IMG/VR virus record: IMGVR_UViG_3300033388_003186
Location: 1-51,291 of that record
Strand: one strand, 5' to 3'
Source: a virus
Lineage: Duplodnaviria > Caudoviricetes
Length of the DNA stretch: 51,291 nucleotides
The notes below the pieces were generated by a model, which had not been told where the DNA came from, did no database searches, and saw nothing but the letters and a program-made list of their open reading frames with translations. This document shows, in pieces, positions 1 through 51,291 of this stretch. A program made the position numbers and the translations under genes. Positions within the stretch are counted from its first letter, which is position 1; every line of letters starts with the position of its first letter.

Positions 1-2
1 CC

Positions 3-500
3 AAATATCGTCAGTGTACCTCTGACCTGAAGAGAGACCCTATCACGAAGGCAATCAGGCACCATATAAAAGACAACAATCTTGACGGCCTGATCGTCAA
101 CTGCATGGGCCTGAGGGCGGAAGAATCCCCTGGACGAGCCAAGGGTAAAGTCTTCACGTTCAGCAAACGTAACTCCAAGGCCGGTCGTGAGTGGTACGAT
201 TATTCTCCCATCCATAATTGGACCGAAGTTGAAGTCTATGCTGAGATTCTGAATGCTGGAGAAGCTGTTCATTGGGCATACCACATGGGAATGGATAGGT
301 TAAGCTGCCAATTCTGCATCATGGCATCTACCTTCTGCATCATGGCATCTACCGAGGATCTCAAGGTAGCTGCCACCCTGGCACCAGAAAACTACAAGAA
401 AATTGTTGACTTGGAAAAGAAAATAAACTATACTATGATTATGCCTCGGAAAAATAGTGACCCGAGGTTCTTAGAAGAAATTACCGGCATTAAAGCCTAA
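3..500 (+). CDS. PAPS reductase family protein (5' partial)
   Basis: Frame open from nt 3: KYRQCTSDLKRDPI...MGLRAEESPGRA...SPIHNWTEVEV...HWAY..GMDRLSCQFC, matching the CT..LK, GxRxxES and PI.W motifs. Confidence 0.85.
   Translation, partial: KYRQCTSDLKRDPITKAIRHHIKDNNLDGLIVNCMGLRAEESPGRAKGKVFTFSKRNSKAGREWYDYSPIHNWTEVEVYAEILNAGEAVHWAYHMGMDRLSCQFCIMASTFCIMASTEDLKVAATLAPENYKKIVDLEKKINYTMIMPRKNSDPRFLEEITGIKA
312..353 (+). repeat. Perfect 21-bp tandem duplication (in frame, FCIMAST x2)
   Basis: ttctgcatcatggcatctacc at 312-332 and 333-353. Confidence 0.95.
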
Positions 501-520
501 ACCCAAACGAAGGAGACAAC

Positions 521-940
521 ATGAAAAGCATCGATAGACTCGCAATGGAATTAGCCGGAAAGACTAAACTCGCAGCCATCGACCACCTGGACCGTTATGG
601 CTTCTCTGGATCTGAGTGCTATGAAATTACCGGCCAGTTTGTAACCGGTGATACGGATAGAATCTCAGCCCCCTGGACCAGCATCAGAGAGGCCATCAAG
701 TCCACCATGAGGACCTCAGTACGCATCGGAGACCGCCTTGACATGACCCTCGGCTACCTGGCAACCTCGGGCGACGACCTTAACCGCCGTCACCGCGAAA
801 AGGATCTCGGCTTCAAGAAAGCCACCGACGATTGGTCCGAATGTAAAAAGGTCATCCTCTGCATTTGGCCTGGACAAAGCCCGACGCAAATCGTGGACTT
901 CAACAAAACCCATATTCACAGGCCGACCATACTGGTATAA
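521..940 (+). CDS. Hypothetical protein
   Basis: 139-aa ORF with AAGGAG RBS. Confidence 0.75.
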   Translation: MKSIDRLAMELAGKTKLAAIDHLDRYGFSGSECYEITGQFVTGDTDRISAPWTSIREAIKSTMRTSVRIGDRLDMTLGYLATSGDDLNRRHREKDLGFKKATDDWSECKKVILCIWPGQSPTQIVDFNKTHIHRPTILV

Positions 941-952
941 AAGGAGAACACT

Positions 953-1195
953 ATGCATTCAGACCCAAAAGATTGCACCATGAAAAAGCTGGACATTGGA
1001 ACAACTAATGACGATAAAGCTTCCCTGCTCGAAGCCATGTCTGAGGACCTCGGACTCTTAGAAGCAATGAGCAGGGGCGAGTTCAACACGCCACCGTGGG
1101 ATAATTGCAAAAAGAATGAGGCCAGATACACCCTGAAGTCCATCATCAGCCTGGCGGAAACAATGGCCAAGAAGAACTGTATCGACCTCGGTTAA
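953..1195 (+). CDS. Hypothetical protein
   Basis: 80-aa ORF with AAGGAG RBS. Confidence 0.7.
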   Translation: MHSDPKDCTMKKLDIGTTNDDKASLLEAMSEDLGLLEAMSRGEFNTPPWDNCKKNEARYTLKSIISLAETMAKKNCIDLG

Positions 1196-1223
1196 CACGC
1201 CAACAAGCGGTTAACATCATCTG

Positions 1224-1272
1224 AGAAGGGCGCAAACCTATAAGATCTCAAGGTTTAGCGCCCTTTCTATTT
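1224..1272. terminator. Hairpin terminator between convergent transcription units
   Basis: gaagggcgc-aaacct...aggttt-a-gcgcccttt stem followed by a T-rich tail. Confidence 0.65.
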
Positions 1273-1450
1273 GGAGCAGGCCCCTTTTAAAACTCAAATA
1301 GTTAACAGATAGTAACGTTTTTGCCCCTCTCCCCGATCATCAACCTAAGGGCAGTACCCCTTAAAACTGGTCTCCCGACGAGAGAGGTCACGCACTCAAG
1401 CTGCCCGAAGAAGAGTGCTGTCTCCCTGGCCAACTCTGTACGCTCAAAGG

Positions 1451-1630
1451 TTAGTATTCCATGGTAACAGCAAGGCCCAAGCCGAACACTCTGAAGCCGA
1501 ACGATAGGAACTGCACATCAGCATCCCACCAGGCATTCACCCACCACTCACGGCGGTCACAAGAAGTCCAGCGGGACCGGTCTCTCGGGTAGTCGATAGA
1601 ACTGAATTCAAAAGCGATACTTCCTTCCAT
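1451..1630 (-). CDS. Small Trp-rich hypothetical protein (59 aa, below ORF-track cutoff)
   Basis: GGGGGA RBS; MEGSIAFEF...REWWVNAWWDAD...TMEY*. Confidence 0.6.
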   Translation of the reverse strand: MEGSIAFEFSSIDYPRDRSRWTSCDRREWWVNAWWDADVQFLSFGFRVFGLGLAVTMEY

Positions 1631-1642
1631 AATAATTCCCCC

Positions 1643-1948
1643 TTATTTGAGTAGATATCCCCCAGCAAGTATGCAGGCCATGCCGAGGTAATGCTTAACG
1701 GTTACCGGCTCTTTGAACAGGCCGACGCCTATCAGGTAGCCGAGTATGCTCAGGACCCCAATGGCAATGAACCAATAGGCGGTAAAGCTTGGAGCGTGCT
1801 TGACTGAGTATGGTACGAGCCAGCCGGTACCCAGGACGATACCACCGCAATAGATCAAATAGGTCTCAAGGCATAGTCCTTTGGATCTCATTGGCACCTG
1901 TATGGCGGCCAAGATTATCATCGATAGTATGGTCGTCAGTAGCCACAT
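1643..1948 (-). CDS. SMR/EamA (DMT superfamily)-like small membrane protein
   Basis: Four hydrophobic segments; C-terminal GLFKEPVTVKHYLGMACILAG pattern. Confidence 0.7.
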   Translation of the reverse strand: MWLLTTILSMIILAAIQVPMRSKGLCLETYLIYCGGIVLGTGWLVPYSVKHAPSFTAYWFIAIGVLSILGYLIGVGLFKEPVTVKHYLGMACILAGGYLLK

Positions 1949-2090
1949 TTCTTTTCACCCCCCGCTTAGGCATCCAGTTGGTCATAAATTGCTCCTGGCC
2001 GTCCTCGGTAAGACACTCGAAACATGAGGCGCTTTCTATTGGATCGCTCTCATATTTGCATGAGCTACAAGTTTTTAATAGTTCAGGCAT
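1866..2090 (-). CDS. Small Cys-rich protein
   Basis: Start MPELLKTCSSCKY coupled (TAATG) to upstream stop; two CxxC motifs. Confidence 0.5.
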   Translation of the reverse strand: MPELLKTCSSCKYESDPIESASCFECLTEDGQEQFMTNWMPKRGVKRNVATDDHTIDDNLGRHTGANEIQRTMP

Positions 2091-2665
2091 TATCCCACCA
2101 GCCAGAATAAAAAAGAGAAGACACCTACCATCATCATCGAACCTAAGGTTATGACCGTCCAGGTTACGCAGAATGCCCCCACCAGGTTGCACAAGGTAAA
2201 GATGGTTGGACTATCTTTGGCCTCGGCATCCTCGGCTACCTCTTTAAGGATATCGGCGTCTATTGCGTCTCTTATGGCCTCACCGCCTGCATCAAAATAT
2301 TTCTCAGGAATACCAAAAGAATCGTTATAGAAAGAATCATCCTGTTTGTGATATACCTTTTTCTTTTCGCGCTCAACCCATAGGTTGTATTTCAGCGGAA
2401 TATCATCGCCCAGGCACTCCCTCGCATTAAGGTTGCAAGATGTATGAGGATGATCCCCGCTTGACATACAGGTCTTACAGGATATACCGGCATCGTTCAT
2501 GACCTTATTTGGGTTCAGCGGCTTCCAATCTGCATAGGCGTAGGTTCCTGGTAAAAGAAACCCGCCACCCTCAGGAAATAGGCATTTCATGGGTTCTTTG
2601 AGATGACAATTCTTATCGGCCCACGGATCTCGATTGAAACAGGTATCACATGATTTCTCTTCCAT
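2090..2665 (-). CDS. Cys-rich protein with two CxxC repeats and C-terminal membrane segment
   Basis: SCDTC...C...C..W and SCKTC...C...C..W repeats; hydrophobic C-terminus. Confidence 0.65.
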   Translation of the reverse strand: MEEKSCDTCFNRDPWADKNCHLKEPMKCLFPEGGGFLLPGTYAYADWKPLNPNKVMNDAGISCKTCMSSGDHPHTSCNLNARECLGDDIPLKYNLWVEREKKKVYHKQDDSFYNDSFGIPEKYFDAGGEAIRDAIDADILKEVAEDAEAKDSPTIFTLCNLVGAFCVTWTVITLGSMMMVGVFSFLFWLVG

Positions 2666-3096
2666 TATTCCCCCTCTCCAAAATCCTCATACATTCTTAC
2701 CGTCCACGAACCTCTCTCACCGCCGTCTATTCTCATGGCGAGTTCATAGGCCGTGGTTGCAACGTCTGCATACTTGGCGGCCTTCTGCTCTTCCTTCAGG
2801 CTCCTATGGAAGGGCCTCGCGCAATGGCCGAACTCATGAGCAAATAGATCTATCATTTCCTTTACGGAGACCTTTTTGCCAACCCAAAAATGAACCTTTT
2901 TCTTTCTATCGGCCCACCCCCAATAATTACCCTTCCGAAGCTCCTTGATTTTCTTTACATTTGTCGTGCTATGGTAGACCCCCTTTGAGTCCATGAACTC
3001 CCATACGCCAGGCTGCTTGTCCAGGTCCTTTACTTTGCACATAAAGAAGGCTGCCAGGCAACCATTAATGGTCTGGTACTGTTCGACTTCTATCAT
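2665..3096 (-). CDS. Putative zinc metallopeptidase-like protein (HExxH)
   Basis: FAHEFGHC motif followed by EE..A; start moved to MIEVEQ after GGGGGA RBS. Confidence 0.6.
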   Translation of the reverse strand: MIEVEQYQTINGCLAAFFMCKVKDLDKQPGVWEFMDSKGVYHSTTNVKKIKELRKGNYWGWADRKKKVHFWVGKKVSVKEMIDLFAHEFGHCARPFHRSLKEEQKAAKYADVATTAYELAMRIDGGERGSWTVRMYEDFGEGE

Positions 3097-3191
3097 ATCG
3101 CATCCCCCGAATACAACATATTTATAGTAGATTTCCCGAAATATACAACATGAAACGATAGTTTTGCACGATAACATTGCGAATGTTATCG

Positions 3192-3437
3192 TCAGCAAAT
3201 ATCGTGCATATACCTGAGCGCCATGGCCGCGACCTGTTTGGCTTCGTCGTAATGCTCAGGGAATGGCCGGTTCTTTTTGATGTTATCCCATAGCTCGTCA
3301 AGCTCTTCAAGGATAATGGCGTAGCCTTCATGAGGCCCACCGAACGTATGGAATTTATCCGAGGCTTCGCGGTACTCGCGCATTACGTCGTCCAGGATAA
3401 GCTCCAGCTTAGGCGTCATTGGATGATTTAATAGCAT
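3192..3437 (-). CDS. MazG-like all-alpha NTP pyrophosphatase
   Basis: HEGYAIILEELDELW...EAKQVAAMALR. Confidence 0.65.
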   Translation of the reverse strand: MLLNHPMTPKLELILDDVMREYREASDKFHTFGGPHEGYAIILEELDELWDNIKKNRPFPEHYDEAKQVAAMALRYMHDIC

Positions 3438-3636
3438 TTATTTCCCCCTGGATCTTGGTCTCGTCCAGCTTATGATCCCCGCACCAATCGGTACTGAAGA
3501 CCGCCGGAAAGCCGGTCATGGTCGGTGCGTGCTTCCGGCACCGTCCGAACGTGGTGCAGGGCGCTTTGGTTGCAAAGTGCATACAGGTACCGCAGAGCAT
3601 CCCCTTGGATCTGTGTTCCCAATTATCCTTAGGCAT
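3409..3636 (-). CDS. Small Cys-rich phage protein
   Basis: CGTCMHF...GRCRKHAP...FPAV..TDWCGDH. Confidence 0.65.
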   Translation of the reverse strand: MPKDNWEHRSKGMLCGTCMHFATKAPCTTFGRCRKHAPTMTGFPAVFSTDWCGDHKLDETKIQGEINAIKSSNDA

Positions 3637-4360
3637 TTTTCATCCCCGCTGCATTCCTGATCGTCTGGATCTTTGTGAAAAGATATCCATGCTCGGCAAT
3701 CAGCATATCAGCATGGCTCGAATCATCGTCATATCCCTGGTAGAGAGAGTTGGAGACAACATAATCCTGGACCTTTTCGTATTGCTCACTGTTCCACACA
3801 AGCAAATCTTGTCCTGGCGTCGGACGATGATAAAGAGTCCCTTGTTCCTTGGCATTTTTTTCCTCAAGTTCCTGGCAACGACCAATGAGGCCCATGTTGC
3901 GTTTGTCCAGGTCGGCATTGTCATCCACGGCATCGGCAAGCCCTGTTCTTAAGGTCTTTATCAGCGCATTCAGTTTCTCATTCCAAGCTTCAGAATCTTC
4001 AAGTTTCCGAAACAGGTCGATGTTTAACACTTTTACGTCTCTCAGGATTTTCTCAATTTCATCGATCTCTTCCTGGTAGTCTTTGGCTTCCTGAAGGTTT
4101 ACGCTCTTTGTTTCCGCCGCACCTTGCCGGAGATTTTCGATAACAAACAGGTGGACCGTGATCCTGGCGTCAGGATAAAAATCGGTTATGGATATCGATA
4201 TATTCTTATCAACAAGAATCACCGCATCGACATTGCCGGTCCCGTCTGCGATATACCAATTATCCTCGAACTTCTCCAGGCGGTATTTGCTGTCATCGCC
4301 ATCAAGGCGTCCATGATACACGCCTTCGCAATATTCATCACCAAATACTCTCTCTTCCAT
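3629..4360 (-). CDS. Hypothetical coiled-coil protein
   Basis: 243-aa ORF with RBS and heptad-rich centre. Confidence 0.65.
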   Translation of the reverse strand: MEERVFGDEYCEGVYHGRLDGDDSKYRLEKFEDNWYIADGTGNVDAVILVDKNISISITDFYPDARITVHLFVIENLRQGAAETKSVNLQEAKDYQEEIDEIEKILRDVKVLNIDLFRKLEDSEAWNEKLNALIKTLRTGLADAVDDNADLDKRNMGLIGRCQELEEKNAKEQGTLYHRPTPGQDLLVWNSEQYEKVQDYVVSNSLYQGYDDDSSHADMLIAEHGYLFTKIQTIRNAAGMKNA

Positions 4361-4444
4361 TTTCCTATTCCCCCTTGTTTTCTTGATTGAGAAAGTCGTT
4401 ATTAGTAGGACATTTAACCGGCCAAACTGTCCGGTTATCTATCC

Positions 4445-4618
4445 TCAGTCTTCGCATTCATCCTGGTCCTTTAGGTATTCGGCAGTCGTTTCATCGGCTG
4501 TCTTACCGTCCATCATAAAGTCCAGGATCTTGTTGCATTTTCTGATTTGATTCTCAGCGTCCATCAGCATCGCTCTGATAGCCGCAACTCTAACCTCATT
4601 GGTAACAGTCGGCGTCAT
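4445..4618 (-). CDS. Hypothetical protein
   Basis: Start MTPTV after AAGGAAAGGG. Confidence 0.55.
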   Translation of the reverse strand: MTPTVTNEVRVAAIRAMLMDAENQIRKCNKILDFMMDGKTADETTAEYLKDQDECED

Positions 4619-4663
4619 GGCCCTTTCCTTTCTCAGTAGGGCGAGGCCCCGAATGTTTAAAGT

Positions 4664-4727
4664 TTTAGTGTCGCGTAAATGGTGCTTTAATGGCACATAA
4701 AGCGCTTTTATGTCACTTTAATGGCAC
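4664..4727. repeat. Degenerate 11-bp tandem array (consensus TTTAATGGCAC)
   Basis: tttagtgtcgc/gtaaatggtgc/tttaatggcac/ataaagcgc/ttttatgtcac/tttaatggcac in an intergenic gap. Confidence 0.6.
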
Positions 4728-4734
4728 ATTATCG

Positions 4735-4908
4735 TTAGATCCAGCGCTTCCGGCACCACCTTGGCGCATATTTCTCATACAGAGCTATTAGCCGAAGCAG
4801 GCCCATACAGGCAGCGAGACCCCATAAGGAAAGAACAAAGACCCAAAATCTAAAGGCTGGCTTTGGAAGCGGCGTGCTTTCGTCTTCGAACCTTGCAGCG
4901 TGTCTCAT
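4735..4908 (-). CDS. Small membrane protein
   Basis: MRHAARF start after GGGGG RBS; one hydrophobic segment. Confidence 0.5.
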   Translation of the reverse strand: MRHAARFEDESTPLPKPAFRFWVFVLSLWGLAACMGLLRLIALYEKYAPRWCRKRWI

Positions 4909-5492
4909 TTTACCCCCTGTGGCTGCCTGAGCGGCCAAATAAGAGGACTTTAACCCTCTTGAGTATGTTGGGTCCACCCTGCCAGTAAAGTTGTTCTACG
5001 GCCAGCAGGATGATCTTAACCAGGTCTCCATTCGAGATTCGAGAATTCCGAATATAGAACGCTATTATGTTTGCTCTGACACCCTTCATCCGAAAATCAT
5101 CGTGGGCCAGGTAAGCATGACCTTGATAGCCTCGCGCCAGTCATAAGGCTCGTCGGCCATCATTAAGAAAAAGAACCAGTAACCGGCAAGGCCCATGGCG
5201 CAATATAGCGCAATTCCTGCGAGACAAGCTGAAATAATTATTCCGGTCATTTCATTACCCCCTCATAAACTGTTATATTTTGAAGTTTCTGAATAATATC
5301 GTTATATCTCTTTTATTCTGATTAGATCCCAGCCATATCCGCGAAAAGTGTTTATTACCCCTTTAAGCTGGCCACCTACAACTTGAAACTTACCCGTTTT
5401 GAGTTCGTTTGTGTTTTGTTTCCGAAACGAGGCAGCGTAAGTCTTTGCTTTAATACGCTTTGACGTTTTCGGATAGGCGTATGGTAGGCGCA

Positions 5493-5840
5493 TCATAGGC
5501 TTATTACCCATCCCACCAGGGCCATCAGGCTGCAAAAGATCATCGCGTTTGTCCATGAGAAGCGCCGAGGAACTTCCGGCCAGGATGCTCCGGCCAGTGG
5601 TTTTTCAAGATCTATCCGGCCCCAACTTTCGGCCCTGGTATGGGCCTCGACATATTCCCTGGCTGTAAGCAGGCGTGAAGGCGTGTTCACCTTCCACACC
5701 TTCCATGGACTCAGCCTGCCAAGATCAATGTCATCTTCTTTATAGGGATTCATTGTTATCATCGGACCTGGATGAATATTAACATCATCAAGCGCACGCC
5801 TTAATTTCTCGTTCTTGTATTTTTCTGGAGTCGCTGCCAT
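5493..5840 (-). CDS. Hypothetical protein with C-terminal TM segment
   Basis: 115 aa; TAATG coupling; RBS. Confidence 0.6.
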   Translation of the reverse strand: MAATPEKYKNEKLRRALDDVNIHPGPMITMNPYKEDDIDLGRLSPWKVWKVNTPSRLLTAREYVEAHTRAESWGRIDLEKPLAGASWPEVPRRFSWTNAMIFCSLMALVGWVISL

Positions 5841-6103
5841 TATTCCCCCCTCGCTGCACGCTTGGAAGCCTTCAGGGCGTTTACCTTTTTCTGATCCTTG
5901 GTATCAGCCTTGATCTGAATAGAACATAAAGCGCAGCCACCAGTCCTGAACAGGGTGTAAGGACGAGAATAAGAACTACAAACGCCTTGATCCATCTTGT
6001 CGCACTCGGCGGTCTGCCGCTTGCTGCCGTCAGGCTCGTCAACCCACCTGGTACACATTTTTTGGTAAGCTTCCTGATCTTGTTCAATAATTTTTGATAA
6101 CAT
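5840..6103 (-). CDS. Small Cys-containing hypothetical protein
   Basis: First ORF after the conserved promoter; AGGGGG RBS. Confidence 0.65.
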   Translation of the reverse strand: MLSKIIEQDQEAYQKMCTRWVDEPDGSKRQTAECDKMDQGVCSSYSRPYTLFRTGGCALCSIQIKADTKDQKKVNALKASKRAARGE

Positions 6104-6146
6104 AAAATAAGAACCCCCCTTATTATAGTTTCGTGCTTATAAATAC

Positions 6147-6178
6147 ATTATAGCACAAACCTCAGGTTTTGTTAACCC
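6147..6178 (-). promoter_or_regulatory. Class II phage promoter copy 1
   Basis: Minus strand gggTTAACA-aaacctgaggtttgtgc-TATAAT; 17-bp spacer; TG extension. Confidence 0.85.
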
Positions 6179-6414
6179 TAACAGAAAGAAAAGTATAATA
6201 TGCCAAAAATTACTACGGCTGCACCAATAGCAGGCAAGATCCACGGATTGATATCGCGGTCCTTCAGCGGCCAGATATTGTCGAGGAATGCAACCACATA
6301 GCGGTCATTCTTATTCTCGATATATCCCTGGACCCCTGGCACCGTATCGATACTGACAGATACCTCGTGCTTTATAAATGTTGGAATGTAATAATAAGTG
6401 TATTTAGTTTTCAT
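6178..6414 (-). CDS. Small protein with C-terminal TM segment
   Basis: MKTKYTY start, GGGGGA RBS. Confidence 0.55.
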   Translation of the reverse strand: MKTKYTYYYIPTFIKHEVSVSIDTVPGVQGYIENKNDRYVVAFLDNIWPLKDRDINPWILPAIGAAVVIFGILYFSFC

Positions 6415-6670
6415 CGTATCCCCCAAGACGCTTTGAATGCGGCGTGAATATATCAAGGTAATGAAGGCCGCCGATTGAATAAATTACTTCCTGGACAAGC
6501 TCGGCATCGCCGTCGCCGTCAAGGTCGCACCATTGGTAAAAAGATCCATTCAAGGTTGACTCTTCACGAATGGTTACGCAGTCGTCATCCTCAACGTGCG
6601 TGCCATGGCCGTCAGCAATACCGAGCGCCAGGACGAATATGAAAAATAAAATGTAGAGAGTTAATCGCAT
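6404..6670 (-). CDS. Small secreted protein with DxDxDG Ca-binding-like loop
   Basis: N-terminal hydrophobic signal; CDLDGDGDAE. Confidence 0.55.
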   Translation of the reverse strand: MRLTLYILFFIFVLALGIADGHGTHVEDDDCVTIREESTLNGSFYQWCDLDGDGDAELVQEVIYSIGGLHYLDIFTPHSKRLGGYDEN

Positions 6671-6828
6671 TCTTTTGGTTTCCGCAGGAGCGCCCACCGA
6701 TTGTCACAATGCTCAAGCTCATAATCATGGGCCTTCCCATGGACTTCATCCAGGGCGCACCAGGACTTGCACTCAGGGCATTTGCCGAGAGCCGTATCAT
6801 TTATGAGTGTAGCTTCGATATCTGGCAT
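6661..6828 (-). CDS. Small zinc-ribbon protein
   Basis: MPDIEA start with AGGGGG RBS; CPEC...HC. Confidence 0.55.
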   Translation of the reverse strand: MPDIEATLINDTALGKCPECKSWCALDEVHGKAHDYELEHCDNRWALLRKPKECD

Positions 6829-6838
6829 AGATCCCCCT

Positions 6839-7414
6839 CTATTCCATCTCGATAGGTAGTTTACCCTTTGTTGTTCCGTCGATCTCTTCAAGTAAGCCCT
6901 TAATGGTAATGACGGTATCGACCTCGACCGTTTCCTTTTGCATCCCGAAGCACTTCTCAAGACGGTCCAGACTACGGCCCTTCTCGTTAAGCTTGATCTC
7001 ATAGGTCTTTGTCGTGACACCAGCGAGCGTTACCGACTTCTCCTTAATCGAACTGATCGCACGCCGCGCAGCCTCGGGCATCTTATGTATCGGAAGGATC
7101 GCGCCGGTCTCGTCAAATATATCCCCGATATCCTGAAATGCTATCAGGCCCTCTTCCCGAAGGATTCGGTCCTTTGTAATGGCAACGACAACATCGACTG
7201 TTTTCTCGATCTCTCCGGTGCGCTCCGCCAGGTATGCCTTTACGGCTGGACTCTTGAGAAGCCGCGAGGCCGCAGCTTTAGCCGACGCCTTTTTCTTAAC
7301 AGACGGGTAGGCCATCTGATAAGCAGCATAGTCGGCCATGGACTTTCCGCCGTCCTGGCCGACCTGGAGCTTATTGTTGCAGAAAATTATTTGCTGAGGC
7401 GTTAACTTCTTCAT
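6839..7414 (-). CDS. terS: Terminase small subunit
   Basis: MKKLTPQQIIFC...AAYQMAY...AASRLLKSPAVKAYL...ILREEGLIAFQDIGDIFD...EIKLNEKGRSLDRLEKCFGM; ATGA overlap start. Confidence 0.85.
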   Translation of the reverse strand: MKKLTPQQIIFCNNKLQVGQDGGKSMADYAAYQMAYPSVKKKASAKAAASRLLKSPAVKAYLAERTGEIEKTVDVVVAITKDRILREEGLIAFQDIGDIFDETGAILPIHKMPEAARRAISSIKEKSVTLAGVTTKTYEIKLNEKGRSLDRLEKCFGMQKETVEVDTVITIKGLLEEIDGTTKGKLPIEME

Positions 7415-7797
7415 AATAGATTGAACCCCACACAAGTAACAATGTCGCTGGGAATGAACGTGCGCTTGTAGACGGTCTGGAGAACGTGCATCAAACCAAT
7501 CGGCTTCACGCAATCAAGGTCATGCTCGTTCTTGAGAACGAAGTCCGGTATCTCAATCAGGTTGCATACCGTGACGTTGACCAGGTTGCCGGAGCCTATG
7601 AGGTTACCCTGAACATCGGTCAGGCCGATAACATCGCCAATCCTATCGCTGAGAGCGGCGTGCTTGATTCCGGCGCGAACCGTGAAGTTGAGGCCCTTCC
7701 GAAACGTCGGATTTCCAAATGCGATAACGTACTGAGGGTCAAAACCCTCACCTAATGCCAGCTTACTCTGATTTTGCGGTTTCTTTTTTTCAGTCAT
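7411..7797 (-). CDS. ASCH/PUA-like domain protein
   Basis: FTVRAG...IGDVI...LIEIPDFVLKNEH...LQTVY...VTCVGF. Confidence 0.55.
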   Translation of the reverse strand: MTEKKKPQNQSKLALGEGFDPQYVIAFGNPTFRKGLNFTVRAGIKHAALSDRIGDVIGLTDVQGNLIGSGNLVNVTVCNLIEIPDFVLKNEHDLDCVKPIGLMHVLQTVYKRTFIPSDIVTCVGFNLL

Positions 7798-8112
7798 TTT
7801 TCCCCCTTCAGTTTAAATTTATTACCGTATAGGTACCCTGAGTATGCTTATTATCAAATTCTTAAACTCATTGAACGAATAAAGTATCCTATTCAACGTA
7901 GCAGGCACATCATCCGGCGAGTGAAAGTGCATTTCAACAGTCCTTTCCAGGAGCGGTTGAACAGGATGAAAGTCACCCACCTTTCTTGGGTCCTTTCGTT
8001 GACTTAATTTCATTGTCAGTATTAGCATCTTTCCCCCTGAATGTTTTATCGTAGTTGGCCCTGAACGCAGGCGAAGCGCTTTTGTCCTTTCGTTTTTGGA
8101 TATGGCCTGCCA

Positions 8113-8487
8113 TTATTTTTTCCTCACGTTCACGGTAAACAGAAAAGCGTTCAGATTCTCCAACATAGCACGATAGATCCTGGCCTTGGCCATCTCGGTT
8201 CTCACTTCGATGTTCCAGCCGATATTTGGCTCTTCGTAAAATGTTGGTAGATTCATGAACGCTGAACTATGGCGTATATTGTGGCACTTCCCGCATAGCG
8301 GGAGAAGGTATACATCTGAGGGCTTAAGTGCGGTTCCACCGCCGCCGCCGATACGCTCGTGGTGAGGATGGAAACGCTCTCCGGCTTGCCTTACTGCACC
8401 GCAGCGGAAGCATACCGGCAGGCGTGAAACAAATTCCTGGTAAGCCTTAAGGTCCCATGTAACGGACTTCAAATAAGATCGAATCAT
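8113..8487 (-). CDS. HNH-like nuclease (DUF968/Ref-like)
   Basis: CFRCG...HPHH..GGGGTALKPSD..LLPLCGKCH..RH. Confidence 0.75.
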   Translation of the reverse strand: MIRSYLKSVTWDLKAYQEFVSRLPVCFRCGAVRQAGERFHPHHERIGGGGGTALKPSDVYLLPLCGKCHNIRHSSAFMNLPTFYEEPNIGWNIEVRTEMAKARIYRAMLENLNAFLFTVNVRKK

Positions 8488-8506
8488 TTTCTATCCCCCG
8501 ATAGTT

Positions 8507-9211
8507 TTAGTCGATTAATCCAAGGCTCCTGGCCGTATCAACATTGAACCAAGTGGTGCGGCCTTCTAATCTTTCCCACTCGTCAAGTGGAGTTGTGGTA
8601 TATTCATCAAGTATCCCGAGATACTCGGCTCGAAGAAGCTCCATAAGCTCGTTCTGGCTGCGTATATCGCTCGCTGTTTCACGACCAGGCCACTTCCATA
8701 GGGCTGCCTCATGGACCATGAAGATCGTTCCAGGAAGGGCATCTCTGTGGCTCCCGACGGCCATAATGGGTACGGCTGCTGAAGCGACGATACCGGAAGC
8801 TTCAATATTGATTATCATGCCCTGTTCTTTAAATCGAATTATGTGCTGTGCCAGCGCCAGGCCGGAGAAAGCATCGCCGCCAGGAGAGTTCAGAAATATG
8901 GTTACCTCTTCAATTCCCCTACCCTGGAAAACTATCATATCATTCCATAGGCGGGTAACGTCCGCGACCGATAGGCCGGAAAACAATTTCAGATATCCAA
9001 CATCGTGCATGACCCACGATAGCTGCGAAAGTTGCGGACCCTTAAGCACGCCTGCCCTATTAATGACGCACTCTGCATCATCGATCTGGACCGTGACGGC
9101 AACGTCAATGGGTATCGGATCTGATTTCAAAACCTGGGGTGCCTGTCCGGCGCAGCCGAACATGACAATAAGTACCGTTAGACATAGTATTTTTATGCGT
9201 TTCTTGAACAT
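8507..9211 (-). CDS. ClpP/S14-like serine protease with lipoprotein signal peptide
   Basis: LNSPGG, GIVASAA (Ser), FMVHE (His); N-terminal KKR + hydrophobic + MFGC lipobox-like. Confidence 0.8.
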   Translation of the reverse strand: MFKKRIKILCLTVLIVMFGCAGQAPQVLKSDPIPIDVAVTVQIDDAECVINRAGVLKGPQLSQLSWVMHDVGYLKLFSGLSVADVTRLWNDMIVFQGRGIEEVTIFLNSPGGDAFSGLALAQHIIRFKEQGMIINIEASGIVASAAVPIMAVGSHRDALPGTIFMVHEAALWKWPGRETASDIRSQNELMELLRAEYLGILDEYTTTPLDEWERLEGRTTWFNVDTARSLGLID

Positions 9212-9214
9212 TTG

Positions 9215-9394
9215 TCACATATCTCCTATCGACTTGTATTTTATTCCCCTGGAAATTGACGGGGCCTTGACCTTGAGTCTTAAAACCCCATGGTTCCAGC
9301 ATTTCAGGCATGGATACACCTTAAGATCATAGACCCTGAGGGGTTGGTCCCAGGTGAACCCACATTTTTTAATCTTACACTTATATCTATACAT
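9215..9394 (-). CDS. FmdB-like zinc-ribbon protein (59 aa)
   Basis: MYRYKCKIKKCGFTWD...PCLKC. Confidence 0.55.
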   Translation of the reverse strand: MYRYKCKIKKCGFTWDQPLRVYDLKVYPCLKCWNHGVLRLKVKAPSISRGIKYKSIGDM

Positions 9395-9496
9395 TTCCCG
9401 CCTGAAAGTTTTAATGGCGTATTTTTCTAAGAGGTCCCAATCGCCCCTTGCGGTTTATTTTCACCGACTTGGACGGGCTTAAGTACAGGGGTGCTT

Positions 9497-10219
9497 TTAG
9501 TAGTAAATATTTGTCAGGGTCTTTTCGTCTTCGTCAAAATTTAGAGACTCAGAAATTAATTCTGCCATCACAAAAGTCTCTACCCTCTTGACATATTTAT
9601 AGACAACCCCGAGGGTAGTTATAACCCCCTTTTCCTGAAAGATAATTTCAGGGACCTGGGCCGCCGGATACCCTTTGATGAAATAGGTCTCAATGATATC
9701 CTTGGCAAGCATTGAATTCTTTATGCCTGACCCCCTAAAAATATTGTCAAGAAGTACACCCTTGAGATGTTTGGAGAAAACTATTCTCCGGTTGATCTGT
9801 TTCCTGATCCTATTTTTTGCGGATTCAATTCGCTCAAGGACGGCCTCGCTTGAGATCCCGAGTTCCTTGGCCACCTGGGAAACTCTCTTCGACTCAAAGA
9901 AAAACATATCAACGGCTTCTCTTTGTTTTGCCGTTAAGCAAAATTCATCAAGAGATTTGATCCCATAATAATCAAGATCGAACGGCCTATCGTCCGGCGG
10001 AGACCCCTGGACCAAATAGTCCATATAGGATTCGTCTCCGCACAAAACGACCGTATCGCTATCCCATGGAATACTGGACCCCTTCTCCTGGGCCTTAAGC
10101 CAATTCTCAACCAGGTCGCAGGGCTGCCCCTGTTTCGGTCCAGGCATCAAGCAAAGCTTATTCGTGCATTTATCGCAGCCCTCAGGCTCCGGCACACGCT
10201 CGCGTCGATTAATTTTCAT
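9497..10219 (-). CDS. Sigma-70 region-4-like HTH regulator with N-terminal Cys cluster
   Basis: LTAKQREAVDMFFFESKRVSQVAKELGISSEAVLERIESAKNRIRK; CDKCTNKLC...C. Confidence 0.75.
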   Translation of the reverse strand: MKINRRERVPEPEGCDKCTNKLCLMPGPKQGQPCDLVENWLKAQEKGSSIPWDSDTVVLCGDESYMDYLVQGSPPDDRPFDLDYYGIKSLDEFCLTAKQREAVDMFFFESKRVSQVAKELGISSEAVLERIESAKNRIRKQINRRIVFSKHLKGVLLDNIFRGSGIKNSMLAKDIIETYFIKGYPAAQVPEIIFQEKGVITTLGVVYKYVKRVETFVMAELISESLNFDEDEKTLTNIYY

Positions 10220-10868
10220 GGCTCATTTCCTTAATCAGGCCCCAAATTAAATCCATATAATTCTGAGTGTCAATCAGGGCATCCTTAACACTCTCGCCTT
10301 CAACCTTAAGCACACCCTTGGCGGCAAAGGTTCGAATGCGCTGGATCTTATCCTGGACCCGCAGAAGGATTCCGAGGATCGGATCAATACCGAGGTTTGT
10401 GCTTCCCCTGAAGTTGGCATAAGGATCGCCGGAGCCGCCGCGATAGTCATGATTTTTTTTCATCATGATCTCACGCCCTGCCGTGTAAAGCTCTTCCTTG
10501 CAAAAGAGCGGGTTTGGATATCCGCCGTCAAGGAATTCACGCTCTTCAGAAACCGGCTCGAAGTGCGTCCCTGGATCAAAAACAAGTGGAATGGCCACGG
10601 CCTCACGAACATCGACCTTGAGCGGGTTGACCATATCAAGCAAATGGCTGAAGGTTGTTGTCTCCAGGACCGAAGGCGGTATCCAGCAGCCGTGGGCTTC
10701 CCTGAGCCAATTCGCAAATGGCAGCATTCCCCTCGGAAAGAAAAGCTCACCGATAGAATCGCTCCTAAGCAAGTCATCGTAGGGAGCCGGAAAGACACGT
10801 TGTTGCGGACCCGCGCAGGGCAAGGTCGAAGCGTACTCTTTGATATCTTTAAATTTAAGCATATACAA
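10209..10868 (-). CDS. Nucleotide-modification-associated domain 1 (DUF1599/Nmad1, MazG-fold) protein
   Basis: KKNHDY...DPYANF...RVQDKIQRI...ESVKDALIDTQNY. Confidence 0.8.
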   Translation of the reverse strand: MYMLKFKDIKEYASTLPCAGPQQRVFPAPYDDLLRSDSIGELFFPRGMLPFANWLREAHGCWIPPSVLETTTFSHLLDMVNPLKVDVREAVAIPLVFDPGTHFEPVSEEREFLDGGYPNPLFCKEELYTAGREIMMKKNHDYRGGSGDPYANFRGSTNLGIDPILGILLRVQDKIQRIRTFAAKGVLKVEGESVKDALIDTQNYMDLIWGLIKEMSHEN

Positions 10869-10874
10869 TCCCCC

Positions 10875-11363
10875 CTAATTCACGTTTAGATCATACCAGG
10901 TCACGCCCAATGCGTATGCCTGCCATATATCTGCTACAAAACCTTTGAAGTATTTTTCACGAGCGGCATTAACCATTTTGTTTCGAGTTAATTCCTTATC
11001 AACGAATTGTTGATAAAGATCCGGCGTGAACCGCTCGATTAATCTCGTAATTATTTTACTATCATTTGTCCCCTTGTCCTGGCCTATATGCCAGCGGATC
11101 TTAGATCTGTTTATCAAGGTGAAGCTGGCAACCGAAGCCTCGCATAGTCTGCCGCTCCAGAATGCCGAGTCTGTAATTTCGCGGCCTGCCCACTTCCGGC
11201 CAACTATCTCTTCCATGGCCAATATGTCATGATCCCAATAGTCATACTCAAGGCTCTGCCGAATGTCATCATTGGCTTCCTTGTTAGACTGCTTGATCTT
11301 TAGATTTTCCATCAGGACCCATGCTGATTCGGCGGGACCTGGATCAATAGCGAGTATTCGCAT
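10875..11363 (-). CDS. RuvC-like Holliday junction resolvase
   Basis: MRILAIDPG, LAMEE, ADIWQAYALG. Confidence 0.8.
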   Translation of the reverse strand: MRILAIDPGPAESAWVLMENLKIKQSNKEANDDIRQSLEYDYWDHDILAMEEIVGRKWAGREITDSAFWSGRLCEASVASFTLINRSKIRWHIGQDKGTNDSKIITRLIERFTPDLYQQFVDKELTRNKMVNAAREKYFKGFVADIWQAYALGVTWYDLNVN

Positions 11364-11547
11364 TAACGCCTTCCTTTTGAATTCGTGCCTTTGCCTCTTC
11401 ATAGTACGGGCAAAATTCGTCGAACCGTTGATTTATGCATTGTCCGTCTTTGTTTGGCTCAAAGAAGTCACAAGTCTTCTGAACTTCTTTGCTATCCCCA
11501 GCTTCACAACTCCGCATCATTCCACCTGGGCTTGATAGGTCTGTCAT
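11344..11547 (-). CDS. Small Cys-rich protein
   Basis: 67 aa, AAAGGA RBS, four Cys. Confidence 0.5.
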   Translation of the reverse strand: MTDLSSPGGMMRSCEAGDSKEVQKTCDFFEPNKDGQCINQRFDEFCPYYEEAKARIQKEGVNANTRY

Positions 11548-11648
11548 GCTGGGTTCCTTTTGTGATAGGACGGCTTGGCCATGGCCCTCTACCGGTGCGT
11601 ACCAGGCGCATCATTCCGATAGTGCCGCCACTTATGGTTTATGGTGGT

Positions 11649-12560
11649 TTACTTTTTGTTAATTTCTCCTGTCCCTTCGTGGCGATAGCATTTTACAACC
11701 AGCGCCGGAAGCTCTGAATTTATGGCGTGGGCTGCTCCAATCCCCATTCCACCATTCGGTGCTGCCATTATTTTTCCGGCTGAGTCGGCAACTATCGAAG
11801 CGCCGCCACCAAAACCGATGTTCCAGGCAGACCCGTCGGCTGCGTCGCCGGAGTCGTAGATAATGACGGCGTGAGTGGCACCATATTTCATTGCCATTGC
11901 AGCGCCTTTGCCTTCCAGACCGGATACACTGATTTTGGAGCCGTCAGAGTAAACGTATAGGTTGCCCATGTAAACGCCATCAGAAGGAATACCTTTGATA
12001 AGATATTTCGTGGCGGGATACTTGTAGGCAAGCGCCCTGTCTATCTTTGCATCATCTGCGTCGATACCCAGGTTGTAGGCAGCCGGACCACTGAGGCCCA
12101 TGCCCTGTACCCAAAAGCTTCCGAGCGTGCGAAACTTAAAGGTTTTACCCTTTGCAAACTTGGCATCTGACTGAACCAGGGCCGGTCCCGAGATATGCTG
12201 ATAGGCGGCCTCGTAGGTATCGCCTTCAATAACCACCTTGGTATCCTGGGTAACTCCCTCGTTGTTGGCCGATTGTTTTTGGGCCATCTTCTGTCTTTGA
12301 AGTTGATCCTGGGACTGTTTGTTTTTCAGGTCAACGTCAACAATGGCCGCCGCGCCAGCGGTTGCGCTGGAGTTCGACCGGCTGGTGTTGGTAATCGAGT
12401 TATCAACATTGGTCGTTTCCGAACAGTCGATAACGAGTCCGGCGAGGTTGTGGCACCGGTTCTGATTTCCGCCAGGTCCGTCGCCGCTTTTCTTTGCCAT
12501 CGCAACCGGCGCGAAGGCCAGGGCTGCCACCATTGTCAAAATAACAAATAACTTTCTCAT
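11649..12560 (-). CDS. Secreted hypothetical protein
   Basis: Sec signal MRKLFVILTMVAALAFAPVAMA; QxQxQ low-complexity stretch; first gene after promoter copy 2. Confidence 0.75.
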   Translation of the reverse strand: MRKLFVILTMVAALAFAPVAMAKKSGDGPGGNQNRCHNLAGLVIDCSETTNVDNSITNTSRSNSSATAGAAAIVDVDLKNKQSQDQLQRQKMAQKQSANNEGVTQDTKVVIEGDTYEAAYQHISGPALVQSDAKFAKGKTFKFRTLGSFWVQGMGLSGPAAYNLGIDADDAKIDRALAYKYPATKYLIKGIPSDGVYMGNLYVYSDGSKISVSGLEGKGAAMAMKYGATHAVIIYDSGDAADGSAWNIGFGGGASIVADSAGKIMAAPNGGMGIGAAHAINSELPALVVKCYRHEGTGEINKK

Positions 12561-12604
12561 GTCTGAATCCCCCCGTTAAAGATTAACTGTTAGATTATAA
12601 TTTC

Positions 12605-12635
12605 ATTATACCACACTTCTCAGGTTTTGTTAACC
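12605..12635 (-). promoter_or_regulatory. Class II phage promoter copy 2
   Basis: ggTTAACA-aaacctgagaagtgtgg-TATAAT. Confidence 0.85.
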
Positions 12636-12642
12636 AGTTTTT

Positions 12643-13065
12643 TTAGAATGGAATATCGTCGTCAACTGGTCCGCCACCGGTTGTTCCTGGAGCGCCTGGA
12701 TAGTCTGCCTCTCTCGGCGTATGACCACCACCACCGCCCTTGTCTCCGCAGAATTCGAACTGCTCACCAACGCATTCTGTTTTGTACCGCTTTACGCCGT
12801 CCTCACCTTCCCAATTACGGGTTTGTGATCGGCCTTCGACATAGATCATCTTTCCCTTGCTGAAATATTCTCCAATGACCTCTGCCTTTTTTCCCCAAAA
12901 GACAACGGGTACCCACTCAACTTGTTCGACCTTATCTCCGGTTTCTTTGTCTTTCCAGGATCGTGAAGTAGCTACGCTGAAGTTTACTACCGCCGCACCG
13001 GACGGGGTAAATTTAACCTCAGGATCTTGTCCGAGTCTTCCCTGGATTATCCACTTGTTTGCCAT
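12643..13065 (-). CDS. ssb: Single-stranded DNA-binding protein
   Basis: NKWIIQGRLGQDPE...VYVEGR-like motif; C-terminal DDDIPF. Confidence 0.95.
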   Translation of the reverse strand: MANKWIIQGRLGQDPEVKFTPSGAAVVNFSVATSRSWKDKETGDKVEQVEWVPVVFWGKKAEVIGEYFSKGKMIYVEGRSQTRNWEGEDGVKRYKTECVGEQFEFCGDKGGGGGHTPREADYPGAPGTTGGGPVDDDIPF

Positions 13066-13081
13066 GTTACAAATCTCCCTG

Positions 13082-14059
13082 TTAGTCGTCAAATACAATC
13101 AGGCCGGTTGACCCTACCACCAATCTTTTTACTGCCTGTATATCACCCCCTCTAATCTGAACGACCGCGAAGCCGAGTTCATTGGGCGGGTATCCGGCAC
13201 GCTCGGCGTATCCTGATTCCGGCCCATAAAGTTTAAGAAAACTTCCTGTATTAACGAACCACCGATAATCTGGATGGATAAAACCGTCATGCTTTTTGGC
13301 AGAAGTATATTTCTGAATAACTTCATCGCCCTGCCCCTCAATGTAAAGCTGCGATATTGGCTTCTTTACAATGAGCTTATGCGTATGGCCCATCGACATT
13401 AACAAACAGTCACCGGCCTGTGCCTTCAGATGGTTCTTGAGGGCTATCTGCATATTAACTTTCGCACGCTCTGGCGGCTCAACCACTGAGTTTACTGACT
13501 TCCAGCCGTGTCCGACATAATGATTGAATGCAAACTGGTCATTGAATCCCCACCGCGCCGGTATTCGATATGTTATATGCGAGGTATAGGTCCCATAGTT
13601 GACGCCGAGTTGGCGGCATAGCTCGGCTGTGAGGTCGCCGTAGGCATGGAGCCGCTGGGGATGGTTGCCGTCCAGGATCATGAGCATATGTTCAGCGATA
13701 GGCATCCGGTTCTTGACGGCTTGGTCAAGCTGGGCCATGGCGTTATCCTTTTTGACCTGGCGCTTTGTTTTGATATTGCTCTCGTTAAACCGCACGCCAT
13801 CGTTTAGAACGTCCTCGTAAACTTCCACATTATTCGACTGATACCGGAAGTCATTTATGAGGATCGCTTCCATAAAGTCACCGTGGTCGATGACCTTGTT
13901 CTGGCTGATCGGCAGTCCATCCCACCGAGAGGTCACCATATCAACCATCATATCCCAGCCGTTCTTATGCCGGTTGGCCGATCCCTCGTGGTCGTCGCTT
14001 ATCAGGAACAGGTTACAATCCTCGTGCGGCAACGTAAAGTCAAATCTAAGCATATTCAT
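13082..14059 (-). CDS. Calcineurin-like metallophosphoesterase
   Basis: SDDH, GDFME, GNH, GHG, GHTH, NTGSF motifs. Confidence 0.85.
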   Translation of the reverse strand: MNMLRFDFTLPHEDCNLFLISDDHEGSANRHKNGWDMMVDMVTSRWDGLPISQNKVIDHGDFMEAILINDFRYQSNNVEVYEDVLNDGVRFNESNIKTKRQVKKDNAMAQLDQAVKNRMPIAEHMLMILDGNHPQRLHAYGDLTAELCRQLGVNYGTYTSHITYRIPARWGFNDQFAFNHYVGHGWKSVNSVVEPPERAKVNMQIALKNHLKAQAGDCLLMSMGHTHKLIVKKPISQLYIEGQGDEVIQKYTSAKKHDGFIHPDYRWFVNTGSFLKLYGPESGYAERAGYPPNELGFAVVQIRGGDIQAVKRLVVGSTGLIVFDD

Positions 14060-14330
14060 TCCTTTCCCTGCAATTCAGGCAATGTTTTAGGTTTTTGTCT
14101 GCATCTATATCAAGCGCCTTTGAGCATCTCCGGCACCTGTATTCAGATTCATATTTGTCTTTTCTTTCCTGGTTCTTTTCAAGCTCGCGTTCATAATAGG
14201 CCCTATCCTTGGCTCTCTTATTTCGCATATAAACAACGTTAGCATCAAGGTGGGGCCTACACTTGCTGTAACCTTTAATCGTCTCCCTATGGCACGATTC
14301 CTTGCAGCATTCGACCATTATTCGCCCCAT
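14046..14330 (-). CDS. Small Cys-rich (zinc-binding) protein
   Basis: CCKESC, C..H, CRRC, CLNC. Confidence 0.6.
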   Translation of the reverse strand: MGRIMVECCKESCHRETIKGYSKCRPHLDANVVYMRNKRAKDRAYYERELEKNQERKDKYESEYRCRRCSKALDIDADKNLKHCLNCRERNEYA

Positions 14331-15658
14331 CCCCGTCCGTCTTCTCGACCGAAGGCTATGTTGACGAAGCTCGCTGTATCAGGATGAAACTGAACCGTAC
14401 TATTTCCGGTAGGTCCATTGCGCTGCTTCAATGTCATTATGTCGGTTTGGTGCATAATTTCCTCTTCGAGTTCGTAATAGCCAGGGCGGTAAAGAAATGA
14501 ACACACATCAGCGTCTTGCTCAATGTTACCGGATTCCCTGAGGTCTGAAAGCATAGGCTTCTTGTCCGGCCTCTGTTCGAGCTTCCGGTTCAGTTGGCTC
14601 AGTACCATTACAGGAATGTCAAGGTCTTTCGCCATCGCTTTAAATCCGGCGGTCATAACCCCTAATTCGGTATTTCGATTGTCGCCCGTATCCCCCTGGA
14701 CCAACTGAAGATGGTCGATTATAACGAGTTCGATCCCATATTTTACCTTGTATTTCCTGGCCCGTCTTTTAATCTCCATCCAATGAAGGGCCGCCGTATC
14801 GTCGATATAGAGAGGGTAAGAGTGTAGCTTGTCCTGAGATCGTTTAACCTGGTCCATCTCAGAGGCGGTAAATCCACCGGATCTAAATTTATTCGTGTTC
14901 ACACCAGAATCAAAGGCTATTGCCTTGTCCCTAAGCTGCGCCTTGCTCATTTCTAAAGAGAAGATCGCAACGGGAGTGCCGTCTGAGGCCACGTTGAATG
15001 CCACCTGGAGCGCGAGCGAGGTCTTCCCCATACTTGGCCGAGCAGCCAAAATAATTAGATCTGTTTTCTGCATACCACACAAAACGCCATCCCAATGATG
15101 GAAGCCGGTTGCGAGTCCGGTTATTTGTTTACCACGCTCATAAAGCATATCGTAATAGTCAAAGCTGTCCTGGATGATCTCGGAGAACGACGCGACCGAC
15201 TCTTTCTGCATACCATATCCGAGTTCGAAAATCTCTTGCTGAAAGCGGTCTATCGTTTCCCTGGCGTCACCGCCGTCCTTATAGCATCGCTTCGTGATTG
15301 CATTACAAATCTCAATGCCCTTCCTGAGGGCATACTTCTCGCGGATCTTTAGGATATAATGCTCAAGGTCGGTCGGTACCGGACAGTCAACAAGCTTGGC
15401 GAGGCCAACGCCACCGCCGATCTGCGCGAGAAGGTCTCGCTCTTTCGCTATCTGGTGGACCGCAACCAGGTCCGGCGTAATGCCCTTGGCAACAAGTTCA
15501 GCTATGATTCCAAATATTTTTGAGTTGGGTCCAGAATAAAAGTGGTGGGCCTGAAGGCTATCGACAATATCAAGGACTTCTGACGGCAGCAAGAGGGCCG
15601 CCGAGAGAACGCTGTCCTCAAAGTCCTGTACGTTTGGTGCCTGTTTAAAATCATCCAT
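14318..15658 (-). CDS. dnaB: Replicative DNA helicase DnaB
   Basis: AARPSMGKT, FSLEMS, IIDHLQL, LSQLNR, LRESGNIEQDAD, KQRNGPTG. Confidence 0.97.
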   Translation of the reverse strand: MDDFKQAPNVQDFEDSVLSAALLLPSEVLDIVDSLQAHHFYSGPNSKIFGIIAELVAKGITPDLVAVHQIAKERDLLAQIGGGVGLAKLVDCPVPTDLEHYILKIREKYALRKGIEICNAITKRCYKDGGDARETIDRFQQEIFELGYGMQKESVASFSEIIQDSFDYYDMLYERGKQITGLATGFHHWDGVLCGMQKTDLIILAARPSMGKTSLALQVAFNVASDGTPVAIFSLEMSKAQLRDKAIAFDSGVNTNKFRSGGFTASEMDQVKRSQDKLHSYPLYIDDTAALHWMEIKRRARKYKVKYGIELVIIDHLQLVQGDTGDNRNTELGVMTAGFKAMAKDLDIPVMVLSQLNRKLEQRPDKKPMLSDLRESGNIEQDADVCSFLYRPGYYELEEEIMHQTDIMTLKQRNGPTGNSTVQFHPDTASFVNIAFGREDGRGWGE

Positions 15659-16532
15659 CGATTCTTTTCCTTATGGCTTTAAGCGAATATGGTTTATGGT
15701 CTGGACAATGTAAACGAAGCTGAGATATAAGGCTTTCATAACCGAATTCCTCACCAGGGCTGCCGAGGTAACCCCTAACGAATTCATTGTAAAACTGATC
15801 GCGCTTTGAATTCTTAGAAGCTTTCTTGACAAAATATTCAGGGTTCATCTCCTTGGCATTCGCTATCCAGGTCTGCCAGGTACGATACCAATCGGCCCAC
15901 TCGCTGCCTCGCTTCAGATGGTTCCTGCAAAAATCCTCAAAGATTGGCCGGATCTCGACGACGATCCCCTTCTTCTTGGCCCATGCTTCAAAATTTTCAG
16001 GAACGGAACTTGAGTTCTCATACAGGTCCTCAAGTTCACTTGGCAATGGAGTCGGTTTTGCCTTTGTTTTTTTCTTTGGCTTTGCCGGTTTTTTCTTTAG
16101 TATTTCTTTTTCTACCTCTACCTCTACCTCTTGTAGGCTTACGGTAGGCTTATTTGAATTTCGGTTGTCTCGTAGTTTCAGTAGTTTAGGAACTTTCATT
16201 TTCAAAACGTTTTCGTTATGTTCCTGAAACGTTTCCGGTTTGTTTCCGAAACGTTCTGGAAACGGGACGCCTTCTACCCACCCCAGCATTGTAGTCTTTC
16301 GTACAAGAAAATACAGGAAAGGAAGCACTCTTTTTGGTTTTCCAGATAGCAACTCACACCAATCCCCAATAGACATTTCAAGGCTGCATCTACTATCTCT
16401 TCGTTCCATTTTTTCCGACACGGCTTCAACAAGCAGCCAATAGCGAGCAAGACCTTCAAGCCCATACTTCCGCTTGAGAAGCTTTAAAAACTCGCTGTTT
16501 CGAGCATCTGAAAAATGCTTAAACCATCTCAT
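15651..16532 (-). CDS. Phage replication initiator (lambda O/DnaD-like layout)
   Basis: MRWFKH...KYGLEGLARYWLLVE N-terminus; QEVEVEVEKE linker; DW..TWQTWI C-domain; directly upstream of dnaB. Confidence 0.8.
   Translation of the reverse strand: MRWFKHFSDARNSEFLKLLKRKYGLEGLARYWLLVEAVSEKMERRDSRCSLEMSIGDWCELLSGKPKRVLPFLYFLVRKTTMLGWVEGVPFPERFGNKPETFQEHNENVLKMKVPKLLKLRDNRNSNKPTVSLQEVEVEVEKEILKKKPAKPKKKTKAKPTPLPSELEDLYENSSSVPENFEAWAKKKGIVVEIRPIFEDFCRNHLKRGSEWADWYRTWQTWIANAKEMNPEYFVKKASKNSKRDQFYNEFVRGYLGSPGEEFGYESLISQLRLHCPDHKPYSLKAIRKRIDG
16204..16264. repeat. Iterons / putative replication origin inside the initiator gene
   Basis: AAACGTT at 16205, 16227 and 16249 (22-bp period) with intervening GTT(T)CC half-sites; AT-rich tract at about 16055-16110. 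Confidence 0.7.
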
Positions 16533-16942
16533 TAGTATTCCACCTTTTTAGGATCTGGAATATTTAGGTTTAGGAATTCCGCAGCCCACCGCCGGACGGT
16601 CTCAATATACTCCGTGAACTCAACGGTTGAAAGGTTTGCGGTACTCGGCACCGTGGGGAACTCAACGCCCCCGATCATGTTCTTTTCGTATCCAAGGAAC
16701 TGCATGGCCAGGGACTTATGGACGGCATTTTTATCGGACTCTCCGATATGCCTGGCGATATAATCAATGACGATTCCCCAATAATATTTATTCTGCCTGT
16801 CGGTTCTGATAACCCGAACCGCCCTGATTATCTCGTCATACCACCAATCGTGCTTCAACGTCAATAGGGACTTGTCGAAGCTGGCCTGGTCTTCGCGCTT
16901 CAAGATCCCATGAACAATTTTGATTCTGTGAATTGGAAACAT
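16532..16942 (-). CDS. NinB/YbcN-like recombination protein
   Basis: RTDRQNKYYWG...STANLSTVEFTEYIE...LNIPDP. Confidence 0.75.
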   Translation of the reverse strand: MFPIHRIKIVHGILKREDQASFDKSLLTLKHDWWYDEIIRAVRVIRTDRQNKYYWGIVIDYIARHIGESDKNAVHKSLAMQFLGYEKNMIGGVEFPTVPSTANLSTVEFTEYIETVRRWAAEFLNLNIPDPKKVEY

Positions 16943-16959
16943 TTTTATCCTCTTCTTTT

Positions 16960-16991
16960 AGTATAGCACATTCCTCAGGTTTTGTTAACCC
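16960..16991 (-). promoter_or_regulatory. Class II phage promoter copy 3
   Basis: gggTTAACA-aaacctgaggaatgtgc-TATACT. Confidence 0.85.
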
Positions 16992-17332
16992 AGGTCTGTT
17001 TGGTGGTCAACAATATCCCTGGCGGATCTCGGTATCTGAATATTAATTTCAGGATCTTCGTGGATACTCTCCGCTGTTATTCCGACTGCCTCTAAGTTCC
17101 GGCGCAGCTTTACCATGGCTTTGCGGCAAATCTTGCTCGCGGTAACCTTACTAAAATTAAGCTCGTCACCGATCTCCTGGAGTGTCATGGCCGGTCGATT
17201 CATAACCTCGGGCCACTCGGCATGGAATTCCTTCTGCTCGTCCTGGGGTACGAATTGCTTGTTGTTTTTATACCACTCAGCTTCAAGCTCTTTCGGGTCC
17301 CATATCACTTTTGATCCTGGCCATTCTGTCAT
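16985..17332 (-). CDS. Stand-alone sigma-70 region-4-like HTH protein
   Basis: MTLQEIGDELNFSKVTASKICRKAMVKLRR. Confidence 0.75.
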   Translation of the reverse strand: MTEWPGSKVIWDPKELEAEWYKNNKQFVPQDEQKEFHAEWPEVMNRPAMTLQEIGDELNFSKVTASKICRKAMVKLRRNLEAVGITAESIHEDPEINIQIPRSARDIVDHQTDLG

Positions 17333-17727
17333 ATTAAATTCCCCCTAAGAAAAGACTCGTGAATACTGAAAACAGCGCCATTAAAATCAACCAGACATAT
17401 CCTATATATTTTGTTGGTCGTCTCATTACTCCCCCCTTATCAGCCTGGCGATATGCCAAACGAAAAGGCCAAGGCCGCACGCGACCACACCTATTTGGCA
17501 GGCGAACGCAGCGTACTTGGCTATTGCGATTATTGTTGGATTCATCCTTCCCCCCTTAGTAAATGGTTATCCAAAATCCGTGGGTATCTACCTCGCTCGT
17601 GAACCGCTGGCCGTGGTACTTCAGGCCGGTCACGAATTCTGCCATCAGCATCATCTGGTCATTTCTGAAAAATACTTTTCCCATAATTCCCCCCTCTTGG
17701 TTTTGGTTTTCCTTCATGCCTTTAATA

Positions 17728-17756
17728 AGTGTAACATGAAGGAAAACTAATGTCAA
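17728..17756 (-). promoter_or_regulatory. Class I sigma70 promoter overlapped by 13-bp inverted repeat
   Basis: TTGACA-17bp-TACACT with TG extension; gttttccttcatg/catgaaggaaaac at 17706-17747. Confidence 0.7.
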
Positions 17757-17764
17757 GAAGATTT

Positions 17765-18073
17765 TTAGATTAGCTGGAAGTTAATCTCCTGGACCGTGAT
17801 AGCAACGGCTTCCTGGTTGAATAGAGACTTGTATTCCTCGGCAATGGCTGAAATCTTGGAAGCATTCTCGTATGCCTTCTCGTGGATGATTTCGACAACA
17901 AATGACATTTCCTTGACACCTTTCCACATACCGTATGCTTCAAAGTAGGTGTACCCATCAAAATATTTGTCGATAACCTTCTCACGAAAGTCCATCAATT
18001 CAAAATAGGTTACCTCACTTGCTCCGCCTGGGCCGGAGATTGTCCGACCAAAATACATCGTGGTTTTAATCAT
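17765..18073 (-). CDS. Putative SAM lyase (T3 SAMase/DUF3574-like)
   Basis: YFGR...FDGYTYFEAYGMWKGVKEMS...YKSLFNQEAV; start MIKTT after AAGGGG. Confidence 0.65.
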   Translation of the reverse strand: MIKTTMYFGRTISGPGGASEVTYFELMDFREKVIDKYFDGYTYFEAYGMWKGVKEMSFVVEIIHEKAYENASKISAIAEEYKSLFNQEAVAITVQEINFQLI

Positions 18074-18168
18074 ATCTTTCCCCTTTGGTTCTGGTTTAGT
18101 ACAGGCAGCCGTGAACATTCTCGACTGACGATCTCTATACCGCTTGGCTCCAGGGCTTTGGATTCTCA

Positions 18169-18366
18169 CTATTCCCCCCAATCCAAGTATCCGCCGTTTT
18201 CCTGCTCTTCGAATTCATCCTCGTCCAACTCGGCGTCTTCGTTATATCCTTCCTTCTCGCCGGAAGCTGTAAAGTCTGCGCCGCATTGACGGCATCTCAT
18301 GTAAGTTGATTTTCCAAGAGTCCCGAGTTCTTCGCCCTGGCCCCCGCACATCGGACAGTCTTCCAT
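18169..18366 (-). CDS. Zinc-ribbon protein with acidic tail
   Basis: CPMC...CRQC; GGGGGA RBS. Confidence 0.6.
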   Translation of the reverse strand: MEDCPMCGGQGEELGTLGKSTYMRCRQCGADFTASGEKEGYNEDAELDEDEFEEQENGGYLDWGE

Positions 18367-18375
18367 AATTCCCCC

Positions 18376-18561
18376 CTAAGCGTAAGTGTTAATATTGATT
18401 CCGATCTTTGCATTACCATTTTGGATTAACGTAGGGCGCTCCGCTCCGGCTCTCGCTTGGACTTTCACCGGCTGTTTCGTCTGCAAAGCTGGCAGCTTTC
18501 GTTTACAGGTCTCCGGCGCAGCAACGCCACCCCACGTTAAGAGTTTCTTAGTCATTGTCAA
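18376..18561 (-). CDS. Hypothetical early protein
   Basis: 61 aa, coupled to neighbours. Confidence 0.45.
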   Translation of the reverse strand: MTMTKKLLTWGGVAAPETCKRKLPALQTKQPVKVQARAGAERPTLIQNGNAKIGININTYA

Positions 18562-18829
18562 CTCCAGTTAAAAAGTGGCTGTTGATAGAGTCGTGAGAGT
18601 CAATGAGATTAACGATCTTCGCTGCCTCGGCGCGGCAGACCTTGGAGAAGTCCAGGTTTGCCTCGGCATCGAATTCATTAAACGGCTGGCAGGCGTTCAG
18701 CACTTCTTTGATCTTGTCGATACTTTTGTCCACCATCTCCGGTAGTCCAACCCCCAATTTACCTTCATCCATTTTTTTTATCTCCCTGTTTAAGTTTTTT
18801 TTAATAATCGCTATCGAAGTTCTCGCCAT
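18548..18829 (-). CDS. Hypothetical early protein
   Basis: 93-aa ORF. Confidence 0.55.
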   Translation of the reverse strand: MARTSIAIIKKNLNREIKKMDEGKLGVGLPEMVDKSIDKIKEVLNACQPFNEFDAEANLDFSKVCRAEAAKIVNLIDSHDSINSHFLTGVDND

Positions 18830-18995
18830 TCATCTCGGCTTCACGCCGCCAATCGGTACCCTCGTGGATCTCTTCGCACTTATCACACAAGTACGGGTAT
18901 CCGGTAGGGCTTGTGCTTCCGCACTTTACGATGACCTCTTTTCCGCTGAAGCCACGCTCTACATAAACTTCCATTTCCTTATTGCATCCAGCCAT
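18801..18995 (-). CDS. Small Cys-containing early protein
   Basis: MAGCNK start after AGGGAG; CG...LCDKC. Confidence 0.55.
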   Translation of the reverse strand: MAGCNKEMEVYVERGFSGKEVIVKCGSTSPTGYPYLCDKCEEIHEGTDWRREAEMNGENFDSDY

Positions 18996-19024
18996 TTTTT
19001 TCTCCCTGTTTAAGTGTCTTTCTA

Positions 19025-19053
19025 AAGATAACATCTTTTTAATCGTTTGTCAA
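19025..19053 (-). promoter_or_regulatory. Class I sigma70 promoter
   Basis: TTGACA-17bp-TATCTT with TG extension. Confidence 0.65.
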
Positions 19054-19084
19054 CCCCTTTCGGGATTATTTTTTTAAAAGCGTC

Positions 19085-19210
19085 TGACCCTGAAGGGATT
19101 CGAACCCTTACGGGAATATTCCTGGTTCCCTTAGCCGTAGGTTGCCAGGCATTCCCTAACCAATAAGCGCACTCGACTCGGCCTTGTCTCAGCTATGGCG
19201 CTCCAGGGCC
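19085..19210 (-). ncRNA. tRNA-like RNA (acceptor stem and T-arm, no canonical anticodon arm), 126 nt
   Basis: GGCCCTG/CAGGGTC-A acceptor stem; AAGGG-TTCGAAT-CCCTT T-arm; internal AGCGC/GCGCT and GGGAAT..CCTGG/CCAGG..ATTCCC stems. Confidence 0.65.
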
Positions 19211-19218
19211 ACAAGTTT

Positions 19219-19425
19219 TTAGACAAACGATTTGACGGGCATACCAGCGGCGATCCGTTTCTTCCTGGGCTGGGTATTAACGGGGTGTCCGCGCAGCGCC
19301 TCTTTTTTGCAGAAGCAACCGTAGCACCGCCTCGCGTCCTTTTGCTCTACCATGCGAGCTTTGATTTTTTTTCCACATCGGCATTCCCTGTCAGATTTCT
19401 GATCGTGCGAATGAGATTTTTTCAT
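19219..19425 (-). CDS. Small basic zinc-binding protein
   Basis: MKKSH start after AAGGAG; CRCG...CYGC. Confidence 0.6.
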   Translation of the reverse strand: MKKSHSHDQKSDRECRCGKKIKARMVEQKDARRCYGCFCKKEALRGHPVNTQPRKKRIAAGMPVKSFV

Positions 19426-19447
19426 AATTTCTCCTTTGTTTTTTTTA

Positions 19448-19572
19448 TTCACTCAGGTATGGCCACGGATTTTCACATGGGACTGCTACCCATGTTCACT
19501 CCTGTACTATCTGAGAAAGGAGTCCAGTAATCAGTGTTTATGACGGGCTTAACCGACAGTGACCTGAGTGAA
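19448..19572 (-). ncRNA. Structured intergenic RNA candidate (multi-branch)
   Basis: 11-bp closing stem ttcactcaggt/acctgagtgaa enclosing acatggg/cccatgt and actcct/aggagt hairpins. Confidence 0.5.
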
Positions 19573-19579
19573 CAAATTG

Positions 19580-19855
19580 TTATTGGCTGCAATGGCCAAA
19601 TTTTTCAGTGTTAAATTCAAGGATAAAGATACCGGCCAGCTTTTCAATTACGATTGCCTGCTCGCCATCTTTAAGCTGGGCAAATTTAAGAAAGGACTCA
19701 AAACTAATTTCAAGAACCTCACATATTCCGGTTGTAAGGTCTCCGTGGCGATTCTCCTGGTTCATTTTGATGACTTCGAGCTTCGCAGTTTCTTTCGTCC
19801 ATGCTTTGAACCTACAAGGTGAACCGTCTGGTTTAGAGCTTATTGTTACTGGCAT
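19580..19855 (-). CDS. Hypothetical early protein
   Basis: 91 aa, AGGGAG RBS; first gene of the leftward early unit. Confidence 0.55.
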   Translation of the reverse strand: MPVTISSKPDGSPCRFKAWTKETAKLEVIKMNQENRHGDLTTGICEVLEISFESFLKFAQLKDGEQAIVIEKLAGIFILEFNTEKFGHCSQ

Positions 19856-19886
19856 TTTTTTATCTCCCTGTTTGAGTGCTAATTAC

Positions 19887-19915
19887 ATCATCTCATAATA
19901 CTATATTTTTGTCAA
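19887..19915 (-). promoter_or_regulatory. Leftward class I promoter (divergent switch)
   Basis: TTGACA-17bp-GATGAT with TG extension and upstream A-tract. Confidence 0.5.
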
Positions 19916-19938
19916 GTAAAAACTTTATTTTTTTTTTA

Positions 19939-19970
19939 GGGTTAACAAAACCTGAGGTTTGTGTTATAAT
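19939..19970 (+). promoter_or_regulatory. Class II phage promoter copy 4 (rightward)
   Basis: gggTTAACA-aaacctgaggtttgtgt-TATAAT; ATG 7 nt downstream. Confidence 0.85.
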
Positions 19971-19976
19971 GAAATT

Positions 19977-20522
19977 ATGACATACAGAAATGATACAGGG
20001 TACCCATCCGTCACCGACGTTCTTAAACCTTTTATAGATACCAGGTGGTTTAAGCCGATCCACTCCACCAGGGGTAATGAGGTCCATAGGGTTGTCGGCT
20101 GCAAGATGGTTAAGTCCTGGGCGAAGCCAATCAATCCGGCCTGGCAGGGATACGTTGACTCTATACTAAGGTGGACCGATGAAAATATCAAGGAAGTCGT
20201 TGAGGGCGAAGTCAGATACCAGGATGACCTTTATAAGTACACCGGAAAACTCGACCTTGTGGCATACCTTATGGACTCAAGGCTCGCGCTCATTGATTTT
20301 AAAACGTCTCTCGCTACGAGTAAAACCTGGAAGCTTCAAACAGGCGGCTATAAATTACTTTTCGAAAAGCATAACCCTGACAAAAAAGTAGATGTAAGAA
20401 TGACTATTAGGGGCAGGGAAGACGGTTCAAAAAATGCTCTGGTTAATGAATATAATGACCATGAGATTGACCAAAATCGCTTCCTATATGCGAATGATCT
20501 TTATCACAATTTAATGCTGTAA
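19977..20522 (+). CDS. PD-(D/E)xK exonuclease
   Basis: YPSVTDVL, RGNEVH, YTGKLDL, IDFKTS, LQTGGY. Confidence 0.85.
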   Translation: MTYRNDTGYPSVTDVLKPFIDTRWFKPIHSTRGNEVHRVVGCKMVKSWAKPINPAWQGYVDSILRWTDENIKEVVEGEVRYQDDLYKYTGKLDLVAYLMDSRLALIDFKTSLATSKTWKLQTGGYKLLFEKHNPDKKVDVRMTIRGREDGSKNALVNEYNDHEIDQNRFLYANDLYHNLML

Positions 20523-20531
20523 AGGGGGAAC

Positions 20532-21317
20532 ATGAGTTTAAATTTAAGTTCAAAAAAGAAAGAACCGAAAGTCGTAGAGCCTGAGTTAGAGGCGGAAGAG
20601 ACGCCCGAGGCTGAGGTCGTCGAAGACAAGGACACCGTATGGATCGATGAAGTGATGGTCCGAAAACAGTCCTTTGACCTGGAGCCTGCAAATCAGATGT
20701 TTGCCAAGATCCATAAGTACGTCGATGAAATGGCGAAGCAGGCCGACGCCCATAAGGTCATTGATAAACCGACCATGGATAAGGCAATAGGCATGGGTAC
20801 CCAGGCAAAGCAGTACATCAATAAGATCGAAAAGACCAGGGTTGAAGTAAAGGCACCCTATCTGACCTTTGGCAAGAAACTGGACGCACTTGCAAAGGGA
20901 GTGGCCAAGCGCCTTGAGGCCATTCAAGAGAGCCTGCGCGAAAAGATCCGGCCCGTTATGATTGCCGAAAAAGCGAAGGAAGAGAAGGCCCTTAAGGCCG
21001 CAGAGGAAGCCAGGAAAGAAGCTGAGAAGGACGTTACCCCAGCCGCCGATCCTGGTTTTGAAAACAAATCAGTACCGGCCCCATTGGCTCCGCCGACTCC
21101 GAGCGCCACTACCGGCGGCCCCGTCCAAACGGCTTCCGGCTCCGCTGGCCTGGTAAAGAAAGTGACCTGGACCGTACAGGATATCACGAAGGTACCGGCT
21201 GAATATCTGACCGTCATCGCTTCCAAGGTCAATAAGGACGCGAAGGCCGGAAAGAAAATACCTGGTATCAAAATTGAAATAACCGATGAAGTTTCCATGA
21301 AAGCAGCAAAATCATAA
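20532..21317 (+). CDS. Gp157-like coiled-coil recombination-operon protein
   Basis: IEKTRVEVKAPYL coiled coil; C-terminal WTVQDITKVPAEYL...IPGIKI. Confidence 0.6.
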   Translation: MSLNLSSKKKEPKVVEPELEAEETPEAEVVEDKDTVWIDEVMVRKQSFDLEPANQMFAKIHKYVDEMAKQADAHKVIDKPTMDKAIGMGTQAKQYINKIEKTRVEVKAPYLTFGKKLDALAKGVAKRLEAIQESLREKIRPVMIAEKAKEEKALKAAEEARKEAEKDVTPAADPGFENKSVPAPLAPPTPSATTGGPVQTASGSAGLVKKVTWTVQDITKVPAEYLTVIASKVNKDAKAGKKIPGIKIEITDEVSMKAAKS

Positions 21318-21327
21318 GGGGGAATAC

Positions 21328-23142
21328 ATGACTGACGAAATTAAAGATATAAAACCAATGACAAAATCTCTGGTCCCAATCGATCCGACCACCGGCCAAC
21401 TTGCGCCGACCGACCTTGAGGGTATGTGGCGTATCGCTTCGATCATGGCAACATCTGAAATGGTCCCGAGCGACTACCGGAAGAAGCCAGAAAAATGTTT
21501 CGTGGCAATGCAACTTGGAATGGAAGTCGGCCTGGGATACATGGCAGCCATCCAGACTATATGTGTCATCAATGGCAAACCGGCCATTTATGGCGACGGC
21601 GTACCGGCTATCGTTCAAGGTCGCGGGAAGTGTAAAAAGTGGGATGAACATTATGAGGTCGGTGAAGAGGCAACGAAACATTATAGAGGCGTTACCGATC
21701 TTAATCAGTGGCCGGACGAATTGACCGCCGTATGTATCCTGGAGCGTGAAGGCTTCGATGAACCCTTTGAGGGTTATTTCAGCGTTGCCGACGCGAAGCG
21801 TATGGGTAAATGGAATAAACCTGAAAGTGGCGGTGGCCTGTCGGTATGGCAGAAATACCCCCTGAGAATGCTCAAAATGAGAGCCAGGGGCTTCGCCACC
21901 AGGGACGGTTTTTCGGATCATCTGAAGGGTATCGGTATCGCTGAAGAGCTTCAGGACATTCCGCCCGAAGTTGTATCCGGCGCAGTCGTCGAAGAGGCTC
22001 CGATCAAAACAGGGCTTGACGCTGTACTGGAGACCGAGGACGGGCAGATAGTTAATGCCGAGTATACTGAGCCGGAAAAGCCGGAAAGTCCTCAGGAAAC
22101 GCCTCTCAGCGACGCACAAGAGGCAATAAAGCACCCTTTGGTAGTGGATCTGGAGTCTAAAAAGTACAGCCCCTACCTTATTGACCAGTTTTGCACATGG
22201 GCGGCTGAAAATAACGACATGGATCTCGTCTCATTAATGAACGAGGCCATGGGGGATCTCATTGGTTTTGAAGCGTCCATGATCGAATACGCCAAGAATC
22301 ATAATCTTGAAGTATCGGACCAGGCCGCCACCCCCTCACCCGAGGAAAGATCATTAACATCTGAAGTGCCGGAAGAGACTGAAACCGCCAAGGAAGCCAA
22401 CGAGCGTGTAGATGCTGCCTTTGAAAAGTCGGCAGAAAAAACGGTCAAGGCCGAGCAAATGTCACTGGAAGATTCCATCGATAAGTCGGCAGAGCTATGC
22501 GAGACCACCGGCAAGGTTTTGGATGACGCCGAGGTACCCGACACTGACCGGCAGCTTGCCACTGAGGACGGCATCGTCAAACAGGAGCCGGTAAAGAAAG
22601 CAGACCTGGACCCCATGGCCGACATTGAAGGCTGGGTCTCGGGGTTCAATGCTCAATACCGCCTACTGCCCAAAACCAAGTTCAGCCACTTCGTTATAGC
22701 CAACGAGGTCAAGTTCAGACAACTGTTTGAATATGCCCCGACCGTCTACGACAAGGCTGTCGATAAGTTCACCCGCTTCTACGGGGATGATCCATGGCCG
22801 GTAGTCCTGGACACCGAGCGTGACCAAACCGAATCTCATGAAGAGGTATCGGAAGCCGACAAGGAAGCCATAGCAGACCTGGCAAGCGACGACGTTACGC
22901 CGGAGCCTGAGACCCACAAGGTTAATGAGGCCGCCAGGTTGTTCAAGGACGAGGAAGGTATCGACCATAGAGAAAAGCTGAAGCGTATGAAACAGCTATG
23001 GCCGGATCAACTCAGCAAGGTCCTGGCCGCTCTCAAAATGGGAAGTGGTGGACTAACAGCCGGAGCGGTTGAAGTGATATCATTCGCGCTGAGAGAGGAA
23101 ATTGCTAAAGACAAACTCCAGCAAGCAAAGGGGAAAAAATAA
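21328..23142 (+). CDS. RecT-like single-strand annealing protein with long acidic C-terminal extension
   Basis: SEMVPSDYRKKPE..FVAMQLGMEVGL..AIQTICVINGKPAIYGD...WQKYPLRMLKMRARGFATRDGFSDHLKG..IAEE. Confidence 0.8.
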   Translation: MTDEIKDIKPMTKSLVPIDPTTGQLAPTDLEGMWRIASIMATSEMVPSDYRKKPEKCFVAMQLGMEVGLGYMAAIQTICVINGKPAIYGDGVPAIVQGRGKCKKWDEHYEVGEEATKHYRGVTDLNQWPDELTAVCILEREGFDEPFEGYFSVADAKRMGKWNKPESGGGLSVWQKYPLRMLKMRARGFATRDGFSDHLKGIGIAEELQDIPPEVVSGAVVEEAPIKTGLDAVLETEDGQIVNAEYTEPEKPESPQETPLSDAQEAIKHPLVVDLESKKYSPYLIDQFCTWAAENNDMDLVSLMNEAMGDLIGFEASMIEYAKNHNLEVSDQAATPSPEERSLTSEVPEETETAKEANERVDAAFEKSAEKTVKAEQMSLEDSIDKSAELCETTGKVLDDAEVPDTDRQLATEDGIVKQEPVKKADLDPMADIEGWVSGFNAQYRLLPKTKFSHFVIANEVKFRQLFEYAPTVYDKAVDKFTRFYGDDPWPVVLDTERDQTESHEEVSEADKEAIADLASDDVTPEPETHKVNEAARLFKDEEGIDHREKLKRMKQLWPDQLSKVLAALKMGSGGLTAGAVEVISFALREEIAKDKLQQAKGKK

Positions 23143-23357
23143 TGGGGAGTGCTAAAAGAGCGGAAGGCGAGTCCTTTGAAGATTACAAGGACCGCCTTAA
23201 GAAAGAGGCAAAGGCCCTGAAGCACCGGCTCAAAGGTCGCTTCTCGTGGATCTCTGCAATCGTGGTACCGGACGCAAAGAAGCTCGGTGCCTTCAAGAAA
23301 TTAAAAGTAAGAGGTACCTATGTTAATACAAAAAAACGTAAAAAGAATAGCGACTGA
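23142..23357 (+). CDS. Small basic protein
   Basis: 71 aa; TAATG coupling. Confidence 0.55.
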   Translation: MGSAKRAEGESFEDYKDRLKKEAKALKHRLKGRFSWISAIVVPDAKKLGAFKKLKVRGTYVNTKKRKKNSD

Positions 23358-23937
23358 TCTCGACGAAACCCTGTTCGATATGATGACGCCGTTCAAGCAG
23401 ATTTTAATGAAGCGTCATAACGCGAGGGTGTTACATGACTCGGGATATAATATAAAGACGTTTCCCGAAACCACTGACGACGATGTATGGGACATTTTTA
23501 AATTCCTTTATGACGCCCATGTTATGTGTGAGCCGTATCCAGGAGCAAAGTCTTATCTTGAAATGATATACAGACTTTCAGGAAGGCCGCCAATCATATT
23601 GACCTCAAGGCCGTTTGAATACGCAACTCAGACGCACGCCCAGGTCAAATCCCTCATTGGCGAATTGCCATATCACCTGATTATATCCGGCACTCCGGCG
23701 GAGAAAAAATACCTATACGCCGACCACTTTGATATTATGGTTGACGACCGGATCGAAACACTCATGCACCTGGCGTCTCACTGTCAGAAGGATTGCATCC
23801 TGATAAAGAAGCCCTGGAATAGGAACGTTGACTATACTGCGGTCTCTGATAGAATAATCGAGGTAGACGGCGTTAGAGAAATAACGCCGTACCTCAGGTT
23901 ATTAATCAGGCCGTTTGATAAGCGATTTAAACTTTAA
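23320..23937 (+). CDS. HAD-family 5'(3')-deoxyribonucleotidase-like protein
   Basis: DLDETL, PYPGA, LTSR, MVDDR, PWN motifs. Confidence 0.8.
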   Translation: MLIQKNVKRIATDLDETLFDMMTPFKQILMKRHNARVLHDSGYNIKTFPETTDDDVWDIFKFLYDAHVMCEPYPGAKSYLEMIYRLSGRPPIILTSRPFEYATQTHAQVKSLIGELPYHLIISGTPAEKKYLYADHFDIMVDDRIETLMHLASHCQKDCILIKKPWNRNVDYTAVSDRIIEVDGVREITPYLRLLIRPFDKRFKL

Positions 23938-23960
23938 ACCCGCCCACCCAGCAGCAGCAG

Positions 23961-23995
23961 AAAAAGGCCAGGCTTGGTAACCTGGCCTTTTTTTT
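23961..23995. terminator. Bidirectional intrinsic terminator
   Basis: aaaaa-ggccagg-cttggtaa-cctggcc-tttttttt between convergent operons. Confidence 0.9.
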
Positions 23996-24368
23996 ATTTC
24001 TTGAACCCAGCCCATGTCCGAATGCCGAACGTCGCAGCAATCATGCCTGTGAGCGCCCAGCGGTACCATTCTGGCGTAGACTCCAGGATCTTAAATCCAT
24101 TCAAGGCGTATTGCTCAAGACCTGGTATGAAACAGAGAATGACAGGAGCGGTCAGTAGTATAACAAGGTATTCGTCCTTCCATGAATACTGCATACCCGT
24201 CTGCGCGGCAAGATCCATATGGCTCTTGGCAGCAACCCTCGCTATCTTTGCGTCAATCTTTGCCTGGGTTATTTTTATAGATCCCTCAGCCTTAACTTTC
24301 CTGGTCTCAAGCCATGATTTTCCGAGTGACCCAATGACCCCCAATAGTGGTGCAATGAAAGGTATCAT
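23994..24368 (-). CDS. Holin (3TM-holin-like)
   Basis: SWKDEY...P..LCFIPG...PEWY...ATFGIR; adjacent to endolysin. Confidence 0.75.
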   Translation of the reverse strand: MIPFIAPLLGVIGSLGKSWLETRKVKAEGSIKITQAKIDAKIARVAAKSHMDLAAQTGMQYSWKDEYLVILLTAPVILCFIPGLEQYALNGFKILESTPEWYRWALTGMIAATFGIRTWAGFKK

Positions 24369-24791
24369 TTATTCCCCCTTCCTCATAAGGTCTGCCAATT
24401 CGTCGGCACGCTTGCCAACCTGGGTAGCCCACCTGGAGTCGAGCATTTCATCGGCTGCCTTATCGTATTCGCCCATCTGAAGGGCTGTTAACATTTTTTG
24501 AAACTTCGACACGCGAGACATTCCCATATTAAAAAGCATATTGATAATGATCCCGCGCCGAACTGTATCGATATCATTAAATCCCCACCGGAGCGCCAGG
24601 AGCGTATAGTCTTTGCTGGCATCGTTATAATCCTGCTCGAATAAAATGTCAGCCACAACCGCCGGTACTCTTGAGCCTTCCAGGAGTGCATGGCCGTAGC
24701 CAACCGTAGGGACGCCAACTGAGTCGAAGTACACTGTCTCTCGGTATCCCTCATGGTGCTTGATCTGTTCCATAATCTCTTTGTCGTTCAT
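24369..24791 (-). CDS. Endolysin, T4-lysozyme-like (GH24)
   Basis: HEGYRETVYFDSVGVPTVGYGH (E-D-T triad); EMLDSRWATQVGKRA. Confidence 0.92.
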   Translation of the reverse strand: MNDKEIMEQIKHHEGYRETVYFDSVGVPTVGYGHALLEGSRVPAVVADILFEQDYNDASKDYTLLALRWGFNDIDTVRRGIIINMLFNMGMSRVSKFQKMLTALQMGEYDKAADEMLDSRWATQVGKRADELADLMRKGE

Positions 24792-24827
24792 AAAACCCCC
24801 TTTGTGGTCCACAAAATAGTTTGTCGT

Positions 24828-25088
24828 TTATTTATGAAGGTCTAATATAATTCGTTGAGTCTCTCTGAACCCATCATCTATTCGTTTCTCAAGCCTGGTC
24901 TGACGTTCATCCTGCTTATCATTTTCCAGCCGGACCTCTTGCTTGGTAGCGTATTCCTTTGGGGCTGCACTTACCTCGGTAAAAATCCATGATCCAAAAA
25001 ATCCGAGAATTGCGATTAGAACCAATAGGGATGATCTCCATATCCAGGTCGGTTTATTCTGGCTAAATTCTTCTTTCAACGTGGTCAT
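24828..25088 (-). CDS. Small membrane protein in lysis cassette
   Basis: One TM segment plus coiled coil. Confidence 0.65.
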   Translation of the reverse strand: MTTLKEEFSQNKPTWIWRSSLLVLIAILGFFGSWIFTEVSAAPKEYATKQEVRLENDKQDERQTRLEKRIDDGFRETQRIILDLHK

Positions 25089-25899
25089 TACCGTTTCCTT
25101 TTATTTATCTTTTTTCTGGTCGTGTATGTTGATTGAGCGTGCTTCAACAACTCAACGTATTCTGGATGAATCCCCTTGCTTTCAAACACTTTTACCCTTG
25201 ACATAGAATGGCTGTATCCATGCGTGTGCCAATGATTGCCTAAATATTCAGCGTCTTCCATCGTCTTCAGATTTGAAAACCATTCTTCTCCAGAAATTAA
25301 TCTTCTGCTTGTTGCAAAACCCGTTACATTTTTAGAGTAGTCATTCGCCTGGTCTCTTGTTAGGAATTGATTCATATCGATGGTTGACCAGCCAACCTCT
25401 ACTGGTGTAGGCCGTATGCTTCCATCTGCAATACAGTCTGGTGCGCTCACCGCAAGCTCTGGATGACGGGCGGTTAACTCACCATGCATTTCAACCCCTG
25501 CGAATATTTCTCCAGTTATCGAGTTCCTGATAGCTGGGATTATTCCTATATTGCAAAAAGAGTCGAACCTGTCTGCGTAAGCCATGAGACCTTCCTGGTC
25601 ATCTCTTCCCGTATCGATAAGCTTACCAATGGCCCACCGCATTCGGTGAGACCCGCTGGCTGCAAGTTTAAGTCCATACTCTTTAGTCAAGATCTTAAAT
25701 GTTAAAACGTGTTCAGGTGGCTCATATACAGGTAAGAATAAACCACGCCCGTCAATATGCCCACCGACCGCTTCCCCTGAAAGCCCAAGATCTATGGCCC
25801 TCAGGGCAAGTATAACGTGAGGCTCTCCCTGGAATAACGTACCGTCGGAGAGCCTCACGGCGGGTATGCAGACATTATGCAGACATGAGGACGCCGCAT
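25088..25899 (-). pseudogene. Repeat-domain protein with 5' frameshift from an 11-bp duplication (or GTG restart at 25858)
   Basis: ATG at 25899 coupled to the tail-fibre stop; removing one ATGTCTGCATA copy gives MRRPHVCIPAVRLSDG in frame with the 256-aa ORF. Confidence 0.6.
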
Positions 25900-28653
25900 T
25901 TATTTGACATATTCCTGACGCGAACCGATTGTATCTTTCAGGAAATGACAGTCAGCCGAAACGACGATAGCGTGCAGCGTAGAGTTATTCGCCACACCAG
26001 AATTTCTCTTAAAAGAAATAATGATACACTCAGAAGCCTTGAAATTGGTTCCGGTTATATGGGCAATATCGGTCGCATAGTGTTCATGCTGATCGTAGTC
26101 CTGAACATCGACAATAACTTCAGCGTGGGTAGTCTCTCCAGGCCACGACTCTGAACCGAGAAGGGTCGGAGAAGAGGCCGAGGAAGTAGCTATCCAGGAG
26201 ATATTTTCAACGCCAACCTCTCCACCGTCACCACTGACCGTCCAATGGAGATGAAGCTCAATGTCTGTGCCTTCCTTGTATGAGTGGGGAAGCTGTATCG
26301 TCATGTAGATATAGTTATCTGCGGTATCGACAAACTCTGCGGCCAGGCCACCCCTGTAAGCAATCTCGGACGCAGCGTTCGCGCCACCAAGTTTAGTTGC
26401 GGCCATCGGGACTACAACATCGTCCCATACCGGAGTGGCAAGCTCAATGGTCTTCTCAGCGCCGGTCACGATAACCAGGTCTGACGGCGTTACCGTATCG
26501 GTCTTAATGATCGCATCGGTAGCATCGTGGAAGATCGTAACGTCCTGAATCTCGAACCTTGCATTAGAAGCATTGTACGAGAGGAACTCACCATTAAGCG
26601 TGAGAGCCTGGGGCAGTACATCGGACAGGCCGATCATCGGCGGTATAGGAACAATGTCCACCAGGATAGAACCGGTCGAAGCATTCTTCTTTATACAATG
26701 ACCAATAAAAATTGCTCGGTTTGGAGCCGTTGGTTTTACGTCAGTCAACTCACCTGGAGTGGTCGATAACCAAACGGGGCTACCCTCTGTAAGGTGGTCT
26801 GTATCAAAGTCACGAACCATGCCGCTTGAGGTAACATAGCCGGTTACACCGTCATTGATAGATTCAGTTGTAACGCCCATGACAACCGCTTCTGGAATTG
26901 AGTCCGTGGAGTCAGCATCGGCAGGCCGTATCTGAGGGAATGACTGATCTGTCGAATGGATATAGACAGGGGTGCCATCGGGTATTGGTGAGCCTGAGTT
27001 ATTCTTCGCCTTGATAACGTGTTCCTGACCAAGCTGGAGATTTACATTTCCACCTGGCAGACCGTACTGAAGCGTACCATTGGAAGAGTCCCATTGTAGA
27101 CGCCCAACCGCCACGCCATTAGAGTAGCTCGTGTCAAATTGAATGTAGTCAATACTACCTATCGGTGCGTCAAAATCCCATGTATTAGTTGAGCCGTTAT
27201 ATTTCAGGGCGTCGGGGTTTGTATTCGGGCCAATCGTTAGATCGTCCTCGTTGATATCAATCAGGTAATGAGCGATTGTAGTATCGTGATCCGGCGGTAC
27301 GACCATTATAATCTCAGGGCCTTGGGCTGCGGCACCGGACAATAATTCAATCTTTCCAGCGAGTTCATCGGTCAATCCAAACTCAACAGAATCTATACAG
27401 AAGATGCTCCACTGGCTCGGCCCCGAACTCGCCGTAAGCTTCATTCCAGAAGTTCCATCATTCCCTATCTCAAGCACACCATTTGCATCTGTCCTGATAT
27501 AAAAACCGTCACCGGCTGGCCCATCTGTGGTATGAAGCTTAATCGAAGCATTAACAGAATCGTCAACGCCAATGTTAATTCCACCGGCTCCGGTAAAATG
27601 CCAATCGTTTGTGCCACCGGCATACTTCAAAGAATCAATGTCTGTCTCTGGACCAATCGTGAGGTCATCCTCGTGAACCCTGAAGGTATAACCATCTATG
27701 GTTGTGTCGTGTTCGTTGCCGGTGTCAAGTGTTAACCTTCCACCATCAACCCCATCTACACTCGCATAGGCGTGAAATCTACCATAGTCCGTAGACAAGC
27801 TTCCAGCGCTCAGGGTATGTTGAGCGCCCAAGGAGCCTTCAACAACGCCTGACATATGGAAGTTCCCATCAAAGTAAACCGTCTTTTTAAATTCCCATTC
27901 ATCATCAGCGGCGACAAACTGCATGGCCGTTGGATAGTTATTGGGGCCAATATGAAGGTTGCCAGAAGAAGACTTGAAGGCGTAAAAGTCCTGGGTAGTA
28001 TCGTCGTCGGCAGAATTATAAACTCTTATTTCTCCACCCTCAACTTCTCCTGTCGCATGGCCGAACACTGATATGAGTCCTTTTGTGTCATCGTCCACTC
28101 CGACTTCAATGCTTCCGCCCTCTGCCACCACACCAGCCTCAAACGTAGCTTCGCTTACAACGTTAAGGGTGCCTTGAAATTCACCGCTTCCATCAACCTC
28201 TATTCCCTGGGCGTTCAACTCAAGCTGCATTGCGCCACCAGCGGCGTCCCAAAACTTTACCCTGGAAGCCGTAACGTCAAGCCACTCTTTTCCGGCCACC
28301 TTAGAGGTAATTTCTTCTCCATCAAATCTCGCTTTTAGAAATGTATTATCGTCGCCTATCTGAGCGTCATAACTGTCTGCATAGAAACTTCTATTGTTGT
28401 CGGTTAGAATTTCAACTTCTCCATCAGTATTCTTTGAGAGAATTATATCAGCGTTGCCATTCTCGTCTAACCGTATACCTTCGCAAGTTATCGTTCCGGT
28501 AAACTCGGTTCCACCGGCAAGCCACGACTGTACTGTCGTGCCATCAACGACAATAGAAACCTCTCCTGTGCCGGAGTCCTCTACGAATACCTGTGAGTCG
28601 CCATCGTGAATGGCGTCATTTATGTTTTCCCATCTTCCTGGTTTTCCACTCAT
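25900..28653 (-). CDS. Tail fibre / receptor-binding protein
   Basis: 917 aa rich in G/D/T/S; internal HDTT..Y...EDDLTIGP...LKY.G..N.W.F repeats; located before lysis genes. Confidence 0.7.
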   Translation of the reverse strand: MSGKPGRWENINDAIHDGDSQVFVEDSGTGEVSIVVDGTTVQSWLAGGTEFTGTITCEGIRLDENGNADIILSKNTDGEVEILTDNNRSFYADSYDAQIGDDNTFLKARFDGEEITSKVAGKEWLDVTASRVKFWDAAGGAMQLELNAQGIEVDGSGEFQGTLNVVSEATFEAGVVAEGGSIEVGVDDDTKGLISVFGHATGEVEGGEIRVYNSADDDTTQDFYAFKSSSGNLHIGPNNYPTAMQFVAADDEWEFKKTVYFDGNFHMSGVVEGSLGAQHTLSAGSLSTDYGRFHAYASVDGVDGGRLTLDTGNEHDTTIDGYTFRVHEDDLTIGPETDIDSLKYAGGTNDWHFTGAGGINIGVDDSVNASIKLHTTDGPAGDGFYIRTDANGVLEIGNDGTSGMKLTASSGPSQWSIFCIDSVEFGLTDELAGKIELLSGAAAQGPEIIMVVPPDHDTTIAHYLIDINEDDLTIGPNTNPDALKYNGSTNTWDFDAPIGSIDYIQFDTSYSNGVAVGRLQWDSSNGTLQYGLPGGNVNLQLGQEHVIKAKNNSGSPIPDGTPVYIHSTDQSFPQIRPADADSTDSIPEAVVMGVTTESINDGVTGYVTSSGMVRDFDTDHLTEGSPVWLSTTPGELTDVKPTAPNRAIFIGHCIKKNASTGSILVDIVPIPPMIGLSDVLPQALTLNGEFLSYNASNARFEIQDVTIFHDATDAIIKTDTVTPSDLVIVTGAEKTIELATPVWDDVVVPMAATKLGGANAASEIAYRGGLAAEFVDTADNYIYMTIQLPHSYKEGTDIELHLHWTVSGDGGEVGVENISWIATSSASSPTLLGSESWPGETTHAEVIVDVQDYDQHEHYATDIAHITGTNFKASECIIISFKRNSGVANNSTLHAIVVSADCHFLKDTIGSRQEYVK

Positions 28654-28671
28654 ATCTATTTCTCCTTATTG

Positions 28672-29043
28672 TTATTGAATCGCCAGGTGGGCGGTTACGG
28701 TTATTGGGTCTGCTCCGCCTGTCTCCAGGACCTTGATCTTGATCCATTGAGCGAGGGTGGGGCTGAACTGGTAGATATGAATTCCATCACCGCCAGGACC
28801 GCTTATCTTTGTATGAGCGGTTACGATATCCTTGGTCGGATCGTCAGAGATAATGAAATTGGAATTGTCATTTGATACAGCTACCTGAAACTTACCTGTA
28901 CCATCACCGGTCAAAGCAATCTGGAGTGAGAACCACCCCTGCACATCGGAGTAAGATCCGAGTTTAAATGCCTGGGAAGTTAAGCTCGCACTCGCTAAGA
29001 TCTCTCTTGCTCTGAAAACTCTGATTGTACTAATTGAAGCCAT
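28672..29043 (-). CDS. Small beta-rich virion-associated protein
   Basis: MASIST start after AAGGAG; QVAVSNDN pattern. Confidence 0.6.
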   Translation of the reverse strand: MASISTIRVFRAREILASASLTSQAFKLGSYSDVQGWFSLQIALTGDGTGKFQVAVSNDNSNFIISDDPTKDIVTAHTKISGPGGDGIHIYQFSPTLAQWIKIKVLETGGADPITVTAHLAIQ

Positions 29044-29047
29044 TTTG

Positions 29048-32000
29048 TTAATCTCCTTTTTTATACTTCGCGTAAACATTTCGGACGATTTTGTTTCTAC
29101 GCTGATAGAGATTCTCAAGCCGTCTCTTCTTCTCAGCGCCGTCCATTCGTGGGTTTAGCCATACAAGCCGGATATCCTTATTGATCTCCGACAAATCTTT
29201 TCTGGCTTTACTGAACTGTTTTTTAAGGTTATAGAATTCTTTATTGTCCCTTATCAATTTCTGTGAAGCCTTGAAGTCACCGAGTTTGTCATAATAGTTC
29301 ACGGTCCTTATCAGCTTACTCATTTCGTTATAGTGGTCATAGAAGCGAGTCATATATTTCGTATTCCTGGCCTCGCCCTTTTTAATAAACCTTGCGAACC
29401 CTGGATATTCATTCCAGGAGAGGTCTGGTCTCTCGGGGAAGTCGAATGCGTTTCTCACCATCGCGTCAGACATTCCGAGGATGAACATTCCGAACGTTCC
29501 CGTATACCCGCGAAGTAAATGCTCCATACGCTTAGGCGGAAGGTTAGCTGCACCGCCTATAAGCCGCATCGTCTCCGAGGTCCATGGGTCATAGCGCTCG
29601 CCCCAGCGAAGTCCGCTGAGTCCCTGGCCCTCTATCGGCCTACCGGTAAAGCTGACCTTATTGGCCCATTGCTCTGCAAGTGGCTTGGTGGCCTGGATAC
29701 CGAGAATAGGATTAAACGCGAAGGTCTCTGTCGTGGCGTGTTTTAAGTACGTCCACAAGTGGTCAATGTCCTCGTTGCCCACCATCACGTTACCTACGGC
29801 CTCTACCGAAGTCGAAAATAGAACTCCAGTTTCAAACGGCTTTGGTATCCTGAAGTGCAAGTCTCCAATCCAGAAATGATAATATGCGAACCGGTCCCAA
29901 TCCTCAAGCTCTTTGTACCGGTCGTCATCTTTATACATGAGCCATAACCCAAGCGACGCCAGGGCTATCATAAAAGCTTTCATTGCGAAGTGCGTCGGAT
30001 TCTCCCTGGCTGCGCGGCCCATCTTATAAAGGCCCTGTGCGCGAGCGTTAAGGAATGGTATGGTCTGGATCATAAACTGGACGATACCGGCTGCACCGCT
30101 CATTTGAAAGTCCATCAGGTCCCTGGATGCAAAGTAAGCCTTCTCGGTCGTTTCACCCTTGGCCATCAAATTCTCAGCCAACTGAATCCTGGCGGCATTC
30201 TCAGATGCAGCGCCAACCCTCTCCCATACCTTTAGCATCTTGGCAGGCGTATCAAGGATTCTGCCTATGATAGTTTTACCTTCACTTCCTAACAAGTGAT
30301 TGATAAATTTATCAGCAACGTTCTGACCCTTCAACTGCGTTTTTATATAATGGGCGAGGGCCTTTGGATCTTCAGACCTAACATAATGACCGCCGAATGC
30401 ATGGCCGGAAGCCAGGTAACCGATATAAGCCTCGGTCTCACCCCACGCCTTCCAGAATCCTCGCATCGTATCAAAGAACGGTACGAACGATTTGGATATC
30501 AGGGACGTATGTAGCGTATCCCTTATCGCATTCGCAATTCGGAAGCCAGGGCCAAATGTCGCGCCGTAGGTCAACCATTTTTTAGAGGTCCTGAAGAAGG
30601 TCATAACCGCATTATCGAACTGGTGCGGGTTCATTCCCGAGATTGCAACGTACAATTCAGGGTCATTGACCTTGAAATACTGCATTTTACCAGCTTTCTG
30701 ATAGCCGAGAAGCTGCTCACCGGACTTTTTATGAACATAGATAGCACCGGTAGCCTTTCCGTCCTTGTCCTTCTGAGCCTTCATTACGACGGTCTGAGAC
30801 CATGGCACTTCTTCGATGACCGGTACGGGAACTTCTGTTTCTGTGGTATGCTTTATGATCTTAATATCTTTTTTCTTAAATAGATCATTGCTCGTTATTT
30901 CATCTCTGATATATTCCTGGGCCTCTTTGCGGTTATCAAACACATCGTAGGTTGTTCCGGTAACCGGATTGAATACAGAGAACTCGTTCTCCTTGACAAT
31001 CCTGGTCAGTCCGGTAAGCACCTTATTGTCATTCGCGTACTTAACAGACGAAGCCCTGGCGACATTGGTTATTGAGGTATTAAGAAGGTGGGTCCAATTC
31101 TTCATTATGTTTTCCATTGGGTCACCGATCTTAGACTCTCCACCGGTAAGCCTTTTTATACCGGCACTCAGAAAATCCTTGGACCTCGGCGGCGCTCTCC
31201 AGAATTCAGCGGCGGTCACCGGATTTTCGATAACCCTGTAAAACGGAATGTAGAGATCTGATTCCCATGCTTCCCTGGACTCAGCATTTATAACGCCTGC
31301 CTTTGTAGCTATGTCAAGGATATTTTTGTTGAACGCCTGAAACTGTTCATTTATCTGTTCCCAGCTTAAGCCTTCTTTGTTTTCTGGCAGGCCAACCCAT
31401 GCCATGATTTTTTCACGGTCTTCCTTTTTCAGCCAATGCTCGCGGCCCTGTACGTCAAGAGCCTCGGCACGCTGGGCAATCAGCCAATAGAAAAATTTAA
31501 CGCCGTCATTGGGACCGAGCTTCTTTATCCATGGAAGGAAACCAGCTTTACGCATAACCTTCTTGGTGGCCGGATCTTTCATGACCTGGATGGTCATCGT
31601 TTTATCCCAATACAGCTTCCCATGCTCCAGGAATGCAGCCAGGGAGCCTACCGCACCAGGTACGCCGCGAGCCTTCATATATGCATGAGCCTCTCCGCCA
31701 AGCCATTGCTTAATTGGATCAAGCTTATCAAACGTCAGGTATCGCCAGTTGCTCCGGTCCTTACCCTTTCCGGTAAAATATCCGAAGGTCTCGGCCAGCT
31801 TCTCGCTCAGTGGCGTATCCGATCTGCCAATCTTTGAATTGAGATACTGAACCGCTCCGCGCTCCTGGACCCTGAATGCATCAAGGCTTAGGTAGATCTG
31901 CTCTTTGATCTGGACGTAGTTGGTATCCTCAACCTTATGGAAGATGACATAATTCTTAGACCAGCTTTCTTCCATGGCGGTATGTAAATTATCGATTAAC

Positions 32001-35000
32001 TCAGGGTCTATGTGCTTCTTGAGTTCACCAACAAACTCTGGATCATGGTCCATAACCTTGCTCATTGCAAAATGAGTATCCTTAAGCCTATCGGGCAGCA
32101 ATGGCCGTACCCTATTCAACTCTTCAATCAATAGATCCTGTTCGAAGAGAACCTCTTTTGGAATTCGACCGAACATTGTGTCAGCCTCAAACCTTACGCC
32201 ATCGATACCGGCTGATTCGAATACCATGGTTGCATTTTTCTTAGAACCAAGAAGGCTTTCAAGCTCGCCGTAAACGTGCTTAACCAGCGGAGTTGTAGGA
32301 TTGTTCAGTAGTCGATTTTCAAATGTATTAAAGACCTCGTTTCCAACTGGAAGATTCTCGCTTTTTTTGGCCTCGGCTATGATCCTCTTTATCTTTTTCA
32401 TATCCATAGTTTTGAACCAATCTTCAAGTACCAGGTCGTCGCTCAACTCAACCTTGTGAACGATCTTTATTCCGCCGGTTGTGTCCAGCTTATAAGAACC
32501 TTCGTCAAGGGCAATCTCCCACTCACTTATTTCTGAGTATATCGCTTCAATCAATTCACCGTCAACTCTTCCAAGTCCAGGGACAGCCGTTACAATATTG
32601 TCGTCACCGCTGAGGCGCATATTTGCATTCGATGCAAAGCCTATCATATCGTAGAGGGCGTCAGTGATATATGTCGTAGCGTCGGCAGCGGTTATCTGAC
32701 CATTATCCTTTTGCGTGTCTGACAATATATTACCGACCTCTTCCTCAAGAAATTTAATTACCTTATATCGTGCATACTCTTCAAGAGAGGCATCGCCGTC
32801 CGGCCCCATCACGCTCTTAAGCGTCCCGTCGTCATTAATATTTATTTTGTAGAAACCCTGTTTTACCCACTCTCCGTCCTTTACAATGTCAACCGTCCGA
32901 GAGAGTCCGGTAGTCTTTGCGCCTACGGGAACGCCTGTGGGAATGAGGTCTATTGTAAAGTCTTTTAGCTTCGCGCCCTTCTCGGCAACCTTCGCGTATT
33001 TCTTTCCGAGGTTGAGCGCACCGGCAAAATATTCACCCCATGCAAATGCCTGGAAGCCCTCTCCGGTTGACATATAGCCAAGGTCATATTGGGCATACTC
33101 AGCGCCGGTCCCATGATACACGGTTATCGACGCGAACACTTTTTGCTTGCGTTCATTGTTTTTGTACCCATCCAAATACTGAACAGTGGCCCCATCCCAA
33201 TTACGCCTGGCACGCTCAAGGGCGTGAGGTTTATTGAGACCTCTGATCTCGTCAACGAACGACTGTCCAGGGGTGGCACCTATTCTCGGAAAGGTTATCT
33301 TTACCCTTGCGGTAAAGGAATAGTTCTGGTCATAAAACCCCTTCTGTATAAAAGGATCTTTGCTGAACCCGAGTAGATTATTAGGAGCCTTCGAATAAGC
33401 CTCGCTGGCTGCGTATGCCTCTTTTTGATTCATCGGTATGGAAGCGAATAGAGCTTCTTGCTTACCTGGTATGGGCCTCTGTTTGCCTTCTCTGAAGTCC
33501 TTAAGCTGTTTGTCTCTTATGGGTCCTATGTTGATACCAGCGTCAAGCCATTGCTGATATAGGGCCGCCTGATTAACATCTATCAGGCCCTCTACTGGTT
33601 CTTTTTTAATGAACTCTTTGATTCCCTTGACGACATTGGGATTGAGTCTCTCAACCTCACCGAGGCGTGGCCGTCCTTGCCCTTCAAGTAATTTTGAACG
33701 CTTTCTGAACTCTCCTGAGACAATTTTTGGCTCCGCGATAAGTCCCAAGTCTCTTGATATCTTTGTTGCCTTTGCAATTTTTTTGTCATATTCCTGCCCT
33801 TTCGGATTCGTCTTCCAATCATTTGATAACACTGAATGGTTATACCATACCTGGCCGAAGCCCTCATACGACGGGAACTCACGCTGTATGGCGTGTATAG
33901 AGTCAAGCGCTGCCTGGAGAAAATCGGAGTCGGTTTGTTTAACCGTTCCGAATACATTCTTTAATTCTTTGGCCTTTACGTTATTAACGAACCGGCCTTT
34001 ATTTGTAAAGAAACCTTTCTCTCCGTCAGCTTCACGAAGTTGTTTAAATGTAATGCCAGCTTTCTTATAGAGCGCCTCGTAGTTCTTTGCGCCCCGTATT
34101 ATATTGTCGTTGTATTTTATTGCCGGTTCAATCGTCTTCTCGTTGTTCCTGTATCTCAAGTGGTGCAAGGTTAACGAATTTATCGACGGCGTATAGGTAG
34201 ATCCATGGATACCGTTGTTATCGAGCATCGTCGATAATTCAACAAGCTGATCCTCGGTCAGCGGATCTTTAAATTTAAGAACGAGACTCGGGGCCTGGTC
34301 ACCGGCAATGCCTTCCGGCCTATTCTTGTCGTTCCATCCAGACATTTGCTCGGAGAACACGCCTTCGTACTGAGCGTTATCTTTAAGGAACTGTGCCAAT
34401 ATCCCCTTTGCTATGTCAACATTGGCAAAATCAAAATCAACATCGATAGAGAATTCCCGTCCGCCACCGGCCCATCTACCTTCAGCGGGACCTATCCCTC
34501 TAATGTCAATCAGGGGGTGCGTGAACAACCTTGTTACCTCTGAGCGCATGGCGTTGTCAAGGTCTTCGGTCTTCCCTTCATCGTACCATTTTTGGTACCT
34601 TACCAGCTTCCGATAGTGTTGCGGGAAGTTATTTTTTACAACCTCAAGTACCTCTGGAGAGACGATATTGCTGATTCCAAGTGAAGCTCTACGCATAGGC
34701 TCTACCCTGGTAGGCTCTAACAGGATCGTCATTTCACCAGATTTAATTCCAACCCATCCGGCATCCCTGATCTTCTTTTCAAAACTTAACAGGGTCGTTA
34801 TATCTTCAGGGTCAAATGTAGGGTCAATCAATCCATCAGGGTCAAGGTCTGCATTGTAAATCTTGTCAGTATCTATAACCGCTCTGTGCCTGGTCTTGCC
34901 GGATATGTCGTAATCCTTTGGCAGCGTCGCGGCGTCGAAGAACTGTATCAATAAAGGATCGTCGCCCTTTACCATTTCAAATACATTGAGATCCTTGTCC

Positions 35001-38000
35001 TGCGAATAGGTGTCAAGGATATGGCGAACGGTTGGATCTCGAAGTTTAAATTTTAGATAGGCGCTGATCTGGCGCTCGTCCAGGTCGGTAATGCCTGACC
35101 ATCTCTCTGCCATGACGGTCAGCGTTTCATCAAAGGTGTATCCTTCCTGGCCCACCTTGCCCCTGGCCTTCTCCCATATATCTCTGATATGAAACCATAG
35201 GACAGCCTGAGCCATATCAGGGTGCCAGGTCTCTCCGGTCTTCTTGGACATTGCGGCTTCAACGTCTCTCATGTGGCGCTGAACCCTGAGATGCTGGACC
35301 TGTGATAAAGCCTTGTCCTTAGCCTTTTCAGCGAGAGGACCGGAGCTTGCCGAGGGATAGAAATAACGGTTAACCCAAATATCAACAACCGTCTCAACTG
35401 CATTCCTTACCCCGTAGTCACGAAGGATAGAGGCGAACGTCTCAGCGAAAGCCTTGACCTTTACCTCTCCACCCTTGAACTTCATGGCGGTAAAGTCGAT
35501 CCTGAACATCTCGTCAATGGTCTTGGCGCTCAATACACGGCCAACCGTCTTCGCGTCAACGAGTCCGAACTTCGTTTTCTTATCGACCTGTCCAGCTTTC
35601 TCCAGCATTCTGAACTTAATAAACTCGACCATGTTGGCTAATGTGCCTTTGTTGCGACTCGTGTGAGATAGCATGGCCAGGCCCATAAATAGATTCAGGT
35701 CGGTGTCATTCTCGAATACGGTCCTCAGGTACTTTATATTATCATACCAATGCTTTGCATTAGGATCTTTTTTATCTGTCGCCAGAAGGTCCTTGACGGT
35801 CTCCTGGACGGTAGGAAAGGGGTACTCTTCCATGCTCTTCCCTATGGTCTGGATTCTTCCGGCCAGGGTCTTGTCAACTCCATTGTCAGTCAGAAATTTC
35901 CTCAGGCCCTTGGCTCCGCCGGTCAACTCCAGGAGCTTCTCAATACTCGACCGTTGTTCATTTATGGTATATGATTTACCGGCAACCTTGACCTTTATTG
36001 ACTTTCCTTCCAGGGCCTTTTTAAGGTCGATGGATTGCATAATGCTCGGAGATTCGGTCGGAAACTCATTGAATAATGATTTTATCTGATTTTCCCTAAA
36101 GGGTATCCAGGACCCAAACTCTTCCTGGGCATCAAATATCGACATTTTTTCCTCGGGGTCTATAATTTCGAGGAACTCTTCGTCGGACATTTCGTTAAGT
36201 ATACCCTCTCCTGCATCGCTCTCCAAATACTCCTGGAGATATCCACGATACGGTTGTGGTATCTCTCTCCTGTTCAGATATTCTATGCCATCGAATCTCT
36301 TTCCAAATTCATCTTTCATTTGAAATAGAGTGTCAACTATTTCCTCTTCCATCCTCGCCTGAGACACTTCTTCGCCTATGCTCGTATCGGCATTTATTTC
36401 TTTTAACTCTGATTCAAGTTGGTCTAAGCGGTCTTTATGCTCCGGCTTCCACAATCTATTATGATCCTTTAGTTGATTGTAAACGTCCGTCGCGCTGAAC
36501 GCACCCTTATCTATAAGCCTTATAGGGTTCTTTATGTTCAAGAGAACCGGATAGATTCTTTGCGTCTCTGGATAACCTTCGTAATCACCGAGGATTATAT
36601 TCGCTTGTTCTGGCTGTCCGAAGTGAGGGCCGAGGTCTGACCTTGAAAAACTAAATATTGCAAAATCCTTTTGCGCTCTCGTTCCGTGGAACACAACCAT
36701 TGGCTCCCCGTCTTTGCCCACGACCTTCGTATCCTTCGCCCACTCAAGAAGTTCCTTATTAATGGTTATCGAAGCAGACAACCTTTTAACCTCGGCTGCA
36801 TCGCGCTGTGCTACCTGAACTTCCGGCTTATACTGACGCCGGAGCATATCCTCGAAGCGATAGATTCCCTCGGAGATATTGCCGAGTTCTTCAAGCTCGT
36901 TCCTGGCAATGTTCATGTGTTCTGACATTGTGCCAAAAACGTGTTCCTCATTCATCGCCAGGGAGATAGCGGTCATCATCTCTTTGTCTGTCTTCGCATC
37001 CTTCATGCGTTTGCGCTGATCTCTGATACGTTCCTCGGCAGCATCCATGCTCGGGAAGTTGTCTCTCCAAGCAGGGTAACCCTTCTCTATCATTACGCGC
37101 CGGACTGTTTCGCCAACCGGAGAATCCCAGCCATTATCGTCAAGATATTCGGCAATGGAGTCAAGATTCATCTCCTGATAGACTGTATACTTCTGGTCCA
37201 TCTGATACTCGAAGTCCAGGATTTTATATAGATTTTCTTCGCTCTCTTCCTGAAGGTCGGCACGATCCTGCTCATACTCTTCAACAAGAATATCTACAAT
37301 CTCTTCTGCACCATCTGGCCAGATAGGCGGCTCATGCTCTTCCTGAACGGCATTCTCAATATCTTTCGATACATCGAATTCCCATGTATTACCCATTTTA
37401 ATCCAGCCGATCTTTCCGCCTGTAAACATTTCAGAAACAGTAAGCCCCGACTCTTCAGCAGCTTCATCGCTAAACTGAGAGTTGAACCAGGTCTCGGGGC
37501 TTTCGTGTCGGTACAGCCACTCGTCGTAAACTCCCTTCGTGTAACCAAGGACTCTCTCAGAAATAAGATGAAATTCTTTCAGAGTTTCATCGCGGTAGTG
37601 CTTTGCAAAAGAGTCCATCTTGTCTTCTGGTATTTTTTCATAAGCCCGAAGCTTGAGGTCAATAACGTGCATATATTTAATGGCCCGATAAGGTTCATCC
37701 GGCATAAAATCCCTGAAGTCATATTCGTCCTGCAAGTCTCTTGGCAATATGACCGGATCTTCTTTCTTTGCCATAACGATAGAAGCCTGTACGTCCGGCT
37801 TTTTTAGTTGCTTAGAACTGAACTCCAGGAGCCTGCGGTAGAACATCTCGTGCATATCTCTATTTTGGAGCCAGGACTTTGTAACGACGTTCTCGTCACC
37901 ATCGACCTCGTTATCTGTCCCTAACTGTGTCCCTGTTTCTGTCCCTTCATACGTCGCCAGAATATAGGTGTTAGTATGTGAAATTATATCTTTATTTGCT

Positions 38001-41000
38001 TCGAGGAAATTCAGAGTTGTCCGGTAGGTGTCCGCTGTTTCTGTCCATAGCTTTCCCTTCTCCATTCCGGCCAGGCCAACCATGACATTCGGGATAAAGT
38101 TGATATTAAGGCGTCGCATTTTCTCGACGGCTTCATCAATATGTTTGGTGCGGTGAGGCTTATTTATCTTTGCAAGAATGTCATCGTTATAGGATTCCAT
38201 TCCAATCTCAGCGTACTTGATACCGGACTTCTTCAGGAAGTCATCGGACATTTTATTGAATGCCGGTGCGGTTGTCTGAATGATAAACCCTTGAAAGTCG
38301 GGGTTCTCCGCCTTGATCTGTTTATTAACCTCAACGAGGCTTTCAAAATTATCTGCCTGGCCGAAGGTCTTGTCGTTCAGGTAGACCAGCTTAAACCCAA
38401 GGTTTGCAAAGGATTTAGCCTCTGCCATAAAGTCCTTATTGGGGATGACCTTTTTGGGTACCGTACAGAAATGGCACTTATGTTTACAGCCCTTTGACAT
38501 TTCAAGGCGAGGGATAACCTTGGTACCCTTGAACTGGCGGTAGTCCGCACCCTTCTTATAAGGCACCTTCAGCAACTTCGCGGCGGATTCCATATCCTCT
38601 GCGAACTTGATATTTTTGATCCCTTCAAAATACTTAGGATCGACGTAACCACCGACAATGATATCACCGTCAAAGCTACCAGCAAGCTCTTTGATGAAAT
38701 GCTTATTGGCGTCCATGGCCGAGAACATAATCGACTCATAACCCGAGGCTTTAAAGTACGCTTTCGCCTCTTCGACATTTCTGACGACATAGGTATCAGC
38801 ATTTTTAAAACTCTTGGCACCTTGAGCCATCCAGGTCGGCACTTCCCAAAAGTCCGTAGGACGCTCATAGCCGTCACGTTCTGAGTACAGAAGGTCGAAG
38901 TATGCATCACCCTGAGAAGTCGCTGCCTCGCGCCCCCTGAGAGACGAGACCTGTACCATGGCCATTGTACTCTTACCACCCTTAACCCTCACGTTCTTTG
39001 TGGGCAGTATCGCGCTTCCCGAGGCTGTTACCTTCTCCCCGTCGGCGTAGCTCTTCCAAGACCTTTTAAGGTAGCCATCAAGCTTTTCTTCAATTTGCTT
39101 TTGTTTTTTTGTATCCAGGCTAAGTCGTGCTGATTCAGCATATTGCTGACTGATCGTGTCAAGTAACTTAGCTGTGCGCCCGTCAGCAGCGAGGTCTTTA
39201 TTCCAAGCAGCCGCGAAGCGTCCCGCGATGATGTTAGGCTCATAGATCTCCCCTTCATATTTAAAGTTTGTATAGTTTTCGTCTTCGTTTACAACCTTAA
39301 AGCCAAGCGACTCTATTATAGCGTTATTGCCCATTGCGTTCCAGGACTCTATAACCCTGCCACCTTCTGCAACGGCTGAGATAAGAGCTAATGCCATATC
39401 GTCACCGGCCATAACCATCTTCTGCGTCAGGACGATTTTGTTACCGTCAAGCATATACATATTGCTAATATCTTTAATGAGATCCTCAGATATCAGATAC
39501 CCACGCTCTTTGGTTTTACTTACCTGGTCGGCAGCCATAGCTATATCATTGCCGTCGTCCCTGTCTACAAAACGATCATGGGTAGTGGTGTATCCATCTG
39601 CCTCTGGATCGTAATCCGGCATAAACCCTAACTCTTGCTCTATCTCACCCCACGCGAGCGAGTGCATTGCGGCCTCGTATATTTTGCCTTCATACATGAC
39701 CGCCGGAGACTTGATCGCTTCCGGCCCCTTCATATTAATGGACGCCTGCATATCAATGCTAATCGCGTCAATGGAAGTCGGTGAGATCCTGGCAGCCGTT
39801 AAATGCTTCTCGGCTATCTCGGAGTATGCGCCTATAACGGCGTCCTCAATTTTGTCGATATCCTTTCTCAGGTAAGAATAGGCTTCCCCCTGCATCACTA
39901 TACCCTTAATCATGGATAGCAAATTTCTGAGGATATCAAGAAGTCTTATCGCCAGGGATGGATTGTTGACGTTTAAATCTGCAACAAGTTTTGTGATAAA
40001 AACAGGGTCAACCATTTTAGATGAAATATAGTCGGCCACGAATTCTTGTTTCATTTTTTCGTAGCCTTCTTTATTTTCATCTTTCTCTTTTTTCGACCAA
40101 CCCTTGTCTGGTGCCTGCGTAAAGGGCTTCAGTCCTACCCTTTCCCTCGCTGCATTTATGTCGCGCTGGTACCGTTTCCACTCTGTCTCATTAACGCTCT
40201 TCCAGAATATGTCCTCAACTGCCTTGGCAAGCGCGGGGTGCTTTTGCTGAATCTCATGCCAGGACTCGTGACCGTATATGGCAAGCAGAGCGCCTTGCTG
40301 GCTGTCTGCATTTAGCATGACGCCGCCATTGGTCATATAATACCCGTTCGAAGTTCTCAGTAATTTTTCGGTGCTTGTGTAATATGCAACCGGACCAAGG
40401 CCCAGCTTTTCACGAAGATCGGAGACGAGCCTTTGTTCCAATGTTAAGTCGGTAACCTGTTTGATCTTGCTCGGGTCTACGTTGCTTATCGTGCCTGGCG
40501 CTCCTGGCGCTGAAATGTTGGTGACGAAGCTGTCGAATAGTTTCTTTGCTTCAACGGCCCGTTTTGCCCCCTGAGGCTTCGCTCCTGCCTTTTTCTCAGG
40601 CTTTTTGGCCTTCTCTGGTGCAACGGGCTGCTTTTCAGCCTTGCGTTCAACCTCGCGGCTCTCAGCGAGATCTAACTCTTGCTTGTAGGATTTCTCACCA
40701 TAGGCCACTTCGTATGCAATATCAATGCCACGATTGATTAATTTTCCAACCCTTCCAGATGGAATTGATTTATAGACCTTTCCCTTGATCCTCTCGTCCT
40801 GAACTTCGTCAGGTCTGACGCTCGGTACATTTCTCCATTGCGTCAGCGTAGGTCTCTCAAGCAGCTTTAGGTCCTGGTCGGCAAGAGCGGACTGCATCAT
40901 CTGATATCGTTCTATGTGCGGCATAGGTTCGATCTTGTTGTCGTAAAGATCCTGGACCTTGGACTTCTGTTTGTCGTCCAGCCTATTCCATAATCGATCT

Positions 41001-42838
41001 ATTTTGTCAACGGCTGATAATGCAGATTCCGGCTTTCCTGCCATTTCACCCGCCACTTTGGCGGGAGCCTTTTTAGCTTTTTCGGTTGTAGGCTTTTTAG
41101 CTTTTTCTGCGGCCCTCTCTGTCGCCTGCAATCTCGCAACATCAACGAGCATCTGATATGCCTCGGGCTGCGTTTCCTTGAGGGCAATTTGTTGGTCGGT
41201 AAGCCCAAGCTCTTCCTCGGGTATCTCAGCTTCTTCGACCGGCGCAATCTCTTCGACCGGAGCCGCTTCAATATCGGCAGGCGCTTCCATACCGGCAGGC
41301 GTCTCTATCTCCCTACCTACGGGCATGGCTTGCTGGCGCTGTGCTTCCTCTGATACAGCCTTCGTCTCTTCGATGATCCTCACGGCATTGTTAAGAACGT
41401 CCTGGGCGTCAACCGAGCGCTTAATCTCTACCGGAGCGGACTTCGCACCAGCTTTGGCTTTACCGAGGATATCCTTAGATACAGTCTCGCCCTTGCTCTT
41501 CAATATAGAGTCGATCTCTTTATTAAAGCGTTTATTTGTATGTACGTCAGCATGGCCACCGCCAAGGATCATACCCCATAGGCCAGCGACAAGACCTTCA
41601 TCGACACCGGCTGCGCTCGCACGAGAGGCCCGTTCCTTTATCATCTCCCATTTTCCGGCCTTGTCCGCCGCCTGGAATTTTTCTTTAAAGGTTGGATCTC
41701 CAATAGCCTCTGTGAATTCATCGATATAAGACTGAACGTATTCAGTCAGCATCTCAGATGAACCACCAACGATTTTGTTGGCAACCGCACGAAAATATTT
41801 ATTGTTGAGCCAAGCCTTAGGTATTCCTTTTAGCACAAGGCCCATACTTAAAGACTCAAGTGAACCTTGAAGCGCACCATCTATAAGCGCCGAGGTTATT
41901 GCTTCATCTATTGTACCGCCAAGCTCGCGGACACGCCTGTATTTAGATCCGTATATCTGAGGGAACATAAATAAAGCGCCACCGACAAAACCACCGACTG
42001 CGCCTGCGGCCACCTGGCCCAATATCTGCGGACCCATAGCAACGAAGTTGTTTATAAATTTGTCGAGCTTGCCCATCAGATAAACGTTGTCCTGGTAACT
42101 CGCGGTTGGGTCCAGGAGCTTATCCATATAGGCATCACCGATTTTCATCTGCGCTTTGGCGTCGTCGGATATCCAATTCTCGGTAGCCGTTCCAAGGTCA
42201 AGTTCTTTCACAACCATATCGCGGATTGATCTACCTGTCCATTCGTATGAGGACTGTATTTGTTTAAAGCCCTCATAAATCGCCTTGTCCAATATTAGCT
42301 CACCAGGCTTCTCGCCTGGATATTCTTTTATGTCGTATTTTTCCTGAAGCTTTGCTATCGAAGCGGCACCGATCTCTTCGTGGAATTGTGTATCAAATAG
42401 CTCCGCCTTGTATTCATCGCTTTCATCACCAGGGGATATAAGATTCCATATATCCTGGGCCGTTTTAATGGCGAACTTAAGGCCACCCATATCCGGCATC
42501 CACTTATAGGCTGTCTGTGCGCCAGTGGTTCTTGCAGCCTGCTTCTTCCAATCAGCCTGGGCCTTATACTCGGCAAGGACCTTCGAGTGTCTTTCCTCGA
42601 AGAACTTGCCCTTTTCCCATTGCATCTCGAAGTCATATTCTGGACCAAAATCGTCCATAATATAATCGATATATTTTTGGTTTGCATCATCTTTAGATTG
42701 TGGAACTGCAACCGGATCACCGGTCGTAGGCTCGGGAGAGCCTGCGGGGATCGATTGAGTCTTATCGCCTTGAAAGTCACCGTATTTAAATACACGGTTG
42801 ACAGGCATTGCTGAATCGCCGTACTTAAAATCTGCCAT
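29048..42838 (-). CDS. Giant polyvalent (putative ejected internal virion) protein, 4596 aa
   Basis: HExxH (about 40265), B12-type radical SAM CxxxCxxC (38465-38488), ART-like FHGT/YHGT domains, HhH-like, SAM-lyase-like, C-terminal LPD38-like (IPFLNARAQG...RIPKPFE.G). Confidence 0.9.
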   Translation of the reverse strand: MADFKYGDSAMPVNRVFKYGDFQGDKTQSIPAGSPEPTTGDPVAVPQSKDDANQKYIDYIMDDFGPEYDFEMQWEKGKFFEERHSKVLAEYKAQADWKKQAARTTGAQTAYKWMPDMGGLKFAIKTAQDIWNLISPGDESDEYKAELFDTQFHEEIGAASIAKLQEKYDIKEYPGEKPGELILDKAIYEGFKQIQSSYEWTGRSIRDMVVKELDLGTATENWISDDAKAQMKIGDAYMDKLLDPTASYQDNVYLMGKLDKFINNFVAMGPQILGQVAAGAVGGFVGGALFMFPQIYGSKYRRVRELGGTIDEAITSALIDGALQGSLESLSMGLVLKGIPKAWLNNKYFRAVANKIVGGSSEMLTEYVQSYIDEFTEAIGDPTFKEKFQAADKAGKWEMIKERASRASAAGVDEGLVAGLWGMILGGGHADVHTNKRFNKEIDSILKSKGETVSKDILGKAKAGAKSAPVEIKRSVDAQDVLNNAVRIIEETKAVSEEAQRQQAMPVGREIETPAGMEAPADIEAAPVEEIAPVEEAEIPEEELGLTDQQIALKETQPEAYQMLVDVARLQATERAAEKAKKPTTEKAKKAPAKVAGEMAGKPESALSAVDKIDRLWNRLDDKQKSKVQDLYDNKIEPMPHIERYQMMQSALADQDLKLLERPTLTQWRNVPSVRPDEVQDERIKGKVYKSIPSGRVGKLINRGIDIAYEVAYGEKSYKQELDLAESREVERKAEKQPVAPEKAKKPEKKAGAKPQGAKRAVEAKKLFDSFVTNISAPGAPGTISNVDPSKIKQVTDLTLEQRLVSDLREKLGLGPVAYYTSTEKLLRTSNGYYMTNGGVMLNADSQQGALLAIYGHESWHEIQQKHPALAKAVEDIFWKSVNETEWKRYQRDINAARERVGLKPFTQAPDKGWSKKEKDENKEGYEKMKQEFVADYISSKMVDPVFITKLVADLNVNNPSLAIRLLDILRNLLSMIKGIVMQGEAYSYLRKDIDKIEDAVIGAYSEIAEKHLTAARISPTSIDAISIDMQASINMKGPEAIKSPAVMYEGKIYEAAMHSLAWGEIEQELGFMPDYDPEADGYTTTHDRFVDRDDGNDIAMAADQVSKTKERGYLISEDLIKDISNMYMLDGNKIVLTQKMVMAGDDMALALISAVAEGGRVIESWNAMGNNAIIESLGFKVVNEDENYTNFKYEGEIYEPNIIAGRFAAAWNKDLAADGRTAKLLDTISQQYAESARLSLDTKKQKQIEEKLDGYLKRSWKSYADGEKVTASGSAILPTKNVRVKGGKSTMAMVQVSSLRGREAATSQGDAYFDLLYSERDGYERPTDFWEVPTWMAQGAKSFKNADTYVVRNVEEAKAYFKASGYESIMFSAMDANKHFIKELAGSFDGDIIVGGYVDPKYFEGIKNIKFAEDMESAAKLLKVPYKKGADYRQFKGTKVIPRLEMSKGCKHKCHFCTVPKKVIPNKDFMAEAKSFANLGFKLVYLNDKTFGQADNFESLVEVNKQIKAENPDFQGFIIQTTAPAFNKMSDDFLKKSGIKYAEIGMESYNDDILAKINKPHRTKHIDEAVEKMRRLNINFIPNVMVGLAGMEKGKLWTETADTYRTTLNFLEANKDIISHTNTYILATYEGTETGTQLGTDNEVDGDENVVTKSWLQNRDMHEMFYRRLLEFSSKQLKKPDVQASIVMAKKEDPVILPRDLQDEYDFRDFMPDEPYRAIKYMHVIDLKLRAYEKIPEDKMDSFAKHYRDETLKEFHLISERVLGYTKGVYDEWLYRHESPETWFNSQFSDEAAEESGLTVSEMFTGGKIGWIKMGNTWEFDVSKDIENAVQEEHEPPIWPDGAEEIVDILVEEYEQDRADLQEESEENLYKILDFEYQMDQKYTVYQEMNLDSIAEYLDDNGWDSPVGETVRRVMIEKGYPAWRDNFPSMDAAEERIRDQRKRMKDAKTDKEMMTAISLAMNEEHVFGTMSEHMNIARNELEELGNISEGIYRFEDMLRRQYKPEVQVAQRDAAEVKRLSASITINKELLEWAKDTKVVGKDGEPMVVFHGTRAQKDFAIFSFSRSDLGPHFGQPEQANIILGDYEGYPETQRIYPVLLNIKNPIRLIDKGAFSATDVYNQLKDHNRLWKPEHKDRLDQLESELKEINADTSIGEEVSQARMEEEIVDTLFQMKDEFGKRFDGIEYLNRREIPQPYRGYLQEYLESDAGEGILNEMSDEEFLEIIDPEEKMSIFDAQEEFGSWIPFRENQIKSLFNEFPTESPSIMQSIDLKKALEGKSIKVKVAGKSYTINEQRSSIEKLLELTGGAKGLRKFLTDNGVDKTLAGRIQTIGKSMEEYPFPTVQETVKDLLATDKKDPNAKHWYDNIKYLRTVFENDTDLNLFMGLAMLSHTSRNKGTLANMVEFIKFRMLEKAGQVDKKTKFGLVDAKTVGRVLSAKTIDEMFRIDFTAMKFKGGEVKVKAFAETFASILRDYGVRNAVETVVDIWVNRYFYPSASSGPLAEKAKDKALSQVQHLRVQRHMRDVEAAMSKKTGETWHPDMAQAVLWFHIRDIWEKARGKVGQEGYTFDETLTVMAERWSGITDLDERQISAYLKFKLRDPTVRHILDTYSQDKDLNVFEMVKGDDPLLIQFFDAATLPKDYDISGKTRHRAVIDTDKIYNADLDPDGLIDPTFDPEDITTLLSFEKKIRDAGWVGIKSGEMTILLEPTRVEPMRRASLGISNIVSPEVLEVVKNNFPQHYRKLVRYQKWYDEGKTEDLDNAMRSEVTRLFTHPLIDIRGIGPAEGRWAGGGREFSIDVDFDFANVDIAKGILAQFLKDNAQYEGVFSEQMSGWNDKNRPEGIAGDQAPSLVLKFKDPLTEDQLVELSTMLDNNGIHGSTYTPSINSLTLHHLRYRNNEKTIEPAIKYNDNIIRGAKNYEALYKKAGITFKQLREADGEKGFFTNKGRFVNNVKAKELKNVFGTVKQTDSDFLQAALDSIHAIQREFPSYEGFGQVWYNHSVLSNDWKTNPKGQEYDKKIAKATKISRDLGLIAEPKIVSGEFRKRSKLLEGQGRPRLGEVERLNPNVVKGIKEFIKKEPVEGLIDVNQAALYQQWLDAGINIGPIRDKQLKDFREGKQRPIPGKQEALFASIPMNQKEAYAASEAYSKAPNNLLGFSKDPFIQKGFYDQNYSFTARVKITFPRIGATPGQSFVDEIRGLNKPHALERARRNWDGATVQYLDGYKNNERKQKVFASITVYHGTGAEYAQYDLGYMSTGEGFQAFAWGEYFAGALNLGKKYAKVAEKGAKLKDFTIDLIPTGVPVGAKTTGLSRTVDIVKDGEWVKQGFYKININDDGTLKSVMGPDGDASLEEYARYKVIKFLEEEVGNILSDTQKDNGQITAADATTYITDALYDMIGFASNANMRLSGDDNIVTAVPGLGRVDGELIEAIYSEISEWEIALDEGSYKLDTTGGIKIVHKVELSDDLVLEDWFKTMDMKKIKRIIAEAKKSENLPVGNEVFNTFENRLLNNPTTPLVKHVYGELESLLGSKKNATMVFESAGIDGVRFEADTMFGRIPKEVLFEQDLLIEELNRVRPLLPDRLKDTHFAMSKVMDHDPEFVGELKKHIDPELIDNLHTAMEESWSKNYVIFHKVEDTNYVQIKEQIYLSLDAFRVQERGAVQYLNSKIGRSDTPLSEKLAETFGYFTGKGKDRSNWRYLTFDKLDPIKQWLGGEAHAYMKARGVPGAVGSLAAFLEHGKLYWDKTMTIQVMKDPATKKVMRKAGFLPWIKKLGPNDGVKFFYWLIAQRAEALDVQGREHWLKKEDREKIMAWVGLPENKEGLSWEQINEQFQAFNKNILDIATKAGVINAESREAWESDLYIPFYRVIENPVTAAEFWRAPPRSKDFLSAGIKRLTGGESKIGDPMENIMKNWTHLLNTSITNVARASSVKYANDNKVLTGLTRIVKENEFSVFNPVTGTTYDVFDNRKEAQEYIRDEITSNDLFKKKDIKIIKHTTETEVPVPVIEEVPWSQTVVMKAQKDKDGKATGAIYVHKKSGEQLLGYQKAGKMQYFKVNDPELYVAISGMNPHQFDNAVMTFFRTSKKWLTYGATFGPGFRIANAIRDTLHTSLISKSFVPFFDTMRGFWKAWGETEAYIGYLASGHAFGGHYVRSEDPKALAHYIKTQLKGQNVADKFINHLLGSEGKTIIGRILDTPAKMLKVWERVGAASENAARIQLAENLMAKGETTEKAYFASRDLMDFQMSGAAGIVQFMIQTIPFLNARAQGLYKMGRAARENPTHFAMKAFMIALASLGLWLMYKDDDRYKELEDWDRFAYYHFWIGDLHFRIPKPFETGVLFSTSVEAVGNVMVGNEDIDHLWTYLKHATTETFAFNPILGIQATKPLAEQWANKVSFTGRPIEGQGLSGLRWGERYDPWTSETMRLIGGAANLPPKRMEHLLRGYTGTFGMFILGMSDAMVRNAFDFPERPDLSWNEYPGFARFIKKGEARNTKYMTRFYDHYNEMSKLIRTVNYYDKLGDFKASQKLIRDNKEFYNLKKQFSKARKDLSEINKDIRLVWLNPRMDGAEKKRRLENLYQRRNKIVRNVYAKYKKGD

Positions 42839-42858
42839 TTTAATTCCTTATTTCAATG

Positions 42859-43914
42859 TTAAGCTCCAGAAGCTACACTGTATAGGTCTACATTTTCAAC
42901 CGGCTTCTTTGCGATAACAGGCTTGCCTTCATCGCTGTCACCAGTTGCTTCGTCAACGTCGCCTTGCGTTAATTCTGCGAGAATCTTTTTCGCGGCCTGG
43001 GTTATTCCTTCCCTGCTCAGTCCAGGGTTGGCTGCACTCGCCTTGTCTTTGGCCCAGGACCTAACTTTCATCATAACAGCATCTTCAAGGTCTTGGAAAT
43101 AGACCCGCTTACCAGTTGTGGCTTTGTCAGGGTCATACGTTTCCGGCGAATATTTATCAACATCAGTCGATCCACTTTTGGTCTCTTCCCTGTCAGGCAT
43201 ACCACCGTTACCCTGGTCTCCATGAAGCTTTTGATCCAACTCCAATGCTGCAAGATAGTTGTCTATGCCCACTTGTTTTGCGGTCTTGCCTTGATTGCGC
43301 TCGTCGAAAGATATAGAGTCTTCATCGTAGTCGCCCTTGGCCTCAGCTATATATTGCGCCTGCATCTTCAGGGCGTCTTTCTGGCTCATGCCTTTCCTGG
43401 CATTCTTTTGTTTATCCGCCGCATCCTTGCGTTTTTTTTCTATCTGATATTTGAATCGATCAACAAGCATATTACGGTTGCTCTGAAGGCCCCTGTAAAA
43501 TTGATCCCTCTCCGCTTTATCCCTGAAGCCGGACGATGCTGGACGGTGAAACATTTGCTCATAGATCTCACTCATAAATTTCTTTGACTTCATGTGCGCT
43601 TGTGCCATAGCCCAAGGATCATTGATATCAGGTGCCTTAGGTTCTTCGCCCCTTCCTGGCATAGCAGAAGGAGCGGGACCTGAGGCGCTGCCTGGCTGGT
43701 TGCCTGGGCCGCCGCCGCCAATCAGGTATGGGTCAGCCTGGACGGGGATATTCCCCATACTCTTTTCAACCTCACCCTGGATATTGGAGTTAGAAACATT
43801 CGTGAATGTCGGTACAAAAGCCTTGCCTGTTTGAGGGTCCATATACAACCCCTGGTTAGGATCATAGACTTTTCCGGCTCTCCCCTGTTCGAGGTAATCT
43901 CCTATTTGACTCAT
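42859..43914 (-). CDS. Putative internal virion/ejection protein
   Basis: Hydrophilic, G/Q/K/D-rich; immediately upstream of the giant gene. Confidence 0.55.
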   Translation of the reverse strand: MSQIGDYLEQGRAGKVYDPNQGLYMDPQTGKAFVPTFTNVSNSNIQGEVEKSMGNIPVQADPYLIGGGGPGNQPGSASGPAPSAMPGRGEEPKAPDINDPWAMAQAHMKSKKFMSEIYEQMFHRPASSGFRDKAERDQFYRGLQSNRNMLVDRFKYQIEKKRKDAADKQKNARKGMSQKDALKMQAQYIAEAKGDYDEDSISFDERNQGKTAKQVGIDNYLAALELDQKLHGDQGNGGMPDREETKSGSTDVDKYSPETYDPDKATTGKRVYFQDLEDAVMMKVRSWAKDKASAANPGLSREGITQAAKKILAELTQGDVDEATGDSDEGKPVIAKKPVENVDLYSVASGA

Positions 43915-43926
43915 TGTCTTTTCCTC

Positions 43927-44982
43927 TTACTGTGGCATATTTTGCGCCCGTACATCATTGGGCATTCTGTTCCAGTTGGCCAGTTGGTTAGAATAGTCTG
44001 ACTTCGCCGTACTAACCTCAAGCTCCCAATTCATCAGGTCCTCTCTCATGCTTTGGTCGTAGCCTGCGAGAGCCTCTTTGCTGGCAACATCGAACTGAGC
44101 ATTATAGATACCAACATCTCGACGGTGCTTACCTTCTGCGCTTCTACGGCCTTCCTGGCTACCCTTGAGAGTTGTCTGCCCGAGGGCCTCGCCAAATCCT
44201 TCCAGGGCTGCCTTTATAATCTGGCCTCTCGCCTGAGGGTTGTTAACATTGGCGCTACCAAGAATCGCTTGCTGTGCGCTCTTGCTCAGAGAACCCTTAT
44301 TCGTTTGAATGAATTCCTCTCTGACAGCACGCTCTTTGGCCTCGTCATATTCAGGGGCCTCGTAATCTGGAAGGTCCAGGGAAGCACCAAACTCAAAGGG
44401 GCCTGGGAGATTAAGCTCAGGGTAGTCAAAGACAGGACCCTGATAAATGGTTCCGCCGGATCTTCCATTGGCCTTTGCATAATTGCTACCGGCTGAAGCA
44501 GGGTCCCGCACAACGTCGTCGTAATAGCCCTCTCCGGTAACAACTCCACCACTCTGATCTCCAATTATGGTGTCGGTTGTATCCTGGGTCATCCTTGAAA
44601 GCTCTTCAATATCTGCGAGGTAGCTGTCCCAATCGAAATCAGTCTGATCGTTAAATTGGTTGGGGTCTCCACCGGAATTAGTCCAGGTTCCGTCAGGTCT
44701 CTTATAGATCTTTTCTCCGGTACTTCCAGGAGCCGCGCCTGCTCCACCAATATCCCATACATCAGCATCGTTTGGCATCATACCTACACCGGATTTTTGA
44801 CCGGATCGCTGGTCAAGCCGTTGCTGCTCATGCCCCTGATCCCAATTATAGGTAGGCATCGCTCCCTGCATCGAATTTTGACCGGTTATCTTTTTCGTTA
44901 CAACCTTTGGAGTCGAGGCATTAGAACTCGGCTGGGTTTTTGATATTCCTTCTTCTGCACCAAAAGTTCCGTAAGGGTCCAT
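43927..44982 (-). CDS. Putative internal virion/ejection protein
   Basis: G/Q/S-rich with helical C-terminus; located after tail genes. Confidence 0.55.
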   Translation of the reverse strand: MDPYGTFGAEEGISKTQPSSNASTPKVVTKKITGQNSMQGAMPTYNWDQGHEQQRLDQRSGQKSGVGMMPNDADVWDIGGAGAAPGSTGEKIYKRPDGTWTNSGGDPNQFNDQTDFDWDSYLADIEELSRMTQDTTDTIIGDQSGGVVTGEGYYDDVVRDPASAGSNYAKANGRSGGTIYQGPVFDYPELNLPGPFEFGASLDLPDYEAPEYDEAKERAVREEFIQTNKGSLSKSAQQAILGSANVNNPQARGQIIKAALEGFGEALGQTTLKGSQEGRRSAEGKHRRDVGIYNAQFDVASKEALAGYDQSMREDLMNWELEVSTAKSDYSNQLANWNRMPNDVRAQNMPQ

Positions 44983-44992
44983 CGTTTTTCTC

Positions 44993-46921
44993 CTATAATA
45001 AAATTGCTAAACCAAGCTCCACCGGTATTGGGACCATATCGTCGCTACCAATTCCGGCGTCCGTTTTGTAAGAGTCTATTAAATCTTCAACGGCAGATTC
45101 GAGGCCGGTGTTTCTCGTAAGAGTACACGCATCAAGGTTGTCTGTATAAGTTTCAGCATCAAAGATCGAACCAACATGAACGCCTTGATATACGTCCGCA
45201 TCAGCCACACCCCATTGGGCGTTTGATTCCCAATCATTAAAGTTTTGATTCCCCACCGGACCAGCCTGGGAATTTATGGTGGATTGAACCTTCAGCGCTT
45301 CCCATATAAAAACCTGAACCGCTGTATGCCTTCCGTAAATACTTCCCTGCCTGAAGACTTGACTATGCCCGAGCGTTGCAGCCTTGGGGTAATTATCACG
45401 AGGTATTCCAACCGCTGAGAATGTTCTTGTAAACCCGCTAACAGTACCGTTTAACGCGAATGTCTTACTCCACGACTCTGTAACGTTTACTGTATGCTCG
45501 GCCTCAACCATCGGAGAACTATCAAGCGGACTGTAAACATTATAATTATAACGCATCCAACCGGTATAAGATCCGCTGCCAAGGTCATTAGGAACAAATA
45601 TAGTAGGCGGTGGTGGACTCGGATTCAGTACTTCCCTTGGAGTGTAATCCGCGCTCTCGGTAAAATAGTTATACGAATTCCCTATTAACTCTGTCCTGAA
45701 TACCTGTGTAGCAGGCACCAAATTATTTGATGTTAACTCAGCAGATATGCCCTGCGCCCTTCGAATCCAATCACCTTGCCAATATTCCGTATGGACATAC
45801 GGGTCATTCTTTGTTGTGCCAGCCGGACAGTTTACTGATTGCCTATATTCCCATTCCTCATAATCCTGGTTTATAAGGGTTGGAGAGTCGCAGCCCTTAT
45901 CGTCACCACCCGAGTATGGAGTCTCGTCTATTAAAACTTTCGGCCAAGATCCACCATTATATGAGTTTAGATCAAAGCTACAAGAGTTCCCATTGTCGGG
46001 GGAGTCGGGCGTATCAAGGCTTAATGGATCATCAAGCCAATCTGGAGTGCCACCGGACATAAGGGCCTGCTCTGCAAGCGAGCTTGACATTTCAAGCCAT
46101 GTGGTTATTTCAGAATAATCAGCCGGAAAGCTGACGACTCCGGTTAAATCATTCGTCGGTATATTCGAAACGACGGCATCCTCTATCATGCCCCAAACTG
46201 TCACCTTGTCAACCTTCGTGGGTCCTGGGGGCTGTGGACCTTCCATCCTTATGAGACAGTACTCTTCGCAGACCTTCCCAAACACATTGGCGTTTATCTC
46301 AGCGCCGACACCCTCGACCGATCTCATGACGAACATAAGTGTTATAAAACCGAACTCCCCATTATCTGCGGTTATGTCAAGGTATAAATCGTTAAACCCA
46401 AAAGCGCTCGTAACCGCGATAGAGGTTCCAGGCTTTGACCATGCAACCCTGACCTCATAAATAGGCTCTGTGCCATGGAATAAACAGTTGACCGTATTGC
46501 CTCGGCAGAAGCCACCCTCTTCGTAATCGGGGTCTATAAATACCTGAAATACAATGTGAGTAGGCGGCAACCCTGGCGGTACTATTGGGTCATCAACGCT
46601 CGGTATGGCTGGCCTCGGTGTCGGTATCCTTATGCTTATACCAGGGGGCGGATCTGCATCAGTTTCCATCTCTGGATACCCACCACTCCTATAAGGCTTC
46701 TTGAACTCTGATTGTCTCATGAAGACTTCGTAGGCCCTCTGCGCGGCTGTGCTTGGCGCTGTGTTACCAGGCTTAAACTCGCTGTATCCCTGGTGCTGCG
46801 CGATGATGTTATTGTATACAGACTTGGCGGACGAAGCCCTGGCGGCCTCTGGATATACCCCTTCCTTGAGATATTTCCTGGAATAGTTTGAGTCCCTTGT
46901 AGGGCCTGGGTTTATAGCCAT
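44993..46921 (-). CDS. Putative virion structural/tail-associated protein
   Basis: 642 aa, acidic and beta-rich; translationally coupled to nozzle-like gene. Confidence 0.5.
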   Translation of the reverse strand: MAINPGPTRDSNYSRKYLKEGVYPEAARASSAKSVYNNIIAQHQGYSEFKPGNTAPSTAAQRAYEVFMRQSEFKKPYRSGGYPEMETDADPPPGISIRIPTPRPAIPSVDDPIVPPGLPPTHIVFQVFIDPDYEEGGFCRGNTVNCLFHGTEPIYEVRVAWSKPGTSIAVTSAFGFNDLYLDITADNGEFGFITLMFVMRSVEGVGAEINANVFGKVCEEYCLIRMEGPQPPGPTKVDKVTVWGMIEDAVVSNIPTNDLTGVVSFPADYSEITTWLEMSSSLAEQALMSGGTPDWLDDPLSLDTPDSPDNGNSCSFDLNSYNGGSWPKVLIDETPYSGGDDKGCDSPTLINQDYEEWEYRQSVNCPAGTTKNDPYVHTEYWQGDWIRRAQGISAELTSNNLVPATQVFRTELIGNSYNYFTESADYTPREVLNPSPPPPTIFVPNDLGSGSYTGWMRYNYNVYSPLDSSPMVEAEHTVNVTESWSKTFALNGTVSGFTRTFSAVGIPRDNYPKAATLGHSQVFRQGSIYGRHTAVQVFIWEALKVQSTINSQAGPVGNQNFNDWESNAQWGVADADVYQGVHVGSIFDAETYTDNLDACTLTRNTGLESAVEDLIDSYKTDAGIGSDDMVPIPVELGLAILL

Positions 46922-49900
46922 TATCTGTTAAGTAAACTGTCTGCATCGATCCAGAAGTCATAAAGGTACATATCTTGATCGACTACGTTGTTTGCAAATA
47001 CAATCGATATCATGTCCTCTTGGTAAACTCCCGTTATTAAACGGTCTACAACGTTCTCTTCGCTCTCTTCACCAGCGGACATATCAATCGTTTTGCTATG
47101 TTCCGTGTTAAGGACACCGTTTTCATATACCGTAAATAGGCAATTACCAGCGGCCTGTTTCTTCATTCTGACGCCAAGCTCACGAAGCTCCAGGAGCTTA
47201 CCGGAGTCATTGAGTTCGATCCTTACTTGCATATCGATAGCCGTGTCGTCACCATCATGAAGGTTCGTTGAAGAGGCCAGGTAGATATGACCGTCGAACG
47301 TACCGGCAATGACGGCAACCTGTACGGCTGAAGTTTGCTCACCACTCGTCTCTGCCATGCACCTTGGTATATGAACGGAAGAGAAGGCATCAAATGACCA
47401 GCGCCTCGTGATAAGATCATAGACCGGAAAGATATTAGGCTCTGTCGCGCTGGAGCCTGAAACGATACCCATCCTTAATACCTGGTGGGTAGGATCGTGG
47501 ACCATCCAGCATTTCTCCTGGTACCCGTTTCGGATACAGTCGGCATTATCTGGATCAAAGTAATTTTGAATAGAGGACGATATTGATTGAACCGTTTGAC
47601 CGTCCGACATAAATATACCATAGTTGCTTATGAAATATGCCACGGTCGCGGCCTTATAGTCAGTCCTGGACGCTTCGAGAGCGCCGTCAATAACCACAAC
47701 CGAGTTGGCATTTAGCGTCCCTATTTTAGCACTCAGCAAAAGCTTTCCGAAGGTTGTCGGTGAATACCCCTCAAATAGCGTCAGACAGCCACCTTCCATA
47801 CCTTTCTCTTCCTGCCACACCATTAGCTCATTATGGAATTTACGCATCGCCTTGACTGAATGGCGGCGTCCGTCGCCTGCTTGGAGTACGGCGTAGTCAG
47901 CGCCATTTAAAACATTAAAGGTTCCATTCTGCGTGACATAGATCCAGGACGGATATTTATCAAAGGAATAGACGCATCGCTCTTTCCATACGGCCATGCA
48001 TTCTGTTTTATCCCCGAAATCTCTCATGCTCAAATCAGGCTCGTAAGTTAGCGAGACCCTGATATTATCACCGAGGGTTTGACTGACTGTCATTTTCCAC
48101 CAATATGAAGCCCATAGGCTACCCTGAAATGGCTGCTTCTCTGCATTGTCTGCGTGGGTTGCATTGAGCCGGATAAATCCTGAATTCGTCAGCCCGTTCG
48201 TATTGTCTTCGATGACGGCCCAAGTGGTCCAAGCTAATCCATTCCAATATTCAAACGATAGCACCGTAGAAACCGCGCCTGTATTCGGAGTCGCACCAAC
48301 ATCAAAGTAGATCTGATCTGGCCTTTCGAGCGTTGAGAAGTAAAAGGCATCTGTCGCTTCCATCAGATTTAATGTTATCGCGGTATTCGCATAGGTATAG
48401 TAGGTACCGGATGCGCCGACTGACGCATCGAAGACCTTTGATTCTATTGCGTCTACAAGCACACCATCCCAAACATTTGTTAGATCTTGGAAATTATAGG
48501 TCGCTTTTATATCGAACGTAGCGTCGAGGTCTCCAGAAGTTTTGAACTGATACCAATATCCAGACAGACCAAAAAGTCTTGTTGGCTGGTTGCTACCAAG
48601 GGTATTACCGAAGAAACGACCGTCTTGTTTGAGGGATACACCGCCATCTATCGTCGTATCCGTCACAAGATTTCCGGCCAGGTATGACCATGCAGAACCG
48701 GTCCATCTTGCAACCTGAAGGATTCCGGCACCGGAGCTTGGTGAAAGAACGTCGATTATAAACTCTTCAGTTTTAATGGGGGTGAAGACATAGAACCGGC
48801 TGTTTGTCGTCCATAGCGCCGGAAGGTCAACCCTTATGCCATCCTCGTCCCAATCGTCCCTGAAGGTCCCTGTCTCGGGCGGAGTGCCTACACCTGGGGC
48901 TATTACCACCAGGGAAGCCTTACACGGCTGGCCCTCGGACCCACCATAAAACTTGGCATAGTCACGGCCATCTGCCATAATCAAAACGTCGTCGAGAACT
49001 CCCCATGACGGCGGATCTGAAAACAAATCAGTTTCATCGTAGCAATGATCCCAATCGTCATTATTATTCTCGCCACCTTCGCGCCAAATAAATCTACCCC
49101 ACTTGGAGTCATAGGAAGGCGTCCAGTCCCTAAGGTCTGCATCACCCTTTTTCTCAGAGGGAAGGCCATCACTGTAAGGCCAGTATCCATCGTTATCTCC
49201 GGCGTTAGGGAACTCGTCAGATGTTGGTCTAACATCATCCCTTGGTTCCGGCGGCTCATTATAAGACGATAGGATATCACCATTCTCGTAATATGCTATG
49301 GTCTCCTGGTTACCGGATCTCATTTGATTGTACTGGAATAAGGAAATGCAGGCCGGAGCGGCATCAATGGTTATGCGAAGAAACGGGAAGTACCTGTCAA
49401 TCCTTTGCTCCATCTCGTGAGATTCATCATCAAGCCCACCGCCGTCAGTGAGACCAAATTGATCGTCCATAAAGTCAATATCGTATTCCATCTGAACGAG
49501 AGTTATCACACCTGAACCATTGGCCGGTAAGGCTGCGGTTAAGGCTGCGAGTCCAACGGCATTCAGCGGTATCTCTACAATGTAATCATCGATGTATGCT
49601 GAATCCGATATGGCCTTTCTGTCACACAAGGCATCTGAGCCAACGTCACGCACATAAGTATAGTCAATCGGATCTGTCGAGCAAATACCTGGATCATCGG
49701 ACGCCTGCACGATAGCTATTGCAAACTCGTCGGGCTGTGCATCTGCAAGATCAAGGTCATCTGTCATTAGAATAAATAGCGAGGCTGCGGTTACTTCTGT
49801 CGCATAGCTGAGTCGCTTAAAATTGAACGTGGTCGCTACTCTACCGACGGCCCACTCGTCATCTTCTTCATCGGCGTGTACCCCTGGCGCTCGTCTGGTA

Positions 49901-50238
49901 CCATTGGCCTCGGCAAGAACTTCATTCTGATCGAAATGACTTCTTGCTTCGTCTAAGGTAGCCCAACCGTCATTAGAATAGGCATGGATATTTTCTACCG
50001 TAACAGTAGATCCGTCGTCATGGGCCGGACGCAAATCAATGGTATCACCAAGGTATCCATAGGAGTCCATCCTCTCTAAACCTGGGCGCTTCTTGAGTCC
50101 AGGGCGATAGTCCCTTGTGTTCTGGCTAACCGTATAGGTTCCGAAAGGCAGCAAGGCCCTGGCTTTATATGTAACCACGTTCGAAGAGAATGGAACAAAT
50201 CCATCCATCTCCTTCTTTTGCTTCTGCCATTTTTCCAT
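46921..50238 (-). CDS. Tail tubular protein B / stabilisation (nozzle)-like protein
   Basis: N-terminal GLKKRPG; beta-propeller-like C-terminal half (YFISNYGIFMSDG, VYDLITRRWS); follows adaptor-like gene. Confidence 0.65.
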   Translation of the reverse strand: MEKWQKQKKEMDGFVPFSSNVVTYKARALLPFGTYTVSQNTRDYRPGLKKRPGLERMDSYGYLGDTIDLRPAHDDGSTVTVENIHAYSNDGWATLDEARSHFDQNEVLAEANGTRRAPGVHADEEDDEWAVGRVATTFNFKRLSYATEVTAASLFILMTDDLDLADAQPDEFAIAIVQASDDPGICSTDPIDYTYVRDVGSDALCDRKAISDSAYIDDYIVEIPLNAVGLAALTAALPANGSGVITLVQMEYDIDFMDDQFGLTDGGGLDDESHEMEQRIDRYFPFLRITIDAAPACISLFQYNQMRSGNQETIAYYENGDILSSYNEPPEPRDDVRPTSDEFPNAGDNDGYWPYSDGLPSEKKGDADLRDWTPSYDSKWGRFIWREGGENNNDDWDHCYDETDLFSDPPSWGVLDDVLIMADGRDYAKFYGGSEGQPCKASLVVIAPGVGTPPETGTFRDDWDEDGIRVDLPALWTTNSRFYVFTPIKTEEFIIDVLSPSSGAGILQVARWTGSAWSYLAGNLVTDTTIDGGVSLKQDGRFFGNTLGSNQPTRLFGLSGYWYQFKTSGDLDATFDIKATYNFQDLTNVWDGVLVDAIESKVFDASVGASGTYYTYANTAITLNLMEATDAFYFSTLERPDQIYFDVGATPNTGAVSTVLSFEYWNGLAWTTWAVIEDNTNGLTNSGFIRLNATHADNAEKQPFQGSLWASYWWKMTVSQTLGDNIRVSLTYEPDLSMRDFGDKTECMAVWKERCVYSFDKYPSWIYVTQNGTFNVLNGADYAVLQAGDGRRHSVKAMRKFHNELMVWQEEKGMEGGCLTLFEGYSPTTFGKLLLSAKIGTLNANSVVVIDGALEASRTDYKAATVAYFISNYGIFMSDGQTVQSISSSIQNYFDPDNADCIRNGYQEKCWMVHDPTHQVLRMGIVSGSSATEPNIFPVYDLITRRWSFDAFSSVHIPRCMAETSGEQTSAVQVAVIAGTFDGHIYLASSTNLHDGDDTAIDMQVRIELNDSGKLLELRELGVRMKKQAAGNCLFTVYENGVLNTEHSKTIDMSAGEESEENVVDRLITGVYQEDMISIVFANNVVDQDMYLYDFWIDADSLLNR

Positions 50239-50948
50239 TAGAATCTCCGAAGCGTAGTGTTGGACCTGGAGCCGGACCAGAAGCGAGGCTTTACCCTAAG
50301 CACCCTGGCGGCCCTACCATGCTGTCTGTCGGCCTTGGCATTGTTTCTGAATTTTGTATATTGGTTCCAAGAGTCCTTGGCGTGTTCTTTATCACTCCAG
50401 GGCTTATTGGTCATGTTCTGAAGGATCGAAACGGCACCATGGGTTATACCCTTCTTGTAGTCCTCGTAGATGAATGAAGGGACCTTCGTGGCGTCTACGG
50501 CTGGCTTTACCTGTACTTTGATATAAAGCCCTTCCTCGCTGTCCTCAGTGGGTATGGGGTATAGCCTGAGGGCCTTTGTCTCAGTGACCATAATACCAAA
50601 CGGGGTTGTTGACTCTTCGAATTCCCAGGCGGCTCGCCGGTTGAGTTCTTCGTTGTCAAACTCCATTAATTGTAGGTCTGTGAACTGATCGTCATCATCA
50701 TCGTCCTGTTTATACTTCGCCCATATAATAGCGTCAAGGACGTTCTTGCCATTAGCGACTACGGGAACAAAGGTATATTCAGGTTCGTCGGCAATAATGG
50801 ATATCCGAGCAGGCTTATAACGCCACAAGCCGGTATGGCTGCAAAAATCACGAAGGGCCTCTAAAACAGCCCAATCCGTGAGCGTGTTCTCAGACCCTTT
50901 TGTGTAATAAGCAACCTCGCTTCTCCAGGTTGATATATCGGTCGCCAT
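50238..50948 (-). CDS. Head-tail adaptor / tail tubular protein A-like
   Basis: ALRDFCSHTGLW, LRLYPIP, VKP...VPSFIYEDY..GITHGA...KPW. Confidence 0.7.
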   Translation of the reverse strand: MATDISTWRSEVAYYTKGSENTLTDWAVLEALRDFCSHTGLWRYKPARISIIADEPEYTFVPVVANGKNVLDAIIWAKYKQDDDDDDQFTDLQLMEFDNEELNRRAAWEFEESTTPFGIMVTETKALRLYPIPTEDSEEGLYIKVQVKPAVDATKVPSFIYEDYKKGITHGAVSILQNMTNKPWSDKEHAKDSWNQYTKFRNNAKADRQHGRAARVLRVKPRFWSGSRSNTTLRRF

Positions 50949-50980
50949 GTATTTCTCCTAAACCATGTATTTCTCCTAAA
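50945..50980. repeat. Perfect 18-bp tandem duplication of RBS plus start codon
   Basis: ccatgtatttctcctaaa x2. Confidence 0.9.
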
Positions 50981-51291
50981 CTATTCGTTTGGCGATGACG
51001 GCGGAAATTGCTTCCTCTTTGAGATCAACAAGTTTCTGTTCTTCGATATCAATTTCCAGGTCATGCGTGACCAGAAGGTAATGCTCGATCTGGTTCTTTT
51101 TGGTGAATGACATAATAAGCTGACACTCGGGATCGCTATCCCTGTCAACCCCTATTGCATTTTTCGGATCTGTTTTCGGGACGATTGCATCAGGCACTTT
51201 GATGAAGTCCTCTTTCTTTTCCTCGGCAGGCTCTTCAACTGAACCCTGAAGATCCTCAATGACCTGTGCGCCGGTCTCTTCGACTGTCGGC
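50976..51291 (-). CDS. Acidic hypothetical protein (5' partial)
   Basis: Frame stays open to the window end (PTVEETGAQVIEDLQ...). Confidence 0.6.
   Translation of the reverse strand, partial: PTVEETGAQVIEDLQGSVEEPAEEKKEDFIKVPDAIVPKTDPKNAIGVDRDSDPECQLIMSFTKKNQIEHYLLVTHDLEIDIEEQKLVDLKEEAISAVIAKRIV

What the first reader, a model, noticed from the sequence alone, without database searches (positions are those of the whole stretch)
19085..19210. 126-nt tRNA mimic with acceptor stem and T-arm but no anticodon arm
Seen on the minus strand: 7-bp acceptor stem, discriminator A, perfect T-arm (GTTCGAATC), an enlarged D-position arm closed by AGCGC/GCGCT, and a long interrupted hairpin instead of anticodon and variable arms. 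No CCA is encoded. It is too long for a tRNA and too short for tmRNA. Inference: a decoy for anticodon nucleases or tRNA-sensing defences, a Y-RNA-like module, or an RNase P/Z processing signal in the early transcript.
Basis: partly seen in the sequence, partly recalled or inferred. Interest (0 to 1): 0.75.

Follow-up and report, generated by a model that had tools for sequence, protein, structure and literature searches.

The report
Loop-locked tRNA mimic in sediment phage
An uncultured sediment phage carries a 126-base sequence with the top half of a tRNA but no anticodon, whose two extra arms end in loops predicted to pair with each other; this matches the layout of phage T4's long-unexplained RNA C and likely makes a stable tRNA look-alike, though no RNA data or diverged relatives confirm it.

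Summary
On the minus strand, 19210-19085 has a perfect 7-bp acceptor stem, discriminator A, a canonical T-arm, no encoded CCA and no anticodon arm. Only 15 of 1000 shuffled windows give such a top half. It is not a tRNA, tmRNA, Y RNA or attachment site by any test run here.

- The tips of the two inner arms are complementary over 5 bp; 26 of 3000 interior shuffles give the whole design.
- T4 RNA C has the same layout, and its 6-bp loop pair covaries in 3 of 14 homologs.
- One related phage contig lacks a 160-nt stretch that holds the element, so it looks like an optional cassette.

Best reading: an RNA C-like, non-decoding tRNA mimic, likely cut from an early transcript by host tRNA-processing enzymes and acting as a decoy. 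Against: no diverged homolog, no RNA data, and an RNA C model does not detect it. The scan noted similar loop-paired tRNA mimics on other DNA (unchecked notes).

The parts
19085..19210 (-). 126-nt tRNA-like RNA (candidate gene), four-way junction
   Evidence: chance 15 of 1000
19204..19210 (-). Acceptor stem, 5' strand (positions 1-7); U at -1 (19211)
   Evidence: pair probabilities 0.99-1.0; same 7 letters as three distinct tRNA-Glu genes
19165..19203 (-). Arm 1, starting at position 8 with no unpaired connector; 4-nt bulge on the 5' side, possible tandem G-A pairs, 8-nt terminal loop
   Evidence: pair probabilities 0.76-0.96; the tandem G-A pairs are read by eye
19179..19183 (-). Arm 1 loop bases GGCCG, predicted partner of the arm 2 loop
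   Evidence: null tests
19157..19164 (-). 8-nt unpaired linker with a D-loop-like GG (19161-19160) that could contact the T-loop
   Evidence: unpaired in the fold; T-loop contact is inferred; descent from a tRNA D-loop not supported
19112..19156 (-). Arm 2, long interrupted hairpin (7 + 5 + 3 bp) with a 7-nt terminal loop that lacks the U33 of an anticodon loop
   Evidence: pair probabilities 0.72-1.0
19133..19137 (-). Arm 2 loop bases CGGCU, predicted partner of the arm 1 loop (4 G-C plus 1 G-U)
19093..19109 (-). Canonical T-arm, preceded by a 2-nt linker
19085..19092 (-). Acceptor stem 3' strand and discriminator A; no encoded CCA
19056..19215 (.). 160-nt stretch (element plus 5 nt upstream and 29 nt downstream) replaced by 6 letters in one contig of a related phage
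   Evidence: tables 5 and 5c (run X2, one contig, depth 13.1); loose end running into the next promoter, table 7
19219..19425 (-). 68-aa ORF whose stop codon lies 8 nt before the element; likely co-transcribed
   Evidence: 4 homologs at 63-88% identity; covered by related contigs
19887..19915 (-). Sigma-70-type promoter match, the likely source of the transcript
   Evidence: 10 of 12 match with extended -10; function not shown
19025..19053 (-). Next sigma-70-type promoter match, 31 nt after the element; starts the next gene module
   Evidence: 10 of 12 match; repeated ribosome-binding-site module (family D1)

Best explanation
The element is likely a small non-coding RNA gene of the same design as phage T4 RNA C: it has a tRNA top half and no anticodon arm, its two inner arms are predicted to lock tip to tip, and it would be cut from the end of an early transcript by host tRNA-processing enzymes to act as a stable, non-decoding tRNA decoy. 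Shown by sequence and calls: the acceptor stem, T-arm, two arms, complementary loop bases, position 8 nt after a conserved small ORF, and absence from one related phage contig. Inferred steps: (1) transcription from the promoter match at 19915; (2) RNase P cleavage before G1; (3) 3' trimming after the discriminator and CCA addition; (4) loop-loop pairing that closes the bottom half; (5) binding of a host protein that reads the tRNA acceptor end or elbow, most likely a tRNA-directed defence factor. Step 5 is the weakest.
For: Top half beyond chance: 15 of 1000 shuffles. Whole design (top half kept, two or more inner hairpins, loops complementary over at least 5 bp) in 26 of 3000 interior shuffles, and 0 of 3000 with at least 4 G-C pairs. 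T4 RNA C folds as acceptor, arm 1 from position 8, unpaired linker of about 8 nt, arm 2, 1 nt, T-arm, with no encoded CCA; its helices covary across 15 homologs. Its loop-loop pair is kept in 14 of 14 aligned homologs, with changes on both sides at 2 of 6 pairs in 3 sequences. Both loop pairs end in the same CG/CG step. RNA C is an expressed RNA of unknown function (PMC9697503 and PMC3014915, passages) at the 3' end of its transcript (PMC2330249, passage). Acceptor stem plus T-arm hairpins are cut by bacterial RNase P, and CCA-less T4 precursors are processed (PMC11143913, section 4 and passages). One related contig lacks a 160-nt stretch whose edges lie 5 and 29 nt from the element. Neighbouring early genes include a DUF3574 protein with a sub-threshold SAM-lyase match and a protein with a just-sub-threshold Lar restriction-alleviation match.
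Against: No diverged homolog was found, so the fold of this element has no covariation support. Seven viral pattern scans gave none (four aimed at the element, three at the upstream module), nor did a RecT-anchored search, two genome scans or BLAST of phages and plasmids. The one metagenome scan returned only an identical copy in a 99.7% identical contig. A covariance model of 15 RNA C homologs does not list the element among 18 matches at E up to 10, so descent from RNA C is not shown. Arm lengths are reversed relative to RNA C, and RNA C's acceptor has two U-U mismatches while this one is perfect. The loop pair is 5 bp with one G-U, and I looked for it after seeing RNA C; any 5-bp match arises in 7% of random loop pairs. 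Interior stability is weak. A relative does without the element. No target protein is identified, and the two anti-defence-like matches fall below Pfam cut-offs.
Confidence: 0.45

Rival explanations
1. Cis-acting processing signal, like the t-elements of plant mitochondria. The top half only marks where host RNase P and RNase Z cut the early transcript, fixing the 3' end of the upstream mRNA and uncoupling it from the next module. The released RNA has no job of its own.
For: G1 lies 8 nt after a stop codon. No terminator-like site is found on this strand between the ORF and the next promoter. The top half suffices for RNase P (PMC11143913, section 4). t-elements act this way (PMC1920247, abstract).
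Against: A cut signal needs only about 45 nt and would not explain 94 nt of inner arms with complementary tips. A related contig has the same ORF and promoter without the element.
Confidence: 0.25
2. Decayed or scrambled tRNA gene, probably from a tRNA-Glu-type acceptor, recently picked up and without function. The inner fold and loop match are chance.
For: Acceptor and discriminator are identical to those of 3 distinct tRNA-Glu genes; one of these matches 23 of the last 25 nt. Removing arm 1 leaves an 88-nt sequence that ARAGORN accepts. The element is absent from a relative, has no diverged homolog, and its interior z is only -1.83.
Against: The top half has no mismatch, while the interior resembles no tRNA: 1 of 55 tRNAs at p up to 0.05, and the four tRNA-Glu at p 0.35-1.0. 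The ARAGORN call after excision has a 3-bp anticodon stem, no U33 and an AAC anticodon, and lies within the control range. The full design arises in under 1% of interior shuffles.
Confidence: 0.17
3. Aminoacylated adaptor or ribosome-directed RNA. The RNA receives CCA and an amino acid and enters EF-Tu, SmpB or the ribosome, like a TLD-only tmRNA.
For: Perfect 7/5 top half. A stemless GG linker and a long helix before the T-arm recall the tRNA-like domain of tmRNA (recalled layout). A TLD-only tmRNA occurs in phage DS6A and may titrate SmpB (PMC4131195, passage).
Against: Pair 3:70 is C-G, not the G-U that marks alanine acceptors (recalled rule; sequence). The tmRNA model gives no match and no SmpB is encoded. 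The strong glutamate determinants lie in the anticodon loop and D-helix (PMC9976931, passage), which are absent. Arm 1 fills the space after position 7.
Confidence: 0.08
4. DNA-level feature: an attP core or integration scar at a host tRNA gene.
For: The 3' end is tRNA-like and sits at an indel boundary.
Against: The 5' acceptor strand is present and pairs fully. The 3' 25 nt match no GTDB genome exactly. No tyrosine integrase was found in the record, which is 87% complete; serine recombinases were not searched by family.
Confidence: 0.03

Closest known systems
Phage T4 RNA C (species 1 RNA, rnaC; AF158101 70908-71046) and its Tevenvirinae/Marfavirus homologs
   Same: Ends form a 7-position acceptor; arm 1 starts at position 8; 3-4 nt bulge on the 5' side of arm 1; unpaired linker of about 8 nt; arm 2 followed by 1-2 nt and a T-arm; complementary loops of arms 1 and 2 ending in a CG/CG step; no anticodon arm; no encoded CCA; similar size (136-140 vs 126 nt).
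   Different: No sequence likeness: the RNA C model misses it. Acceptor fully paired with discriminator A, against two U-U mismatches and U in most RNA C. Arm 1 short and arm 2 long, the reverse of RNA C. 5-bp against 6-bp loop pair. Lies alone among early genes of a phage with no tRNA genes, whereas RNA C sits in a tRNA cluster and is classed as late (PMC9697503, passage).
Bacterial tRNA-Glu(UUC) with a G1-C72, G2-U71 acceptor
   Same: Identical acceptor stem and discriminator in 3 distinct genes; 23 of the last 25 nt match L146, and the two differences are one swapped T-stem pair.
   Different: No UUC anticodon loop, no D-stem, 94-nt interior unrelated to tRNA-Glu. The acceptor is not unique to Glu: it also occurs in an intron-bearing tRNA-like sequence (L150) and at 14 of 15 positions in T4's CAU tRNA.
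tmRNA tRNA-like domain; TLD-only tmRNA of mycobacteriophage DS6A
   Same: Top half plus a stemless GG-containing linker and a long helix instead of an anticodon arm.
   Different: No G3-U70 pair, extra arm 1, no RF00023 match, no tag frame called.
Bacterial Y RNAs (YrlA)
   Same: tRNA-like module with a T-arm; some occur in phages (PMC4201824, passages).
   Different: [quoted passage not shown] Here the ends form the acceptor, no TROVE gene is present and Rfam gives no match.
t-elements of plant mitochondria; mascRNA/menRNA
   Same: tRNA-like fold next to an mRNA end, proposed RNase P/Z signal (PMC1920247, abstract). The mascRNA model weakly scores the 3' 43 nt (17.9 bits, cut-off 42.5).
   Different: Different hosts; these were not tested for two long inner arms with complementary tips; no cleavage shown here.

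Membership tests
Canonical tRNA | 7-bp acceptor, discriminator, 5-bp T-stem with consensus loop | tested here: met
Canonical tRNA | D-arm with stem, and anticodon arm (5-bp stem, 7-nt loop with U33) | tested here: not met
   no call; 13.8 bits against 29
Intron-containing tRNA | Removing one segment leaves a proper tRNA more often than chance | tested here: not met
   41 of 1820 products called; 7 of 20 controls reach 41 or more; product lacking arm 1 has no U33
T4 RNA C family | Detectable sequence-structure homology | tested here: not met
   model R1 does not list the element among 18 matches at E up to 10; positive control L131 scores 143.5 bits
T4 RNA C family | Layout acceptor / arm 1 / linker / arm 2 / T-arm without anticodon arm (feature defined here) | tested here: met
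   arm lengths reversed
T4 RNA C family | Complementary loops of arm 1 and arm 2 (feature defined here) | tested here: inconclusive
   5-bp match present, rare under shuffling, but no homologs to show covariation
T4 RNA C family | Location in a tRNA gene cluster | tested here: not met
   no tRNA gene in the window
T4 RNA C family | Accumulates as a stable RNA in infection | not testable with these tools
   needs RNA data
tmRNA / TLD-only tmRNA | G3-U70 alanine acceptor and match to RF00023 | tested here: not met
   pair 3:70 is C-G; no match; the G3-U70 rule is recalled
Y RNA (YrlA) | Internal acceptor-like stem-loop between T and D stem-loops; gene beside Ro60 | tested here: not met
   record is 87% complete
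tRNA-Glu identity | U34, U35, C36, A37, U11-A24, U13-G22:A46 (strong); G1-C72, U2-A71 (weak) | tested here: not met
   only G1-C72 present (determinants from PMC9976931 passage)
attP at a tRNA gene | Exact host tRNA 3' end and a nearby integrase | tested here: not met
   host genome may be missing from the collection
t-element (RNase P/Z signal) | Transcript ends map to the edges of the fold | not testable with these tools
   needs end mapping or in vitro cleavage

The most novel reading that the evidence does not exclude
T4 RNA C is one member of a widespread, uncatalogued class of phage RNAs that keep a tRNA top half and lock the bottom half with a kissing loop. This element is an independent, portable version placed among early anti-defence genes, where it neutralises a host factor that reads tRNA acceptor ends. 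That would give a function to an RNA unexplained since the 1970s and add a new kind of RNA counter-defence.
Probability: 0.2. Interest if true: 0.8.

Novelty: new variant of a known kind. Interest (0 to 1): 0.5.

Why it matters
T4 RNA C is conserved in over 700 phage records, yet the papers read here call its function unknown. The comparison made here gives a testable structure for it, a covarying loop-loop pair, and shows the same layout in an unrelated phage of over 51 kb with no tRNA genes, as an optional cassette among early genes. If the design recurs by convergence it points to a common host target, and the question can be tested in T4 and E. coli. Standard tRNA and Rfam annotation misses such RNAs. 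The score is held down because this copy is a singleton without covariation or expression data, and the scan has noted similar RNAs elsewhere.

Tried and rejected
Homolog searches that found no diverged copy:
- Viral pattern scans; 0; 9 loci, tRNAs or other tRNA-like RNAs; 13 loci, none similar.
- RecT-anchored locus search: none confirmed.
- Genome scans: 0.
- Metagenome scan: 6 loci, 1 an identical copy.
- BLAST of phages and plasmids: short matches only, for the element itself mostly 19-21 nt at the T-arm.
- Earlier findings by sequence or place: nothing.

Sequencing runs: no RNA holder listed; this says nothing on expression. X1 and L147 are near-identical and may be the source of the window, so they are not independent support. 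Lack of cover over 19040-19210 in X2 and X3 is not used as evidence; only the one joining contig is.

Ideas dropped:
- Relaxed ARAGORN thresholds gave 100 or more spurious calls and were uninformative.
- The linker as a relic of a tRNA-Glu D-arm: not supported.
- The acceptor as proof of glutamate identity: rejected, since the scan selected for this acceptor and other isotypes share it.
- Bulge-helix-bulge intron: no such motif at the arm bases by eye, and the promoters are bacterial.
- An ORF over the element: none of 50 aa or more covers it, apart from a 16-nt overlap on the other strand.
- Self-cleaving ribozyme or riboswitch for the upstream 107-nt module: no Rfam match near a gathering score.
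- AcrIIIA1-type protein-RNA complex (PMC11662646, passages): no bearing found.

Full report
SETTING. The window is a whole virus record of 51,291 bases, estimated 87% complete. It encodes terminase small subunit, DnaB, SSB, RecT, endolysin and a 4596-aa protein with an LPD38 domain. No tRNA gene is called, and family searches find no tyrosine integrase, Ro60 or SmpB. The nearest DnaB proteins carrying a taxon name are mostly from Deltaproteobacteria and Desulfobacterales at 41-43% identity, with one Pseudomonadota entry at 44%; this is only a weak pointer to the host. Runs holding related DNA are sediment metagenomes. The element lies among small genes arranged as modules, with sigma-70-type promoter matches at 19915, 19053 and 17756 and a repeated ribosome-binding stretch. 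Downstream modules encode a DUF3574 protein (weak, sub-threshold SAM-lyase match) and a protein with a just-sub-threshold match to the Lar restriction-alleviation family. That these are early anti-defence genes is inference.

THE OBSERVATION. The acceptor is 7 of 7 paired with one G-U at 2:71, the discriminator is A, the T-arm is canonical, and no CCA follows. The fold is unchanged with up to 700 nt of upstream context. Of 1000 dinucleotide shuffles of the window, 128 hold such a T-arm and 15 hold a T-arm with a 7-bp acceptor 30-150 nt upstream. The Rfam tRNA model scores only the last 44 nt at 13.8 bits, and tmRNA gives nothing. An exhaustive single-excision test gave 41 ARAGORN calls in 1820 products; 7 of 20 interior-shuffled controls gave as many or more. 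The product lacking arm 1 has a 3-bp anticodon stem, no U33 and an AAC anticodon. It is therefore neither a normal nor an intron-bearing tRNA.

WHERE THE TOP HALF COMES FROM. The metagenome scan for this acceptor and T-loop returned 6 loci. One is an identical copy in a contig 99.7% identical to the window. Four are tRNA-Glu(UUC) genes, 3 of them distinct, with the same acceptor and discriminator. One is an intron-bearing tRNA-like sequence that ARAGORN does not call. L146 matches 23 of the last 25 nt, and the two differences are one swapped T-stem pair. So the top half is one that real tRNAs use. The scan selected for it, and T4's CAU tRNA matches 14 of 15 acceptor positions, so Glu origin is likely but not proven. 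The interior resembles no tRNA: 1 of 55 at p up to 0.05, and the four tRNA-Glu at p 0.35-1.0. The strong glutamate determinants (PMC9976931, passage) are missing, so charging with Glu is unlikely. The last 25 nt occur in none of the GTDB genomes exactly, which with the missing integrase argues against attP.

AN OPTIONAL CASSETTE. In run X2 one 654-nt contig (depth 13.1) joins 19216 to 19055 with 6 letters between. Its loose end runs into the same next promoter. The missing 160 nt are the element plus 5 nt upstream and 29 nt downstream. This rests on one contig laid at 80% likeness. It shows that a relative with the same 68-aa ORF lacks the element and that gain or loss happened close to the element's edges. 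It also shows the element is dispensable in that lineage.

THE DESIGN. RNA C folds as acceptor, arm 1 starting at position 8, a linker of about 8 nt, arm 2, one nucleotide and a T-arm, with no encoded CCA. Across 15 homologs 19 of 43 pairs change on both sides; these sequences are related and the structure was derived from them, so the shuffle figure is not a probability. All 15 keep two complementary 6-nt loop motifs although arm 1 diverges. Of 4 further homologs, 3 change both loops together. An alignment of 11 of the first 15 plus these 3 has 84 of 84 cells paired and two pairs changed on both sides, probably two or three independent events. The element has the same order of parts, and its arm tips are complementary over 5 bp (19183-19179 with 19137-19133; 4 G-C, 1 G-U), ending in the same CG/CG step. 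With the top half fixed and the interior shuffled, 26 of 3000 sequences give the whole design and 0 of 3000 do so with 4 G-C pairs. Simpler nulls give 0.4% to 7%. I looked for the match after seeing RNA C, so these figures are somewhat generous.

LIMITS OF THE LIKENESS. A covariance model of 15 RNA C homologs does not detect the element, while it scores T4's own copy at 143.5 bits. Arm lengths are reversed, the acceptor is perfect instead of carrying two U-U mismatches, and there is no tRNA cluster. It may work like RNA C; it is not shown to belong to that family. Interior stability alone is weak (z -1.83). No diverged homolog turned up in any scan (see Tried and rejected), so nothing here shows selection on this copy directly.

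MECHANISM. Shown: the parts, their pairing in prediction, the loop complementarity, the position 8 nt after a stop codon with U at -1, and no terminator-like or promoter-like site on this strand between the ORF and the element. From papers: RNase P cuts acceptor-plus-T-arm hairpins, and CCA-less T4 precursors are processed, though CCA improves cleavage (PMC11143913). Inferred: the RNA is co-transcribed from 19915, released at G1, trimmed, given CCA, and locked by the loop pair into a compact body that cannot read codons. Least secure: that it then occupies a host protein that recognises the acceptor end or elbow, most likely a tRNA-directed defence factor, given the neighbouring genes. I put this reading at 0.45, a pure cis-acting cut signal at 0.25, a decayed tRNA at 0.17, a charged or ribosome-directed RNA at 0.08 and a DNA attachment feature at 0.03.

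LITERATURE. Seen as passages: PMC4201824, PMC5389517, PMC9697503, PMC12685909, PMC4131195, PMC9976931, PMC3014915, PMC2330249, PMC11662646. PMC11143913: passages and section 4. PMC1920247: abstract and outline. Three of these say RNA C's function is unknown. Searches listed no title that describes a kissing loop in RNA C or this class of RNA; I read listings only, 25 of 75 and 15 of 163 for the two widest. The original T4 RNA work of the 1970s-80s is largely outside the library, so a published structure may exist. No supplements were read; that of PMC5389517 holds irregular tRNA-like sequences that could bear on novelty.

EARLIER NOTES OF THE SCAN. After I had noted the loop match, a word search showed three notes on other genomes that describe tRNA-like phage RNAs with paired loops and cite RNA C. 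They are unchecked and are not counted as support. One of the 9 loci (L125) is another uncalled tRNA-like RNA, about 108 nt, whose two inner tips are complementary over 6 nt when the closing pairs are included.

VERDICT. A real tRNA-like fold, likely a small RNA gene of RNA C-like design: a new variant of a known but unexplained kind. Interest 0.5.

Noticed in passing
window 19457-19563, minus strand: A second candidate non-coding RNA or module of 107 nt inside a 15-bp inverted repeat. It is the best-covered part in runs X2 and X3 (summed depth up to 177), with loose ends at 19457/19458 and 19563, so it recurs in other contexts. Changes at 19521 and 19500 would keep one pair (not phased by contig). 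No Rfam match, folding z -0.85, no match in viral or genome scans.
   Followed up: partly
L131:410-546 minus (T4 rnaC) and L154-L171: T4 RNA C has a 6-bp loop-loop complement that covaries in Marfavirus and phage MHG19 homologs; no paper describing it was seen in the searches made.
   Followed up: yes
L125:1487-1594, minus strand: About 108-nt tRNA-like RNA not called by ARAGORN, with a D-loop-like segment and two inner hairpins whose tips are complementary over 6 nt including the closing pairs.
   Followed up: partly
L126:1490-1608 minus, L129:1461-1579 plus, L130:1451-1574 plus: Oversized (119-124 nt) tRNA-like sequences with a D-arm and very long inner arms; L126 and L130 are not called by default ARAGORN; no clear loop-loop match.
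   Followed up: partly
window 17500-19920, minus strand: Modules share promoter and ribosome-binding repeats, and related contigs show them skipped or reordered (joints), suggesting module exchange at the repeats.
   Followed up: no
window 17765-18070 and 18169-18366, minus strand: DUF3574 protein with a sub-threshold SAM-lyase match, and a small protein with a just-sub-threshold Lar restriction-alleviation match; possible anti-restriction genes.
   Followed up: no
window 29048-42838, minus strand: 4596-aa polyvalent protein with radical SAM, ART-PolyVal and LPD38 domains.
   Followed up: no
window 17695-17758: 24-bp inverted repeat overlapping the promoter match at 17756, a possible operator or hairpin.
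   Followed up: no
L145:728-783 and L149 (upstream of tRNA-Glu): The first 18-19 nt of tRNA-Glu are duplicated about 55-60 nt upstream of the intact gene.
   Followed up: no
L152:252-327 and L153:245-320: tRNAs with a CGC anticodon whose acceptor 3' end resembles the element's; ARAGORN calls them Ala.
   Followed up: no

Follow-up and report, generated by a model that had tools for sequence, protein, structure and literature searches.

The giant gene and its surroundings

The window (the whole stretch of DNA analyzed; 51,291 nucleotides of IMG/VR record IMGVR_UViG_3300033388_003186, Caudoviricetes) carries in its late structural block, among virion genes, a single minus-strand open reading frame (42838..29048) for a protein of 4,596 aa, here called P0001. 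The following features were mapped.

29048..42838, minus: polyvalent protein P0001, 4,596 aa (open reading frame; LPD38 and ART-PolyVal matches)
40256..40270, minus: HExxH zincin-type motif, aa 857 (motif only, without profile match)
37787..38977, minus: radical SAM module, aa ~1288 to 1684 (Pfam, family profile, alignment, model)
38519..38977, minus: N-terminal Rossmann domain of the module, cobalamin-binding fold, aa ~1288 to 1440 (model, fold matches)
37787..38518, minus: partial TIM barrel of the module, aa ~1441 to 1684 (model, alignment)
38465..38488, minus: CxxxCxxC [4Fe-4S] motif, C1451/C1455/C1458 (sequence, alignment)
36065..36715, minus: ART-PolyVal domain, aa 2042 to 2258 (Pfam E, 1.6e-11)
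35153..35797, minus: DUF7178-like Ogg2-type HhH glycosylase domain, aa ~2348 to 2562 (iterated local profile)
32963..33127, minus: possible start of a second ART-PolyVal-like domain, aa ~3238 to 3292 (weak; E, 0.018)
29402..29926, minus: LPD38 domain, aa 4305 to 4479 (Pfam E, 1.1e-35)
42859..44982, minus: two 351-aa cysteine-free genes directly upstream of the P0001 gene
17765..18070, minus: separate SAM-lyase-like gene (DUF3574 E, 1.2e-15; PF23780 E, 0.006, below cut-off)

P0001 joins several conflict domains in one chain, carries LPD38 and ART-PolyVal, and lies in a virion gene context, as polyvalent proteins do; the LPD38 polyvalent setting proposed in the sequence-only reading was borne out, with LPD38 and ART-PolyVal in the same frame. 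The consulted parts of Iyer et al. (2017; PMC5512222) describe phage polyvalent proteins that are alike in their giant multidomain chains with LPD38, ART-PolyVal, and HExxH, in their place in the virion gene block, and in the shuffled domain content of relatives. Judged by its sequence, the HExxH motif of P0001 is possibly an MPTase processing peptidase, which could cut the radical SAM module off before packaging. This uncultured phage likely uses P0001 as its large ejection protein, and the two upstream genes, for which profile searches returned no family match, likely encode smaller ejection proteins. The glycosylase domain was recovered by an iterated local profile (E, 8e-10) and by hhalign to DUF7178 (73.7%); a direct search of P0001 with Pfam DUF7178 gave no match. 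A SAM-lyase domain inside P0001 (aa ~2775 to 2830; G-R-W-x4-E ... Q) did not hold up (hhalign, 0.2% and 0.8%) and is at most a lead; this segment had no Pfam or Atlas match.

The radical SAM module and its family

All motifs quoted in the sequence-only reading were present in the frame: IMFSAMDAN (aa 1370 to 1378), IIVGGY (aa 1393 to 1398), the CxxxCxxC segment LEMSKGCKHKCHFC (aa 1445 to 1458), NDKTFG (aa 1488 to 1493), EIGMES (aa 1544 to 1549), and NVMVGL (aa 1584 to 1589). The module stood where it had been placed but is ~395 aa long rather than 440, since the family profile covers aa 1284 to 1692 and stand-alone relatives start at the equivalent of aa ~1290, leaving the first ~45 residues of the proposed interval outside. 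Pfam Radical_SAM (PF04055) matched aa 1446 to 1591 (E, 5.1e-12; 46.7 bits; cut-off, 29.5), with scores of 46.7 to 50.9 bits across searches of the module. The three cysteines were kept in 113/113 aligned relatives and an alignment-based structure model reached a pLDDT of 95.6 (pTM, 0.92), so the match is not due to chance; a single-sequence prediction (pLDDT, 47.9) was set aside. The model and its fold matches gave both a partial TIM barrel and a cobalamin-type Rossmann fold, and the proposal of a genuine radical SAM enzyme domain held. By its sequence the domain is intact, and [4Fe-4S] binding and 5′-deoxyadenosine formation are predicted. The Rossmann domain lacks cysteine, and its strand 1 is followed by a helix and a WExPxW loop that are specific to the family; invariant or near-invariant barrel residues are R1444, Y1486, D1489, K1490, Q1521, E1544, K1560, N1584, and N1623.

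The family is enriched in phages (375 clusters at E ≤ 1e-30). Among 77 viral loci, 51 have the module in giant proteins and 22 as stand-alone genes of 370 to 440 aa, and it was carried by 4 of 19 LPD38 relatives picked regardless of the module. A search of 50,697 GenBank phage records did not find the module family, an absence that would account for its having been overlooked; no published description of it was found. The sequence-only reading knew of no B12-type radical SAM module in a polyvalent protein, and the literature searched likewise described none, nor any radical SAM cargo in ejection proteins; “radical,” “cobalamin,” “B12,” and “glycosylase” do not occur in the main text of PMC5512222, the part searched (the supplement lay outside the search). 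Compared with L001, dN was 0.115 in the N-domain and 0.173 in the barrel against 0.34 to 0.54 in five flanking segments, indicating purifying selection (dS was saturated in this comparison). Six of 14 GTDB loci (L087 to L092) gave weak matches, to radical SAM proteins of other kinds, and the family count leaves them out.

Cellular members occur in Aliirhizobium and Halovulum operons. A sister family (L093 plus 242 hits in Actinomycetes, Myxobacteria, and Mesorhizobium, with Streptomyces, Micromonospora, and Cystobacter represented) aligned by hhalign at 100% (E, 1e-40; 345 columns; about 21% identity). It has WExPxW, DKTFGQ, Q-T, and ExGxE in common with the module, also lacks GxGE, and shares its cellular operon with genes for APH kinase and agmatinase-family proteins. 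Aliirhizobium, Halovulum, Streptomyces, Micromonospora, and Cystobacter are aerobes, so the anaerobic host suggested earlier is not necessary. A sediment metagenome run contained half of the sequence words sampled and may be the source sample; four other runs, with shares of 0.05 to 0.14, were not taken as evidence on habitat, and no RNA run was listed for the region. Two more distant relatives, L095 and L096, lie in plasmid operons, from which no function was gained.

A single-sequence PDB search with the module returned nothing meaningful, and a viral fold library offered nothing close (at best 10 to 14% identity). The top full-length fold match of the model was AprD4 (1,2-diol dehydratase; PDB 6FD2; Z, 22.6; rmsd, 4.0; 357 of 397 aligned), which likewise pairs a Rossmann-related domain with a partial barrel. 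Identity to AprD4 is 15%, AprD4 has DPVF where the module family has DKTF, and the aminoglycoside substrate is AprD4's own. The AprD4 profile NF033070 was not among the module's 17 NCBIfam matches (E ≤ 0.01), all of them far short of their cut-offs (best, 42 bits against 600); the sister protein L093 scored 42 bits against NF033070 (cut-off, 500). The methylthiotransferases MiaB, RimO, and MtaB have a similar two-domain fold (Z, 19.6 to 19.9), but the module has neither an N-domain cysteine, and hence no auxiliary cluster, nor a TRAM domain. A MiaB/RimO identity was ruled out by the missing N-domain cysteines, and the name “MiaB” that some databases give to relatives is a misannotation; the family is a warning against both the “MiaB” and the “B12-binding” labels.

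Cysteine content and likely delivery

P0001 has only 3 cysteines in 4,596 aa, all of them cluster ligands of the radical SAM motif, where 45.6 would be expected from the other 15 window proteins (61 cysteines in 6,146 aa). Both upstream 351-aa genes have none. Yet cysteine is also missing from two short proteins of the window, of 148 and 261 aa. Copies of the module in giants have a median of 0 extra cysteines (n = 45) against 5 in stand-alone copies (n = 21); four stand-alone genes nested among giants have 7 to 9 (quick tree of nonindependent relatives), and 3 of 45 giants have at least 0.35% cysteine outside the module. Cysteine suppression is given as a feature of Schitoviridae ejection proteins in the consulted part of PMC11445570. 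P0001 shares this, its giant size, and two smaller cysteine-free genes alongside with the Schitoviridae/T7 ejection proteins (N4 gp50, DEV gp71), from which it differs in having no RNA polymerase and in retaining three cysteines, and no others, as ligands for an iron-sulfur cluster. That the sole three cysteines are the cluster ligands, matching the published ejection-protein signature, is a new point. LPD38 is common to P0001 and phi24B gp47, a protein that proteomics found in virions and that was put forward as an ejection protein (bioRxiv 10.64898/2026.04.10.717836, in part).

The cysteine pattern now backs the earlier proposal of virion delivery, which is likely on this indirect evidence together with the gene order, and we regard packaging of P0001 in the virion and its ejection into the host as probable. 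The purge of nonligand cysteines from the fused module suggests that the module crosses the envelope. It speaks against a role in the cell that makes the virions, where the module would act late, for example on progeny DNA or on proteins of the virion, and against its cleavage from the chain before it could reach the next host. Such a role would suit the late structural block and MPTase domains, which can process polyvalent proteins before packaging (consulted part of PMC5512222), but the DUF7178 that stand-alone members adjoin lies close to the left end in several genomes of T7-like podoviruses, and we consider late action very unlikely.

Candidate chemistry and role

The label “cobalamin-type” stood as to fold, not as to membership. 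The five-strand Rossmann domain (residues 1 to 138 of the module) is complete and superposes on the cobalamin domains of methionine synthase (MetH), MtaC, and AppA-SCHIC (Z, about 10; 105 to 107 aligned). The module shares domain order and fold (Z, 14 to 22) with class B enzymes (QCMT/MgmA 9CCB, TokK, TsrM, OxsB, CysS), and B12-dependent QCMT (Z, 22.0) ties with AprD4 as a fold match, followed by CysS (20.4) and OxsB (19.2). Also shared are CxxxCxxC and the serine and GG of the Rossmann domain: in the family alignment the strand-3 serine was kept in 112/113 members, with L/M at S+2 (the lower-axial loop position) in 107/113 and N at S+5 in 100, and the strand-4 glycines in 113 and 112 of 113. 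The loop is comparable to that of TokK, which bears the lower-axial Trp76 (PMC12931638, in part). A glycine two residues before the strand-3 serine was dropped as a cobalamin test, since TokK has alanine there. These features, a cobalamin adenosyltransferase gene near 4 of 43 cellular loci (two probable near-copies), the WExPxW loop of the distant relative L095, which passes Pfam B12-binding (E, 2e-13), and a Dam-like methylase directly upstream in 3 of 24 nongiant loci (two of them near-copies) would fit a true class B enzyme with a divergent tail pocket, which uses host cobalamin to C-methylate (TokK/QCMT) or rearrange (OxsB) a base, sugar, or protein.

Unlike class B enzymes, however, the module has ~30 extra residues inserted behind strand 1, and it lacks both a large C-terminal domain and GxGE, the motif after strand 5 that makes room for the cobalamin nucleotide tail. 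GxGE after the GG strand was found in 0/112 aligned members, 0/150 long relatives, and 0/59 sister-family members, whereas TokK, TsrM, L094, and L095 have it. Pfam B12-binding (PF02310) did not match the module of P0001; 15 of 113 members matched at E ≤ 0.1 (best, 0.0014), none reaching the cut-off (L083, 24.1 bits; cut-off, 32.1). An ejected, refolding protein would also have to regain a bulky cofactor. AprD4 does not bind cobalamin, according to the part of PMC12931638 consulted. We therefore think a cobalamin-dependent class B enzyme rather unlikely and lean slightly toward a module that works without cobalamin, which would imply dehydration, rearrangement, or adduct removal (AprD4/viperin type) rather than methyl transfer.

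The substrate clues point to a phosphorylated sugar or nucleotide. R1444, K1490, and K1560 are invariant or nearly so, with K/R at 1326 and 1654; the cellular members L084 and L085 lie between an APH kinase gene and an inositol-monophosphatase-family gene, and L083 and L086 near nucleoside phosphorylase genes; and an Ogg-like glycosylase travels with the module. Of 26 giants picked by hand, 8 have a fused NUDIX domain. DUF7178 was found in 25 of 50 module-bearing phage records and, among the 19 LPD38 relatives, in 4/4 with and 0/15 without the module (by a profile trained partly on module-bearing giants). In the reverse direction, only 8 of 36 phage records with DUF7178 have the module, 7 of the 8 being seeds, and it occurs in none of the 36 GenBank phage records that match DUF7178; the link is one-way, and an obligate partnership was ruled out. 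The substrates of the cellular relatives seem to be small molecules rather than DNA, and for the phage module we put a nucleotide or DNA substrate at about even chances.

Two other uses of the radical were weighed. An attack on a host protein or RNA (a defense enzyme, RNA polymerase, or the ribosome) by radical cleavage or ArsL-like aminocarboxypropyl transfer would suit a low copy number, and polyvalent proteins bear ART and GNAT protein modifiers (PMC7824862, in part). ArsL has the same B12-free Rossmann architecture, and its profile matches the module weakly (E, 5e-8, far below cut-off). The module, however, has no RCCLKC-type tail or extra cysteines, a Pfam search of P0001 matched no TRAM or other RNA-binding domain, and cellular relatives sit in kinase/phosphatase small-molecule operons; we judge this attack unlikely. 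SAM consumption, raised in the sequence-only reading, looks weaker still: a sink like the T3 SAMase could deprive restriction-modification or BREX of SAM, and type I systems and BREX are defeated by SAM cleavage (bioRxiv 10.1101/2023.02.27.530186, in part). In 5 of 24 nongiant viral loci, and at L082, a small SAM-lyase-like gene follows the stand-alone member within about 1.6 kb on the downstream side; these neighbors gave no PDB match and one subthreshold Pfam match. The same phage, however, already has a separate SAM-lyase-like gene, DUF3574 occurs in only 7 of 50 module-bearing records, and a conserved second-substrate pocket would be needless. Turnover of such radical SAM enzymes is slow, and an enzyme that depends on a reductant and is present in few copies could scarcely empty the pool; a sink is very improbable.

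Our preferred reading, held tentatively as a whole, is an ejected radical SAM enzyme, likely cobalamin-free, that acts on a phosphorylated sugar or nucleotide and blunts host defense. The giant protein would likely be ejected along with the phage DNA, and its radical SAM domain would probably refold in the host, as is proposed for the N4 vRNAP (4 ± 1 copies; PMC13434306, in part), and likely take its [4Fe-4S] cluster there. The deoxyadenosyl radical would then probably act, likely without cobalamin, on the phosphorylated sugar or nucleotide, and this chemistry would blunt a defense early in infection; an early counter-defense role is the part we hold reasonably probable. The preferred target would be the incoming phage DNA, at a mark or lesion that the host has put there, and the Ogg-like glycosylase domain carried on this chain would share the work, since a slow enzyme ejected in few copies suits a target that is close by and low in copy number. 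More speculatively, and doubtful in its entirety, hundreds of uncultured phages may inject an apo iron-sulfur enzyme that the host metallates within minutes and that acts without cobalamin on the entering genome or an immune nucleotide, a radical counter-defense that parallels the viperin of hosts and that passed once from a stand-alone early gene into ejection proteins, with every nonligand cysteine purged.

If the preferred reading is true, phages deliver through the tail a cofactor-dependent, oxygen-sensitive enzyme that the host activates, and radical chemistry would join the known counter-defense toolkit. The stand-alone 370- to 440-aa members and cellular operons make this chemistry directly testable, and the family is a test case for the loss of cobalamin by cobalamin-fold radical SAM enzymes.

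Radical SAM module and its family

The giant polyvalent protein (P0001) is encoded in a record of 51,291 bases that is 87% complete (IMG/VR). Its ORF and domains are as follows.

42838..29048, minus strand: giant ORF, 4596 aa
aa 1446-1591 of the giant: Radical_SAM (Pfam, E 5.1e-12)
aa 2042-2258 of the giant: ART-PolyVal (Pfam)
aa 4305-4479 of the giant: LPD38 (Pfam)

All sequence motifs from which a sequence-only reading had proposed a B12-binding (class B) radical SAM enzyme were found in this minus-strand ORF. The interval assigned to it (37790..39110) does hold a radical SAM module, but its bounds were corrected to aa ~1288 to ~1684, ~45 residues shorter N-terminally. Pfam B12-binding had no match in the giant ORF, and NCBIfam families matched the module only below threshold, those of B12 type and MiaB type ranking first (top score, 42 bits; cut-off, 600). 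Compared with the relative L001, the module had dN values of 0.115 and 0.173 against 0.34-0.54 for five flanking segments (dS saturated); apart from the C-terminal region, no part was under stronger constraint.

Of the relatives returned by word-based searches, 54 were of comparable length and 40 were longer. When 1.84 billion representatives were scanned with a profile, 375 matched at E<=1e-30; ~120 of the 150 matches listed (out of 375) exceed 1000 aa. Of the 77 IMG/VR loci, which include several near-copies, 51 lie inside ORFs measuring 1113-5270 aa and 22 are stand-alone genes with lengths of 368-439 aa; the other 4 are fragmentary or intermediate in length. Eight of 14 loci returned from GTDB (185,579 genomes) genuinely belong to the family: four of these sit on phage-like contigs, and the other four in cellular operons. 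The family was not matched in 50,697 GenBank phage records. The module is a real radical SAM enzyme under selection, from a large phage family. In a quick tree (80 rows), 41 fused copies fell within the stand-alone ones; fusion may have arisen once, with a later reversion. The same domain was sought in LPD38 relatives collected regardless of the module and was present in 4 of 19, making it an exchangeable bead.

Unusual beads fused with the module were a nicotianamine-synthase-like domain, mCpol, GGDEF, and DnaJ (proteins P0089, P0095, and P0076 and locus L081). An in-frame insertion of ~140 aa in locus L014 (ORF 4859-16519) splits the module between profile positions 311 and 308-392, and the module of L081 (ORF 6677-14290) is likewise interrupted in frame, with a longer match span; each is possibly an intein or an inserted domain. 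Two LPD38 giants without the module (L156, ORF 3044-11608; L163, ORF 2-11599) carry other cysteine clusters (Cx9Cx4C and CxxCxxxC in L156), and iron-sulfur cargo may have entered LPD38 giants twice.

No description of the module turned up in the literature available without subscription on polyvalent and ejection proteins, radical SAM in phage anti-defence, SAM lyases, and B12-binding. The word "radical" is absent from the main texts of Iyer 2017, the jumbo-phage survey, and the NAD-ADPr survey, and PMC10853773 mentions radical SAM for DndC only.

Probable delivery with the virion

Ahead of the giant ORF lie an adaptor gene (SU10_adaptor, E 0.00075; PHROG 437), genes of 1105 and 642 aa, and a pair of 351-aa genes. 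Its 4596 residues include 3 cysteines, all cluster ligands, where 45.6 were expected from 15 other window proteins. Cysteine content was zero in both 351-aa genes, 1.1% in the 1105-aa gene, and 1.25% in the 642-aa gene; two short window proteins (148 and 261 aa) were also cysteine free. Across the family, the median number of extra cysteines was 0 in fused modules (n=45) versus 5 in stand-alone modules (n=21), with 7-9 in four stand-alone genes nested among fused copies, and 9 of 19 LPD38 relatives had none in the available sequence part. This contrast between family members strengthens the case from cysteine content for delivery.

The giant shares LPD38 with phi24B gp47, a virion-detected protein for which ejection has been proposed (bioRxiv 10.64898/2026.04.10.717836), and shares cysteine suppression with Schitoviridae ejection proteins, where two papers tie it to periplasm passage (PMC11445570, PMC3715699). 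For the N4 vRNAP, 4+/-1 copies and a proposed cytoplasmic refolding are given in PMC13434306. The module is most likely cargo of ejection proteins. It would cross unfolded and metal-free, with the cluster loaded by the host; the anaerobic host suggested by the sequence-only reading would then not be needed.

Fold and the cobalamin question

A model built from 113 sequences (pLDDT 95.6) showed a Rossmann domain of five strands, in which an additional helix follows strand 1, and then a partial barrel. The predicted barrel and cobalamin-type Rossmann fold bear out that part of the initial assignment, but the B12 label leans negative. The top full-length matches tie between AprD4 (Z 22.6, rmsd 4.0, 357 aligned) and QCMT/MgmA (Z 22.0, rmsd 4.0, 320 aligned), followed by CysS, MiaB/RimO, OxsB, and TsrM, and module residues 1-138 match true cobalamin domains (Z about 10). 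Given this tie, and since a 2026 review (PMC12931638) states that AprD4 and ArsL homologs bind no cobalamin despite their Rossmann-related domains, the fold cannot decide cobalamin binding. A methylthiotransferase was ruled out because the module N-domain has no cysteine.

Conserved in the family are a strand-3 Ser, an Asn five residues on, and GG in strand 4. The GxGE motif probably makes room for the nucleotide tail; it was missing from 112/112 aligned members, 150/150 long relatives, and 59/59 sister-family members, and present in TokK, TsrM, and two plasmid controls. One distant plasmid relative (L095) retains the family-specific WExPxW loop together with GxGE and scores above the Pfam B12-binding cut-off, which suggests that the family may descend from a cobalamin binder that later lost binding. 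Counting against such a loss, 4 of 43 cellular loci have a gene for cobalamin adenosyltransferase close to that of the enzyme. Cobalamin binding by the module is possible, at somewhat under an even chance.

Genomic company, substrate, and proposed mechanism

Invariant or near-invariant barrel residues are R1444, Y1486, D1489, K1490, Q1521, E1544, K1560, N1584, and N1623, and positions 1326 and 1654 are K/R; these several conserved basic residues suggest a phosphate-bearing substrate. Cellular members are flanked by APH kinase and inositol-monophosphatase-family genes (L084, L085) or lie near a nucleoside phosphorylase gene (L086). An Aliirhizobium operon (L083, 9869-14794) joins a member to a class II aldolase, an aldehyde dehydrogenase, a cobalamin adenosyltransferase, and a nucleoside phosphorylase, and we infer that the aldolase/dehydrogenase/phosphorylase set recalls 5'-deoxyadenosine salvage. 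An amino-acid ABC transporter lies upstream. The sister family (242 hits, Actinomycetes and Myxobacteria) has active-site motifs in common with the phage family and a conserved operon (L097-L133, L093) of the radical SAM gene, an agmatinase-family gene, an APH kinase, and an unnamed ~350-aa gene, in some cases with a HAD hydrolase or cobalamin adenosyltransferase, which looks like a small-molecule pathway. NUDIX was fused in 8 of 26 giants (hand-picked set).

Two further features of the window bear on the module's company.

aa ~2348-2562 of the giant: DUF7178-like domain
17765-18070, minus strand: stand-alone SAM-lyase-like gene (DUF3574, E 1.2e-15; PF23780, E 0.006)

DUF7178, not named in the literature searched, resembles Ogg2 8-oxoguanine glycosylases (E 0.002) and keeps Lys and Asp at the matching positions (L053 1466-2110 and others). 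In several marine T7-like podovirus genomes it is encoded close to the left end. It adjoins 8 of 24 non-giant loci and occurs in 25 of 50 module-bearing phage records and in 29 of 35 giants >3000 aa (iterated profile; reversed controls, 0/185). Among the 19 LPD38 relatives, it was found in 4/4 with the module and 0/15 without. In reverse, the module occurred in 8 of 36 DUF7178 records, 7 of the 8 being seeds; the link runs one way and the converse fails.

Of 24 non-giant loci, 5 have SAM-lyase-like genes beside them. The 17765-18070 gene carries the residues that PMC7877911 describes for Svi3-3 (G, an aromatic, E, and Q-E), suggesting that DUF3574 phage proteins are SAM lyases. The giant itself has a SAM-lyase-reminiscent G-R-W-x4-E ... 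Q pattern at aa ~2775-2830 (window ~34349-34516, minus strand), kept in 6 giants, for which profile comparison with SAM lyase was not significant. The window also encodes a ClpP-family protease outside the structural block (8507-9211, minus strand) and a 5'-deoxynucleotidase (NT5C) after RecT (23320-23937, plus strand).

We tentatively favor a chain in which the giant would be ejected, the module would enter the host and refold, the host would load [4Fe-4S], and the module would abstract hydrogen from its substrate, a phosphorylated sugar or nucleotide, with no need for cobalamin. Cobalamin-dependent methylation or rearrangement, for which the nearby adenosyltransferase genes speak and against which stands the absence of GxGE throughout the members checked, is somewhat less likely. 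It is improbable that the module attacks host protein or RNA, and highly improbable either that it is a SAM sink or that it acts late or before packaging. For the favored cobalamin-free hydrogen abstraction, the target would most plausibly be a mark or lesion made by the host on the incoming DNA, and the module's genomic company is that of early counter-defence.
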